NCBI GenBank assembly: GCA_903845195.1
Contig: CAIMWO010000093.1
Location: 1 to 42,624, forward strand
Direction: 5' to 3'
Origin: an uncultured Phycisphaerales bacterium
Lineage (GTDB): Bacteria; Planctomycetota; Phycisphaerae; WQYP01
DNA length: 42,624 bases
Shown here piece after piece: positions 1 through 42,624 of this stretch. Within the stretch, counting starts at the first letter, position 1. Every line of letters begins with the position of its first letter. The notes below the pieces were generated by a model. The model did no database searches and had not been told where the DNA came from. It was given only the letters and a program-made list of their open reading frames with translations. A program made the translations under genes and the position numbers.

Positions 1-270
1 CGGCGCCTTCACGTCCAACGCCCCGAAGTACGGATCGCCGCCCTCCATCATGATTCGCGTCGAGACGATGCGCGTGCGCAAATCCGCCCCCGGATACTTG
101 CTCAGATCCTTGCAACTCTGCAAAAACGCAAACAACGCCACGAGCGCCGCCAGCAACAACGCCACCTTCTCCAGCGGCGACGATTCTCCCGGCTTACTCC
201 CCACCAACGCCTCGTATAGCGCATCACAGGGGTTCTTCTTATCGCGCAAAATCATCGGACTCTCGTTCAT
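1..270 (-). CDS. N-terminal part of a hypothetical membrane protein. The gene runs off the window start; its ATG is at 270..268.
   Basis: Manual minus-strand translation from 270 gives MNESPMILRDKKNPCDALYEALVGSKPGESSPLEKVALLLAALVALFAFLQSCKDLSKYPGADLRTRIVSTRIMMEGGDPYFGALDVKAP, which has a hydrophobic TM-like stretch. A GGGAGA Shine-Dalgarno sits 7 nt upstream. The ATG overlaps the TGA of the upstream fucosyltransferase-like gene (TGATG), suggesting translational coupling. It is absent from the ORF track because no stop falls inside the window. Confidence 0.5.
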   Translation of the reverse strand, partial: MNESPMILRDKKNPCDALYEALVGSKPGESSPLEKVALLLAALVALFAFLQSCKDLSKYPGADLRTRIVSTRIMMEGGDPYFGALDVKAP

Positions 271-1547
271 CAACGATTATCTCCCGCAGTCTGCAGCGTG
301 ATCGGCCGCTTCTGGTCCAGCAGGGACATATCTTCCGTCAAATGATGAAAATAGCCAAAGAGGTTCAGGTGCGTGCGAATAAACTCTTTCTGACGCTTCA
401 ACACCGGCAGCCGCCGCTCATACTCCTCCCGCCAGTTGTTCCAATCCACCTTCTCAACATCCGCCGACAATAGATAGGAACCCGGTACCGCATATACGTC
501 AATGTTGGGCGCACCATCGTAAATCGGCACGGCGTTGCACAGGATCGCATCGCAGAATTTCTCGGTGATGTAGTCATCCGCCACCGCCCGCTCCAGCGCC
601 AGATAAAAGCAATGCTCTTGAATCCCCAGGTACTTGTCATTGCCCACATCGCTTCCCGAGGTCTTGTGATATCCCCCCAGCGCCCGCCCCGACAGCTTCC
701 CGAAAATATCCACGCCCCCGATGCGCTTGGCCAGATCCGCGATCATCTCCGCCCGCCACACGTACTGCCCGTTGTCCACCACCGAACACTTCGCCTTCTT
801 CACCGCCTCCACCGGCGGCACCCACAAGCACAGCGTCGGCGAATAACGAATGTAATTCGCATCGTCCCCCGCCTGTGGCCCCTGCACGAAACTGAAACAC
901 TCCGGCAATCTCGGATGCCGCGATTCCTTCTCCCCCGAAAGCAGAAACATCTGCCCCTTCAACGCCGCAAAACTCTCGCGGATCGTTCGCTCCTCCAGGT
1001 ACACGCCCACAACAAAATCGCTCGCCTCGCTCGGCGAAATCCGCTCGTGCTCCGGCAACGCCCACGGCAAAATGTACCGCTCCAAAAATCCCCGGTCGTG
1101 TGTGTATTGAAACACCCAGCGGATCGTCTTCTTCCCCATCCGAATGCCGATGCTGTTCTGCAGCAAAAACTCCGGCGAATAAACCGCCGGCTGCGGACGC
1201 TTCTTCGGGAACATCGCATACTTGATGGACCGCACCATCCCGCTCAGCGGGCTCCGCTTCCGCTCGATCAGCCACGCCTCGCCTCCCTTTTCCTGAGACG
1301 CCGTCAAATCCACCCCGCGAAACTTCCCGCGCCCCGCTTTCTCAAACTCCACCGTGCGCTGCCCATTGCGATGTCGCAGCACCAACTTGCCCCCCTCGAT
1401 CTCCCACGCATGTTCATGAATCGACGGTGCCCCCTCCAGCCGATGATCCGCCCGCAACGTCATCCGCGCTGCCGACCGCCCGCCGCACGAATAGCGAAAC
1501 CGCCGCCCCGCCACCTGCTCCTCGCGTATCGCCTCGCCCTGCGTCAT
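270..1547 (-). CDS. Glycosyltransferase family 10 (alpha-1,3-fucosyltransferase)-like protein. The likely start is the internal Met (MTQGEAIREE), not the ORF-track start at 1658.
   Basis: The C-terminal region HCFYLALERAVADDYITEKFCDAILCNAVPIYDG resembles the conserved alpha-1,3-FucT motif (FYLAFENS...DY[VI]TEK). The proposed start leaves an 8-nt gap to the upstream methyltransferase stop. GC3 bias is consistent with coding. Confidence 0.6.
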   Translation of the reverse strand: MTQGEAIREEQVAGRRFRYSCGGRSAARMTLRADHRLEGAPSIHEHAWEIEGGKLVLRHRNGQRTVEFEKAGRGKFRGVDLTASQEKGGEAWLIERKRSPLSGMVRSIKYAMFPKKRPQPAVYSPEFLLQNSIGIRMGKKTIRWVFQYTHDRGFLERYILPWALPEHERISPSEASDFVVGVYLEERTIRESFAALKGQMFLLSGEKESRHPRLPECFSFVQGPQAGDDANYIRYSPTLCLWVPPVEAVKKAKCSVVDNGQYVWRAEMIADLAKRIGGVDIFGKLSGRALGGYHKTSGSDVGNDKYLGIQEHCFYLALERAVADDYITEKFCDAILCNAVPIYDGAPNIDVYAVPGSYLLSADVEKVDWNNWREEYERRLPVLKRQKEFIRTHLNLFGYFHHLTEDMSLLDQKRPITLQTAGDNR

Positions 1548-1554
1548 CAGCCCC

Positions 1555-2199
1555 TCATTTCTCACAACCGGTGATACAAACCGTAGTACGCAACTTCCCC
1601 GACGGCAACACCTTGTTCTGCACGACAAACGTCGGCCCGACCTCCGGCCGCTTGGCATCGAAATCGTGGAACAGCAGGTATCCGCCCACCTTCACCCGCG
1701 GCGAAAAATTCTCGAAATCAAACGCACACCCCTCTTGCGAATGATCCCCATCGATAAACAACAGATCCAGCTCCGGCACCTTCCCCACAAACGCCTGCGA
1801 GTACCCCTGCAAAATATCAATCTTCCCCAACACGCCGCGCGATTGCATGTTCTCCTTGAACTCCTCCACCAGCGGCCGCTGCCCCTTCTGCTTCGCATAA
1901 ATATCGCGCGACTCAACCTCCCCCGCCGCATCAAACGGATCGATCACATACACCCGCCCCTCTCGCAATCCCGACGCCAAACAATACGTGCTCTTCCCCT
2001 TCCAGCATCCGATCTCCAGGATATTCGCGCCAGCCGTCCCCGCGGCCCTTCCCGATACCCGCGACGCCAGCCGACACAACGCCGCCGCTTCGCTCTTCTC
2101 CAGCCACCCGTCGATCTGCTCGTAACTGCCGATCCGCTGCAAAATCGAGCGATCCGCGATCTTGCGATACACCTTCCGCATTTCCCGAACCAAACTCAT
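1555..2199 (-). CDS. Class I SAM-dependent methyltransferase of the TylF/MycF/CmcI (Methyltransf_24) sugar O-methyltransferase type.
   Basis: Contains LEIGCWKGKSTYCLASGL (a glycine-rich SAM-binding loop) and LLFIDGDHS...GGYLLFHD motifs typical of this family. It is co-directional with and immediately upstream of the fucosyltransferase-like gene. Confidence 0.75.
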   Translation of the reverse strand: MSLVREMRKVYRKIADRSILQRIGSYEQIDGWLEKSEAAALCRLASRVSGRAAGTAGANILEIGCWKGKSTYCLASGLREGRVYVIDPFDAAGEVESRDIYAKQKGQRPLVEEFKENMQSRGVLGKIDILQGYSQAFVGKVPELDLLFIDGDHSQEGCAFDFENFSPRVKVGGYLLFHDFDAKRPEVGPTFVVQNKVLPSGKLRTTVCITGCEK

Positions 2200-2353
2200 C
2201 GATACCCCTTGGCGTTCCTCGGCGGCTCATCGGCGTCGCCTTCGTGTCTTCGCGACTTCGTGGTTAAGATGCCATCACGCGCGTCATGGTAGTCTCTACC
2301 AGCAGCCTCGCATACTATCACGCTTGCCCATTCCCGGCACGCAGGATTAAAGC

Positions 2354-3304
2354 ATGACCCTCTCCATCCTGATCCCTACCCACAACCGCAGCGAGCTTCT
2401 GGCCCGCACGCTCGAAAGTCTCCGCGCCGTGACGCTGCCCCCGTCCGGCCCCGTCGGTCTGGAAATCGTCGTCATCGCTAACGCCTGCACCGACCAAACC
2501 CGCGCCCTCGTCGACCAAATCGCCCCCACCATGCCCATCCCCACGCGCTGCGTCGATGAGCCCACCGTCGGCCTCAACCCCGCACGCAATCGTGCCCTGT
2601 CCGAAGCCCGTGGCGAGATCCTCGCCTTCCTTGATGATGACGTCTGGGTCGAATCCCCCTGGCTCATCGAACTGCTCGCGCTCTTCGACACCCAGCCCGC
2701 CGACATCGTCGCCGGCACCGTCAACCTCTGGTGGGAAGCCGTCGAACGCCCCGCCTGGCTCGATACCCGCAGCGCCCATCTGCTCAGTTGCGTCAACTAC
2801 GGCGATCAGATCATCGAGCTGACCAAGCCCGGCCAGGCCGTCGGCGCCAATTTCGCCTTCCGCCGCCGCGTGACCGGTCACATCGGCGGTTTCACCGTCG
2901 GCCTCGACCGCACCGGCGACACGACACTCGCCGGCGGCGACACCGACTTCCTCGCCCGCGCCCTCGACGCCGGCTACCGCATGTTTTACGCCCCCCGCGC
3001 CGTCGTCAAACACTGGGTCTCCCCCCAGCGCATCACCCCCGAATACCTCGGCCGCGTCGCCTACGCCAACGGCCTCGCCCGCGCCTTCCTCCGCAAAAAC
3101 TTTTCCGTCCCCCGCGCCCTCCGCACCTTCATCGAGCACGGTTTCCGTCTCGCCGTCTACAACGCGGTAGGGGGGCTCACCGCCATTTTCGGCCTCCAAA
3201 AAGCCCACATCCACAACCGCATCCGCCTCATGACCAGCCGCGGCAACCTCACCGGCGCATACCGCCGCCTCCGCAACCGCTCCCCCTCCGGCGCACTGCG
3301 ATGA
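2354..3304 (+). CDS. Glycosyltransferase family 2.
   Basis: N-terminus LSILIPTHNRSELLARTLESL and a downstream DDD motif (AFLDDDVWV) form a classic GT-A fold signature. An AGGA RBS lies 9 nt upstream. It is divergent from the methyltransferase/fucosyltransferase operon. Confidence 0.85.
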   Translation: MTLSILIPTHNRSELLARTLESLRAVTLPPSGPVGLEIVVIANACTDQTRALVDQIAPTMPIPTRCVDEPTVGLNPARNRALSEARGEILAFLDDDVWVESPWLIELLALFDTQPADIVAGTVNLWWEAVERPAWLDTRSAHLLSCVNYGDQIIELTKPGQAVGANFAFRRRVTGHIGGFTVGLDRTGDTTLAGGDTDFLARALDAGYRMFYAPRAVVKHWVSPQRITPEYLGRVAYANGLARAFLRKNFSVPRALRTFIEHGFRLAVYNAVGGLTAIFGLQKAHIHNRIRLMTSRGNLTGAYRRLRNRSPSGALR

Positions 3305-3322
3305 GTCTGTTTCACCACCAAG

Positions 3323-3402
3323 ACACCAAGGCACCAAGACGACGAACTGCTACCACCGAGACGCCAACAGTTCTCTACAGAAAAATCTTGGTGCCTTGGT
3401 GG
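3323..3402. terminator. Long hairpin between convergent genes. A 16-bp stem (caccaaggcaccaaga / tcttggtgccttggtg) encloses a ~48-nt loop.
   Basis: A perfect inverted repeat is seen directly in the sequence, located between the GT2 stop (3304) and the exonuclease-BRCT stop (3420). Confidence 0.5.
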
Positions 3403-3419
3403 TAGAAATCCCCCGCGCC

Positions 3420-7218
<3,799 letters not shown>

Positions 7219-7270
7219 TCATTGCGTCATTGAGCATTGCGTCCTTCCCCATTCTCCCTAAGATGCCCGC

Positions 7271-8548
7271 ATGAACGCCGATTCGCCAACCAATCCGCCG
7301 ACCGAAGGCGGGTGCCATGCCCAGTGGGGCAGGGGCCCCGCTGGGCATGGCACCCTCGCCATCCTCCTCGGCACACTCCTGCTCCTCGTCGGCCTGCGCA
7401 TCTGGCTCACCGCCCGCATCGCCTTCGCCCCCGGCCAGGAAACCGAATCCGCCACCCTCGTCTTCCTCCGCACCCTCGACGCCTACACCGGCTGGGCCGC
7501 CCTCCTCATCCTCTCTCTTGTCGGGTGCCATGCCCAGCGGGGCAGGGGCCCCGGTAGGCATGCGTCGCGCGTCCGCAATGCCCTCATTCCCCTCTCCCTC
7601 CTCGCCGGCATCCTCGCCCTCACCGCCTCGATCTTCCTCTCCGACGTCGTCACCCGCTCCCAACTTGAAATTGCCCTCGCCTTCTGGCTCGCCCTCTGCG
7701 GACTGTTCCTCATTATCCGCCAACTCGTCGCGCTCGCCGCCCACTTCTCCACCGGCCTGAACATCGAACAGCTCTGGCGACTCATCGCCGCCCAATGGAT
7801 ACTCGTCTGGCTCGCCGCCGAAATCTTCCTCCGCATCAAACTCCGCGGCGAAGGCGTCACCGCCAATGAATCCGCGCGCAACATCCTCTTCCTCCTCCCC
7901 ACCGCCTGCGTCCTGCCCAACATCCTCATGGCCCTCGGCATCCGCTGGTGGATCGCCCTCCGCCCTGCGACTCCCCCTCAACCCGCCCCCCACGTCCGCG
8001 CCTGGCTCCTCGCCATGCTCCTGCTCAACCTCGGCGCCGTACTCCTCATGATCCCCCTGCCCTGGCTCGGCATCCCCGGCGCCGCCCTCATGATCGCCGC
8101 CACCCTCCTCTACCTCGCCGGCTTCCGCCGCCCCGGTCTCTGGACCACCCTCGCCTGGACCTCATTCATCCTCGCCCTCCTTCTCCTCGCCGGCCAGCGC
8201 CTCATGCAACTCCACGACACTCCCATTCGCAACGTCTACTCCGCCGCCTGGCGCTATCTCCTCACCGACGGCCTCCTCCTCACCTGGCTTCTCTCCCGCG
8301 GCCTCCACCACCTCCGCACCCACCTCGCCCCCAACCTCCAGATGCGCACCCTCACCCGCCTCATCGCCTTCCTTCTCATCCTCGGAATCCTCACCACCCT
8401 CCTCACACTCCTCGCCGCGATCTCCCACAGCGACGCCCTCCCCTATCTCCTCTACGGCACAATTCCAGAAGCCGCCGCCCTCCTCCTCGCCACCGCAGTA
8501 ACCCTCCGCACCACCCACCTCCTCCGCCACTCAAAAATTGAAAACTGA
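7271..8548 (+). CDS. Polytopic integral membrane protein of unknown function. The start is uncertain.
   Basis: A 425-aa ORF with many hydrophobic TM-like segments and consistent GC3 bias. Its 5' region contains two in-frame copies of the REP-like palindrome, encoded as GCHAQWGRGPAGHG and GCHAQRGRGPGRHA. There is no alternative in-frame ATG/GTG downstream of the repeats before residue ~215. Confidence 0.6.
   Translation: MNADSPTNPPTEGGCHAQWGRGPAGHGTLAILLGTLLLLVGLRIWLTARIAFAPGQETESATLVFLRTLDAYTGWAALLILSLVGCHAQRGRGPGRHASRVRNALIPLSLLAGILALTASIFLSDVVTRSQLEIALAFWLALCGLFLIIRQLVALAAHFSTGLNIEQLWRLIAAQWILVWLAAEIFLRIKLRGEGVTANESARNILFLLPTACVLPNILMALGIRWWIALRPATPPQPAPHVRAWLLAMLLLNLGAVLLMIPLPWLGIPGAALMIAATLLYLAGFRRPGLWTTLAWTSFILALLLLAGQRLMQLHDTPIRNVYSAAWRYLLTDGLLLTWLLSRGLHHLRTHLAPNLQMRTLTRLIAFLLILGILTTLLTLLAAISHSDALPYLLYGTIPEAAALLLATAVTLRTTHLLRHSKIEN
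7310..7355. repeat. REP-like palindromic element, copy A (gggtgccatgcccagtggggcaggggccccgctgggcatggcaccc).
   Basis: A near-perfect ~20-bp-stem inverted repeat seen directly. The same sequence recurs at 7523, 12672 and 14804. Confidence 0.85.
7523..7568. repeat. REP-like palindromic element, copy A' (degenerate right arm ...ccccggtaggcatgcgtcgc).
   Basis: The left arm matches the family consensus while the right arm is diverged. It shares the ggcatgcgtcgc tail with the partial copy at 15524. Confidence 0.75.
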
Positions 8549-8560
8549 AAACTGAAAATT
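8533..8560. repeat. A-rich heptad repeat (caaaaattgaaaactgaaaactgaaaatt) overlapping the stop codon of the membrane-protein gene.
   Basis: Tandem TGAAAAY units in an otherwise GC-rich genome. The gene's TGA stop (8546-8548) lies inside the repeat. Similar elements occur at 12155, 20681, 22899, 28423 and 28711. Confidence 0.8.
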
Positions 8561-8682
8561 ACCGGATCACCCAATCCTCATGCGGATTACGCTCAATACA
8601 CGCGCCGCCCCCCATTCATCGTTCATCGTTCTACATTCATCATTTACCTCCCGCCAGCGCGTAAATGAAGCGGAAACGCGCC

Positions 8683-9615
8683 TCACATCCTCACCACCCC
8701 CACCCTCTGCACCATCTTCACCGTCTCCCCCGCCGCCACCTTCACCGCATCCGCCCCCACATTGCACGTCTCCACGCAGATCATCCCCGGCCATTCCTCA
8801 TCACCAAAATCCGCCATCGCCTTCGACTTGGCCACCCACGGATTCCACACCACCGTATTCGTCGACCCCTCCTTCGCCACCACGATCCGCCGCATCTTGT
8901 CCGGGTCTTCAATCGTCACCGTCCCCGTCGTCCCCACATACACCCGGTCCGTCTCCGCCGTAATCGTCACCGCCCCCTCCTGCGTCTTGACCTTCGATCC
9001 ATCCATCTTGTCCACGTATTTCACCCCCTCCAGCCCCGTCAGTTTTACCCGCTTCACATCCGCCACCGTAAAATACGTGTGCAGCGCTTCCTGATACGCC
9101 ATCGCCTCGCGCCCCGTATTCGTCAATTCCAAACTCATCACGAGCTCCCGCCCGATCGTCACCCGATGCCGCAGCACATACTCCCCCGGCCACTGCTTGC
9201 GCGTCTGATCATCGCTCTTCGTGCTCAGCACCACCGTCACCCCCTCATCCTCCTGCGTCACCGCCTCCAACGTCCACGGCATCAAACGCACAAACCCATG
9301 CCCCGGCGCCGCCTTGTCATCCGCCTTCGGCCCAAACCACGGAAAACAGACGGGCACCCCACCCCGCACCGGCTTCCCATCCGCCCAATAACTCTTCTGA
9401 CTCACCCACAGCACCTCATCCTGCCCCTTCGGACGCCACTCGGCCACATGCCCCCCATGCAGATACACCAACCCCTGCGCCTCCCCCGTCTCGACACGCA
9501 CCGCCGCCAACCCCCCGAGTCCCGCCACCACCTGCACCACTCCCGCAATCCCAAACTTCGTATTCAACATTTCAATCGTGCTCATCATGCCATCCCAAAA
9601 ATAATTTAGAGACAC
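8683..9615 (-). CDS. Aldose 1-epimerase family protein, YeaD-like D-hexose-6-phosphate mutarotase.
   Basis: The motif GGVPVCFPWFG and overall length fit the YeaD / glucose-6-phosphate 1-epimerase family. Confidence 0.75.
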   Translation of the reverse strand: MSLNYFWDGMMSTIEMLNTKFGIAGVVQVVAGLGGLAAVRVETGEAQGLVYLHGGHVAEWRPKGQDEVLWVSQKSYWADGKPVRGGVPVCFPWFGPKADDKAAPGHGFVRLMPWTLEAVTQEDEGVTVVLSTKSDDQTRKQWPGEYVLRHRVTIGRELVMSLELTNTGREAMAYQEALHTYFTVADVKRVKLTGLEGVKYVDKMDGSKVKTQEGAVTITAETDRVYVGTTGTVTIEDPDKMRRIVVAKEGSTNTVVWNPWVAKSKAMADFGDEEWPGMICVETCNVGADAVKVAAGETVKMVQRVGVVRM

Positions 9616-9632
9616 AAACTAGATCGACTTTT

Positions 9633-9703
9633 CTCACAGAGGACTCAGAGAACACAGAGAAATTCAGTATCTTCGCCTCTGTGCTCTCTGTGTCCTCTGT
9701 GAG
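9633..9703. terminator. Long imperfect hairpin. A ~27-bp stem (ctcacagaggactcagagaacacagag / ctctgtgctctctgtgtcctctgtgag) encloses a 17-nt loop.
   Basis: Inverted repeat seen directly. It lies downstream of the NDH-2 gene (minus strand) and upstream of the epimerase start, acting as a terminator and/or regulatory hairpin. Confidence 0.55.
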
Positions 9704-9797
9704 AACCCATTAGCCTCTTGATCTTGGCGCCACGCGCCGCAATCACCCAATTATGCCCCCTCCCGCCCCCCTCCGCCACGTTTCCCGCTTCGCCCAT

Positions 9798-11279
9798 TCA
9801 TCTTCCGCCTCTCTCCCCTTCGTTCCCTGATGCCTTGGTGTTGAATCCCCCCTCGTTCGCCCGCAGCTTCGCCGTCGGATGCTCCGTCCCAAACAGATCC
9901 AACTTCACAATGTCATTCCGAAACAGAATCGCCACCGTCCAATCCATGATCACGCGCAGCCGCCGTTCCCACCGCATCATCTGCATCACGTAATACGTCC
10001 GCCACACCCACCACGCCAGCAGCCCGTACACCTTCACGCCCAGCAGCTTTCCCACCCCGTCATAATGCCCCAGCGACGCCATCGTCCCCAGCGTTTCATA
10101 CCGAAACGCCTGCAACTCCGCATCGCGTCCGCCGCGCTCCACGACAGCCGCAATATTCTTCGCCAGCACCTTCGCCTCGCGCAGCGCGTGCTGCGCCAGC
10201 GGCGGATACGGCTTCCCCTGGGCATCCGGAATCACCGCGCAATCCCCCAGCGCCCACACCTCCGGCCGCGACTTCACCCGCATCGACCCCTCCACCATCG
10301 CCCGCCCATTCCGCGCCTTCTCCAGCGGCAACTCCCCCAGCAACGGATTCGCCCCCAACCCCGCCGCCAGCAAAATCGTCTCACTCTCAATCCCCGTCTC
10401 TTCCCCCGCTCCGTCATTTCGCGTTTCGCCTTTCATGTTTCGCGTTTCCACCACCACTTTCCCCGCCTCAATCCGCTTCACCGGCGTATTCGTCAGAATC
10501 GACACGCCCCGCTTCCACAAAACCTCCGCCGCATATTCCGCCATGTCCCGCTCCATCTCCGGCAGCACCTTGTCGCTCGCTTCCACCAGCACAAACCGCA
10601 ACCACTCCCGGCTGATCCGCGGATAGCTCCGCAACAAATTATCCGTAAACTCCGTCAGCTCGCCCATCAACTCCACGCCCACCAGCCCCGCACCAATCAC
10701 CACAAACGTCAGCAACTTCTTCCGCCGCTCCGGGTCCTCCTCCACATCCGCCTGCTCGAACAAATCGATGATCCGGTTCCGCAGAAAAATCGCATCCCGC
10801 AGTGTCTTGAATCCCAGCGCATGCTCGCTCCCCGGTATCAATTTCCGGTTCGTCACCCCGCCCAGCGCCAGCACCAGCTGGTCGTACTCCAATTCCCAAA
10901 TCCCCTCCCGCGGCCCATGTCGTGCCAAAATTTTCCGCCCCTCCAGATCGATCCGCTCCACCGTCGCCTCGACGAACCGCGCCTTCTTGAACAGCGGCCG
11001 GATCGGATTGACCGCGTGCCGCGGCTCCAGCACGCCGCTCCCCGCCTCAAACAGTAGGGGGGTCATCAAGAAATAATTCTCGCGCGATACCAACGTGATC
11101 TCCACCCCCGCATGCCTGCGGAAAATCCGGTCCAGATGATACGCCGTGTATATGCCTCCAAACCCGCCCCCCAGGATCAGCACCCGTTGCGCCTTCCGCG
11201 ACCGCTCCATTCGCGGCGCCCTGCGTTCCGCCTCAGCCCCAATGATCGAAGTCGTCTGAACCTCATTCCGAGCAGCCAT
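9798..11279 (-). CDS. ndh: Type II NADH dehydrogenase (NDH-2), a FAD/NAD-binding pyridine nucleotide-disulfide oxidoreductase. The true start is possibly the internal Met (MERSRKAQRVLILGGGFGG).
   Basis: N-terminal dinucleotide-binding motif RVLILGGGFGG, a second Rossmann VVIGAGLVGVE, and C-terminal amphipathic membrane-anchor helices. It carries an in-frame ETRNMKGETRNDG insert encoded by heptamer repeats at 10412-10448. Confidence 0.85.
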   Translation of the reverse strand: MAARNEVQTTSIIGAEAERRAPRMERSRKAQRVLILGGGFGGIYTAYHLDRIFRRHAGVEITLVSRENYFLMTPLLFEAGSGVLEPRHAVNPIRPLFKKARFVEATVERIDLEGRKILARHGPREGIWELEYDQLVLALGGVTNRKLIPGSEHALGFKTLRDAIFLRNRIIDLFEQADVEEDPERRKKLLTFVVIGAGLVGVELMGELTEFTDNLLRSYPRISREWLRFVLVEASDKVLPEMERDMAEYAAEVLWKRGVSILTNTPVKRIEAGKVVVETRNMKGETRNDGAGEETGIESETILLAAGLGANPLLGELPLEKARNGRAMVEGSMRVKSRPEVWALGDCAVIPDAQGKPYPPLAQHALREAKVLAKNIAAVVERGGRDAELQAFRYETLGTMASLGHYDGVGKLLGVKVYGLLAWWVWRTYYVMQMMRWERRLRVIMDWTVAILFRNDIVKLDLFGTEHPTAKLRANEGGFNTKASGNEGERGGR

Positions 11280-11503
11280 GACCCACTCCTTTACATCGTA
11301 CCTTTATTCACAATGTTACGCGTCGGCCCTCCCAAAGTCCGCACCTTCTTGTCCAGAATTCAAATATTCTAGCCTCGCCGCTACCCTCCAAAACCATCGA
11401 TTTCCCCCCAAATACCGGTTACAATGCTCCCGCCCGTGACGCAATCGCTTGGGTACGTACCCCTGTTCCTGCGTCTAACCGCTTTCCCGCACAGGAGTTA
11501 TCC

Positions 11504-11986
11504 ATGCAGGTCGCCAAGGACGCCGTCGTCTCTATCGATTACACCCTCACCGGCCCCGATGGCGCCGTCATCGACTCCAGCAGCGGACGCGAACCCCTCC
11601 CTTACCTCCACGGCGCCGGCAATATCATCCCCGGCCTCGAAAAAGCCCTCGAAGGTAAATCCGTTGGCGAAAACATCAAAGTCACCGTCTCTCCCGAAGA
11701 AGGCTACGGCCAGCTCGATCCCAAAGCCGTCCAGGCCGTCCCCAAGTCCGCCTTCCAGGGCGTCCCCGAAATCAAAATCGGCATGCAGTTCCGCTCCCAA
11801 GGCCAGCATGGCATGCAAGTCGTCACCGTCACCAAAATCGAAAACGACACCATCACCGTCGACGGCAACCACCCCCTCGCCGGTGTCACCCTCAACTTCG
11901 ATGTCACCATCAAAGAAATCCGCGCCGCCTCCAAGGAAGAACTCGATCACGGCCACGTCCACGGCGCCGGCGGCCACCACCACTGA
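11504..11986 (+). CDS. slyD: FKBP-type peptidyl-prolyl cis-trans isomerase SlyD with a His-rich C-terminal tail.
   Basis: An FKBP domain carrying an IF (insert-in-flap) chaperone domain, and a C-terminal tail HGHVHGAGGHHH. An AGGAG RBS lies upstream. Confidence 0.9.
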   Translation: MQVAKDAVVSIDYTLTGPDGAVIDSSSGREPLPYLHGAGNIIPGLEKALEGKSVGENIKVTVSPEEGYGQLDPKAVQAVPKSAFQGVPEIKIGMQFRSQGQHGMQVVTVTKIENDTITVDGNHPLAGVTLNFDVTIKEIRAASKEELDHGHVHGAGGHHH

Positions 11987-12154
11987 GATCGCGCGCGAGA
12001 AACCTCTACAACCGCGACCGTCAGGGAGCGCCAATCTCGCCGCCAACCATGTTGGATGGTTCGCCAGCTCTCAAGGCCCAAATTGCTTGAACCCTGAATA
12101 ATCGATAGGTCGCAATGCGCGCATAAAAAAAGCGCGAAGCATCACTTCCCGCCT

Positions 12155-12189
12155 TGAAAATTGATAATTGTAAATTGAAAATTGAAACT
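12155..12189. repeat. A-rich heptad repeat (ttgaaaattgataattgtaaattgaaaattgaaact) abutting the stop of atpC.
   Basis: Same family as the 8533 element. It sits in the convergent intergenic region between slyD and atpC. Confidence 0.8.
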
Positions 12190-12581
12190 CAGGCCAACAC
12201 TTGCCGCATCGCCTGCACCCGCGCCTGAATCGCCGCCCGCTTCTCCATCGCCGGCAGATCCGTCCCGGTGACCGTCTCCAACTTCGCCTCTTCCGCCGTG
12301 ATCAGCGCCGCCGTGATCTTGTCTTCCGGAATCGCTTCGTTCGTCAATATCGTCAGCACATCATCTTTCATCTGTGCATATCCGCCCGCCACCACATACC
12401 GCTGCGTCCCCTCCGCCCCGTCCAGCCGCAGCACGCCCGTCCCCAACTTCGCCAGCAGCGGCGCCCGCTGATGCATAATCCCCACCAACCCATCAAATGC
12501 CGGCACCTGCGCACCGGTCACGTCCGCCTCAAACAGGATCGATTCTGGGGTAATCACGCTGGCTTTAAACGCTGTGGCCAT
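12189..12581 (-). CDS. atpC: F0F1 ATP synthase epsilon subunit, orphan (no other atp genes adjacent).
   Basis: N-terminal beta-sandwich motifs (VITPE, PAFDG..GIM..RAPLL, AGGYAQMKDDVLTILT) and a C-terminal helical hairpin. The upstream neighbour is a 2-hydroxyacid dehydrogenase, not atpD. Confidence 0.8.
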   Translation of the reverse strand: MATAFKASVITPESILFEADVTGAQVPAFDGLVGIMHQRAPLLAKLGTGVLRLDGAEGTQRYVVAGGYAQMKDDVLTILTNEAIPEDKITAALITAEEAKLETVTGTDLPAMEKRAAIQARVQAMRQVLA

Positions 12582-12671
12582 AGTTCCTCCGAACTTCTTT
12601 TCAGATCCGCCAGTCTAGCCCATCCCCCCCGGTCATTCAAACGCTGCTATTAGGAGAATAGGTGAAATACC

Positions 12672-12712
12672 GGGTGCCATGCCCAGTGGGGCAGGGGCCC
12701 CGCTGGGCATGC
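12672..12712. repeat. REP-like palindromic element, copy B.
   Basis: Contains gggtgccatgcccagtggggcaggggccccgctgggcatgcc. It is intergenic between atpC and the dehydrogenase gene. Confidence 0.85.
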
Positions 12713-12751
12713 CTCGTTGGGCGGGCCTCGCTGCAATGCTCAGCCACAAGA

Positions 12752-13762
12752 TTACGCCAGCATCGCCGCCTTCTCCCGCGAAACGCTCCACTCCAACCGC
12801 TCGCCCCGCAGAAACCGCCCCAGCTCCCCAATCGCCGACTCCCCCATCCGCTTGCTCTCCGATTCGCACGAACCCGCCACGTGCGGCGTCAAAAACACAT
12901 TCCCCAACTCGTATAATGCCGACCCCGCCTCCGGCGGCTCCGGATACGTCACATCCAGCACCGCCACCAGATCCGGCCGCTGCCGCAACACCTCGATCAT
13001 CTCCGCCTCCCGCACGATTGCTCCGCGCGACGTGTTGATAAACGTCGCCCCCTTCTTCATCGCCGCAAAATGCGCCCCGGTGATCATGCCCACTGTCTGC
13101 GGCAGCCACGGCGTATGCAGACTCACCACATCCGACCGCCCGAACAACTCCTCCAACCCCACCAGTTCCACCTTCAACTCCCGCGCCACCTCCGGCTTCA
13201 CAAATGGATCGTACGCCACCACCTTCAATTCATACGCCTGCAGCATCCGCGCCACCCGCTGCCCGATCATCCCCAGGCTGATCAACCCGACCGTGCTCGT
13301 CGGCATCACCCCCGCCATCGGCAACCGCCCGGGCCGCTCGGTCCCCTTCGCCCCATGCATCCGCCGCATGTGCATCCAGGTCTGCTTCATGCTCAGCACG
13401 ATTTGCGCCACCGTGTACTCCGCCACCGGTACCGCATTCATCGCCCACGCCGATGTCACAATCAGACCCCGCTCCCAAAATGCATCGCTGACAAATCCGC
13501 GAATCGTCCCGCCCGCATAAAACACCCCCTTCAGCCGCGGCGCATGCGCCAGCATCGCCGCATCCAGCTTCGGCATGCCCCACGCCCCGATCACCACATC
13601 CGCCTCCCGCAATATCTCCGGATTCGCCTGCACCATCTCGGCCGTCTGCGGCGGTGCGTAAAACTCCACCATCTCGCCCAGCCGCCCCTGCTGCTCCGCC
13701 GTAAATACGTGATTCCACATCCCGCCCATACCCACAAATAAGCCCTTCATCCGTGCACTCAT
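12752..13762 (-). CDS. D-isomer-specific 2-hydroxyacid dehydrogenase family protein (NAD-binding).
   Basis: NAD-binding motif GLISLGMIGQRVARML, catalytic region with His (LTPHVAGS) and overall family architecture. Confidence 0.85.
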   Translation of the reverse strand: MSARMKGLFVGMGGMWNHVFTAEQQGRLGEMVEFYAPPQTAEMVQANPEILREADVVIGAWGMPKLDAAMLAHAPRLKGVFYAGGTIRGFVSDAFWERGLIVTSAWAMNAVPVAEYTVAQIVLSMKQTWMHMRRMHGAKGTERPGRLPMAGVMPTSTVGLISLGMIGQRVARMLQAYELKVVAYDPFVKPEVARELKVELVGLEELFGRSDVVSLHTPWLPQTVGMITGAHFAAMKKGATFINTSRGAIVREAEMIEVLRQRPDLVAVLDVTYPEPPEAGSALYELGNVFLTPHVAGSCESESKRMGESAIGELGRFLRGERLEWSVSREKAAMLA

Positions 13763-13945
13763 CTGATTCGTCCTTACTACACGCCATGGCGGTGGGCATA
13801 TACATGATCTTCAGGTTCCGCCAACTCGGTCCCTATCTTACTCCCATGAACCCAATTCGTCGGCGCACATGCATCGTGCCCGGCTGAATCCTATACTGAT
13901 CCAGCGGCCTCTTTTCCGCGCCGCACCTCCGGAGACCCTCTGGCC

Positions 13946-14779
13946 ATGTTTTTCCAGCCCCACATCCAGGAACAGGAAGTCCCCTGCCAGCGCCTCGCCC
14001 CCGCCTTCGACGGCCTATCCATCCTCCACCTCTCTGACCTCCACATCACACGCTGGACCCAGCAACTCGCCCGCTGGCATTCGCTCCTGGCGAAAATCCA
14101 ACCCCACGTCCTCGTCATCACCGGTGACCTCGGCCACCGCTCCTGGCGCTGGAAAGAATCCTTCATCAACCTCCAACGCCTCCTCGAACCCCTCACCCCG
14201 CCCCTCGGCACCTTCTTCATCCTCGGCAATCATGACTCCGCCAAACTCGGACCCGCCCTCGCCCAAACCACCGACTCCGCCGGCCACCCCCGCATCCTCC
14301 TCAAAAACCAGGCCGCCTTCTTCTCTGCCTCCCGCAAAAAAATCAGCGTCGAGCTGCCCGATGAAACTTCTGACTCCCGATCCGCCGCCCCCGTCTCGTC
14401 AAAAACTCCCCGCCTCGCCCTTATCGGCCTGCACCAGCACCGCCGCATCGATACCGACATCCCCTCCGCCATGCGCCACGTCCGCCCCGCAGACTTCAAA
14501 CTCATGCTCCTCCACTACCCCGACCTCGTCCACCCCGCCATCGCCGCCGGCGCCGACGTCTGCCTCGCAGGCCACACCCACGGCGGACAGATCTGCTGGC
14601 CCGACGGCAAACCTCTCTTCCGCCAGGACACCCTCGACCCCAACCAATGCACCGGCATGCACCGCATCAACGGCGCCTGGATGATCGTCAACCGCGGCCT
14701 CGGCGTCGCCGGTCTCCGCGTCCGCCTCTTCTGCCCCCCCGAAGCCCTCCTCCTCACCCTCCGCTCCACCAAACCCTAA
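13946..14779 (+). CDS. Metallophosphoesterase (calcineurin-like phosphoesterase).
   Basis: Motifs LHLSDLH, GDLGHRS, GNHD and GHTHGGQ match calcineurin-like phosphoesterase signatures. Confidence 0.8.
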   Translation: MFFQPHIQEQEVPCQRLAPAFDGLSILHLSDLHITRWTQQLARWHSLLAKIQPHVLVITGDLGHRSWRWKESFINLQRLLEPLTPPLGTFFILGNHDSAKLGPALAQTTDSAGHPRILLKNQAAFFSASRKKISVELPDETSDSRSAAPVSSKTPRLALIGLHQHRRIDTDIPSAMRHVRPADFKLMLLHYPDLVHPAIAAGADVCLAGHTHGGQICWPDGKPLFRQDTLDPNQCTGMHRINGAWMIVNRGLGVAGLRVRLFCPPEALLLTLRSTKP

Positions 14780-14803
14780 ACGCTACGTCACGCATGAACT
14801 TCC

Positions 14804-14843
14804 GGGTGCCATGCCCAGTGGGGCAGGGGCCCCGCTGGGCATG
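14804..14843. repeat. REP-like palindromic element, copy C.
   Basis: Contains gggtgccatgcccagtggggcaggggccccgctgggcatg. It is intergenic between convergent genes. Confidence 0.85.
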
Positions 14844-14999
14844 TTTGTCGCTATTAACCGCAAGATGGGAACCCGCGGCGCAACGGACCAGCACGCTCAA
14901 ACGGTCCCATCGATCCCGCGCCAACGTCGCCACTATCCTTGTCTCGGCGCTCGTCCATGTCATCCCGCGCAGGCCTATCTTCGATCAAGACCGTCTTCT

Positions 15000-15443
15000 T
15001 CAGCCCTTCCGCTCTTTCGCCGCCGCATTGAGCAACTTTTGTACCGCCCTCGCCTGCGGGTCTTTTCGGCGGGCAGCACGGTCGATCGCCGTCAGTTGCA
15101 TCCATCCCGCGATCGTCGGATCAGCCCCCGCGCGGATCAGCCGCTCCGCCATCGCCGGCGAGCACTTGCCAGCGCAGCTGCCCAGCGGCGTATTGCCAAT
15201 GACGCGCTCATCATGCGCATTGACGTTGGCTCCCGCCTCGATCAGTCGGTCGACGACTGCCGAGTGCTCACCATCGGCCGCGTAATGCAGCGTCGTCTTG
15301 CCCAGCTCATCGAAGCGGTTGACCGGATAACCCCGCGTCAGAAGGTCTTCCACCTTCGCCAGATCCCCGTGTTGCGCAGCAGAGTGCAACTGCTCCCGCT
15401 GAAACTGTGCCGCCAAGTCATCTTTCATCGTTAACTCGCTCAT
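15000..15443 (-). CDS. Ankyrin-repeat protein.
   Basis: Three or four ANK repeats (TTLHYAADGEHSAVVDRLIEAGANVNAHDE..., GNTPLGSCAGKCSPAMAERLIRAGADPT). Confidence 0.75.
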   Translation of the reverse strand: MSELTMKDDLAAQFQREQLHSAAQHGDLAKVEDLLTRGYPVNRFDELGKTTLHYAADGEHSAVVDRLIEAGANVNAHDERVIGNTPLGSCAGKCSPAMAERLIRAGADPTIAGWMQLTAIDRAARRKDPQARAVQKLLNAAAKERKG

Positions 15444-15523
15444 ACGGTGAATACTCGAATGCTTCGTAACGTACTACTATTCGCGTACGCTGGTCAACGC
15501 CCACCATTCCCGCGTGTCATACG

Positions 15524-15552
15524 GGGTACAGGCCCCCTCAGGCATGCGTCGC
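15524..15552. repeat. Partial (right-half) copy of the REP-like element (gggtacaggccccctcaggcatgcgtcgc).
   Basis: Matches the diverged right arm of copy A' at 7540-7568, including the ggcatgcgtcgc tail. Confidence 0.5.
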
Positions 15553-15701
15553 ACCCTCCACCCATCACGCCTGATCACCCGCCGATGCAGTGGACCGAGC
15601 CGGCGCCTAAGATCCTGGTGGTTCGAGAGCCGGTGGGGTGCCGGTGCCGCCACTGATCGGCGTTACGTGAGGCGGTCAGAGCGCACAGAAAGGAGATTGC
15701 G

Positions 15702-16046
15702 ATGGGAAATGAACAGGCCGCACCTGAGACGAAAGGTGTCACGGTGGAGCTGCTGGCAGCGCTTGACCTTGGCCCTGAAATCGAGGGCATGGCAGGGCGC
15801 CAATTTCGCATGCGGTTGGTGACCATCAAACCTGGTGGCGTTTTCGGCCCGGTTCACGACCATAAAGACCGGCCGGGCATGGTCTACATACTGCAAGGAA
15901 CGATCACTGATCATCGAAATGGAGTGGCCAAGGACTATGGGCCGGGAGTGGGCTGGCCCGAGGATAGGAACACCACGCACTGGCTTGAGAACAGAGGAAC
16001 AACGCCGGCGGTGGAGATCTCGGTCGATATTGTCAGAGCAACCTGA
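15702..16046 (+). CDS. Cupin-domain protein.
   Basis: Contains cupin motifs such as PVHDHKDRPGMVYILQG. A strong AGGAGA RBS lies upstream. Confidence 0.75.
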   Translation: MGNEQAAPETKGVTVELLAALDLGPEIEGMAGRQFRMRLVTIKPGGVFGPVHDHKDRPGMVYILQGTITDHRNGVAKDYGPGVGWPEDRNTTHWLENRGTTPAVEISVDIVRAT

Positions 16047-16104
16047 GCCCGACACTTGATCGACATCCCATATGGGCCAAGTCCGCTCCGCCTGATGAGC
16101 CTGA

Positions 16105-17472
16105 TCACACCTCCACCGTCTGCCCGCGCTCCGCAATTGTCACACTCCCAAACCCCGCCGCACCCAGCGCCTTGCGATGGGCCTCCGCCGCCTCGATTTC
16201 CCCATGCACCAGGTACACCTTCGCACCCTTCAGCGGCCGCGTGTAATTCACCAGCTCCTCCCCGTCCGCATGGGCGCTCAATCCGTCGATCTGCTCCACA
16301 TGACACCGCAGCGGAATCATGTCCCCCAAAATCGGCACCTCCGGCAAGCGATCATGGATCTTCCGCCCCAGCGTTCCCGCCCCCTGGTATCCCGCCAGCA
16401 GCACCGTGCACCGCGCATCCCGCAAATGATGCTTCAAATGATGCAATATCCGTCCGCCTTCACACATCCCGCTGCTCGCAATAATCACCAGCGGCCCCGA
16501 CATCTGATTCAGCTTCATGCTCTCCTGCACGCTCGCCGTGTACGTGAGAAACTCCTCATCGAACGGCTCAAACATTGCCCGCGTCTCATCGTCCCACAGA
16601 TTTTCATACGTCCGGAACACCTCCGTCAGCCGCGTCGCCAGCGGAGAATCCACAAACACCCGCAACTTCGCCGGTATCTTTCCCTGACTTCGCAACTCGT
16701 TAATCTGCTGCACCATCGTCTGCGTCCGTCCCAGCGCAAACGCCGGAATCATCAGGATCCCACCCCGCGCCGCCGTCTCGCCGATGATCCGCGCCATCGC
16801 CTTGGGCACATCCGCCACCGGCCCATGCTTCCTCCCGCCATACGTGCATTCCGATATCACCGCGTTCGCCTGCGTAAATGGAATCGGATCCTCCAGAATC
16901 GGCGCATCCGGCCGCCCCACGTCGCCCGTGAACACCAGCGACCGCCCGCTGGCCGTCTCCACGATCCGTATCGCCGCGCTCCCCAGCACGTGCCCCGCCT
17001 CGTGCAATTCCACCGTGAACCCGCCAAAATCCCGCGGCTGCGCATACTCCAGCGGCGCAAACAATCCGATCGTCTTCTGCGCATCCTCCTGCGTGTACAG
17101 CGGCTCGATCTTCCCCTGCCAGCTCCTCTGCGTCTTCTGATTCAAATACGCCGCATCTTCTTCCTGGATCTTCGCCGAATCCATCAGCATCAATGCCGAC
17201 AATGCCGCCGTCGCCTTCGTGCAGTAAATCTTCCCCTTAAACCCCTGCTTCACCAGGTTTGGCAAATTCCCCACATGATCCATGTGCCCATGCGACAGCA
17301 GCACCATCTCCACCGTCTTCGGATCGAAATCAAATTTCGTATTGATCTGCCGCGCCAGCGCCCGCGGTCCCTGGAACAACCCGCAATCCAACACGATCCG
17401 CCGCCCCCCAATCTGCACCTCATGCAAACTCCCCGTCACCGTCCGGCACGCCCCGTGAAATACAATCTTCAT
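16105..17472 (-). CDS. MBL-fold metallo-hydrolase of the beta-CASP family (RNA-processing RNase J/CPSF-like).
   Basis: HxHxDH motif (LLSHGHMDHVGN), a beta-CASP domain and a C-terminal RMMBL region. The protein is 455 aa. Confidence 0.85.
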   Translation of the reverse strand: MKIVFHGACRTVTGSLHEVQIGGRRIVLDCGLFQGPRALARQINTKFDFDPKTVEMVLLSHGHMDHVGNLPNLVKQGFKGKIYCTKATAALSALMLMDSAKIQEEDAAYLNQKTQRSWQGKIEPLYTQEDAQKTIGLFAPLEYAQPRDFGGFTVELHEAGHVLGSAAIRIVETASGRSLVFTGDVGRPDAPILEDPIPFTQANAVISECTYGGRKHGPVADVPKAMARIIGETAARGGILMIPAFALGRTQTMVQQINELRSQGKIPAKLRVFVDSPLATRLTEVFRTYENLWDDETRAMFEPFDEEFLTYTASVQESMKLNQMSGPLVIIASSGMCEGGRILHHLKHHLRDARCTVLLAGYQGAGTLGRKIHDRLPEVPILGDMIPLRCHVEQIDGLSAHADGEELVNYTRPLKGAKVYLVHGEIEAAEAHRKALGAAGFGSVTIAERGQTVEV

Positions 17473-17495
17473 GCTCGCCTCTGAAAAATGGAAAG

Positions 17496-17574
17496 TAGAA
17501 AATGGAGAATAGAAAATAGAAAAACGTGGAAGCCCTCGCGGCTCCTTTTTCTATTTTCTATTTTTCATTTTCTA
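17496..17574. terminator. Long AT-rich hairpin. A 29-bp imperfect stem (tagaaaatggagaatagaaaatagaaaaa / tttttctattttctatttttcattttcta) encloses a 21-nt GC-rich loop, followed on the minus-strand transcript by a U-rich tract.
   Basis: Inverted repeat seen directly. It lies in the 85-nt spacer between the dipeptidase stop (which falls inside the stem) and the MBL RNase start. Confidence 0.6.
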
Positions 17575-18580
17575 TTCCCAGTACACGCGCCCAATTCCCC
17601 CACGCAAACCGCTCGATCTCCTCGTCGCTCCAGCCCGCGCCTGCCAGCGCATCGCCGAGCGCATCGACCTTCTCCGCCGAATCCAATCCCTCCGGCAGCA
17701 GCGTCGCATCAAATCCTCCATCCATATCCGATCCTAGCGCCAAAAAGTCCCGCCGCCCCGCAACATCCTCAAAGTACGCGATGTGCCGCAGCACATCCGC
17801 AATCGTCGCCCGCTGGCCGGTGGGGGGGCTGACTAAAAATTTCTGAAACAGCACCACCCCGATCACCCCGCCCTGCGCCACCAGCGCCCGTATCTGCGCA
17901 TCCGACAAATGCCGCTCCGGATGTTGTTTTCCCGGCAGCAGCGCACGCGGGTTCGAATGCGTCGCCACCTTCAAATTTTTTCCCCCCTCCATCAATTCCC
18001 AAAACGCCTGCTCGCTCAGATGCGACACATCATGGATCACGCCGCGCCGATCCAACTCCGCCACCAACTGCCATCCCGCCGGCGTAATCCCTCCGCCGCT
18101 CTGATCCCCGCCCGCCCACTGCGAACCCTCCGCCCACGTCAAACTCACCACCCGCACCCCCGCCTCATAAAATTCCCGAAAATCCTCCACCCCCCGCAAA
18201 CAAGCCGCCCCCTCAATCATGAGGACAATGTGTGGCAAATCCTGCCCGCCGTTTCGTGTTTCGCGTTTCGTGTTTCGCGTTTCCCGATACCACTCCAACT
18301 GCCTCACCCCCGCCTCATGCGCCTCTTCCCGCGTGTCATAACTCCACGGCCCATCGCAAACCTCCACCCCGCGCCGCTTCGCCTCCTCCTCCCGCACCCG
18401 CTTCTGCACAAAGATCGTCCCCAGCGCCCCGCGCACCCCGCCCGCCGCCATCGCCGGGAACGTCACCGCCGCCGGCAATTGATCGCCCCCGCATTCCCCC
18501 AGCCCCTTGGTCATATCCCGCCCGCGCGCAGCCAGATACGCCAAATCCAGATGCCCATCAAACCATCGCCGCCGCGCCAT
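17558..18580 (-). CDS. Membrane dipeptidase (peptidase family M19).
   Basis: Contains the N-terminal FDGHLDL motif plus the conserved His/Glu ligand layout of M19. It carries an in-frame ETRNTKRETRNGG insert encoded by heptamer repeats at 18251-18284. Confidence 0.85.
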   Translation of the reverse strand: MARRRWFDGHLDLAYLAARGRDMTKGLGECGGDQLPAAVTFPAMAAGGVRGALGTIFVQKRVREEEAKRRGVEVCDGPWSYDTREEAHEAGVRQLEWYRETRNTKRETRNGGQDLPHIVLMIEGAACLRGVEDFREFYEAGVRVVSLTWAEGSQWAGGDQSGGGITPAGWQLVAELDRRGVIHDVSHLSEQAFWELMEGGKNLKVATHSNPRALLPGKQHPERHLSDAQIRALVAQGGVIGVVLFQKFLVSPPTGQRATIADVLRHIAYFEDVAGRRDFLALGSDMDGGFDATLLPEGLDSAEKVDALGDALAGAGWSDEEIERFAWGNWARVLGIENEK

Positions 18581-18604
18581 CCCTGCCTCGCCTGCAATCT
18601 TCGC

Positions 18605-19171
18605 TTACTTCTTCCCATACGTAATCTGCACGATCGTCGTATTGTCGTCGTTGCCCGTCGCCGTGATCGTCACCGTACGTCCTTCCTTCGTGCAGATGAG
18701 TGTCGTCGTCGCTCCGATGTTCACCACGTTGTCTTCCTTCCATCCCTGCCCCGGCAACTCCTTCTGATAATACTGAATCACGTCCGCCCCAACCTTCCCC
18801 GATGCCGTGAACATCGCCATGCCCGCCTCCCGCGCCTTGTCGCTGTAGCTCATCGTCGGACTCATCCCGCTGAAGATCGGCACATCCGACGGAAAATTGT
18901 CCGGCAGCTTCGCGACCGCCCCCTCTGTCACCCCGCCCATGCTCATCCCCTGACGCCGCGCGTCTGCCTTGGCCTGCTCTTCCATTTTCTCCATGCGCAT
19001 CGCCACCGACTTGGCCCCAGACCGCGCAAACCAGTAACAGGTCGTCAGACCCCCGCAGCAGCACACCATCAGCAATACTGCAACCCCCACGAGGATCCAC
19101 ACCAAGTTCGAATTCTTCTTCCCCGGCGGCGTCGGCGTACCACCCGTTCCCGGCATATTCTGCTGCGTCAT
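18605..19171 (-). CDS. Hypothetical membrane-anchored protein: N-terminal TM helix followed by a soluble domain.
   Basis: A TM segment LVWILVGVAVLLMVCCCGGL is followed by a ~130-aa domain. It is co-directional with its flanking genes. Confidence 0.55.
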   Translation of the reverse strand: MTQQNMPGTGGTPTPPGKKNSNLVWILVGVAVLLMVCCCGGLTTCYWFARSGAKSVAMRMEKMEEQAKADARRQGMSMGGVTEGAVAKLPDNFPSDVPIFSGMSPTMSYSDKAREAGMAMFTASGKVGADVIQYYQKELPGQGWKEDNVVNIGATTTLICTKEGRTVTITATGNDDNTTIVQITYGKK

Positions 19172-19222
19172 GTCCCACGCTCCTTAAAAGCGGACCACGA
19201 ACTACTGACAACTGACCAATGC

Positions 19223-19720
19223 CTACTTAATCAACGTCATATGCCCAATCAGCGGCAAACCCTTCTTCTGACCGTTGGCCGCTTGAATGATGCCGTAAAT
19301 CGTGGCCGCCAGCGCTCCTATCAACAACGCCGGCTGCACCAGCCGGAAAATGCACGCGAAGAAATAAAAGACGATCGGGATATTGGAAGAGAAGAAATGA
19401 CTCACCATCCAGTACAAGCCTTCCAGTACCGCCACGCCGATCACCGCGATAAACCAGATAATGAATACCATCAATCCCTGGTTCGCATGATACCGGGCAA
19501 ACTTCGAGTTCGGCGCCGCCAAGAGCGGGATCAAAAACAAAATGTATCCCAAAATCGCCATCGCCTTGTTGGCTTCTACATCCGGATCCACCGGCTCCTT
19601 CGGCGCCTCCGCCTCCTCATCCGCTTTGATAATCACCGGCACCGGCGGCACAAAGTCCGGATCGCCCGGCAACGGCTTCTTCGCATCCGGTTTCAGATCG
19701 TAACCCCCGTCCTCGCTCAT
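19223..19720 (-). CDS. DUF4870-family small membrane protein.
   Basis: The core ILGYILFLIPLLA...KFARYHANQGLMVF is characteristic of DUF4870. It has an acidic/proline-rich N-terminus. Confidence 0.6.
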   Translation of the reverse strand: MSEDGGYDLKPDAKKPLPGDPDFVPPVPVIIKADEEAEAPKEPVDPDVEANKAMAILGYILFLIPLLAAPNSKFARYHANQGLMVFIIWFIAVIGVAVLEGLYWMVSHFFSSNIPIVFYFFACIFRLVQPALLIGALAATIYGIIQAANGQKKGLPLIGHMTLIK

Positions 19721-19822
19721 ACTTCACCCTTTCAAAAACATCACCTTCATGACACTATCCGTATAATCCCCATTTGGCAATTCCTTGTTCACCCATAACC
19801 CATATCCCTTCAGGAGCTCCCC

Positions 19823-20695
19823 ATGAATCCCCCACCCCTCTCCCCCCCCCTCTCCCTCGGCCTCTGCTCCTGGTCCACCCGCCAGATCGAAGAGCCCGCA
19901 CTCCGCGCCGCCTTCCAACCCCTCGGCATCAACATCCTCCACCTCGCCCTCAGCCCCCTGGCCGAACTCGACCCCTCCGAACAAACCCACGCCCTCGCCC
20001 AGTTCCGCGCCTCGCCCCTCCAAATCTCCGCCGGCATGATCAGCTTCCCCGGTGAAGATTACCGCACCCTCGCCACCATCCGCGCCACCGGCGGCCTCGT
20101 CCCCGATGACCTCTTCCCCCAACGCCACGCCCTCCTCACCGCCTGCGCCCACCTCGCCCATCAACTCAACCTCCGCCTCGTCTCCACCCACGTCGGCTTC
20201 ATCCCCGCCCAGTCCGACCGCCCCAACTTCGACCGCCTCCGCGACCGCCTCGCATCCATCGCCGACCAGTTCGCCGCTCTCAACCTCACCCTCCTCTTCG
20301 AAACCGGACAGGAAACCGCCGATACCCTCGCCGACTTCCTCACCGTCCTCAACCGCCCTAACGTCGGCGTAAACTTCGACCCCGCCAACATGATCCTCTA
20401 CGGCAAAGGCGACCCCGTCGCCGCCATCCGCACCCTCGCCCCCTGGATCCAGCACGTCCACGCCAAAGACGCCCGCCTCGTCTCACCTCCCCCCAACGAT
20501 CCCACTGCCTGGCGCGCCCACGAAGCTCCACTCGGCCAAGGCGACGCCCACCTCCCCCAAGTCCTCACCGCCCTCAAACAAATCCACTACCCCGGCCCCC
20601 TCATCATCGAACGCGAAGCCACCTCCTCCCGCACCCAGGAAATCCTCGCCGACCTCACCTACCTCCGCTCCCTCATCCCAAAAAATGAAAATTGA
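19823..20695 (+). CDS. Sugar phosphate isomerase/epimerase (xylose isomerase-like TIM barrel).
   Basis: TIM-barrel AP-endonuclease-2 / xylose-isomerase-like motifs (LLFETGQE, VNFDPANM, HAKD). An AGGAG RBS lies upstream. Confidence 0.8.
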   Translation: MNPPPLSPPLSLGLCSWSTRQIEEPALRAAFQPLGINILHLALSPLAELDPSEQTHALAQFRASPLQISAGMISFPGEDYRTLATIRATGGLVPDDLFPQRHALLTACAHLAHQLNLRLVSTHVGFIPAQSDRPNFDRLRDRLASIADQFAALNLTLLFETGQETADTLADFLTVLNRPNVGVNFDPANMILYGKGDPVAAIRTLAPWIQHVHAKDARLVSPPPNDPTAWRAHEAPLGQGDAHLPQVLTALKQIHYPGPLIIEREATSSRTQEILADLTYLRSLIPKNEN

Positions 20696-20718
20696 AAATT
20701 GATAATTGAAAATTATTC
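20681..20718. repeat. A-rich heptad repeat (aaaaatgaaaattgaaaattgataattgaaaatt) containing the stop codon of the isomerase gene.
   Basis: Same TGAAAAY family. The TGA at 20693-20695 is embedded in it. Confidence 0.8.
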
Positions 20719-20827
20719 TCTCTCCCCCTTCCAGCGCTCGATTTCACGCAACTATTTCTGATGCCTTGCACCACGCCCCAACTCTTCACATCATTCACCC
20801 AGTCCCTTCCTCGCTACAGGTGCCCAC

Positions 20828-22879
20828 ATGCCCCAAATCTCCTTCGACTCCCGCGCCATCCTCATCGACCAACAGCGTATCCTCCTCCTCTCCGGTTCGA
20901 TCCATTACCCCCGCTCCACTCCCGAAATGTGGCCCCACCTCTTCCAAAAACTTCGCGCCGCCGGCCTCAACACCGTCGAAACCTACGCCTTCTGGAACCT
21001 GCACGAAAAACAGCAGGGCCACATCGATTTCTCCGGCCGCCTCGACCTCGCCCACTTCTGCCGCCTCGCCCAGCAGCACGGCCTGCACGTCTTCCTCCGT
21101 ATCGGCCCCTACATCTGCGCCGAAACCAACTTCGGCGGATTCCCCCCCTGGCTCCGCGACGTCCCCAACATCCAGATGCGCACCGACAATCAACCCTTCA
21201 AAGCCGCTATGACCGCCTGGGTCACACGCCTCTGCGATTACCTCCGCCCGCTCTTCGCCCCGAGCGGCGGTCCCATCATCCTCGCCGGCATCGAAAACGA
21301 ATATGGCAATATCTCCCAACACTACGGCGCCGCCGGCATACGCTACCTCGAATACTGCCGCGACCTGGCCAACTCCCTCCACCTCGGCATCCCCCTCACC
21401 ATGTGCAACGGCGATGTCCCCGGCGCCCTCACCACCCACAACGCCCTCTGGGGTCACGGCAAACTCGATGAACACTATGCCAAACACCCCGACCAACCCG
21501 TCCTCTGGACCGAAAACTGGCCCGGCTGGTACGACACCTACGGTTACGCCCGCCATCTCCGCTCCACCACCGATATGACCTACCTCCTCGCCCGCTTCTT
21601 CGCCGGCGGCGGCACCGGCGCCAACTACTACATGTTCCACGGCGGCACCAACTTCGACCGCGTATCCATGTACCTCCAAACCGCTACCTACGATTTCGAC
21701 GCACCGCTCGACGAGTACGGCCTCGAAACCACCAAGTACCACGCCCTCGCCAAACTCCACCACCTCCTGGCCGAGCACGCCCCCGAACTGCTCGCCCAAA
21801 ATCCCCCTGCCCCCCTCACCCTCGGCGAAAAACAACTCGCCTTCACCTACGCCCCCTCCTCGCCCAACCCCCTCACCTTCCTCTGCAATGATGAGGAGTC
21901 CGCCCCCGCCCATATCACCTTCGCCGGCGAATCCTACGACCTCGCGCCCTACTCCGTCCAGATCCTCTCCGGTTCCCGCCTCCTGCTCGACACCGCGCAA
22001 CTAGACCCCGCCCATATCATCACCCGCCACATGGAACCCCTCGCCACGCTTCCCCCCTTCGAAGCCTCACCCGAACCGCTCCCCGCTCACCGTTCCGCCG
22101 GCCTCGCCGCGCCCGAACCCCTCGAACAACTCCGCCTCACCCAAGACCGCTCCGACTACTGCTGGTACTCCTCCACCTTCACTTCCACCGCGCCCACGAC
22201 GACTCTCACCCTCGATGGCGTCGCCGATTTTGTATCGGTCTACGTCGACGGCCAGCTTCATGCCACCACCGCCACGCCCCTCGTCGAAAACCGCACCCTC
22301 CAGGACCACAAAGATTTCACCCAAACCTTTACGCTCCGCTTGCCCCCCGGCCATCACCGCCTCGACCTCCTCTGCTGCGCCCTGGGCCTGATCAAAGGTG
22401 ACTGGATGCTCGGCTTCAAAAACATGGCCGAAGAACGCAAAGGCCTCTTCGGCCGCGCCCTCATCGATGACCAGCCGCTCTCCAACTGGACCATGCACCC
22501 CATGCTCCAGGGCGAACTGACGCCCCCCTCATCCTGGACGCACTTCGATCCCCACAACCCGTCACCATGGTCCCCCCTCTGGCTCCGCACCACCTTCCCC
22601 CGCCCCGACACCCCCCATCCCCTGGCGCTCGATCTCCTCGGCCAAACCAAAGGACTCATCTTCATCAACGGCCGCTGCCTCTCCCGCTACTGGCTCCTCA
22701 CCGCCACCATCGCCAATCCCATCTCACCGTTTCCCCCCATGACCCCCGCTGGCCTGGGCGAACCCACCCAACGCTACTACCACCTCCCCCAATCCTTCCT
22801 CGCCCCCCACAACACCCTCACCCTCTTCTCCGAACTCCCCACCCCCGCCCCCACCATCCAACTCTGCCGCCGCATCTAA
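20828..22879 (+). CDS. Beta-galactosidase, glycoside hydrolase family 35.
   Basis: GH35 N-terminal catalytic domain (SGSIHYPRSTPEMW, TVETYAFWNLHE, GPYICAETNFGGFP, GIENEYG). The protein is 683 aa. Confidence 0.9.
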   Translation: MPQISFDSRAILIDQQRILLLSGSIHYPRSTPEMWPHLFQKLRAAGLNTVETYAFWNLHEKQQGHIDFSGRLDLAHFCRLAQQHGLHVFLRIGPYICAETNFGGFPPWLRDVPNIQMRTDNQPFKAAMTAWVTRLCDYLRPLFAPSGGPIILAGIENEYGNISQHYGAAGIRYLEYCRDLANSLHLGIPLTMCNGDVPGALTTHNALWGHGKLDEHYAKHPDQPVLWTENWPGWYDTYGYARHLRSTTDMTYLLARFFAGGGTGANYYMFHGGTNFDRVSMYLQTATYDFDAPLDEYGLETTKYHALAKLHHLLAEHAPELLAQNPPAPLTLGEKQLAFTYAPSSPNPLTFLCNDEESAPAHITFAGESYDLAPYSVQILSGSRLLLDTAQLDPAHIITRHMEPLATLPPFEASPEPLPAHRSAGLAAPEPLEQLRLTQDRSDYCWYSSTFTSTAPTTTLTLDGVADFVSVYVDGQLHATTATPLVENRTLQDHKDFTQTFTLRLPPGHHRLDLLCCALGLIKGDWMLGFKNMAEERKGLFGRALIDDQPLSNWTMHPMLQGELTPPSSWTHFDPHNPSPWSPLWLRTTFPRPDTPHPLALDLLGQTKGLIFINGRCLSRYWLLTATIANPISPFPPMTPAGLGEPTQRYYHLPQSFLAPHNTLTLFSELPTPAPTIQLCRRI

Positions 22880-22898
22880 AACATTCGCCGCCCAACCC

Positions 22899-22977
22899 TT
22901 GAAAATTGAAAACTGAAAATTGGAACCCGCCCCTCCACCCTCCTTCTGAATTCCGAACTCTGAATTCTGAATTCGCC
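22899..22977. repeat. A-rich heptad repeat (ttgaaaattgaaaactgaaaattgg) followed by a ctgaattc x3 repeat, in a convergent intergenic region.
   Basis: The TGAAAAY family element sits 20 nt after the GH35 stop. Tandem GAATTC-containing octamers lie at 22944-22977. Confidence 0.75.
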
Positions 22978-22989
22978 ATCCCCTTCCCT

Positions 22990-23475
22990 TCACCCGATCT
23001 TATCAAACGTCACCTGTGTCCTCTTCTCATCGGCGAACCGCGCGTAGTAAACCCGCACGTTCAGTCCAAACTGCGAGAGCAACCGCGTGAAGATCCCCGG
23101 CAGATTCCCAAGATCATGAAGCATCTGTTCTTCGTGCTCGCGCCCCCCGGTGACACGGTCGGTAAGCGTATGATAAAAGCCACAGTCTTCATGATTGATC
23201 AAGACGATCTGCCGGATCTCGCCGAAGCGTTCGAGCAGCGATTCGATGCGCCCCACTAGAAACGCAAAATCCTTGGGCAGGCGTTCCGGATGCGAAAAAC
23301 CCGCCGCCCCGCCCCGAATCACCACCGGCACGTATTCGCCGTCCTGCAGGTGCAGCTCGTCCTCAATAAACTTACGAAACGCAATCTGAAACCGCGGATC
23401 GCTGCAATGCACGACCAGCGTCGTCGGTTTCGGGCTGGCCACAACCGCGTATGTCTTTGTTCCGGTCTCCGTCAT
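22990..23475 (-). CDS. Hypothetical protein with a beta-carbonic-anhydrase-like metal-ligand motif pair (HCSDPR ... HEDCG). Start set at the internal Met (MTETGTKTY) with an AGGAG RBS.
   Basis: The CxDxR and HxxC motifs are spaced ~60 aa apart, as in beta-CA zinc sites. The rest is not confidently assignable. It lies 62 nt downstream of flotillin on the same strand. Confidence 0.55.
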   Translation of the reverse strand: MTETGTKTYAVVASPKPTTLVVHCSDPRFQIAFRKFIEDELHLQDGEYVPVVIRGGAAGFSHPERLPKDFAFLVGRIESLLERFGEIRQIVLINHEDCGFYHTLTDRVTGGREHEEQMLHDLGNLPGIFTRLLSQFGLNVRVYYARFADEKRTQVTFDKIG

Positions 23476-23570
23476 GCGGGAACTCCTGCGGGACGATTCG
23501 TTCAACACCGCGGCACACGGAACGCTGCACGAAACTCAGCATCGTCGCGCCGCCGCGCTCATGCATCAAC

Positions 23571-25376
23571 TTACGCCTTCGCCGGCGTTGTCGGCACCGG
23601 CTTCGCGGGTGTCGGAACGATCGGGCTCAGCCCAGTGCTCGCCGCCGGCGGAGTCGTGATCGATCCGAGAATCTCATCAAGCCCCTTGGCATCGATACCC
23701 AGTTTCTCCAGGGCCGGGCCCGGGTTGATGCCGCGCGCCTTAAGTTGTGTGAAGAAATTGAGCACCAGGTTGGGAATGGTATTGCCGAAGCGCTCCAGGC
23801 CGTCGGCCTTGCCGTTTCCGTTGCTCCCGCCGCCCATATCGATGATGCGCACCTCGTCGATGCCCTGCATCGCGTGCCCGAGCGGTTCGAAAATCGCCGC
23901 CGCCACTTTCGCCGCGGCATCCCCGCCCCTGTCGAACAACGCCGGCAGACGATCCAGCACCAGAATCAGACGTGCGTCCGTGCTCATCTGACCCAAGGCT
24001 TCGGCCAGCTTCAGCGTGCCCTCGGCCTCGGCCAGCAGCACCTTGCCCTTCATCGCCGCCTGACCTTCCGCTTGCGCCATCAGCAACTGCTTCGTCCCTT
24101 CAGCCTCGGCAACCAGCAACGCTTTCTTCTTCGCCGCATCGCCTTCCGCCTGGGCCACCAGAACCGCCTTGGTCTTCGACGCTTCACCTTCGCCCTGCGC
24201 TATCTGCGCCGATCGTGCACCGTCGGCTTCCAGAACCGCACGCTGCTTGGTGGCCTCGGCCTGCAGAATCGCCACGCTCTTGGCCGCCTCCGCGTTGATG
24301 ACCGACTGCTGCTGCGCCGCTTGCGCTTCGATGATGGCCTTCTCCTTGGCCGCCTCGGCCGGGCGAATCACCGTGGCCACAAGTTCCTGCTCCTTCCGCA
24401 TCGCTTCCTTCTGCGCCACCAGCACCTGCGCCTCACGCTGCGCCGCGTCACGCTCCGCCTCCTTCACCAGCAGGATCTGCTCCTGCAACGCCGTCGCAAT
24501 CGCCAGCGCCTTGTCCGCCTTGGCCAACTCGCTGTCGGCCACCACCTTGAACTGCGCCTTCTTCACGTCCCGATCTCGTTCCGCCTCGGCAACCGCCACG
24601 GCGTTCTGCGCCTGCACCACCGAAGCCTCACGCGCCGCATCGCTGACCTTCTTCTTCGTCGCCGAATCCGCCTCGGCCACCTTGATGTTCGCGTCACGCA
24701 CCGCCTCGGCCACCGCCTGCTTGCCCAATGCGTCGATATACCCGTACTGGTCCGTCACTTCCTGGATCACCAGCGTGATCACCTGGATCCCCAGCCGATG
24801 CAACTCTTCCGCCGATTCGTCCACCACCTTGCGGTTGAACGTGTCCCGCTCGCGCAGAATTTCCTGAATGCTCAGCTTCCCGATGATCGAACGCAGGTGC
24901 CCCTGCAGGATGTTCCGGACGAACTCGAGAATCTGCTGATCCGTCTTGCCCAGGAACGCCATCGCGGCGTTGTGCACGTCTTCCGGCGCCGTCGAAATCT
25001 TGATGCTCGCAACGCCGCGCACGTTGATCTGCACGTTGTCCTTGTTCGGTATCTTCGTCTCGTCGATCTCGGACTGCTGGGCCGCCGTCGACATCACCTG
25101 CAGGTGCTCGACGATCGGGTACAGCAGCGCGCCGCCGCCGGCCACCACGCGAAAACCCCGGTACGCCGTCTTGCCGTCAGCGTCCGTGTACTTGTACTTG
25201 CGGCCGTAGAAAATACCCACCGCGTTGGGCGGAATCTTCTTGTAACGGGTGGCCATCGTGTAAACCACCACCACGAACGCCACCGCGATGATGACGATGA
25301 CGAATGGAATCAGCAGCCCCCCCAATGACTTGCTGAAATTCGCGGATTCCTGTGCCAGGATCTGCAGACTGACCAT
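23571..25376 (-). CDS. Flotillin-family SPFH/band-7 protein (YqiK/FloT-like).
   Basis: N-terminal TM helix, SPFH domain and a long Ala/Glu-rich coiled-coil with flotillin-type repeats (AEAEG...). The protein is 601 aa. Confidence 0.85.
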   Translation of the reverse strand: MVSLQILAQESANFSKSLGGLLIPFVIVIIAVAFVVVVYTMATRYKKIPPNAVGIFYGRKYKYTDADGKTAYRGFRVVAGGGALLYPIVEHLQVMSTAAQQSEIDETKIPNKDNVQINVRGVASIKISTAPEDVHNAAMAFLGKTDQQILEFVRNILQGHLRSIIGKLSIQEILRERDTFNRKVVDESAEELHRLGIQVITLVIQEVTDQYGYIDALGKQAVAEAVRDANIKVAEADSATKKKVSDAAREASVVQAQNAVAVAEAERDRDVKKAQFKVVADSELAKADKALAIATALQEQILLVKEAERDAAQREAQVLVAQKEAMRKEQELVATVIRPAEAAKEKAIIEAQAAQQQSVINAEAAKSVAILQAEATKQRAVLEADGARSAQIAQGEGEASKTKAVLVAQAEGDAAKKKALLVAEAEGTKQLLMAQAEGQAAMKGKVLLAEAEGTLKLAEALGQMSTDARLILVLDRLPALFDRGGDAAAKVAAAIFEPLGHAMQGIDEVRIIDMGGGSNGNGKADGLERFGNTIPNLVLNFFTQLKARGINPGPALEKLGIDAKGLDEILGSITTPPAASTGLSPIVPTPAKPVPTTPAKA

Positions 25377-25405
25377 GATGATCTCCTTTGAGACTCGACT
25401 TCGTT

Positions 25406-25933
25406 TCAGGCCTTCTCGACCACAAGTTCACTTCCAACCGTGCTCACCACGCGGACCGTCGCCCCCCGGGGAAGAGACTGCCCGTTGGCGGATTTCGCGG
25501 TGAAATTCATGTACTGGCCCGCAGCGCTTACCCCGACTTCGCCGAGACTGCTGCTCTCAATCGAAACGGTCACCGTGCCCGACGCGCCCACCAGCGAATT
25601 GGTCGGCACCAGCGACGAAGACTGCTGCTTGCTGATCAAACTCAAAAACCCGTACATCACCAGTCCCAGCACCACGCCCGCAATCACGCCGTAAAGCGAG
25701 GAGACCGGGTAACTGCATTCGTAATGCCGCGCAATGGCACCCACCCCGCCGAAACCCATCGCAAACGTGCAGATGACTTTCGTCGAAAATATGCTCACCG
25801 TGTGCTCGGTGACCGCATCGCCATGATCGATCCCGTGATCCACGGCGCCGCCGGCATCATGGTCGTGACCGAACATGAACGCGCCCGCCAGAACGACAAA
25901 CGCAGCCACCGCGATCGAGAGGAAAATCAGCAT
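25406..25933 (-). CDS. NfeD-like membrane protein (YqiJ-like partner of flotillin).
   Basis: N-terminal TM helices plus a C-terminal OB-fold-like beta domain (GTVTVSIESSSLGEVGVSAAGQYMNFTAKSANGQSLPRGATVRVVS). It sits immediately upstream of the flotillin gene, the classic NfeD-SPFH operon. Confidence 0.7.
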   Translation of the reverse strand: MLIFLSIAVAAFVVLAGAFMFGHDHDAGGAVDHGIDHGDAVTEHTVSIFSTKVICTFAMGFGGVGAIARHYECSYPVSSLYGVIAGVVLGLVMYGFLSLISKQQSSSLVPTNSLVGASGTVTVSIESSSLGEVGVSAAGQYMNFTAKSANGQSLPRGATVRVVSTVGSELVVEKA

Positions 25934-26239
25934 GTCACTCTCCTTTTACGGAACGACCGCCGGAAAAAGCAAAGCGCGGCATTATGTGCGGGAATCGCAA
26001 ACCTTTTGCGGAGAATTGAAAGGCGGACATCATTTCACGCTCCAGGATGCTCATTGCCGCCGCCGGCTCTTATGCAGGAACGCCATCAGCTTCCCGCTCG
26101 TCAGAGAAGAAGAATGCCTTCCTTCCCGACGCAATATAACACCGATAGCCACAGCAGCAAGGGCGGCATTTCCCTCGCGCACAACAACCGACTACCCCCG
26201 CCGCTTGACCGAGCTAAGTGCCTCGGTTAATCCCCTGCT

Positions 26240-27145
26240 ATGCAACTGCAAAGCCCCCTCCCATCGCTCTCACGCTACACCTTCGGCACCGGCCGCATCC
26301 GCGCCACCGCTGATTCCTTTGCGGCCGATGTAAAATTGGTGCGGGGCGTCATGGAAACCGGCGTGGCCATCCATACCAGTTCAGACTATGGACATGGCGG
26401 CCATGATGTGCAACCGTTCGGCGGCGGCCAAACGCTCAAAGTCCTTCACGCCGCCTTCGCCGAGGCGCCCACGCAAATTCCTAAAATCGTCGTCAAGCTC
26501 TACTGCGCCACGGTCGACAACGCCCGCGGCCACCTCGAACTGATCCTCCGCGGCTTGGGAGTCGATCGCATTGACGTCGCTCAACTCTGCACCTGGGCCG
26601 ATTTCGCCGATGACTTTCGCCAACAAGGGCCGCGCTGGCAGGTGTTCAAGGAGTTCAAGGAAAAGCGACTCATTGGCAACTACGTCGCCGAGATCTTTTC
26701 GCCCTGGTCGCAAAATGCCCTGCCCGTCATCCAGGAAGAGTTGGTCGATGCCGCCATTTTCTACTACAACCTCGTCGATCGGCAGGTCAACAACGAAGTG
26801 TGGGATCTGATCGAAGCAAAGAAAACCAAAGTGTTCGCACTGCGGACGCTCGGCGGAATCTGTCCGGATCTGGACCGCGTCGAAGTGGTCGCGACCAACG
26901 CGGGCGCGGACCCGATGCGCTCCATGCTCGCCGCGCTCCAGGGGCTCTACAAGCAGTCGGGCTGCCGAAACTGGGTGGAGTTCAGCATGCGGTTCGCTCT
27001 GAGCATCCCCAACGTTCTCACCACCATCGGCGCCACCAATAACCTCCACCACGTCCACGCCTTCCTCGCGGCAGAGCGGGCCTTCCAACCGCTGCCGCAG
27101 GATGTGATGCAGCAAATCAAAACCCTGCATCGGCAGTGGTTCTAG
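26240..27145 (+). CDS. Aldo/keto reductase-like protein (divergent).
   Basis: Weak AKR signatures (SRYTFGTG near the N-terminus; LGVDRIDVAQLCTW resembles the AKR 'LDRIDLYQIH' region). Assignment is tentative. Confidence 0.45.
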   Translation: MQLQSPLPSLSRYTFGTGRIRATADSFAADVKLVRGVMETGVAIHTSSDYGHGGHDVQPFGGGQTLKVLHAAFAEAPTQIPKIVVKLYCATVDNARGHLELILRGLGVDRIDVAQLCTWADFADDFRQQGPRWQVFKEFKEKRLIGNYVAEIFSPWSQNALPVIQEELVDAAIFYYNLVDRQVNNEVWDLIEAKKTKVFALRTLGGICPDLDRVEVVATNAGADPMRSMLAALQGLYKQSGCRNWVEFSMRFALSIPNVLTTIGATNNLHHVHAFLAAERAFQPLPQDVMQQIKTLHRQWF

Positions 27146-27161
27146 GCCAAGGCTTATCTTT

Positions 27162-27974
27162 ATGAATCAGAACCCCCTCACGCCAACGGTAACCAACTGG
27201 GACGAACAGCGTCGAAGCTTCGATCGGGTGGCGGAGGCCTACGACACGTTCCGGCCTGGTTATCCTCGCGAGCTCATTGCGGCCATCGTCGCGGCCGCCG
27301 CACTCCGGGCCGAGTCGCGGCTCCTGGAAATTGGCAGCGGAACGGGCAAGGCTACCGCGGAGTTTGCGTCGCTGGGCTGCTCGATTTTGGGCGTAGAGCC
27401 CGGACCCGAACTGGCCGCGGTGGCGGCACGGCGTCTGGCAGCTTTTCCACGAGTGACCTTTCAGCAGGCCCGCTTTGAAGACTGCACGCTGCCACCGGAG
27501 CCTTTTGACCTGGTATTCTCAGCGCAGGCGTTTCACTGGGTTACGCCCGAGGTTGGTCTGACCAAGGCCGCCGAAGCTCTGAAGCCGGGCGGCTGGCTGG
27601 CGTTGTTCTGGAACCGCTATCCGGGCATGGTGGGAGCCTTGGCGCAGGAGATCCAAGAGGCTTATGACGGCTTGGGCGTGGCGTCGATGGTAACGCCCGA
27701 TTACGCACAGAAGATGGAGCGCGACATTCGCGAGCGGCAGGAACACCTGGAGCGCTCGGGGCTGTTCTCCGGGCTCCAAGTGTTGCGCTTCGCATGGTCC
27801 GTCCAGTACACCGCGCAGCAATACCTCGGGCTGTTGGGCACATACTCGGACCACATCACGCTGCCCGCCACGCAGCGGGCCGCGTTGTTCGCGGGCGTCG
27901 CGGCCGCCATTGAACGCCACGGCGGGTTAATCGACCGGCCTTATGTGGCTGTGCTGCACTTGGCGCAGCGGTGA
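27162..27974 (+). CDS. Class I SAM-dependent methyltransferase.
   Basis: SAM-binding motif LLEIGSGTGKAT, acidic loop ILGVEPGPEL and motif post-I LKPGGWLALFW. Confidence 0.85.
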   Translation: MNQNPLTPTVTNWDEQRRSFDRVAEAYDTFRPGYPRELIAAIVAAAALRAESRLLEIGSGTGKATAEFASLGCSILGVEPGPELAAVAARRLAAFPRVTFQQARFEDCTLPPEPFDLVFSAQAFHWVTPEVGLTKAAEALKPGGWLALFWNRYPGMVGALAQEIQEAYDGLGVASMVTPDYAQKMERDIRERQEHLERSGLFSGLQVLRFAWSVQYTAQQYLGLLGTYSDHITLPATQRAALFAGVAAAIERHGGLIDRPYVAVLHLAQR

Positions 27975-27992
27975 GCGCGGTGCGCCGGGTGC

Positions 27993-28027
27993 CATGGTCT
28001 TGGCACTATCTCGGTGCCAAGACCATG
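27993..28027. terminator. Perfect 14-bp stem hairpin (catggtcttggcac-tatctcg-gtgccaagaccatg) 19 nt after the methyltransferase stop.
   Basis: Inverted repeat seen directly. No U-tract follows, so it is rho-independent-like at best. Confidence 0.5.
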
Positions 28028-28289
28028 CCGATGGCGCCTCGTAATCGGATCCCGCGTCCATTTCACAATTTCGACCAGACATTGGCCTGGCCACGGAGGG
28101 TCACCGAAACCCGAAACGCACCGTGAACCCCGTATCGCATAACTCTTAACTCGTCATACCTGCGTGTCCCCCGTGAAGTGGTTTCACCCCGTTGCGATTG
28201 CCTAAACTCTCACACATCCATGCGCAACCATATCATCCCCCATCCTCCCCAAAAGAAAAATAATCTCATCGCTAACTCCCGCCCCTCCC

Positions 28290-28830
28290 AACACCTACCG
28301 CCTCTCCCCTCCACACTTGCGCGCACAAACATGGTCCTCCACCTCTTCTATAGAAGGACGAACCACGGTCCACGGCCCACGCCCGGAGCCCCCTATGCGA
28401 TGCCAGCATCCATTCTCCCCCCGTGAAAATTGGAAATTGATAATTGAAAATTTCCCCCATCGTCCGTCGTGCCACCGTGTCGTCGTGGTTCCCTTCCGCC
28501 TCGCGCAAAAAACCTGCGCATCTCTCTCTGAAAAGATCCCCACCTCGCCGAAGCCGAGGAACCAGCAACACTTACGAAAACAAAACGAAAAAGGACCTCT
28601 GCGCAGGTGCGCAAAAAACCTTGCGCATCTCCCCCTGAAAATCTGCGCAGGTGCGCAACCCCCCACGGCCCACGGACCACGACCCACGGCCAACGAACCC
28701 CCTTCCCCCCATGAAAATTGTAAAGTGAAAATTGAAAATTCGCTCCCCATTCGTGTCCATTTGTGGTCCGTCCCCGTCGTGCCGTCGTGCCGTCGCGGCG
28801 TCGCCGTTCAATCCGATGTCTCTCAAAACT
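28290..28830. repeat. Complex non-coding repeat region. Two tandem imperfect copies of a ~250-bp composite unit: (CCACGGCC)n, then a TGAAAAY A-rich block, then a gtcgtgcc(r)tcgtg block. Between them is an internal duplicated unit gcgcaaaaaacctgcgcatctc...ctgaaaa / ctgcgcaggtgcgcaa.
   Basis: Direct repeats seen on manual alignment: 28367-28385 vs 28660-28700; 28423-28453 vs 28711-28740; 28460-28495 vs 28745-28800; 28500-28535 vs 28605-28640; 28596-28613 vs 28643-28660. Confidence 0.7.
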
Positions 28831-29070
28831 CATGCGCACCTTGGGAAACTCATAAGAATCTTGGGAGAAAATCACATGTTTTCCGAAAAATTCATGAGTA
28901 TCTTGGGCAAAACTCGCACTTTTGCACCAAAATACCCGCAAAAACGCCTCCATTTTCCCATCCTTCGTGCCTGGGTACCTTGGCGTTTCCATCCCCCCGC
29001 CCCGCACCGTCACAATTTCTCGCACCGAAGCTCGCCTCTTAAGATACACTTCACCCCCGGAGGCAAACCC

Positions 29071-30270
29071 ATGAAAAACAATCCCCCCATCTTCCTCACA
29101 TCCTGCTTCATCCTCGCCCTCGCCGCCCTCGCCACCACCGCCGCCTCCGCCGACACCCTCAAAGTCGGCCCCAACGAAAAATTCGCCAAACCCTCCGACG
29201 CCTTCAAACTCGCCCACCCTGGCGACACCATCGAAATCGCCCCCGGCTCCTACCCCGGCGATGTCGCCACACTCTCCACCCCCAAACTCACCATCCGCGG
29301 CCTCGGCAAAGAACCCGTCAAAATCCCCGCCGCCGGAAAAAATGCCCAGGGCAAAGCCATCTGGGTCGCCGCCGCCTCCGACCTCACCATCGAAAACATC
29401 GAGTTCTCCGGCGCCCGCGTCCCCGACCGCAACGGCGCCGGCATCCGCGTCGAAGCCCCCAACCTCTCCATCCGCAACTGCCGCTTCATCGATTGCGAAG
29501 ACGGCATCCTCGGCGGCAACGGCGACCTCCTCATCGAACACTGCACCTTCGACCACTGCGGCCCCGTCGCCAACCCCGCCACCCACTCCGTCTACATCTC
29601 CGACCGCTGCACCAAACTCGTCTTTCAATACAACTACTCCACCTTCTCCATCGAAGGCCACCTCCTTAAAACCCGCGCCAAGGAAAGCTGGATCCTCTAC
29701 AACCGCCTCGCCGACGAAAAAGGCACCGGCTCCGCCGTCGCCGATTTTCCCAACGGCGGTTACGTCGTCATGATCGGCAACATCCTCCAAAAAGGAACCA
29801 ACGCCCAGAACACCCGCGTCATCGCCTACGGCATGGAAGGCATCAAACACACCAATAACGCCCTCTTCGTCATCAACAACACCATGGTCTACGAGAACCA
29901 CCGCTCCGGCGCGTTCTTCGTCAACGTCCAGAAAACCCCCGCAGACTTTACCCCCATCATCCGCAACAACCTCTGCGTCGGCACCATCCCCCTGACCAAC
30001 AGTCCCAAGTTCGATGCCACCAATAACCTTCTGCTCAAGACCGTCGGCGAAGCCCACTTCGTCGATCCCGAAAAATTCGATTACCACCTGAAACCCGATT
30101 CGCCCGCCCTCGACAAGGCCGCCGCCCCCGGCAAAGCCGGCGACTTCGACCTGACCCCCAAATTCCAATATCTCCACCCCGCCCAATCCGAAGCTCGCCC
30201 CCTCCTCGCCCCCCTCGACCTCGGCGCTTATGAATGGACCAAGTCCCCCGCTCGCCACTCTGATCCCTGA
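29071..30270 (+). CDS. Secreted right-handed parallel beta-helix repeat protein (pectate-lyase-fold; polysaccharide lyase/hydrolase-like). Start set at the internal Met with a GGAGG RBS, not the ORF-track start at 28732.
   Basis: Signal peptide MKNNPPIFLTSCFILALAALATTAASA. PbH1-type beta-helix repeats (NGAGIRVEAPNLSIRNCRFIDCEDGILGGNGDLLIEHCTFDHCG). Confidence 0.7.
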   Translation: MKNNPPIFLTSCFILALAALATTAASADTLKVGPNEKFAKPSDAFKLAHPGDTIEIAPGSYPGDVATLSTPKLTIRGLGKEPVKIPAAGKNAQGKAIWVAAASDLTIENIEFSGARVPDRNGAGIRVEAPNLSIRNCRFIDCEDGILGGNGDLLIEHCTFDHCGPVANPATHSVYISDRCTKLVFQYNYSTFSIEGHLLKTRAKESWILYNRLADEKGTGSAVADFPNGGYVVMIGNILQKGTNAQNTRVIAYGMEGIKHTNNALFVINNTMVYENHRSGAFFVNVQKTPADFTPIIRNNLCVGTIPLTNSPKFDATNNLLLKTVGEAHFVDPEKFDYHLKPDSPALDKAAAPGKAGDFDLTPKFQYLHPAQSEARPLLAPLDLGAYEWTKSPARHSDP

Positions 30271-30276
30271 CCGCCG

Positions 30277-31545
30277 CTATTTTCCAGCCGGTTTGTCTTC
30301 ATCAGGTTTCATCGACTTAAAACTGCGGTAAAGGAGCACATCGTAGACAATCTTAATTCCCCCCGACAAAAAGAACGGCACGCTGATCAGCGCCGGCACC
30401 GCCAACAATAACCCTGCCAGCGATGGCGCAATCGCCGCCCCCGCCGTCCGCGCCACCCCCGTGATCCCCGAGGCTGCCGAACGCTCGCTCGGATCGACCA
30501 CCGCCATTGTGTACGACTGCCGCGTCGGCACATCCATCTGCGAAATCGAAAACCGCAGCAACAGCATCGTAATCGCCAGTTCCTTGTTCGGCATCAGCGG
30601 CACCAGGATCAACAAAATGTTCGACGGAATATGCGTATACACCATCGTCTCGATCAATCCGATCCGTCGCGCCAGCGACGCCGCCGAAAGCGCCGATATC
30701 CCCGCTAGAACATTGGCCCCCAGGAAAATCGCCCCCAGCATCGATGGCGATACGCCAAACCGCACATGGAACCAGTACGCCGCGATGCTCTGCACCACAA
30801 ACCCACCCCCAAAGGCATCCAGTGCAAACAGAGATGAAAGCTTGAACACCACCTTCTTCGACTTGTGCAATCCCAGCAGAACCGGCCCTGCCGTAAAGCG
30901 TCCCTCCGGTGGCAACTCCACCGCCGGCGTGAGCAATAGAAATAACCCCGCCAGCACCAGCCCCAGCGCCGCGTATCCAAAGATTACCGCGCGAAAACTG
31001 TCCAACGCCGTCCAACCCGCGCGCTGGAACAGATCGACCGCGACCCCGCCCACCAAAGCCCCCAGCGCCGTCGCCATCGAGCCGATCAGGTTGTACCACG
31101 CGAAAACGGCGGTGCGTTCTTCGTTGGGCACAATCTGCGAAAGCGATGCCTGTTCGATCGACAGAAACGGCCCGACCTCGTTGCCGCTGGGACTGATCAC
31201 GCCGATCGTCGCGGCCACCAGCAGCAGCCAGTAATTCGTGGTCAGCCCGAAGATGATCCCCGCCAGCACCAGCAGCAGAGCGCCGATCACCAGCATTCTC
31301 TTCCTGCCAAACCGGTCCGCCGTGGTCGTGATCCAGAGCGAGACCGCCGTATCGCCGACGAGCGTGAGCGTAAGCAGCAAACCAATTTTGGGATCGGGGA
31401 TTCCTATCTCGGCCAGATACAACACAAGGATGATGGAGATGAGGCCGTAACCGAACAATCGAATGCAGCGCGTGACAAAGAGCAGCACCCCGTCGCGGTT
31501 AAGGGTCTTCAACGATGCCGCATGAGGCAAGATGGAAAGCATCAT
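30277..31545 (-). CDS. MFS transporter. Start set at MMLSILPHAAS, ~20 aa before TM1; the ORF-track start at 31710 is probably too long.
   Basis: Twelve hydrophobic segments and an MFS-like loop motif after TM2 (TADRFGRKRMLVIG). Confidence 0.8.
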   Translation of the reverse strand: MMLSILPHAASLKTLNRDGVLLFVTRCIRLFGYGLISIILVLYLAEIGIPDPKIGLLLTLTLVGDTAVSLWITTTADRFGRKRMLVIGALLLVLAGIIFGLTTNYWLLLVAATIGVISPSGNEVGPFLSIEQASLSQIVPNEERTAVFAWYNLIGSMATALGALVGGVAVDLFQRAGWTALDSFRAVIFGYAALGLVLAGLFLLLTPAVELPPEGRFTAGPVLLGLHKSKKVVFKLSSLFALDAFGGGFVVQSIAAYWFHVRFGVSPSMLGAIFLGANVLAGISALSAASLARRIGLIETMVYTHIPSNILLILVPLMPNKELAITMLLLRFSISQMDVPTRQSYTMAVVDPSERSAASGITGVARTAGAAIAPSLAGLLLAVPALISVPFFLSGGIKIVYDVLLYRSFKSMKPDEDKPAGK

Positions 31546-31740
31546 CACTCGCTTTTCGATTCGCTGGTCCGGTGGTCCTTGGCGATGGATTCGCGCGACA
31601 ATATACGATCTGCATGATGAAGGCGACAGGATGAAAAACGGAAGTAGTGCATCGCCATGTTGACGGTGGGCACCAAACCCGCCAAGTCTCGCCGTTTTTG
31701 ACCCTCTCACAGTGTTGAGCTAAACTGCTCGTGACGATCC

Positions 31741-31827
31741 GGAGGCGTGGCAGAGCGGTTTATTGCACCGGTCTTGAAAACCGGAGAGGGCGCAAGTCCT
31801 CCGTGGGTTCGAATCCTACCGCCTCCG
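31741..31827 (+). tRNA. tRNA-Ser (anticodon UGA), class II with a long variable arm.
   Basis: Manual fold: acceptor GGAGGCG/CGCCTCC; D-arm; anticodon stem CCGGT/ACCGG with loop CTTGAAA (anticodon TGA); long variable arm; T-arm GGTTCGAATCC; discriminator G. CCA is not encoded. Confidence 0.85.
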
Positions 31828-31831
31828 CTTA

Positions 31832-31864
31832 AAACCCTTGGGAATCCAGCGTTCCCAAGGGTTT
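31832..31864. terminator. Perfect 13-bp hairpin (aaacccttgggaa-tccagcg-ttcccaagggttt) immediately 3' of tRNA-Ser, followed by a T-rich tract.
   Basis: Inverted repeat seen directly. The tail ttacgtgttttct follows it. Confidence 0.65.
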
Positions 31865-31968
31865 ACGTGTTTTCTGGGGCAAACACTTCTGTCCACCTCG
31901 TTCCGCCCAATTCCGCCCAAAGCCACCGCAAAAGGCAAAGCAAAAGGCAAAGTGAAACCCACGAAAAC

Positions 31969-33333
31969 TCAGGTGCTGCCTCCTTGGCTTCCCGGTTTCG
32001 GGTTCACGCCGGGCGGCTTCTGGGAAGCGTCCTCAGAACCAACTGGGGGCTTGGTCACGCCCGGCACATTCGGCAATCCCGACAAAGCCTTACTCGTATC
32101 GAGCATACCGGCGTGGGCGTAACGTCCCAGCGTCAGGGTAGGCGTGGAATGCCGTGCCAACTCCTGTGCAGCCTTCATGGGCGCCCCTGAACTCACCAGA
32201 CGTGTAATGAACGTATGACGCAGGGCATGGAAGTCCGCGACGCACTGCTGACCGTCCCGGTAAGCCAGAAAATCCAGCTTCTGACGACGTGCCAATTCCT
32301 CGGCATCTCCGTTGGCTTCTTTGAGCCAAGCCACGCGTGCCACCAACAGATCATGGCGGATCAGCTTGGCCACATGCCACTTCGCGGGCATCGTGGCGAA
32401 GACGCTCTTGCCTTTAGCCTTCGTCGCCAGCCACGCAGCCACCGCAGAAGCAAGAGACGGTTGGATAGGCTGCACATCCGTACGCCGGTGTTTGCTATAG
32501 GCTGCCGCCACGGTGAGTGTCGGTGGCGTGGTATCCAAATTGAAACTCTCCGGAGTCAAGCTGCGAAGCTCACTGGACCGAAAACCTGTGCCGAGTGCCA
32601 AACGGTAGAGCATGCCCCGGTCGGAACCAGAGATGCCCAGAAAAACTTCTCCTTGATCCGCAACAGCCAGCAGACGTTCGACTTCTTCCTCTGACAAGGC
32701 TCTACGGTCATGTCGGCGATCCGTCTTGACGTTAAATCCCTTGAGATGGGCCAATGGATCCTCAGTGGCCCGCCGATCCGATACCAGCCACCGCGTAAAC
32801 GCCTTTATGGCTCGCAGAAAGTGATTCAGGGTCTGGAGGCTCAGCCCCGCGGTTTCGTCATCGCCTTTCCCTATCCGGTCCAAGGCAACCTGTACCCGCG
32901 ACGGAGTAAGGTCACGCAAGTAAACAGTCTTGGACAACTGAAGGATTCGCCTGGCGTCCACGAAGTATCGTTCGGCATGGTACGGAGTGTTTCCCTTGGC
33001 CAGCAGCACCTGCTTCCATTCGGTGAGATGATCTGCCAGCGGTCTTCCCGCACCGGCAAAACGTCCTTCGAGCAGGCCAAGGTCCGCCAGTTTCTTCTGG
33101 ATGTCGGAGCCTTGTGATTGCATCCACTTCACCAGTGAGGCATCGGGCGTCTGACCACTGGCCAAAGAACTCATCAGCTCTTCCATCCGCCGACCAAATG
33201 CTTCGGTTTGTTTCAGGCTGGTGAAGCCGGGCAGGCGACATCGCCTCCGCTTCCATTTGAAATCGATCCACCAGGTGGGGGATTCAATCTTCGTCCCCTC
33301 CTTGGTGGTGTACTTGGGTTTATAGGTTCTCAT
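31969..33333 (-). CDS. Tyrosine-type site-specific recombinase / phage integrase.
   Basis: C-terminal catalytic R..HxxR..Y region (HALRHTFITRLVSSGAPMKAAQELARHSTPTLTLGRYAHA). An N-terminal SAM-like/arm-binding region is present. The start ATG overlaps the stop of the upstream AlpA-like gene (ATGA). Confidence 0.9.
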   Translation of the reverse strand: MRTYKPKYTTKEGTKIESPTWWIDFKWKRRRCRLPGFTSLKQTEAFGRRMEELMSSLASGQTPDASLVKWMQSQGSDIQKKLADLGLLEGRFAGAGRPLADHLTEWKQVLLAKGNTPYHAERYFVDARRILQLSKTVYLRDLTPSRVQVALDRIGKGDDETAGLSLQTLNHFLRAIKAFTRWLVSDRRATEDPLAHLKGFNVKTDRRHDRRALSEEEVERLLAVADQGEVFLGISGSDRGMLYRLALGTGFRSSELRSLTPESFNLDTTPPTLTVAAAYSKHRRTDVQPIQPSLASAVAAWLATKAKGKSVFATMPAKWHVAKLIRHDLLVARVAWLKEANGDAEELARRQKLDFLAYRDGQQCVADFHALRHTFITRLVSSGAPMKAAQELARHSTPTLTLGRYAHAGMLDTSKALSGLPNVPGVTKPPVGSEDASQKPPGVNPKPGSQGGST

Positions 33334-33752
33334 GAAGTCACCTTTTCATTCTGGGGCGTGCTTCGGCCATGCAGGGCATGGCGGAACGACGCAGTGTGTG
33401 TTGTGTTCTTAAGGACTTCCCATTGCTCACGGGCAGGTGCTCCCGCCGAAAGCCAGGCGCGAAGTTCCCCCACCGGCCAGACGCACCGGGCACCCAGCTT
33501 GACGGGCGCAGGAATGCGTCCGGAACTGTCGAGTTCATGCCAGAGAGACTTGCCGATACCGATGAGGGCAGCGGCGTCATCGGCTCCCACCGCTAGGGGT
33601 TCCACCGGTGTCATGCAGATGCGTGAGCGCGCAGAACTTCCCCTCCGCTCTGTAGGCGGTTTTCTGTCGGGGCTCGTAATGGGTTCAGGCGTCTTAGGCT
33701 GGCCAGCGTGGGTCAGCAGATCAGGAGTGAGGCCACCGGTTTCCTTCGCCAT
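33330..33752 (-). CDS. AlpA/excisionase-like HTH DNA-binding protein. The start is uncertain; an alternative Met lies at 33614.
   Basis: An HTH_17/MerR-like motif (AAALIGIGKSLWHELDSSGRIPAPVKLGARCVWPVGELRAWL) sits directly upstream of the integrase and is translationally coupled to it. Confidence 0.6.
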   Translation of the reverse strand: MAKETGGLTPDLLTHAGQPKTPEPITSPDRKPPTERRGSSARSRICMTPVEPLAVGADDAAALIGIGKSLWHELDSSGRIPAPVKLGARCVWPVGELRAWLSAGAPAREQWEVLKNTTHTASFRHALHGRSTPQNEKVTS

Positions 33753-34504
33753 TAAGCGTGAACCGGCAGCCGCGGGACAAGAGTAACCATGAGGTCACCT
33801 TCCGGCCTTGGGGCCATGCCGCGCAGTATCCCTCGAACCAGATTATCACATCGGTTTTCATCGGGAATCCTGCGAGGCGGGAGTGGTTTAGGTCTTAACA
33901 ACGAACGCCGTAGGGGTGGGACGGCAGGCCCTGACTGATGGCTCCAGTGTAGCGCGCCCTCGCACGCTGTCAAGGGTCAACGGGGTCCATCAGGGAGCCC
34001 TAGCCTTACGCTCGGCTCCTCTATTCAGTTGTACCCGAAACGCGTTAAAGCGCAAGTGAATTCTGGACATTTTTAGAAGATTTTCACTGGTGCAGGGGCG
34101 CCCCTGGGCCCCCGGCGATCCCAGCTCCAGCATCCGACAGATCAACGCGGAACTTATTGTCAGACGTGCAAAGATCCCAGGGGTGTTACCATGGCGGTGG
34201 GGATGATGGTTCGGCGATTAAGAATTCGAGGACGTAACTGTGCGCAGCAAAATGACTTACGAACGATATGGTGGAAATACAGCAAAAGCTCGATTTATTG
34301 ACTAGCGCTCGTCCGCGTTTCGGGTAAAATGAACTATGTGAGGCCGCGATCCGAATATCGCGGATGTTCCGGCGGATGCCTTCCTTTGCCGCCGGTTAAG
34401 AATAGCCCATTTATTAAGACCAATACGAGTTCGGCCATTAGGCCGCACCGCCGAAGGTACCCCGTGATCGGATCCCTCCGTGGTGATGTATACGCGAGGT
34501 CCCT

Positions 34505-36178
34505 ATGAAGTCGAAGCAGTCTCTGAAAAAGTCGGGAATTCCCTCCTTCGTGAAGTATTTTCCCAAGTTGGCGGAAGTCATCGGTGACAAGAATGCCCTG
34601 CTCCTGGTGCAGTTGGCGTTCTGGATCGGGAGGGTCAAGCACGAACACGAGGGACGACGCTGGATCTACCAGACGGCAGAGAAAATCAGCGAGGAGTGGT
34701 TCCCTGCCTGGGGCGTGAAGACGGTCCGTCGTACGCTGAAGGAGATGCAGGCACAGGGTTTCCTGATGGTCGGGAACTTCAACAAGCACCGTTATGATCG
34801 CACGCGTTGGTTTGCCATTACTGACAAGGGAATCGAACAGCTTCAGGCCTGTGGAGTGCCTGTGGACGGATTGACCATGTCGAGCACCCAGATCGGCAAG
34901 AAGGATGTGCCCAGACTGACCACACCAGGTGGACAAATTGGGCACATGGAACTGGTCGAAGTGGGCACACCTATACCAGTAGATATAACCAGAGATATTT
35001 CTTCAGAAGAAAACCCAAAAGCAACTGCAGCGGCGGGCGGCAGAGGATTTTCTTCTTTTGATGATGAAGAACCTATCAGCCATGACACAGACCACAGTCC
35101 ATCGACAGCATCAGCAGAGCTCAGTTCACAGAGTTCAGATACTCATTCTCAGGGCAGCCTTCCTGCGACAGAGACACAGACAAGACCCTCTCTTTCTCAG
35201 GCACAGACATTGGAACAGGCTATCCATAGCAGCCTGGGCCTGCATCCCAACATCAAAATCACAGCCACTCTGCTCGATGCAGCTCAAACCAGTGATCAGA
35301 GTCTCAGTGCCATCAAAAGGCTGTCCTGCGATACAACAGCACGACCGGATGTAAGAAATAAGCAGGCATTGCTGACTAAGCGTCTGTTGGATGGAGACTA
35401 CATCTACCATCCCGAAGACCTTTCCGTACTGCGCCGCCACGGCATCGAAGGTCAGACTGCCCATACTGTACTAGCCTCCATCCGTCCGGGCTTGTGTGTG
35501 TTTGAAAAGACACTGGAACAGATTTATGCCATTGCGGAAATGGATCTCGGGAAGCAACTGGATTACCGGTACGAACAACTCGACTGGATCATCCGGTCCA
35601 CGTTGAACGATCCCGATTCCACTGGAGAGTGCAGCATCGAGACAGACGAAGAGGCCCAAAACGCCAATCTGCCCGGTTCTCTGCTGGAACTCTTCAATGA
35701 CGCAGTAAGCCGATGGCGAGACGAACGAGTCGAGGAATACAGTCTTGACGCAGGCACGGCGGAGGAGGTTCCCAGTCTGCCCCCGATGCATCACACTTCT
35801 GCTTCTGCCGCAATACCAGCCCAGGCTGAGGAGCAAGTCAGCGGCGGTCCCGTTGAACCAACCAGCGGAGAGGGCCCGGACGCAGTGAGCATAGTTCCGG
35901 ACAGGACCGTTCTTCCCCTTCCAGAGAGCGTGCCCGCTGAGTCTGCCAAGAAAGCGGTAACTCAGCAGCAACCTGGTGCTGGGCCGGCATCAGTAGGAAC
36001 CCGAACCGCTGAAACCTCGGTCGTCGGTCAGAGAGCTGAAGATCCCCTCTATTTGCGGGCAATGGAGAACCTGGAGCTGGTCAAGCGGCAGATCAAAGAG
36101 AAAGGCAGACGCGATTCCAGTATGGGTATCGGAATGCCGGAAGTGCCGGAGGTGTCAGGACTGGTGGCAGCCGCCTAG
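34505..36178 (+). CDS. Hypothetical protein with an N-terminal winged-helix DNA-binding domain, a candidate replication-initiator/organiser of the element, plus a long acidic/Ser-Gln-rich low-complexity region.
   Basis: The N-terminus (ALLLVQLAFWIGRVKHEHEGRRWIYQTAEKISEEWFPAWGVKTVRRTLKEMQAQGFLMV...RTRWFAITDKG) resembles winged-helix replication-initiator/replisome-organiser N-domains. No precise family was recognised. It is preceded by a 750-bp non-coding region. Confidence 0.4.
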   Translation: MKSKQSLKKSGIPSFVKYFPKLAEVIGDKNALLLVQLAFWIGRVKHEHEGRRWIYQTAEKISEEWFPAWGVKTVRRTLKEMQAQGFLMVGNFNKHRYDRTRWFAITDKGIEQLQACGVPVDGLTMSSTQIGKKDVPRLTTPGGQIGHMELVEVGTPIPVDITRDISSEENPKATAAAGGRGFSSFDDEEPISHDTDHSPSTASAELSSQSSDTHSQGSLPATETQTRPSLSQAQTLEQAIHSSLGLHPNIKITATLLDAAQTSDQSLSAIKRLSCDTTARPDVRNKQALLTKRLLDGDYIYHPEDLSVLRRHGIEGQTAHTVLASIRPGLCVFEKTLEQIYAIAEMDLGKQLDYRYEQLDWIIRSTLNDPDSTGECSIETDEEAQNANLPGSLLELFNDAVSRWRDERVEEYSLDAGTAEEVPSLPPMHHTSASAAIPAQAEEQVSGGPVEPTSGEGPDAVSIVPDRTVLPLPESVPAESAKKAVTQQQPGAGPASVGTRTAETSVVGQRAEDPLYLRAMENLELVKRQIKEKGRRDSSMGIGMPEVPEVSGLVAAA

Positions 36179-36478
36179 CGTTGGCAGAAGCCATGAGCAT
36201 CGGCCCATATAAGGCTCACCAGGCGCCCTGGGAGGCGCGGAGCGCGCATCTGAGCGTTCGATCGACCTGGAAGCCGTCCGAAGGATGGAACGCGCTCCAG
36301 CGCGCCGGGAGCGCGTGGGAACCTTGAGGACCGAATCGTCCGTCTGGTGTATTTCCTCCAAAGCCCGGCTCAATGGGAAATTTCTTCTTGCGCTTGAACC
36401 ATGTTGGCGCTACATTGGAGTGAGACCAGCGATTTTGATCGCTTTCAGTCCAAAGCCAACCATGAATGGGAGAAAACC

Positions 36479-36733
36479 ATGAGTACCCAAGATCCTCTTC
36501 TTATCCTTCCGGATCGGGAAGCCTTCGACCCCACCCAGAATCTCATTCCGCCCTGGATGGCCAACGATGACGGGCTCCGCACTATACCCCTTCACGAGAT
36601 GGCACGGGTTTATCATGTCGGGATGAGCACCCTACGGAGGCACATGCGCCAGGGACGACTCAAGGCGATCAGGGTGGGTCGCTATAAGTGCGTCACGCTG
36701 GGGAATCTCCGGGAGTATTTGGGGGCTGACTGA
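36479..36733 (+). CDS. Excisionase-family HTH DNA-binding protein. Start set at the internal Met with a GGGAGA RBS.
   Basis: The region LHEMARVYHVGMSTLRRHMRQGRLKAIRVGRYKCVTLGNLREYL matches the excisionase/MerR-type HTH. Confidence 0.6.
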   Translation: MSTQDPLLILPDREAFDPTQNLIPPWMANDDGLRTIPLHEMARVYHVGMSTLRRHMRQGRLKAIRVGRYKCVTLGNLREYLGAD

Positions 36734-37218
36734 AGCTCCCAGAGTCATGAATCCCCACTGTTCCTGTTTTGTCCCCCTACTTCTGTTTTTGCCTCCTATG
36801 TTGTGAGGCCTTTCCCCGCCTTTTTCTCACCTCAGCCAAAACCCATTCCGCAACAACCGCTGGATGGCGCCGAAAATCTCTCATGCCCCACCAATACCGA
36901 GTTGCGTGAGCCACGGAATCTCGTTGGAAAAGGAACATCTGTCTCACTAAAAAATGAAATTGAAGGGCGAAATTGCCCCTTTCGGAGTGAAAGGTGCCCA
37001 CCACATGCCCTGTCAGATGCTCGTATAAGGCCTCACCAAATGCTTACACGGACCGGTCCAGAAGGCTTACCAAACTGCTCGAGGAACGGCTCCAACTACT
37101 CACCAACAACCCGTCAGTAAGGCAAGGGAGGACCGTAGCTGGGAGAGCGGTGGCGTGTACTGGACTACCGAAGCCCTACCCGGCGCCTTGGGAGGCGCGT
37201 AGCACGCATAACCACCTA

Positions 37219-37527
37219 TTACCGATCCACCGTCACTGAGTACGGCGGCAACGAAATCTTCAACTTCCCACCAGCGGCCTTGATGTTGGGGGCCAGTGAG
37301 TAGATGACATTCTTGCCTTTCCGTTTCCCGAGGATCAGCCGATTCATCCGCAACAGTCCCAGATGATGACTGACGCTCGGTTGGGCCATTTTGAGTTCCT
37401 CGCATAGGCTGGTCACGTTGCGCTCTCTATTGGCGAGCAGCAGCACCAATCGGAGGCGAGTGCTGTCCGCAAGCAAGCCCAAAAGGTAAGTGAAAGATGC
37501 AAGGGTTTCGTCGGAAGAGCGTGCCAT
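37219..37527 (-). CDS. ArsR/SmtB-family transcriptional regulator. Start set at the internal Met (MARSSDETL).
   Basis: wHTH signature LADSTRLRLVLLLANRERNVTSLCEELKMAQPSVSHHLGLLRMNRLI. Confidence 0.8.
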   Translation of the reverse strand: MARSSDETLASFTYLLGLLADSTRLRLVLLLANRERNVTSLCEELKMAQPSVSHHLGLLRMNRLILGKRKGKNVIYSLAPNIKAAGGKLKISLPPYSVTVDR

Positions 37528-37647
37528 CGTAGAGTTCTCCACATTAGATGCTGGAAGATGCTGCGGTATTGTCACCCAAACCCGCATCGGACTCCATCAG
37601 GACGATGCTTCCTTGGGCCGAACGTTGAGGCTGACAGAACAGGCGAT

Positions 37648-38055
37648 ATGCTATCCCAGATTGATTCAACGGCGAAACTGGGGCGACCAATGGCGAAGAA
37701 ACTGAACAAGGACCGTGAAGACCGCATCGACATGGAGATCGTGGTCGATGCCTATGGCCCAGAAGAACGGGCAATGAGCTGGCACTGCTTCCTCGAAAAC
37801 AATCTGACGCCATTCACCGCCACATGCACCAAAGAACGTTCCATCTCACCCGTGCTAAAAGGCGATGATGTCGAGGTTACCGGCATGGCTGATTCGGACG
37901 AGTGCCAGCACGAGATGTTCGTGATGATCCGCCACGAGGGGAAGCGTGCTCTGGCCGTGCCGTTGGCGCAGTTGAAGCCGACCGATGCCAACGCCGCCAC
38001 CAAGCAGGCTATCGAGGACTGGCTGTATTGGGTTCAGATGGGATATGAGTTCTAA
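37648..38055 (+). CDS. Hypothetical protein divergent from arsR (possibly a CcbP-like small acidic protein; tentative). An alternative start is at 37690.
   Basis: Sequence MEIVVDAYGPEERAMSWHCFLENNLTPFTATCTKE...ECQHEMFVMIRHEGKRALAVPLAQLKPTDANAATKQAIEDWLYWVQMGYEF. The family assignment is a recollection, not a verified match. Confidence 0.45.
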   Translation: MLSQIDSTAKLGRPMAKKLNKDREDRIDMEIVVDAYGPEERAMSWHCFLENNLTPFTATCTKERSISPVLKGDDVEVTGMADSDECQHEMFVMIRHEGKRALAVPLAQLKPTDANAATKQAIEDWLYWVQMGYEF

Positions 38056-38234
38056 AAGGGGAGGAGCAAGCAATGAAGAAATTGGCGACGAAGTTCACGC
38101 CGAAAATTGCCCCATGTTTTCGTCGTCTCGTTCAGCCGCTGCTTTGGGGCCTTCCTCAGCAGGGACAGTCTGGAAACATATAGGTATAATCATGTGGTGG
38201 GTTCTTGGGTTCTACAATATCTGGGAGAACGGCA

Positions 38235-38570
38235 ATGGAGGAATCTTCAAGAGAATGTCATTTACTGCAACAACGGATCGTGTTGGAAGAGGCCCGCAAG
38301 AAAGCCGTCAACAAATTGGCCCATTTTTTGGGACCAATTGAGTCTCATATCTTTTTTTATCACGGCAGCAGCAACCCCCGATTGAAGTTCAGAGGATGCC
38401 AAGATATTTCCGTCAGTTACCACGACCATCTCTATCCGAAAAACGGGGAGACGGAATATCCGGTATTCTGTGTAAATAAAACCACCTATCACGTTCTCAA
38501 AGCCGCCAAAGAAGCCGCTAAGAAAAAATCATTCTGGGCATTCTTTAGGTCTTTAATCGGACGGAAGTAA
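38235..38570 (+). CDS. Hypothetical protein in a very AT-rich (~43% GC) segment of the island. Start at the internal Met with a GGGAGAA RBS.
   Basis: ORF with a good RBS and a C-terminal amphipathic/basic tail (KAAKEAAKKKSFWAFFRSLIGRK). No recognisable domain. Confidence 0.4.
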   Translation: MEESSRECHLLQQRIVLEEARKKAVNKLAHFLGPIESHIFFYHGSSNPRLKFRGCQDISVSYHDHLYPKNGETEYPVFCVNKTTYHVLKAAKEAAKKKSFWAFFRSLIGRK

Positions 38571-39499
38571 TTCACCCACGCCAAGGGCGGCATCTACTGC
38601 CGTCGAGATTGCCAAGCCAACCGACCGCCTTACGTGGCCTTGCGGGTGCGTGGCGAGGTAGCGCACATCCAGAAGGTGCAAAACGCAAACAGTCGGCCTG
38701 CTCCCTCGGAGGCCGACTGCTGGTGTGGCGGCTGACCGCCAGAACTTCATTTGAGGTCGTAGTCTACCACACGAGCTGCAGACATGGAAATATCAAGCTA
38801 TTACATTGTTCAAAGGCGATCCAGAACTGAACCCGTTTATCCAGAATGCCCCCATGAATGTGCCGTGCCTGTCCCTCAGCGTGACCACAACGCCTTTAAC
38901 GTGGGAAAAGAGGGCTTTCCCCCAACGAACGGCCCCTCCCTGCAAGCCTCGTCAGCCGAGACCACAGCCAAAAACACCGGGTACACAGGACATAGCCACC
39001 AAGCCTCCATAGGTGGCAAAAGCGAATCTTATGCACATAACAACATTTGGTTGCGCATTTATGTTAGGCTGTTTGGGGTAGGCTTCGTCCTCACGACAGA
39101 ATGGAACCATAGATGCACACCCGTGAAAGACTGATCGTACAAACCAACGCCGACCACATCCCTTTTGTCCACATGCCGTCCCACCAAGTCTGGGACTTCG
39201 TGGAGTGTATGGCTTTGCACCGCCATGCCGTGGTGTACAGCTTTCAGGGCGATGGCTTCAATGTGCAGTTTGGCCGCTTGTCGTCCGAACAGGCGCAGAC
39301 GATAGTGGACGAATTCACCTGCCAACACACGCTGCCTCGGATTCTCGTGTAGAACAAACTGAAGCCCCAAAGAGTTAAATAACACAGGTCATCACTGTTA
39401 TGTCCCGGCCACTCGTGGGGGGTGGCTGGGGCTTTGCTTTGGGGTTCACGCAATTCGGCCTCAAATCTCAAGGGATGGATGCGTCAGGCACCCACCTGT

Positions 39500-39832
39500 T
39501 CAGGAAGCCGTTTCACGGGTTCCGAGTCGATTGGACCCCTGAGCCGGTTTCGGCGAGTCAGATGTGGATGGCCTCTGCGGATAAACACGCCAAAAAACAC
39601 CCCGTAAAGCCGATTCGGATTGATTCTTGACGCACCGGCGAAGAATAGTGGCAACGGGAGTATCCGTGGCAGCGTAGATCGTCACCACCGTTCCTTTGAC
39701 TCCGATGCCATCAGCATCGACAACTTTGCCGGTTACCGTTGCGCCCCCCGCATTTTGAGTTGACTGAGCTTCACTGCGAACGGCCATGAGCGCAACGGCA
39801 CACAAGAGCACAAATAAGAAGCACCGAGTCAT
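39500..39832 (-). CDS. Small secreted protein or gene remnant: signal peptide plus a partial carboxypeptidase-regulatory-like beta segment.
   Basis: Signal peptide MTRCFLFVLLCAVALMAVRSEAQS is followed by VTGKVVDADGIGVKGTVVTIYAATD. The C-terminal half is low-complexity, so it may be a frameshifted fragment. Confidence 0.3.
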   Translation of the reverse strand: MTRCFLFVLLCAVALMAVRSEAQSTQNAGGATVTGKVVDADGIGVKGTVVTIYAATDTPVATILRRCVKNQSESALRGVFWRVYPQRPSTSDSPKPAQGSNRLGTRETAS

Positions 39833-40018
39833 GAAAAGTCTTCCTTCAACAAATGGACGGGATGGACTATCTTTTTGCTTTCACGCAGAATTACTTAACC
39901 ATGTCCTTGTGAGCGTTCAGTCGATCAGCGAAATGGCTGAAGCGTTTTCTTTGAATCCACGGTCCGACTGCCACTCTGTCCCACGAAAACGCATTAGACG
40001 TGGAATCTGACGCTCGAT

Positions 40019-40414
40019 TCACCCATTCCTGACCGTGATCGCCACCTGCAACACCGTGGCGATGCTTACCCAAATCAGATACGGCACCTGCGCCACCGCC
40101 ACCCACCGGTAATGCGGCCAGATCGCCACGATCATCCAAATGATCGTCCCCAACACGATCACGATGTCCACCGTCGCCAAAGGCAGGTTCTTCATCCCAC
40201 CGAAGATCGGCATGAAGAAGATATTGGCAACGAGGTTGATGAGGAACGGCAATGCTAACAGCCACGGCAAACCACCCCGAAACACCTTGAACAAAACAAA
40301 TCCCAAGCTGATAAGGATGATGGGATAAAGGATCGTCCAAATCAGACTGATGGTGCCGGGGGGAGGCGTCCATGTGGGCTTGCTGAGGGCGTTGTACCAC
40401 GTTCGGAAGTCCAT
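40019..40414 (-). CDS. TspO/MBR-family tryptophan-rich sensory protein.
   Basis: TspO signature WYNALSKPTWTPPPGTISLIWTILYP and five TM helices (131 aa). Confidence 0.8.
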   Translation of the reverse strand: MDFRTWYNALSKPTWTPPPGTISLIWTILYPIILISLGFVLFKVFRGGLPWLLALPFLINLVANIFFMPIFGGMKNLPLATVDIVIVLGTIIWMIVAIWPHYRWVAVAQVPYLIWVSIATVLQVAITVRNG

Positions 40415-40443
40415 GTGTTCGCCTCGTTCTTGTATGAGCAGCC

Positions 40444-40623
40444 CTATGGCTTCTTGCGATACACATTCAGCCCGATTTTCTCATCCCGGTCGGGAACCGA
40501 TATGTTGCCCTCGGTCGAGGCGATGATGATTGTCTTGCCGGAAGATGAAGGGCCGAATTCTTTCGTCAAATCAACCTTGATCGTGAGAATGTTGCCTTCA
40601 ATCTTGAGTTCCACGTTTTTCAT
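40444..40623 (-). CDS. Small hypothetical protein (59 aa). Start at the internal Met with a strong AGGAGA RBS.
   Basis: Sequence MKNVELKIEGNILTIKVDLTKEFGPSSSGKTIIIASTEGNISVPDRDEKIGLNVYRKKP. The RBS ggcgaaaggagatcagtATG is seen on the minus strand. It is co-directional with and directly downstream of tspO. Confidence 0.45.
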   Translation of the reverse strand: MKNVELKIEGNILTIKVDLTKEFGPSSSGKTIIIASTEGNISVPDRDEKIGLNVYRKKP

Positions 40624-41023
40624 ACTGATCTCCTTTCGCCTGATTGTGCCGAAGATGGCCGTAGCTGGCAACAAGTCTTTCCTGCGAGTGCCGGAGGACT
40701 TCTGGATAAACTGGTCGTCGTTTAGATGAAATTCATAAAGTGATGCAAGAAGTGGCCTTACGAGGTGAGAAATAAATCAAAATATGGAGAGTTCTTGCAC
40801 TCTGCTGAGGTGGGCAACGTACTATTTAATGTCAGAGATCCGAGTGCCCACACTCACCTCTGACGAAGTTCCTTCCTTCTCCCCCACGAAAGCCGGTGGC
40901 TGTTTTAGGCGACCACCGGCTTCCCATGATAGTGACCGAGATTGAGAAGTTGGCGTATGAAAAAGAAACCCCCGGCATCATCACGCCGAGGGTCCGTGGT
41001 TTCATCCTGAACAACCGATCTGA

Positions 41024-41290
41024 TTACTTCGCCATGTCCTTGAGGGCCTTCAAGGGCCGAACCTTGATGACCTTCCGGGCAGGCTTGGCCTTGAACATTT
41101 GCTCAGTCTTGGTAAACGGGTTGATGCCCATGTGGGCCTTGGTGGCGGGCTTCTGGATCACCATGATCTTCATCAGGCCCGGCGCAACGAAAATCCCCGG
41201 CCCTCTCTTGCCGACGTTCTTGGCGATGAGGTCTGTGAGGGCGTTGAGGATGGAAGCAACCTGTTTGCGAGAGAGTTGGGTGGTGGTCAC
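41024..41290 (-). CDS. HU/IHF-family nucleoid-associated DNA-binding protein.
   Basis: The HU fold signature (RKQVASILNALTDLIAKNVGKRGPGIFVAPGLMKIMVIQKPATKAHMGINPFTKTEQMFKAKPARKVIKVRPLKALKD) includes the beta-arm GINPFTKTEQ. Confidence 0.8.
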   Translation of the reverse strand: MTTTQLSRKQVASILNALTDLIAKNVGKRGPGIFVAPGLMKIMVIQKPATKAHMGINPFTKTEQMFKAKPARKVIKVRPLKALKDMAK

Positions 41291-42009
41291 GATGCTGGAG
41301 AAAATCTCGCTTTTGGTGGGGGCTCCCTTTTACACAAAGTCGCATAAATCTGATGGCGGGTTAGTGGGATCAGAAGTGCGAAGATGACGCAATTCGCACC
41401 GAAGTGGCAATACGTCGCACAAGGACGTGTCATGCCATTGCGGCATGTATCACCGTAGCGCCGCCGAGAGTTGACATCCATTAAATAAAGATGGAATTGT
41501 CGGCTATTGGGGCGGGGTTGTGCTACGATGAAGTCTTCGCAGCTTACCCCATGCGGAGCATGGAGGGAGTTATCATGGCTGCTACTGTCTTTATCGTCCC
41601 CACCAAACTGCCGCCACTGAAATCCGCCCGCAGCGCCGTGCTGCCACGGCGTCTTCCTGTCCCTGCCCGACACCGGCAATTTGATGCCGCCCACGAGCAC
41701 TGGCCGAAGGATAATTTCCACGCCCAGCATCAAGATCGGCCGGGCAAGGAACATTGTCCACCGGAAGTTTATGTCGGTTGAGCGGGTGCAAGACGTTTGG
41801 CCTACCGCCGCTCAGCGGCACAGTCGTGGTCTGCGCCATTGCCAGTGTTGGCCTCTGGGCAGGATGAAAGGATTTCAGAATGGCCCGCACTATTAGACCG
41901 CCTTTCGAGGATGAGGACCCGATCAAACGGCATAAGCCAGAGTTCGATGCCGAGGAGTACCTTAAATGTCTATACGTGGATCTAATTGGTTTTACTTCAA
42001 CGGAGTGAC

Positions 42010-42510
42010 ATGCGTAAAGCGTTAGAAAATAAACTGCTGATCAAAGCCAAGTTACCGGCCCTGCCATCCAAGGACGCACGCCGCGCTGCCGCCCACCTCA
42101 GCAAAGCCGATCTGACTTATTTCCGCAATCTCCTCCTGGAACGACGCCGCGAAATCCTCGGTGACGTGGAGTCCATGGAGTCCGAAGCCCTTAAGATCGG
42201 CTCGAATCTCTCCCACATGCCCATGCACATGGCCGACGTGGGCACCGACAATTATGAGCAGGAGTTCACGCTGGGGCTCGTTGAGACCGAGCGCCGGTTC
42301 CTCTGCGAAATCCAGGAAGCGCTGGCGCGGATCGATCAAGGCACGTTTGGCGTCTGTCAGGGAATCGGCAAGCCCATTCCACGTGTGCGCCTCGAAGCCG
42401 TGCCATGGGCCAAGTACGGAATGGAATACAGTCGCCTACTTGAATCGGGCAAGGTGCAATTGGGCAACGGCTCCGCCGCCGACGCTGGGGGTGGCGACGA
42501 GGAAGACTAG
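42010..42510 (+). CDS. DksA/TraR-family protein, with a degenerate C4 zinc finger in which only some Cys are retained. Start at the internal Met with a GGAG RBS.
   Basis: A coiled-coil region with acidic tip residues (MADVGTDNYEQEF) and a C-terminal C..C segment (CEIQEALARIDQGTFGVCQGIGKPI) resemble DksA/TraR. The protein has an acidic C-terminal tail. Confidence 0.6.
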   Translation: MRKALENKLLIKAKLPALPSKDARRAAAHLSKADLTYFRNLLLERRREILGDVESMESEALKIGSNLSHMPMHMADVGTDNYEQEFTLGLVETERRFLCEIQEALARIDQGTFGVCQGIGKPIPRVRLEAVPWAKYGMEYSRLLESGKVQLGNGSAADAGGGDEED

Positions 42511-42624
42511 AGCATCTGCCAAAAGTTTTCCGCGTTATACACTTGCGCAATCGCGAAGAATATGGTGAACTCTGTGCATGGCACGGAGGCCGCCACAACC
42601 TCATGCGGAGAATTGCACGCTCAC

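Follow-up and report, generated by a model that had tools for sequence, protein, structure and literature searches.

A dispersed palindromic repeat in an uncultured Phycisphaerae planctomycete: a probable REP family with near-uniform strand orientation and RAYT genes on related contigs

The analysed window (the whole stretch of 42,624 nt from an uncultured Phycisphaerales bacterium) contains four full copies of a palindromic repeat, here called type A, at positions 7309-7355, 7522-7562, 12671-12711 and 14803-14843, which together span 7.5 kb. Alignment of the copies with their flanks yielded a conserved unit of 41 nt, CGGGTGCCATGCCCAGTGGGGCAGGGGCCCCGCTGGGCATG, which includes a leading C and thus starts 1 nt before the 40-mer of the preliminary description (7309 vs. 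7310, etc.). All four copies listed there were recovered by an exact/3-mismatch search of the window with the 40-mer, with no mismatches at 7310, 12672 and 14804 and three mismatches at 7523, all on the plus strand; the 40-mer had no matches in 100 dinucleotide shuffles.

Two of the four full copies are intragenic. They are read in frame within the gene 7271-8548 (plus strand), whose product, a multi-pass membrane protein, belongs to a small conserved family and has no match in Pfam. Copy 1 is a full 46-nt palindrome (7310-7355) of the "double-foot" form, CGGGTGCC-hairpin-GGCACCC, with the 3' end ...CATGGCACCC, and corresponds to codons 14-28 in the variable N-terminal tail. Copy 2, with three substitutions and a weakened stem, corresponds to codons 85-98 in a variable loop following TM2. 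The other two copies are intergenic and show 100% identity to the consensus. Copy 3 has minus-strand genes on either side, being located 40 nt beyond the stop codon of the 2-hydroxyacid dehydrogenase gene (12752-13762) and 89 nt before the start of atpC (12581). Copy 4 is situated between convergent genes, 23 nt past the stop codon of the metallophosphoesterase gene (13946-14779, plus strand) and 156 nt from that of the ankyrin gene (15000-15443, minus strand). The initial statement that most copies occupy spacers between co-directional or convergent genes therefore holds for 12671 and 14803, but not for 7310 and 7523. Locations of both kinds, between unidirectional or convergent genes and in frame within genes, are known for repetitive extragenic palindromes (REPs) (PMC3733652, PMC6006769).

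Two sister types are also present, both on the plus strand. The partial copy noted near 15524 proved real: 15511-15546, in the spacer that separates the divergently oriented ankyrin and cupin genes, is a decayed relic of type B, CGCGTGTCATAC-GGGGTACAGGCCCC-CTCAGGCATG, with a 5-nt deletion. The tetranucleotide CGTC is found directly 3' of type B copies (7563-7566, 15547-15550). Type C (27986-28027), absent from the copy list of the preliminary description, lies 12 nt past the stop codon of the gene 27162-27974 (plus strand); it shares the foot CGGGTGCC but has another hairpin, CATGGTCTTGGCAC-TATCTCG-GTGCCAAGACCATG.

A type A unit consists of an unpaired 5' foot, (C)GGGTGC, and a GC-rich hairpin, CATGCCCAGTGGGGC-AGGG-GCCCCGCTGGGCATG, whose top strand forms a 15-bp stem closed by an AGGG loop, with one G.T wobble. 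At 41 nt, the unit falls within the usual REP size of about 21-65 nt. In folds of single-stranded DNA, the top strand reaches -19.3 kcal/mol (z = -5.3), the bottom strand -17.2 kcal/mol, and the foot is left unpaired 5' of the hairpin. The RNA folding energies of the repeat copies range from -35 to -56 kcal/mol. The recurrent peptides of the six-frame translation, MPSGAGAPLGMAP, do come from the repeat, being its translation in the +2 frame. A search against Rfam at gathering thresholds matched only tRNA, with no match at the repeats. Among the subfamilies the 5' foot GGGTGCC is conserved and the stem covaries: compensatory double changes were found at three stem pairs, and 94% of cells are paired, compared to 30-50% in slid controls. 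Almost every dispersed copy has GTGC in its foot, GTGG being confined to the RAYT-flanking copies of contigs L033/L034 and one copy in L035. Canonical REPs carry the tetranucleotide guide GT[AG]G at the 5' foot of the hairpin (PMC6006769), and the foot described here occupies the position of that guide, though its sequence is mostly GTGC.

Beyond the window, searches with the consensus revealed the 41-mer in contigs of several metagenomes and in one Phycisphaerales metagenome-assembled genome, with at least 34 independent sites whose flanks are unrelated; degenerate copies were found by blastn-short. Dispersed copies occur singly or in head-to-tail clusters (contigs L005 and L008, the window pair 7309/7522 and the arrays of L040), and inverted partner copies were found around RAYT genes only. 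The same copies are present in other assemblies of the same population. Scanning the contigs of species-representative genomes gave a single match, hence the host genome is not among them, and a scan of viral contigs gave none. No empty site that would prove insertion was found, since the nearest relatives are too distant: the closest homologues are 58% identical for the flanking 2-hydroxyacid dehydrogenase and at most 62% identical for LigA. Judged by the flanks, the insertion boundaries may be C|GGG...CATG|TT. The occurrence of four copies within 7.5 kb, as well as the many contigs of other assemblies that break off inside the repeat, could suggest that the repeat was duplicated locally, or is an artefact of assembly or adaptors, and is limited to this contig. 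This explanation is already refuted and has practically no probability left, as independent JGI, ENA and NCBI assemblies hold the 41-mer with unrelated flanks, the repeat is read through in frame in a conserved gene, and it flanks RAYT genes; contig ends at the repeat are normal for a multi-copy sequence. The family is thus dispersed over unrelated contigs, as the preliminary description had supposed.

A REP-associated tyrosine transposase (RAYT), for which a search was proposed there, was found between inverted copies on related contigs, while no RAYT gene was found within the 42.6-kb window. A gene encoding a 190-aa protein is bracketed by inverted REPs on contigs L022, L028 and L033/L034, and by sister types on L035, L040 and L041, a layout typical of REPtrons. 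The REPtron of L022 comprises REP(+) 1058-1098, the open reading frame 1182-1766, and two REP(-) copies at 1809-1851 and 1903-1945; that of L033 comprises REP(+) 289-329, the open reading frame 406-981 and REP(-) 1017-1057; the order in L028 is the same. The L022 product scores 103.1 bits (E = 1.2e-29) with the NCBIfam equivalog NF047646 (REP_Tyr_transpos), whose cutoff is 80, and the match to Pfam Y1_Tnp stays below cutoff (20.1 bits vs. 23). In the PDB, the L033 product (P0006) matches E. coli TnpA-REP (4ER8) alone, and in the alignment the HUH motifs (HVH/HMH) and the tyrosine motif YIxxNP (YIHKNP/YIYINP) line up. Homologues number 4446, several of which, in Planctomycetota, are named REP-associated tyrosine transposase. 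At the level of sequence profiles, the identity of these proteins as RAYTs is established; an enzyme of the RAYT family, with HUH and the catalytic tyrosine, accompanied by inverted REPs, is present on related contigs only. The RAYTs P0006 and P0005, as well as the REPtron contigs nearest in composition (L033/L034), were obtained from further samples of the study series that includes the window; P0110 and P0013 represent other lineages and occur with sister REPs. Related RAYTs, at 58-68% identity, are associated with REPs that share the foot GGGTGCC but have changed stems.

The copies show pronounced strand polarity. The foot-bearing strand is the C-rich strand in 22 of the 23 dispersed type A copies (p = 5.7e-6; p = 7.6e-5 with one vote per contig) and at six of six sister-type sites, and the GC3 skew of the host is extreme (about -0.7). 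Gene strands, counted with a strand-symmetric GC-frame heuristic, which is imperfect, show no bias (51 vs. 44 genes); hence the leading strand could not be confirmed from gene orientation. A gene finder based on amino acid composition was dropped, as under the extreme skew it called only minus-strand open reading frames and missed slyD and the phosphoesterase gene. The orientation of the REPs follows strand composition and not the direction of the neighboring genes.

These observations bear on the possibility that the hairpins are host RNA or DNA signals (intrinsic terminators or stabilizers of mRNA 3' ends) kept by selection at gene ends, mobility being irrelevant. Indeed, REPs are reported to stabilize mRNA and to terminate transcription (PMC6006769, PMC3733652), the copies 12671, 14803 and 27986 are located 12-40 nt past stop codons, and a short T-rich tail is often found right of the hairpin (T at +1 in 17/26 and at +2 in 14/26 aligned flanks), the tail being only TT(T). 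However, none of the REP copies was among the terminator-like sites (five or more T within 8 bases) of the region 6900-16200. The role of terminator, suggested in the preliminary description, found no support, as no T-run directly follows the hairpin and the orientation is independent of gene direction. Moreover, two copies lie within a coding sequence and one relic between divergent genes, and identical 41 nt at unrelated loci, together with RAYT linkage, require a copying mechanism. We therefore consider selection for such signals an unlikely origin of the family, although a secondary RNA role of a REP once inserted may exist.

Alternatively, the family could have been co-opted as a strand-polar signal of chromosome architecture, similar to KOPS or AIMS, guiding a translocase such as FtsK or marking replichore polarity. 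The very strong bias relative to GC skew fits this possibility, and the loop region includes GGGCAGGG, which would match the E. coli KOPS consensus GGGNAGGG. Furthermore, the 41-mer retains at least 97% identity around RAYTs that share only 63-65% with each other, which suggests a constraint on the DNA sequence itself. On the other hand, the octamer is located on the C-rich strand and so has the orientation that is non-permissive under the E. coli rule; the density looks low and patchy, with four copies in 7.5 kb here and one exact 41-mer match on each of several contigs longer than 100 kb; no binding protein is linked to the repeat; and types B and C retain the polarity, type C having no octamer. 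A function of this kind is therefore very improbable.

Taken together, the dispersal, the hairpin with its covarying stem and the RAYT linkage make this repeat very probably a REP family, hosted by an uncultured Phycisphaerae planctomycete and handled in trans by a RAYT encoded elsewhere. The hairpin can form only in single-stranded DNA. By analogy with E. coli TnpA-REP, a RAYT (a TnpA-REP-like HUH/Tyr single-strand DNA transposase), probably the product of a single gene that lies between inverted REPs in another part of the genome, would recognize the foot and the hairpin, then cut and rejoin the strand, thereby copying or removing REP units in trans. The preliminary description had likened the repeats to REPs, BIMEs and MITEs; the likeness to REPs is borne out by dispersal and RAYT linkage, but that to MITEs is not, because no direct duplication of a target site was seen in the 26 aligned flanks and the associated enzyme is of the HUH-Y1 type, while MITEs have terminal inverted repeats with a target-site duplication and a DDE transposase relative.

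As the G-rich strand is usually the leading strand, the foot-bearing strand would lie on the leading-strand template. This polarity would be opposite to the orientation rule of IS200/IS605 elements relative to replication, quoted in PMC3333891, so that a replication-coupling step would be no simple copy of that model. Involvement of the replication fork has only been hypothesized for BIMEs of E. coli (PMC3333891), and our literature search returned no report of an orientation bias of REPs relative to replication. We infer that the polarity reflects copies gained or lost at the replication fork; it could arise by preferential insertion, or by preferential excision of copies in the opposite orientation, with "protected" copies surviving. 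Tentatively, and with considerable doubt, this could be the first REP family in which nearly all copies have one polarity relative to the replication strands; if single strands exposed at the fork served as the RAYT substrate, the bias would be a genomic read-out of replication-coupled gain and loss of REPs. If so, the near-total polarity of single REP units could make fork involvement testable by genomics alone, given a closed genome. In other respects, this is an ordinary kind of bacterial repeat, unusual only in its near-uniform strand orientation. REP/RAYT systems are well known, and that of an uncultured Phycisphaerae lineage is mainly an annotation aid: the family accounts for mis-called open reading frames, for spurious peptides that keep recurring and for breaks in contigs. 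In addition, the in-frame REPs of the conserved membrane protein and the invariance of the 41-mer around RAYTs with only about 64% mutual identity together show that the DNA unit itself is strongly constrained.

Several known systems are comparable to that described here. First, the REP/BIME repeats of E. coli with TnpA-REP (4ER8) similarly comprise short GC-rich hairpins preceded by a tetranucleotide foot that stays unpaired, many dispersed copies, and a single HUH-Tyr transposase gene between inverted REPs, the latter here observed on related contigs. However, the foot is GTGC here (GTGG only beside some RAYTs) and GTAG in E. coli, the stem is longer and nearly perfect over 15 bp, and strand-polar singletons and head-to-tail clusters replace the inverted BIME pairs. 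Second, the REPINs of Pseudomonas fluorescens SBW25 are likewise RAYT-associated REP families for which mobilization in trans was proposed, the suggested replicating unit being an inverted REP doublet (Bertels and Rainey, 2011; PMC3116915). The family was not classified as REPINs, since its dispersed copies are single or head-to-tail units in one orientation and the inverted doublet is not the repeated unit. Third, the GTAG- and CGTC-tagged REPs (PMC3733652) and the "double-foot" REPs of TnpA-Y1 subclass 2.4 (PMC6006769) are also tagged stem-loops, and the window copy 7309-7355 has the double-foot form; the type A tag, however, is neither GTAG nor CGTC. Tagged REPs in the PVC superphylum were reported earlier (PMC3733652, PMC6006769). 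Fourth, in IS200/IS605 elements (IS608, ISDra2) subterminal hairpins of single-stranded DNA and a 5' guide are read by a Y1 HUH transposase, and an orientation bias relative to replication is shared as well. Here, in contrast, the polarity appears reversed, with the foot strand on the C-rich strand, and the transposase lies outside the repeated unit; an insertion sequence of this group was rejected because only the 41-nt hairpin is repeated, with no transposase gene, and the best profile match, in NCBIfam, is a REP-type enzyme. Finally, the Rickettsia palindromic elements, 100-150 bp in length, are palindromic repeats located in frame within protein-coding genes, and are not known to have a RAYT. 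In-frame palindromes are thus common to both, but the insertion described here is only 41-46 nt long and falls within variable parts of the protein, the N-terminal tail and a loop.

The 40-mer described in the preliminary description as a REP/BIME/MITE-like palindrome was recovered without mismatches at 7310, 12672 and 14804 and with three mismatches at 7523, all four copies being on the + strand; 100 dinucleotide-preserving shuffles yielded no match. Alignment of the copies with their flanks revealed that the conserved unit (type A) begins one base before the 40-mer, at a C, and ends ...GGGCATG, while the copy at 7310 is a complete palindrome of 46 nt, extending to 7355. Folding of type A gives a 15-bp stem capped by an AGGG loop, with a single G.T wobble on the top strand, equivalent to a C.A mismatch on the bottom strand; the single-stranded DNA folding energy is -19.3 kcal/mol (z = -5.3) for the top strand and -17.2 kcal/mol for the bottom one. 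A 7-nt foot, CGGGTGC, is unpaired in the folds of both strands. No Rfam family matching the repeat was found. A decayed relative (type B) is located at 15511-15546, and a further sister REP (type C, 27986-28027), absent from the preliminary description, combines the type A foot CGGGTGCC with an unrelated 14-bp hairpin, CATGGTCTTGGCAC/GTGCCAAGACCATG. In contig L005, type C adjoins copies of types A and B, and all are arranged head-to-tail.

The repeat is a dispersed family and not a local duplication. Among 185,579 species-representative genomes, one match was obtained, in an uncultured Phycisphaerales MAG, and a metagenome scan gave 27 loci. Inclusion of weaker copies and flank-based removal of duplicates brought the total to 34 independent sites, whose flanks are unrelated; most sites are 100% identical over 41 nt. 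The window represents an entire contig (42,624 bp). Assemblies of the same population break off within repeat copies (window positions 12693, 12698 and 7329), and many JGI contigs begin or terminate in the repeat, which is the usual behavior of a multi-copy repeat.

The best named relatives of the host LigA are from Phycisphaerae/Phycisphaerales MAGs (58-62% identity); the host belongs to an uncultured Phycisphaerae lineage, no close relatives of which have been sequenced. A tRNA-Ser(TGA) gene (31741-31828) is followed by a tyrosine integrase gene (31969-33333, - strand), and the stretch from the integrase to the contig end (42624) has 52-56% GC and a GC skew of about 0. The region 31741-42624 looks like a recently integrated island; it encodes an HTH protein and a CcbP-like calcium-binding protein, gives a weak match to DksA_N below the threshold, and contains no REP copies. 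At the opposite end, same-population assemblies (L036-L038) align only down to position 298, suggesting strain variation or a misjoin in 1-297. Microsatellites built from 3-6 heptamer copies, e.g., (TTGAAAA)n, (AAAACTG)n or (AAAATAG)n, were found between genes at 8534-8558, 12154-12187, 17485-17523/17547-17576, 20681-20714, 22899-22922, 22944-22974, 28424-28452 and 28712-28740, one pair making up an inverted repeat of 29 nt; short tandem repeats of comparable A-rich sequence lie next to REPs in contigs L028 and L033. Another 29-nt inverted repeat (9631-9705, 93% complementary, 17-nt spacer), unrelated to REPs, separates the aldose-epimerase and NDH-2 genes.

No RAYT gene was detected in the window by tblastn; such genes accompany type A elsewhere. 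In contig L022, an ORF (1182-1766) is bracketed by REP copies on the + strand (1058-1098) and the - strand (1809-1851, 1903-1945). Its product matches the NCBIfam equivalog NF047646, REP-associated tyrosine transposase (E = 1.2e-29, 103 bits, cutoff 80), and, below threshold, Pfam Y1_Tnp; a search at E <= 1e-10 gave 4446 homologues, several of them named RAYT in Planctomycetota, e.g., Rubinisphaera. L028 has the same layout, but its RAYT ORF carries an in-frame TAA. P0006, the RAYT of L033, is 65% identical to the L022 protein and is flanked by REP(+) 289-329 and REP(-) 1017-1057; its contigs share an ENA study series with the window population and are window-like in composition (GC 62%, skew -0.30). 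The only PDB match of P0006 was E. coli TnpA-REP (4ER8), with HVH aligned to HMH and YIHKNP to YIYINP. The RAYTs of L022, L028 and L033 are 63-65% identical to each other, while the flanking type A copies are at least 97% identical; hence, the DNA unit is far better conserved than the presumed enzyme. A RAYT remnant was also observed between two REPs in L006.

More RAYTs of this clade (58-68% identical) are associated with sister REPs in which the foot GGGTGCC is kept and the hairpin is changed: type B in L035 (CATGCCTTACGGGGC...GCCCCGTCAGGCATG), arrays in L040 (CACGGCCAGTGGGG...CCCCAACTGGCCGTG) and a further variant in L041 (CATGCCCACG...CGTGGGCATG). In L040 (2600-4030), the RAYT gene lies amid tandem arrays of its own REP (at least 12 copies, 57- and 90-nt spacing), with the same orientation on both sides, in contrast to the inverted REPtron layout elsewhere. 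In the stems of 14 distinct variants (types A and B), pairing holds for 94% of cells, compared with 30-50% when the partner column is slid, and three stem pairs show compensatory double changes.

The copy at 12671 has a - strand gene on either side: it follows the stop of 2-hydroxyacid dehydrogenase by 40 nt and precedes the start of atpC by 89 nt; that at 14803 lies between convergent genes, 23 nt past the metallophosphoesterase stop; the relic at 15511 is between divergent genes, and the type C element is 12 nt past a stop codon. No REP copy satisfied intrinsic-terminator criteria, and no target-site duplication was found in REP flanks. The copies at 7309 and 7522 are inside ORF 7271-8548, which is a real gene with 33 homologues (best 46% identity, E = 7e-66); codon-position GC of its inter-REP segment (in frame, 0.69/0.47/0.91) equals that of the remaining gene, and the stretch between 7271 and 7928 lacks an in-frame start codon. 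In the homologue alignment, the first REP falls in the variable N-terminal tail and the second in a variable basic loop after TM2. REPs in frame within genes are known already (PMC3733652, PMC6006769). The metallophosphoesterase gene (13946-14779; Pfam Metallophos, E = 2e-12) is missing from the population's public gene calls (L029-L032), where two small opposite-strand ORFs take its place; gene finders were probably misled by compositional skew.

GC skew of the host region (1-31.7 kb) ranges from -0.2 to -0.49, and third-codon-position skew on the + strand is -0.63 to -0.81 in most genes of either coding strand (e.g., -0.81 in slyD, + strand, and -0.79 in the epimerase gene, - strand), so it is a property of the strand rather than an effect of transcription. 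Skew magnitude at related loci is 0.2-0.44, the asymmetry being also present in contigs L003, L005, L013-L015, L021, L024, L033 and L040; it is far more pronounced than the known skews of cultured bacteria. A strand-symmetric gene heuristic detected no gene-strand bias (51 vs. 44 genes). The foot-bearing strand is the C-rich strand in 22 of 23 dispersed type A copies (two-sided binomial p = 5.7e-6; 7.6e-5 with one vote per contig) and in all six dispersed sister-type sites. Flank skew was positive at three type A sites, of which one is a dispersed copy (L002) and the others are inverted partners located downstream of RAYT genes (L028, L033), and at two sister-type copies, both inverted partners within the L035 REPtron. 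As the element itself is G-rich on the foot strand (19 G vs. 12 C), compositional drift or biased detection does not explain this polarity. The polarity suggests either a link between replication and the gain or loss of copies, or selection for one orientation. We found no report of such an orientation bias of REPs in the literature; for BIMEs, involvement of the lagging-strand template has only been hypothesized (PMC3333891).

The preliminary interpretation was correct in outline, and the repeat is real. Identification as a REPIN, MITE, terminator or IS200/IS605 element was considered and rejected on the criteria for each. Structurally and genetically, the family is a REP/RAYT system, the exact foot sequence excepted. 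By analogy with E. coli biochemistry, RAYT would most likely act in trans on the single-stranded foot and hairpin, mobilizing REPs; secondary mRNA roles are possible. Two features are worth pursuing, the strand polarity of the copies and the host's extreme skew. The G-rich strand is usually taken as the leading one; by this convention, the foot strand here would belong to the leading-strand template, the reverse of what holds for IS200/IS605. The foot, invariant and unpaired, sits where canonical REPs have their GT[AG]G guide (PMC6006769), but reads GTGC in dispersed copies and GTGG beside the L033 RAYT.

Follow-up and report, generated by a model that had tools for sequence, protein, structure and literature searches.

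Heptanucleotide repeat arrays in two enzyme genes and their surroundings in an uncultured Phycisphaerae lineage

Two enzyme genes of an uncultured bacterium each contain, within the open reading frame, a short tandem array of nearly the same seven-nucleotide unit, GAAACGC. One gene encodes a type II NADH dehydrogenase (NDH-2) and the other encodes a membrane-type dipeptidase of family M19. How did arrays of a non-triplet unit come to lie in both genes, and how are they kept there? These questions were addressed in a 42,624-nt stretch of DNA, called the window here, and in related contigs and genomes. Judged by homologues of both proteins, the window belongs to an uncultured lineage of the Phycisphaerae (Planctomycetota). 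A sequence-only reading of the window had reported the two arrays and had proposed a short mobile element or a slippage-generated microsatellite, tolerated in surface loops and possibly variable in length or phase.

Two heptamer arrays inside enzyme genes

Both sites were confirmed by direct reading, Pfam confirmed the identity of the two genes, and the translations agree exactly with those given earlier (Table 1). In coding sense, the NDH-2 array reads GAAACGC, GAAACAT, GAAAGGC, GAAACGC, GAAATGA and then CGG. It is degenerate, with 76% matches at period 7 in Tandem Repeats Finder (TRF). The dipeptidase array reads GAAACGC, GAAACAC, GAAACGC, GAAACAC, GAAACGG and then CGG; TRF calls it at period 7 and finds it 100% matched at period 14. 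Copy numbers at period 7 are 4.6 and 4.9 for the two coding arrays. By TRF and by direct reading, both are head-to-tail tandem repeats with a unit in the 1-11 nt range of simple sequence repeats (SSRs). The 7-nt periodicity is a property of the DNA, where it runs through all three frames, and not of the codons. The single string that the sequence-only reading had quoted for both sites is not literally present at both, given the degenerate NDH-2 array, but the heptamer repeats themselves are real.

Table 1. Genes and heptamer arrays in the window, with positions on the forward strand
Feature	Positions	Strand	Remarks
(AAAACTG)n array	8534-8558	plus	Overlaps stop codon of 425-aa gene 7271-8548
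(CATTCAT)n array	8613-8644	plus	38 nt downstream of aldose epimerase stop codon
NDH-2 gene (type II NADH dehydrogenase), 493 aa	9798-11279	minus	Pfam Pyr_redox_2 and NDH2_C
NDH-2 array, about five degenerate GAAACGC-like units	10412-10448	minus	Encodes ETRNMKGETRNDG (residues 278-290)
(TTGAAAA)n array	12154-12187	plus	1 nt downstream of atpC stop codon
(AAAATAG)n array	17485-17523	plus	Inverted partner of 17547-17576; the pair flanks a GC-rich hairpin
(TTTTCTA)n array	17547-17576	plus	TAGAAAA in dipeptidase sense; supplies dipeptidase C-terminal codons and stop
M19 membrane-type dipeptidase gene, 340 aa	17558-18580	minus	Pfam Peptidase_M19, E 3e-58
Dipeptidase array, (GAAACGC GAAACAC) x2.4	18250-18284	minus	Encodes ETRNTKRETRNGG (residues 100-112)
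(AAAATTG)n array	20681-20714	plus	Overlaps stop codon of AP_endonuc_2 gene 19823-20695
(TTGAAAA)n array	22899-22922	plus	19 nt downstream of GH35 gene stop codon
(TTCTGAA)n array	22944-22974	plus	15 nt downstream of stop codon of gene 22990-23475
Composite unit, copy 1: (CCACGGN)3, C-rich spacer, (TGAAAAT)4	28363-28452	plus	In long intergenic region upstream of beta-helix protein gene
Composite unit, copy 2: (CCCACGG)5, C-rich spacer, (TGAAAAT)4	28662-28740	plus	

The two arrays are identical at 33 of 38 positions and both end in GAAAYGRCGG. Their flanks match at 10 of 30 and 4 of 31 positions, which is the random level. Nucleotide-level identity, as had been claimed for the insert, holds for the repeat in the form of close similarity and does not extend to the surrounding DNA. 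One explanation for the similarity is that a single GAAACGC cassette of ~35 nt was inserted into both genes by a mobile or templated route, either transposition-like or by retro-insertion. The shared sequence and ending would fit such an event, as would the wide occurrence of (GAAACRC)3, which was found in at least 120 metagenome contigs. However, the flanks are unrelated, and the flank comparison revealed no conserved ends, terminal inverted repeats or target-site duplications of the kind that MITE-like elements have. The (GAAACRC)3 contigs also range from 0.28 to 0.71 in GC content, the motif is not lineage-specific, and these contigs are rich in many other heptamer arrays (149 other period-7 arrays, 2.5 per 10 kb). 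Searches of 120 of these contigs with the NDH-2 and dipeptidase proteins (tblastn) and with the window (blastn) gave no hits. Their arrays lie in unrelated genes of unrelated organisms and are uninformative on polymorphism at the two loci.

AlphaFold models were used to place the arrays in the proteins. The NDH-2 model has a mean pLDDT of 85, and residues 278-294 are modelled as a coil that links strand 274-277 to strand 295-298. The array segment has a mean pLDDT of ~61, compared to >90 on either side. The solved structures 4NWZ and 5NA1 match this protein; 4NWZ, the Caldalkalibacillus NDH-2, has an 11-residue gap at the array position, and the stretch ranges from 0 to ~60 residues among orthologues. 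In the dipeptidase model (mean pLDDT 95.5), the array forms the end of helix 84-108 and the coil ahead of strand 117-123, with a pLDDT of 71-82 compared to 97-98 in the flanks. The M19 family alignment is hypervariable at this site, again from 0 to ~60 residues. Low pLDDT, the gap in 4NWZ and the hypervariable alignments all support the earlier suggestion that the arrays lie in tolerant surface loops. Both positions are mid-protein (residues 278-290 of 493 and 100-112 of 340).

Heptamer arrays across the window

The coding arrays are two of about 14 in the window, which, along with the missing shared flanks, terminal inverted repeats and target-site duplications, speaks against the short mobile element that had been proposed. 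TRF found 14 arrays of period 7 and 2 of period 14, compared to ~1.3 in Markov shuffles, and no other non-triplet period was comparably enriched. In the window, GAAACGCGAAAC has 8 matches with at most one mismatch, when 0.42 were expected; 0 of 100 shuffles reached 8. By both counts, the arrays are in excess over what composition predicts, as SSRs are. Using a stricter score, there were 13 period-7/14 arrays in the 42.6-kb window compared to 23 in 1.31 Mb of other Phycisphaerae DNA, made up of 80 loci from GTDB genomes and scored at the same threshold. L075, L012 and L067 are among the few other array-rich loci, and these have other units. The period-7 enrichment is specific to some lineages and is not a property of the whole class Phycisphaerae.

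Apart from the GAAACGC type, the units in the window are AAAACTG, TTGAAAA/AAAATTG/TGAAAAT, AAAATAG and its complement TTTTCTA, TTCTGAA, CATTCAT and CCCACGG. The TTCTGAA unit of array 22944-22974 recurs in the dipeptidase loop of L007 and in L012. In the region from 8.5 to 23 kb, each of the 8 annotated-intergenic arrays either overlaps a stop codon or lies no more than 40 nt downstream of one, with the distances taken from gene calls stored with same-species contigs. In three genes, including the dipeptidase gene, the last codons and the stop codon are array-derived. The inverted pair at 17485-17576 has an RNA fold of -46.3 kcal/mol (z -7.1) and is terminator-like on both strands. An Rfam scan of the whole window found no known RNA family at any array; its only match was one tRNA (31741-31827). 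Where the window has (TTGAAAA)5 in the atpC/FKBP spacer, contig L001 lacks an array and has a hairpin terminator of the classic type. Intergenic arrays, too, turn over quickly.

On the plus strand, 8 arrays are A-rich and 3 are T-rich. We do not claim a bias in array orientation relative to the C-rich strand from so few arrays. The GC skew at third codon positions is ~0.5-0.87 in this genome, an extreme strand asymmetry. A literature search on extreme GC skew in the class Phycisphaerae found nothing relevant.

Why do both genes have the same unit when the window offers so many? Three heptamers make 21 nt, so that an array passes through all three frames once it has at least three units. Only units that are stop-free in the coding sense fit inside an open reading frame. 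GAAACGC and GAAACAC are stop-free, whereas GAAAATT, GAAAACT and GAAAATA give TGA or TAG. The loop arrays are all A/G-rich in the coding sense and encode hydrophilic residues; their complements would give VFRVSCF-like peptides. Given a stop filter, a hydrophilic filter and a preference for units of GAAA type in this region, convergence on one unit is plausible. As a full explanation of the shared unit, the stop-codon filter was rejected. It is too weak for that, with 69% of all heptamers and 41 of the 64 GAAANNN units being stop-free, and the sharing is not fully explained by it.

Copy-number and unit changes among relatives

In contigs L001 and L002, from a related lineage with 95-97% nucleotide identity, the NDH-2 array has two units compared to five in the window. 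The site reads GAAACGC and GAAAC followed directly by GACGG, which is a clean, in-frame deletion of three units relative to the window. The absent 21 nt correspond to window positions 10416-10436. The orthologue alignment restricts the NDH-2 array to the close lineage, and its unit number did not change among four same-population contigs. With ~5 imperfect units, this array would be expected to be fairly stable, an expectation that counts against slippage.

The dipeptidase array differs in another contig. L011 (11,967 nt) aligns with window positions 16254-28234 with one mismatch and a single indel, and the indel is a 14-nt, two-unit deletion inside the dipeptidase array. It frameshifts the gene, which is called as two open reading frames of 117 and 220 aa. 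No other indel was detected across ~90 kb of near-identical contigs from at least 8 samples. Compared to its background, the dipeptidase array is thus a hot spot of mutation, as judged from one assembled contig. The 21-nt and 14-nt differences constitute the whole-unit copy-number polymorphism between relatives that is typical of SSRs. They bear out the sequence-only reading in two respects, that the arrays are slippage-type microsatellites and that they are length-variable.

Such changes could serve phase variation, with the arrays acting as adaptive contingency loci at which a reversible gain or loss of units switches the dipeptidase and possibly NDH-2. A change in the number of 7-nt units does alter the reading frame, and the natural two-unit deletion frameshifts the dipeptidase in a near-identical background. 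The dipeptidase array is also a perfect 14-nt repeat, and intragenic heptanucleotide SSRs are proposed sites of phase variation in Haemophilus influenzae (PMC2651432). However, the shifted allele was found in only one of eight contigs, the arrays are short (~5 units), and the one in NDH-2 is degenerate. NDH-2 and the M19 dipeptidase are housekeeping enzymes, whereas contingency loci typically have surface, restriction-modification or uptake functions. Tuned phase-variable SSRs concentrate near the N-terminus (PMC3315296), in contrast to the mid-protein loops here. Most arrays in the window are intergenic, which makes those in coding DNA look like a by-product of a general mutational bias. Phase variation is, in our judgment, unlikely.

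An assembly or sequencing artefact could also make repeats or length differences. Same-population contigs do stop inside arrays (L212 and L218 end at window positions 17548-17555), and the related contig with L009 and L219 is from a nanopore assembly with evident frameshift errors. In contrast, 7-12 independent contigs that differ in sample and assembler (ENA, JGI, Logan) have identical arrays, and the 21-nt NDH-2 difference is present in two independent contigs, L001 and L002. At ~35 nt, the arrays are also much shorter than the 141-mer that we take the k141 contig names to imply, so collapse is unlikely. An artefact is extremely improbable as the source of the arrays or of their differences. 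Two other candidate changes were rejected. The P0222/L219 open reading frame, which starts inside a GAAACGC array, was considered as a second natural frameshift, but it is on the nanopore-derived contig, which has other split genes; L219/P0222 was counted solely as evidence that an array is present. A C-terminal K-to-I change in P0121, a single mismatch 7 nt from the end of contig L212 inside an array, was treated as an end artefact and not as a unit change.

The loop of the dipeptidase contains heptamers in other relatives as well. It has (GAATTCA)~4 in L007, whose protein is 72% identical to that of the window, and (AAAACTC)4 in L010. In L008, it has (AAACAYA)6 followed by (GAAACRC)6, with the right junction GAAACGGCGG in common with the window. 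L009 has (GCGGAAT)4, (GAAACTT)5 and (ACGGATC)5. L219, a paralogous dipeptidase on the L009 contig, has (GAAACGC)4-5 at the place of (GAAACTT)5. The downstream (ACGGATC)n array is common to both paralogues and, with this shared array beside it, the difference looks like unit turnover in place. Among the 120 homologues listed, 9 have a 7-residue periodicity in the loop.

The dipeptidases of L008 and L219 have only 54-59% identity and still combine ETRN-type peptides with GAAACRC arrays in the same loop. With the L219 protein (P0222) included, ETRN-type peptides recur there in several divergent orthologues, namely P0123, P0132, P0138 and P0222. Because orthologues have ETRN peptides or other heptamers at this position, the array site in the dipeptidase is, on the evidence of these alignments, old or recurrent and not a recent insertion. 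The sequence-only reading had stated that the same peptide in distant orthologues would argue against an insertion. This was partly the case for the dipeptidase, down to 54-59% identity, but not for NDH-2, where the array is confined to the close lineage. A scan of GTDB genomes gave L026 (61%) as its best dipeptidase match over the full length; L028, a partial match of 71%, has no arrays in 8.9 kb.

These comparisons also bear on the insertion of a common cassette. The length differences consist of whole heptamer units inside the array, and orthologues have different heptamers in the dipeptidase loop, as in the paralogues with GAAACTT and GAAACGC next to a common (ACGGATC)n array. Mobile insertion is largely refuted by these data, and we give it hardly any probability.

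Another possibility is that selection maintains the peptide, with the charged ETRNxKxETRN motif kept for protein function as a flexible charged loop or an interaction site. The recurrence of ETRN-type peptides in the divergent orthologues would agree with this, as would the A/G-rich loop arrays with their hydrophilic residues. However, the 7-nt period gives different peptides in different frames (ETRNTKH, RNAKRET, TKHETRN), and the units agree at all seven positions whatever the codon position, which selection on the protein alone would not produce. Seven residues of the segment are absent from the closest NDH-2 relative, most orthologues lack all of it, and both sites have low pLDDT values. 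Purifying selection that removes hydrophobic inserts from the loops accounts for the hydrophilic bias. Selection for the motif is very unlikely.

Proposed origin and relation to known heptamer repeats

It is very probable that the two arrays are slipped-strand heptanucleotide microsatellites in coding DNA, tolerated in loops, and not inserted elements. From the pattern of the differences, we infer that the copy number changes via slipped-strand mispairing during replication or repair. The changes would escape mismatch repair, and the loop peptides would be selectively neutral. Loop-outs of 7 nt probably escape MutS-type mismatch repair in E. coli, and loop-outs of 7 bases would probably be too large for such repair here. 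In genes, units would have to be stop-free to persist, and would do so only at sites where additional residues are tolerated in the protein. GAAACRC would then be a relative of the local GAAA-type units that is free of stops. A change of three units (21 nt) would keep the frame and could become fixed, which is the case in NDH-2. With a change of one or two units, a frameshift would inactivate or split the gene, as in one dipeptidase variant.

The arrays belong to a known class, the heptameric SSRs. When the literature was searched for heptamer repeats in Phycisphaerae or Planctomycetota, nothing relevant was found, and the papers covered do not describe such repeats for this group. In many bacteria, no long SSR class is more over-represented than the heptamers, and polymerase slippage or interaction has been proposed as the cause (PMC4679880, PMC4692102). 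The prokaryotic long heptanucleotide SSRs of Mrazek et al. (2007), as summarized in the same studies, are also short tandem 7-nt arrays that are strongly over-represented compared to other periods. They lie mostly between genes and vary among close relatives. Unlike the repeats in those summaries, the arrays here are A-rich and of GAAA type, they are concentrated no more than 40 nt from stop codons, and two are inside enzyme genes.

Direct repeats of TAACTGA are found in marine Beggiatoaceae, cyanobacteria and Bacteroidetes (MacGregor 2015, PMC4679880). In one orientation, their units have stop codons in all three frames, and the arrays overlap the ends of open reading frames, as they do here (PMC4679880). 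That system has one dominant unit that is mostly located just upstream of start codons, while the window has many units that are mostly at the 3' ends of genes. In the reverse orientation, TAACTGA is tolerated in open reading frames mainly at the protein periphery (PMC4679880), compared to mid-protein loops for the intragenic copies here. The cyanobacterial STRR heptamers and the GGGAATC/GGGGAYT repeats of Xanthomonas and Nostoc are, like the arrays of the window, lineage-specific intergenic arrays, with some inverted pairs between convergent genes and wide variation in length and sequence among relatives (PMC4692102). Their units are G-rich and can form G-quadruplexes (PMC4692102), whereas the arrays here are A-rich, come from another taxon, and are partly coding. 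In unit and in taxon, our arrays match neither the STRR nor the TAACTGA repeats, as the units are GAAACRC, GAAAATT, GAAAATA, GAATTCA and others, from a Phycisphaerae MAG. The STRR units have the sequences CCCCAGT, TTGGTCA and CAACAGT.

Intragenic heptanucleotide SSRs are known from H. influenzae, with (AATTTTG)14 in hmw1a and (AACAACC)n in a TonB-dependent receptor gene (PMC2651432). There, as here, a 7-nt SSR lies in an open reading frame and a change in unit number frameshifts the gene. The H. influenzae genes, which have surface or virulence roles in a host-adapted pathogen, contain 8-14 or more perfect units (PMC2651432). In contrast, the arrays here have ~5 units, are partly degenerate, lie in housekeeping enzymes of a free-living aquatic bacterium, and are known from assembled contigs.

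These findings extend heptamer-repeat enrichment to an uncultured freshwater Phycisphaerae lineage. They also provide a natural example of how a non-triplet microsatellite can survive inside enzymes: it sits in a hypervariable loop, steps of three units are kept, and steps of one or two units break the gene. Such arrays account for split genes, contig breaks and low-complexity peptides like ETRNTKRETRN, which is of use in annotation and in the binning of metagenomes. The observations most worth following are the persistent hot spot in the loop, the concentration of arrays at stop codons and the strand asymmetry, which is extreme in this genome.

A broader reading is that the arrays are the signature of a replication or repair peculiarity of this lineage, possibly the one behind its strand asymmetry. 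They may also have been co-opted, inside genes as frameshift switches and between genes as 3'-end elements that would supply stop codons in all three frames and form the arms of terminators. The M19 loop would then have remained a hot spot for a long time in much of the class. We consider this unlikely. If the arrays did act as regulated switches or 3'-end signals, they would add a new layer of gene control in Planctomycetota, which the evidence does not require.

Strand asymmetry of base composition

The strand asymmetry of the first 32 kb of the window is extreme. When base composition was calculated in 2-kb bins, most bins in 1-32000 had a GC skew of -0.2 to -0.49, irrespective of gene orientation, and the bins at 4-6 and 26-28 kb were near 0. 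The same pattern is seen at the third codon position, measured per gene on the coding strand. Among the genes in 291-27974, those on the minus strand mostly have skews of +0.3 to +0.8 and most of those on the plus strand have skews of -0.7 to -0.87. Therefore, C far exceeds G on the plus strand at sites that are largely synonymous. The genes that depart from this pattern are listed in the table below and may be recent arrivals. L028, the nearest GTDB relative, likewise has a skew of -0.27. A literature search found no description of such strand asymmetry for Phycisphaerae.

From approximately 32 kb on, the GC content drops to 0.52-0.59 and the GC skew disappears. The region 31741-42624 is probably a mobile element or prophage remnant integrated at the tRNA gene.

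Features of the window outside the coding heptamer arrays
Feature	Coordinates	Strand	Remark
RNase_T/BRCT gene	3420-4694		skew exception
Period-9 arrays (CACAGAGAA)3 and (CCTCTGTGC)3	9635-9701		roughly inverted to each other; NDH-2/aldose epimerase spacer
Ankyrin-repeat gene	15000-15443
Cupin gene	15702-16046		skew exception
Hairpin with inverted heptamer arrays	17470-17590	minus (RNA)	between dipeptidase and beta-CASP/RMMBL ribonuclease-type gene
NfeD gene			skew exception
Aldo-keto reductase gene	26240-27145		skew exception
Methyltransferase gene	27162-27974		skew exception
Long intergenic region	27975-28810		upstream of beta-helix protein gene
tRNA gene	31741-31827
Phage-type integrase	31969-33333	minus	next after tRNA gene
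HTH_17 protein	33330-33752		after phage-type integrase

Repeat arrays between genes

Next to the dipeptidase gene, the minus-strand RNA contains a GC-rich hairpin that is bordered by two heptamer arrays in inverted orientation, one of (UAGAAAA)n and the other of (CUAUUUU)n, with a predicted folding energy of -46.3 kcal/mol (z -7.1). Both strands resemble a terminator at this site, in which the heptamer arrays would replace the usual A- and U-tracts.

The long intergenic region carries a composite unit in two copies, approximately 300 nt apart. Each unit consists, in order, of (CCACGGN)3-5, a C-rich spacer, (TGAAAAT)4 and (CCGTCGTG)3, and the motifs GCGCAAAAAACCTGCGCATCTC...CTGAAAA and TCTGCGCAGGTGCGCAA recur between the copies. 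Only weak pairing was predicted between the outer arrays on the plus strand (z -2.4 and -2.6). In the source annotation, an ORF of 50 aa spans the period-9 arrays.

Heptamer arrays and variants in other contigs

At least 120 metagenome contigs carrying (GAAACRC)3 were recovered through the GAAACRC pattern, and their GC backgrounds are very diverse (0.28-0.71). These contigs contain numerous further heptamer arrays, with AAACCCG and AAACCCT as the commonest units. Among the contigs listed, period 7 dominated the Tandem Repeats Finder histogram, with 260 arrays, and no other period exceeded 39. Since AAACCCT matches the plant-type telomere repeat, some of these contigs may be eukaryotic.

An orthologue of the dipeptidase is part of a segmental duplication (loci L009 and L219) on a single contig of 739,646 nt, ERZ26871208, where its neighbours are a sigma-54 activator, an NAD-binding dehydrogenase, AF_1845 and chorismate synthase. 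Several frame changes are present in the copy at L219, which either is a paralogue in decay or was hit by nanopore indel errors.

Four contigs of the window's own population, obtained from different samples (L212, L215, L216 and L218), end within a heptamer array or the C-rich repeat 19828-19856, and their ends map to window positions 17548-17555 and 19822-19834. Short-read assemblies apparently break at these repeats; alternatively, the repeats may be heterogeneous within the population. In another contig of this population, L217, the match to the window is lost at positions 4268-4460, which corresponds to approximately 15135 in the window. This break lies within the ankyrin-repeat gene and may represent a structural variant of that gene.

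Follow-up and report, generated by a model that had tools for sequence, protein, structure and literature searches.

Heptameric SSRs have been recorded in bacteria since 1990, when the STRR heptamers of cyanobacteria were reportedly described by Mazel and colleagues, and we know of no agreed function or generating mechanism for them. STRR sequences consist of several different 7-nt units, present as short tandem arrays in the intergenic DNA of one genome, and have no known function. The BIMEs of E. coli, the pneumococcal BOX elements (A-Bn-C) and the Correia elements of Neisseria are another kind of dispersed extragenic sequence, namely non-coding mosaics of short modules that vary in number and order, can form stem-loops and in some cases affect the expression of neighbouring genes.

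G-rich heptamer SSRs were later reported from the intergenic DNA of Xanthomonas (GGGAATC) and Nostoc (GGGGAYT), where most arrays have about four units, some form inverted pairs, and related strains carry the repeats at matching positions between genes (Rehm et al., 2015; PMC4692102). TAACTGA heptamer repeats are known from marine Beggiatoaceae, cyanobacteria and some Bacteroidetes, as arrays of 2-6 copies adjoining start codons, with the same unit occurring in distant phyla and with intergenic mixtures of several heptamer types within which contigs end (MacGregor, 2015; PMC4679880). As summarised in these two papers, a survey of long SSRs found an excess of period 7 and ascribed it to polymerase slippage (Mrazek, Guo and Shah, 2007).

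Here we describe a repeat-rich spacer (27975-29070) in a stretch of 42,624 nt, termed the window, from an uncultured Phycisphaerales bacterium. The spacer turned out to contain a multi-module element built mainly from heptamer-type arrays, which recurs upstream of unrelated genes.

Heptamer Arrays in the Window and Beyond

In total, 11 period-7 arrays were counted in the window against 0.0 in 20 block shuffles, and among periods 4-13 the other non-multiples gave 0-2. Heptamer-array density reaches 0.26/kb; control loci from planctomycetes and other sources, 631 kb in total, have 0.033/kb. TRF calls period-7 arrays of 2.7-5.6 copies at 28363, 28424, 28662 and 28712 in the spacer and at ten other sites. 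Twelve of these 14 arrays are intergenic or overlap a stop codon, and the other two run stop-free and in frame within the genes for NDH-2 and an M19 dipeptidase, so that one array type, (GAAACRC)n, is found in two unrelated genes. The arrays comprise at least eight unit types, all lie within strongly skewed “native” DNA, and their length is narrowly distributed around 4-5 units (~30 nt). The repeat blocks of the element are local instances of this window-wide population. The TGAAAAT block, for example, recurs at 8534, 12154, 20681 and 22899, which had escaped an earlier sequence-only reading of the spacer.

The window shows several of the traits by which STRR and SSR are recognised: 7-nt units in at least three head-to-tail copies, a period-7 excess, a mostly intergenic location and several unit types. 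The heptamer of its array at 7203-7243, (GTCATTG)n, is the STRR2 unit TTGGTCA in rotated form. The cyanobacterial STRR share with the window the several heptamer types in short intergenic arrays; however, the window belongs to the Planctomycetota, class Phycisphaerae, most of its units differ, and its arrays are organised in a ~0.75-kb multi-module element. Arrays of ~4-5 units and inverted pairs (17485-17576 in the window) are common to the Xanthomonas and Nostoc SSRs and the window, but the former have one dominant G-rich family, whereas the latter has many unit types that are not G4-forming. A G-quadruplex reading as in Xanthomonas was accordingly discarded, as no G4 motif is found in the region on either strand. 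With the TAACTGA repeats the window shares units recurring across distant taxa, heptamer assemblages and contig ends; the units differ, and TAACTGA arrays adjoin start codons while those of the element lie 270-700 nt from one. A period-7 excess over other periods is seen both in the window and, as far as the two papers relate it, in the survey of Mrazek, Guo and Shah; that account contains neither conserved multi-array cassettes nor the same array in frame in two genes, both of which the window has.

Outside the window, at least 120 metagenome and at least 120 viral contigs contain (GAAAATT)n and (CCACGGN)n arrays, with G+C contents ranging from 0.21 to 0.75. Two phage-like contigs were inspected, and in both of them most of the spaces between genes of the same direction are occupied by arrays. 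No clear rule for the orientation of the GAAAATT array relative to genes or skew emerged from 166 metagenome arrays.

A Composite Spacer

The sequence-only reading had treated the spacer as one non-coding region of nested repeats. The repeats are real and non-coding, but the region is not a single entity, since two pieces are joined at ~28205/28206. The left ~230 nt (27975 to ~28205), which include a perfect hairpin, are the tail of a ~5.2-kb gene block of other base composition. The main body of the modular non-coding element (28206 to ~28950, + strand) has a C-rich, G-poor + strand (G 18%, C 37% as RNA), no codon periodicity and a fold z of -4.5, and it is homologous to two further loci, L395 (over 28307-28352 and 28464-28922) and P0243 (over 28212-28715). 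At about 28925-28950 the homology to L395 stops, and the remainder (28951-29070, + strand) is the locus-specific upstream region of a gene for a secreted right-handed beta-helix protein of 399 aa (29071-30270, + strand; Pfam PF13229, E = 3.8e-10). The gene starts at ATG 29071, preceded by GGAGG at 29059-29063. Read by eye, the N-terminus of the protein looks like a signal peptide; homologs with 60-74% identity are found in Phycisphaerae and other Planctomycetota.

As a best explanation of the whole, we favour with moderate confidence that 28206-~28950 and a stub at 22880-22998 belong to one and the same copy of a non-coding element that is modular, dispersed and lineage-specific, and that the left ~230 nt are the end of an inserted foreign block.

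Cassettes and Repeat Modules

Two imperfect copies, A and B, of a cassette with the same module order, (CCACGGN)n-(TGAAAAT)4-(CCGTCGTG)n, are contained in the element. They had been described as tandem composite units of ~250 bp; the two imperfect copies stand, but the unit is only ~130-145 nt long and the copies are not tandem, as they start 288-310 nt apart and are separated by ~170 nt of a different module. The cores of A and B match with E = 4e-8 in BLAST and with E = 1.8e-9 when unit A and a unit B model are compared by nhmmer.

All modules are given for the + strand. Cassette A begins with a left array, (CCACGGN)x~3, at 28358-28381 (repeat search, and TRF with its period-7 call at 28363). 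Its central array, (TGAAAAT)x4 at 28424-28452 (TRF), is identical at 28 of 29 positions to the array at 20686-20714, and the two have internal variants in common. The right array at 28464-28488 is of the CCGTCGTG type, complementary to the CCACGG arrays, and is kept in L395. The middle module (28503-28658) carries GCGCAAAAAACC(T)TGCGCATCTC..CTGAAAA twice, at 28507 and 28614, a duplication of AAAAAACC(T)TGCGCATCTC..CTGAAAA with 86% identity, and the exact 17-mer TCTGCGCAGGTGCGCAA twice, at 28598 and 28642 (44-nt spacing), both identical in L395; the internal duplicated unit noticed earlier is hereby confirmed. Cassette B consists of a left array, (CCCACGG)x4.9 at 28662-28695 (TRF; conserved in L395), a central array, (TGAAAAT)x4 at 28712-28740 (TRF), which is 89% identical to that of cassette A over 37 nt, and a right side at 28747-28806 with (CCATTYGTGT)x2 followed by (CCGTCGTG)x3.8 (TRF), where the right array (28774-28806) has period 8, not 7. 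In this right side L395 carries one 10-mer more than the window, and another contig (L003) has a foreign junction within it.

A third repeat system, absent from the earlier reading, is formed by three direct 20-mers, AAAYTCATnnGnAYCTTGGG, at 28826-28907 (+ strand; starts at 28826, 28846 and 28888), placed around a small palindrome GAAAATCACATGTTTTC (28867-28883) and 164-245 nt upstream of ATG 29071. It is the best-conserved module in the comparison with L395 (90-97% identity), where all three 20-mers are retained about 141 nt upstream of the ATG of a different gene. The 20-mer motif has three matches in the window against 0.24 expected and the 17-mer motif two against 0.25 expected, none of them outside the element, to which TGCGCA-palindrome repeats also belong. 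The 20-mer triplet is a candidate protein-binding or promoter core.

Further Copies of the Element

Including the window, three copies from different metagenome samples were compared, two at the DNA level (window and L395) and one via translation (P0243). The second copy, L395, is 82.9% identical over 469 nt (28464-28922) and 89% over 28307-28352, and leads into a different gene that resembles a lipoprotein gene. The third, P0243, precedes yidC; its match covers 28212-28715 (E = 1.6e-35, translated). Both precede unrelated genes in the same orientation as the window copy, and in both the left and central arrays of cassette A are swapped for another module of ~110 nt. By bin, identity to L395 is 90-97% at 28830-28919, 93% at 28650-28679 and 70-87% in most others. 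In P0243 the ORF reaches to within 75 nt of yidC, so that this copy seems to be without the 20-mer module, which is therefore not universal.

Most contigs that carry the beta-helix gene break within the element, starting at 28239, 28268, 28687, 28747 and 28776, and the contig of a 98%-identical variant (P0121) starts at ~28203. Two short contigs, of 813 and 899 nt, contain little besides the element. The sampled contigs represent the same strain, with the region 100% identical and a single C in the C-run at 28454 as the sole difference (L004). The copies precede different genes, contigs break inside the element, and one sample, ERZ1426827, contains the P0121 contig as well as the 5,889-nt P0243 contig; from this we infer that one genome probably holds several copies. 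No second copy was found by BLAST in the window itself; BLAST and nhmmer across ~400 comparison loci gave only L395 beyond array-only matches, and no match to the spacer was obtained by BLAST in phage and plasmid collections, nor to the 20-mer module in a scan of viral contigs. A cluster look-up of nine ORF calls on the element added no copies.

The element is extragenic and its modular build varies between copies, as seen in the module swaps and the extra 10-mer, in the manner of BIME and BOX. Those sequences and Correia elements are, however, 40-300 bp long with palindromic units or terminal inverted repeats, whereas the present element measures ~750-870 nt and consists mainly of tandem heptamer-type arrays; no terminal inverted pair was found at its ends, the best inverted matches being internal or 10-15 nt long at 73-90%.

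The relatives of the downstream gene were compared as well. At the loci of beta-helix homologs with 62-74% identity, the upstream gene mostly lies within ~70-165 nt and the spacer is lacking; in one case (L007) it overlaps the homolog, and in two (L008 and L011) no filtered ORF is close. Across 59 genome loci with beta-helix homologs, there was no spacer, no strong skew and no heptamer-array excess. This was the syntenic comparison that the sequence-only reading had asked for.

A Probably Inserted Gene Block

Upstream, just past the stop of a GH35 gene (22879), lies a stub with (TGAAAAT)x3.4 at 22899-22922 and (TTCTGAA)x4.4 at 22944-22974 (22899-22974, + strand; TRF), which we read as the left remnant of the ancestral spacer or element. 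Between it and the main body, positions 23000-28205 hold a block of other composition that splits the element, as seen from skew steps, collinearity with P0243 and Pfam gene identities. It contains a 172-aa ORF and, with identities from Pfam, SPFH/Band7, NfeD, an aldo-keto reductase and a methyltransferase, followed by the hairpin and a tail of ~180 nt. GC skew is -0.12 in the block vs -0.33 and -0.36 on either side, with sharp steps at 23000-23030 and 28180-28210, and the codon C3 values of the block genes are intermediate. The P0243 locus is collinear without the block: the translation of a TTCTGAA array (SEFRTLNSEF) is directly followed by the homolog of 28212-28715. The match of this stub to 22941-22990, compared via translation, is short (E = 7.5e-5) and lies amid proline-rich noise; the break in collinearity coincides with the skew steps. 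An end search found no direct repeats flanking the inserted block or the element. We propose that a foreign gene block of ~5.2 kb was inserted into an older non-coding region of ~1 kb between the GH35 and beta-helix genes. A decayed insertion had been among the earlier suggestions, and an inserted foreign block does account for the left ~230 nt, while no gene remnant was found in the spacer.

The hairpin (27993-28027, + strand) lies 19 nt past the methyltransferase stop, outside the repeat element, and is unique in the window. It is a perfect 14-bp inverted repeat (27993-28006 / 28014-28027) with 7 nt between the arms, and its RNA folds at -29.6 kcal/mol (z = -4.56). It had been called a perfect terminator hairpin; the stem is indeed perfect, but as an intrinsic terminator it does not qualify, being followed by CCGATGGCGCC with no T-run and passed over by the terminator scan. 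It is likely to be the transcript-end hairpin of the inserted block, lacking a U-tail, and a U-less terminator is possible.

Absence of a Protein-Coding Gene

That the 621-aa and 241-aa ORFs are compositional artefacts was borne out. There is no 3-base periodicity at 27980-28940, where the codon-position GC spread is at most 0.15 vs 0.3-0.5 in the flanking genes, and neither ORF has a Pfam match. Mismatches between window and L395 are distributed 22/26/34 over the codon positions (p = 0.26), and indels of 1, 2 and 2 nt let the homology cross reading frames. A protein search with the 241-aa ORF, followed by a profile with two relatives, returned only the same three Pfam-less ORF calls; one of them is the present locus, and we read the other two as calls on non-coding DNA. 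Similarly, tblastn of the proteins neighbouring beta-helix genes at seven Planctomycetota loci gave no match in the spacer. Pfam, periodicity and the substitutions against L395 thus revealed no conserved protein-coding gene across the region.

Origin and Role: A Proposal and Its Alternatives

Under our proposal, slipped-strand mispairing would both create the arrays and drive their turnover, with a heptamer bias as in other long-SSR-rich bacteria, cassettes would duplicate locally (A/B), and recombination or template switching at the arrays would let copies swap modules. The element would serve as an upstream spacer or leader; in front of unrelated genes it keeps one orientation and a distance of ~140-165 nt to the start codon. 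Its complementary CCACGG and CGTCGTG arrays could form alternative stem-loops (A-left:A-right with B-left:B-right, or A-right:B-left), which could halt or process read-through transcripts, and the phased 20-mer triplet and 17-mer pair, both strongly conserved, would be the best candidates for a protein-binding or promoter core serving the downstream gene. For the element as a whole, a regulatory or leader role is plausible.

The element might instead be neutral, that is, tolerated non-coding DNA in which slippage arrays piled up and were locally duplicated, with the similarity to L395 and P0243 due to recent duplication or gene conversion. Heptamer arrays at native gene ends and in frame in two genes fit mutation with selection acting as a filter, some copies have lost modules or carry others in their place, the relatives of the downstream gene manage without the spacer, and no Rfam or promoter signal was obtained. 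Neutrality sits less easily with the uneven conservation (90-97% in the 20-mer module vs 70-87% in most other bins), with 17-mers identical between copies, with the same orientation and distance to the start codon in the copies seen, and with array lengths that stay narrowly at ~4-5 units instead of spreading broadly. We consider this account rather unlikely, while giving it serious weight.

Another alternative, which we regard as unlikely, makes the heptamers passengers of an operator array, in which the 20-mer triplet and the TGCGCA-NN-TGCGCA 17-mers would bind one or more regulators of downstream envelope-protein genes. Regulator binding sites had been suggested before, and for the 20-mers and 17-mers they would be a fair reading: both motifs are the best conserved between copies and unique to the element in the window, the 20-mers are spaced by 20 and 42 nt, which corresponds to roughly two and four turns of the helix, the 17-mers lie 44 nt apart, and two copies have the ATG at a comparable distance (164 nt and ~141 nt). 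Yet there is no adjacent regulator gene, the 20-mers, known from two copies, are seemingly missing from P0243, and a scan for sigma-70 promoters and terminators detected no promoter-like site near the 20-mers and no promoter hexamers. The scan did return a single weak promoter-like site, at 28209-28236, and on the minus strand two sites resembling terminators, which is at chance level.

A structured sRNA or long 5′ leader was also among the earlier suggestions, and in its cis-acting form the element would be a co-transcribed, structured 5′ leader whose CCACGG/CGTCGTG pairings act like a switch for attenuation or processing. On the + strand, folding is stronger than in shuffled sequences, with z of -4.5 (745 nt, 28206-28950), -4.4 (28458-28700) and -3.8 (L395); since the - strand is nearly as strong (-3.4 and -3.0), the signal may only mirror inverted repeats in the DNA. 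The four arrays alternate and are complementary to one another, so that they could pair as 1:2/3:4 or as 2:3; L395 keeps the predicted long-range pairing between A-right and B-left, and the orientation to downstream genes is fixed. On the other hand, L395 and P0243 are without segment 1 of the four-array pairing, no U-tract follows any arm of this G-poor RNA, and single cassettes reach only z = -2.3 and -2.8. Covariation is of no use here, as only two sequences, window and L395, are compared; of their 89 pairs, 4 differ on both sides. In Rfam 15, a tRNA was the only match in the window at the gathering score, and at E ≤ 1 two far sub-threshold matches to miRNA models fell on the hairpin only, so that Rfam lends the suggestion no support. 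We hold such a leader to be distinctly unlikely.

A bolder idea, to which we give low probability, is that heptamer arrays are the product or target of a dedicated process common to many bacteria and phages, and that the element is a multi-array leader controlling envelope-protein genes via alternative pairing. Hints toward such a process are the recurrence of units, the gap-filling in the two phage-like contigs, the ~four-unit length, the shared variants and the in-frame arrays.

Very improbable, in our judgement, is a non-autonomous mobile element, either large and MITE-like or REP/BIME-like, moved in trans by a transposase encoded elsewhere. Copies at unrelated loci, contigs that break inside and the lack of ORFs, a transposase included, would suit it; the copies are only ~83% identical, though, with ragged ends and mosaic modules in place of a defined unit, and have neither terminal inverted repeats of at least 12 nt nor flanking direct duplications. 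Finally, an unusual or decayed protein-coding gene across the region deserves almost no credence: gene callers do predict ORFs of 185 and 215 aa at the locus and of 263 and 220 aa in related loci, but codon periodicity and Pfam domains are absent, 1- and 2-nt indels shift the frame of homology, mismatches are even over codon positions, and the neighbours of beta-helix homologs have left no trace in the spacer.

Implications

In practical terms, metagenome assemblies break at the element, and spurious “hypothetical protein” ORFs are called on it, four of which are present in public databases. The locus extends heptameric SSRs to the Planctomycetota. The arrays are here organised in a multi-module element that is conserved, has paralogous copies and keeps its position and orientation relative to the downstream genes. 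The in-frame arrays, together with the recurrence of units across phyla and phage contigs, bear on whether such repeats reflect neutral slippage or something more specific.

Repeat Architecture and Coding Status of the Spacer

The window is a complete metagenome contig of 42,624 nt. Its spacer at 27975-29070 has a class-I methyltransferase gene (27162-27974, + strand) as its left neighbour, and is followed by the + strand gene of a secreted right-handed beta-helix protein, whose real start is the ATG at 29071, preceded by GGAGG at 29059-29063. It holds two composite copies of a repeat cassette, A and B, with identical module order: (CCACGGN)n arrays at 28358-28381 and 28662-28695, (TGAAAAT)x4 arrays at 28424-28452 and 28712-28740, and (CCGTCGTG)-type arrays at 28464-28488 and 28774-28806. 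The cassettes match each other with E = 4e-8 in BLAST and 1.8e-9 in nhmmer, and the paired arrays lie 307, 288 and 310 nt apart from start to start. A sequence-only reading had described two tandem composite units of ~250 bp; the two copies and their shared module order stand, but the module positions and spacings reduce the conserved cassette to ~135 nt. The ~170 nt separating A and B is a distinct module, in which the internal duplication proposed by that reading is indeed present, since GCGCAAAAAACC(T)TGCGCATCTC...CTGAAAA and the exact 17-mer TCTGCGCAGGTGCGCAA each occur twice. A third repeat system had been overlooked, consisting of three 20-mers AAAYTCATnnGnAYCTTGGG at 28826, 28846 and 28888 (three matches against 0.24 expected).

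The region was also said to be non-coding and its 621-aa and 241-aa ORFs artefactual, which our analysis confirms. The spread of G+C among codon positions is at most 0.15 across 27980-28940 versus 0.3-0.5 in the flanking genes, neither ORF holds a Pfam domain, and the 621-aa ORF mirrors the beta-helix gene on the opposite strand. A search of 1.84 billion representative proteins with the 241-aa ORF gave three matches only, one of them an ORF call at this very locus; the other two, at related loci, are in our reading likewise calls made on non-coding DNA. L395, a contig of 899 nt that comes from a different sample, differs from the window by 82 mismatches, distributed 22/26/34 by codon position (p = 0.26), and by three indels of 1, 2 and 2 nt. 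Public gene calls nevertheless lie on the repeat (28395-29042 and 28484-29041; 108-899 of L395), and these calls of 215, 185, 263 and 220 aa are stored in protein databases, unnamed and without a Pfam domain. No Rfam family matched the element.

A Probable Dispersed Modular Element

Through the database matches of the 241-aa ORF, non-coding homologs of the spacer were traced elsewhere. L395 is 82.9% identical over 469 nt to window 28464-28922 and 89% identical to 28307-28352, then diverges and enters a different gene, whose product starts MKQLLLLGLGAGFLFAAAGC. P0243, an ORF-based locus on a 5,889-nt contig, lies directly 5′ of yidC, and window 28212-28715 in translation aligns with its residues 49-220 (E = 1.6e-35). 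Judged from these alignments, 28206 to ~28950 is probably one copy of a dispersed modular element, of which three copies stand in the same orientation 5′ of unrelated genes for the beta-helix protein, a putative lipoprotein and YidC. In L395 and P0243 the CCACGG and TGAAAAT arrays of cassette A are exchanged for another ~110-nt module, L395 has one additional 10-mer compared with the window, and the 20-mers are apparently missing from P0243. Identity to L395 is mostly 70-87% by bin, with 93% at 28650-28679, and falls to 56% in the final CGTCG array; over 28830-28919 it reaches 90-97%, and homology stops at ~28925-28950. L395 keeps the three 20-mers and both 17-mers intact. Where DNA of the copy is available, the 20-mer module ends 164 nt (window) and ~141 nt (L395) before the start codon.

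Contigs carrying the beta-helix gene start inside the element at 28239, 28268, 28687, 28747 and 28776, that of a 98%-identical variant at ~28203, and little besides the element is present on two contigs, one of 813 nt and one of 899 nt. Such breaks are the pattern expected of a multi-copy repeat. The element found no match in phage and plasmid collections. Other junctions were observed among further contigs, every available sample being of one strain. In L003, 45 unrelated bases (1-45) are fused to window 28747 at a (CCATTYGTGT) repeat, with differences at 28752, 28756 and 28757, which is either an assembly chimera across the dispersed repeat or a structural variant. L393, compared with window 1-420, and L001, compared over its bases 1-709, come from the same strain and match the window at 100% identity, yet turn abruptly into unrelated sequence at window ~420 (with 35 clustered mismatches at 310-420) and at 22621 inside the GH35 gene, respectively; these two are strain variants or chimeras.

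A Probable Inserted Block of About 5 kb

Immediately N-terminal of residue 49, P0243 carries SEFRTLNSEF, the translated (TTCTGAA)n of window 22944-22974, so that an array lying 5.2 kb from the 28212 homology in the window adjoins it in P0243. Two steps in GC skew fall exactly at these P0243 collinearity points: at 22970-23090 it rises from -0.67 to -0.08, at 28150-28270 it drops from -0.24 to -0.77, and the intervening block is near-neutral (-0.12). Because P0243 joins the flanks and the skew steps fall at the same two points, we conclude that ~23000-28205 was probably inserted into an older non-coding region of ~1 kb between the GH35 and beta-helix genes. The block comprises five genes (a 172-aa ORF, SPFH/Band7, NfeD, an aldo-keto reductase and a methyltransferase), a hairpin and a ~180-nt tail; no border repeats were found at its ends and no recombinase gene within it. 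Since it ends at ~28205, the first ~230 nt of the spacer belong to the insert, and the spacer is a composite of insert tail and modular element copy.

We conclude that the hairpin at 27993-28027, within those ~230 nt, is part of the inserted block. It had been called a perfect terminator: its 14-bp arms are indeed perfect (-29.6 kcal/mol, z = -4.56), but no T-run follows 3′ and the terminator scan made no call there. The right end of the window (31741-42624) is probably an integrated element: it opens with tRNA-Ser(TGA) (31741-31828), and behind this come a phage-type integrase gene (31969-33333, - strand) and ~10 kb of zero GC skew.

Heptamer Arrays Across the Window

The repeat blocks of the spacer are part of a window-wide phenomenon. 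A period census counted 11 arrays at period 7, where shuffles gave 0.0 and periods 4-13 gave 0-2, and their density is 0.26/kb versus 0.033/kb in control loci (631 kb). Arrays of ~4 (TGAAAAT) units at 8534, 12154, 20681 and 22899 each lie at a + strand gene's stop codon or just 3′ of it, and that at 20686 is identical to the one at 28424 in 28 of 29 positions. Further arrays of ~30 nt are CATTCAT at 8613, CGTTTCG at 10417 and 18250, and TTCTGAA at 22944-22974. The GTCATTG[C] array at 7203-7243, just 5′ of a gene starting at 7271, has a unit that is the STRR2 unit of cyanobacteria, TTGGTCA, in rotated form. Between two - strand genes, (AAAATAG)n faces its inverse (TTTTCTA)n ~20 nt away (17485-17576, from 17485 and 17547); as a pair they would fold into a long hairpin, rich in A and U, placed directly behind one stop codon and 13 nt ahead of the following start codon.

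Two stop-free arrays of the same type, (GAAACRC)n, lie in frame inside unrelated - strand genes: 10417-10448 in NDH-2 (9798-11279) encodes ETRNMKGETRN, a peptide inserted with respect to PDB 4nwz, and 18250-18283 in an M19 dipeptidase (17558-18580) encodes ETRNTKRETRNG. All arrays are confined to the part of the window with an extremely C-rich + strand, irrespective of gene orientation; there GC skew is about -0.33, and C makes up a fraction of 0.71-0.79 of third codon positions in genes on the + strand and mostly 0.08-0.22 in those on the - strand. This asymmetry spans 1-23000 and 28206-31700, with local skew to -0.85, and none of the 59 loci that carry beta-helix homologs in other genomes shows it.

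The next gene upstream lies within ~70-165 nt of most beta-helix homologs of 62-74% identity; it overlaps the homolog at one locus (L007), and at two others (L008, L011) no filtered ORF is close by. No spacer-like sequence was found at these loci. The source is a Phycisphaerae-like, uncultured planctomycete; the NAD-dependent DNA ligase of the window reaches at most 60-62% identity to any match, the named ones being from Phycisphaerae.

Folding and a Proposed Mechanism

The CCACGG-type and CGTCGTG-type arrays are mutual complements and alternate four times. In predicted folds of the + strand, left and right arrays pair inside each cassette (z = -2.3 and -2.8); over 28458-28700 the right array of A pairs with the left array of B around the TGCGCA module with z = -4.4, and with z = -3.8 in L395, two sequences being too few to judge covariation. 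The whole 745 nt folds with z = -4.5. As the - strand also gave -3.4 and -3.0, the signal may come from DNA inverted repeats rather than from an RNA.

In the mechanism that we propose, heptamer-biased slippage, a general proposal of the literature, would generate the arrays; cassettes would be duplicated, and recombination at the arrays would exchange modules, as the mosaic pattern suggests. The element as a whole could be a spacer or leader ahead of the downstream gene, with stem-loops that would halt or process read-through; its 20-mers and 17-mers, conserved and in helical phase, might bind a regulator or form a promoter core.

Relation to Known Heptamer Repeats

In cyanobacteria, STRR sequences are intergenic and consist of heptamers in short tandem runs. 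The window arrays share those defining features of known heptamer SSRs that were testable, and differ in phylum. Unlike simple SSRs, several arrays are here built into a conserved, paralogous mosaic of ~0.75-0.87 kb, whose organisation resembles BIME or BOX elements more closely. A MITE was rejected, terminal repeats not being found.

Intergenic tandem heptamers occur in Xanthomonas, mostly as four units and some as inverted pairs, and in Nostoc (PMC4692102). TAACTGA arrays are known from marine Beggiatoaceae, some cyanobacteria and Bacteroidetes, in genomes where arrays adjoin start codons, mixed assemblages are present and contigs terminate in them (PMC4679880). A general survey of long SSRs is credited in PMC4679880 and PMC4692102 with noting the heptamer excess. 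No mention of GAAAATT arrays in bacteria was found in the literature searched.

The pattern GAAAATTGNNAANTGNNAATTGAAAATT occurs on at least 120 metagenome contigs and on 36 IMG/VR contigs (G+C 0.21-0.63), its loci holding ~7 times more other heptamer arrays than controls, and (CCACGGN)x2.7 arrays occur on at least 120 IMG/VR contigs. In two phage-like contigs (L209, L188) most gaps between co-directional genes hold arrays. The metagenome and viral contigs with (GAAAATT)n and (CCACGGN)n (L064-L219, L220-L339) span G+C 0.21-0.75, and one contig, L065, has three unit types in common with the window.

The element is best described as belonging to a known but unexplained class, of which this locus is a variant. 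It would matter more only if heptamer arrays turned out to have a mechanism or function of their own.
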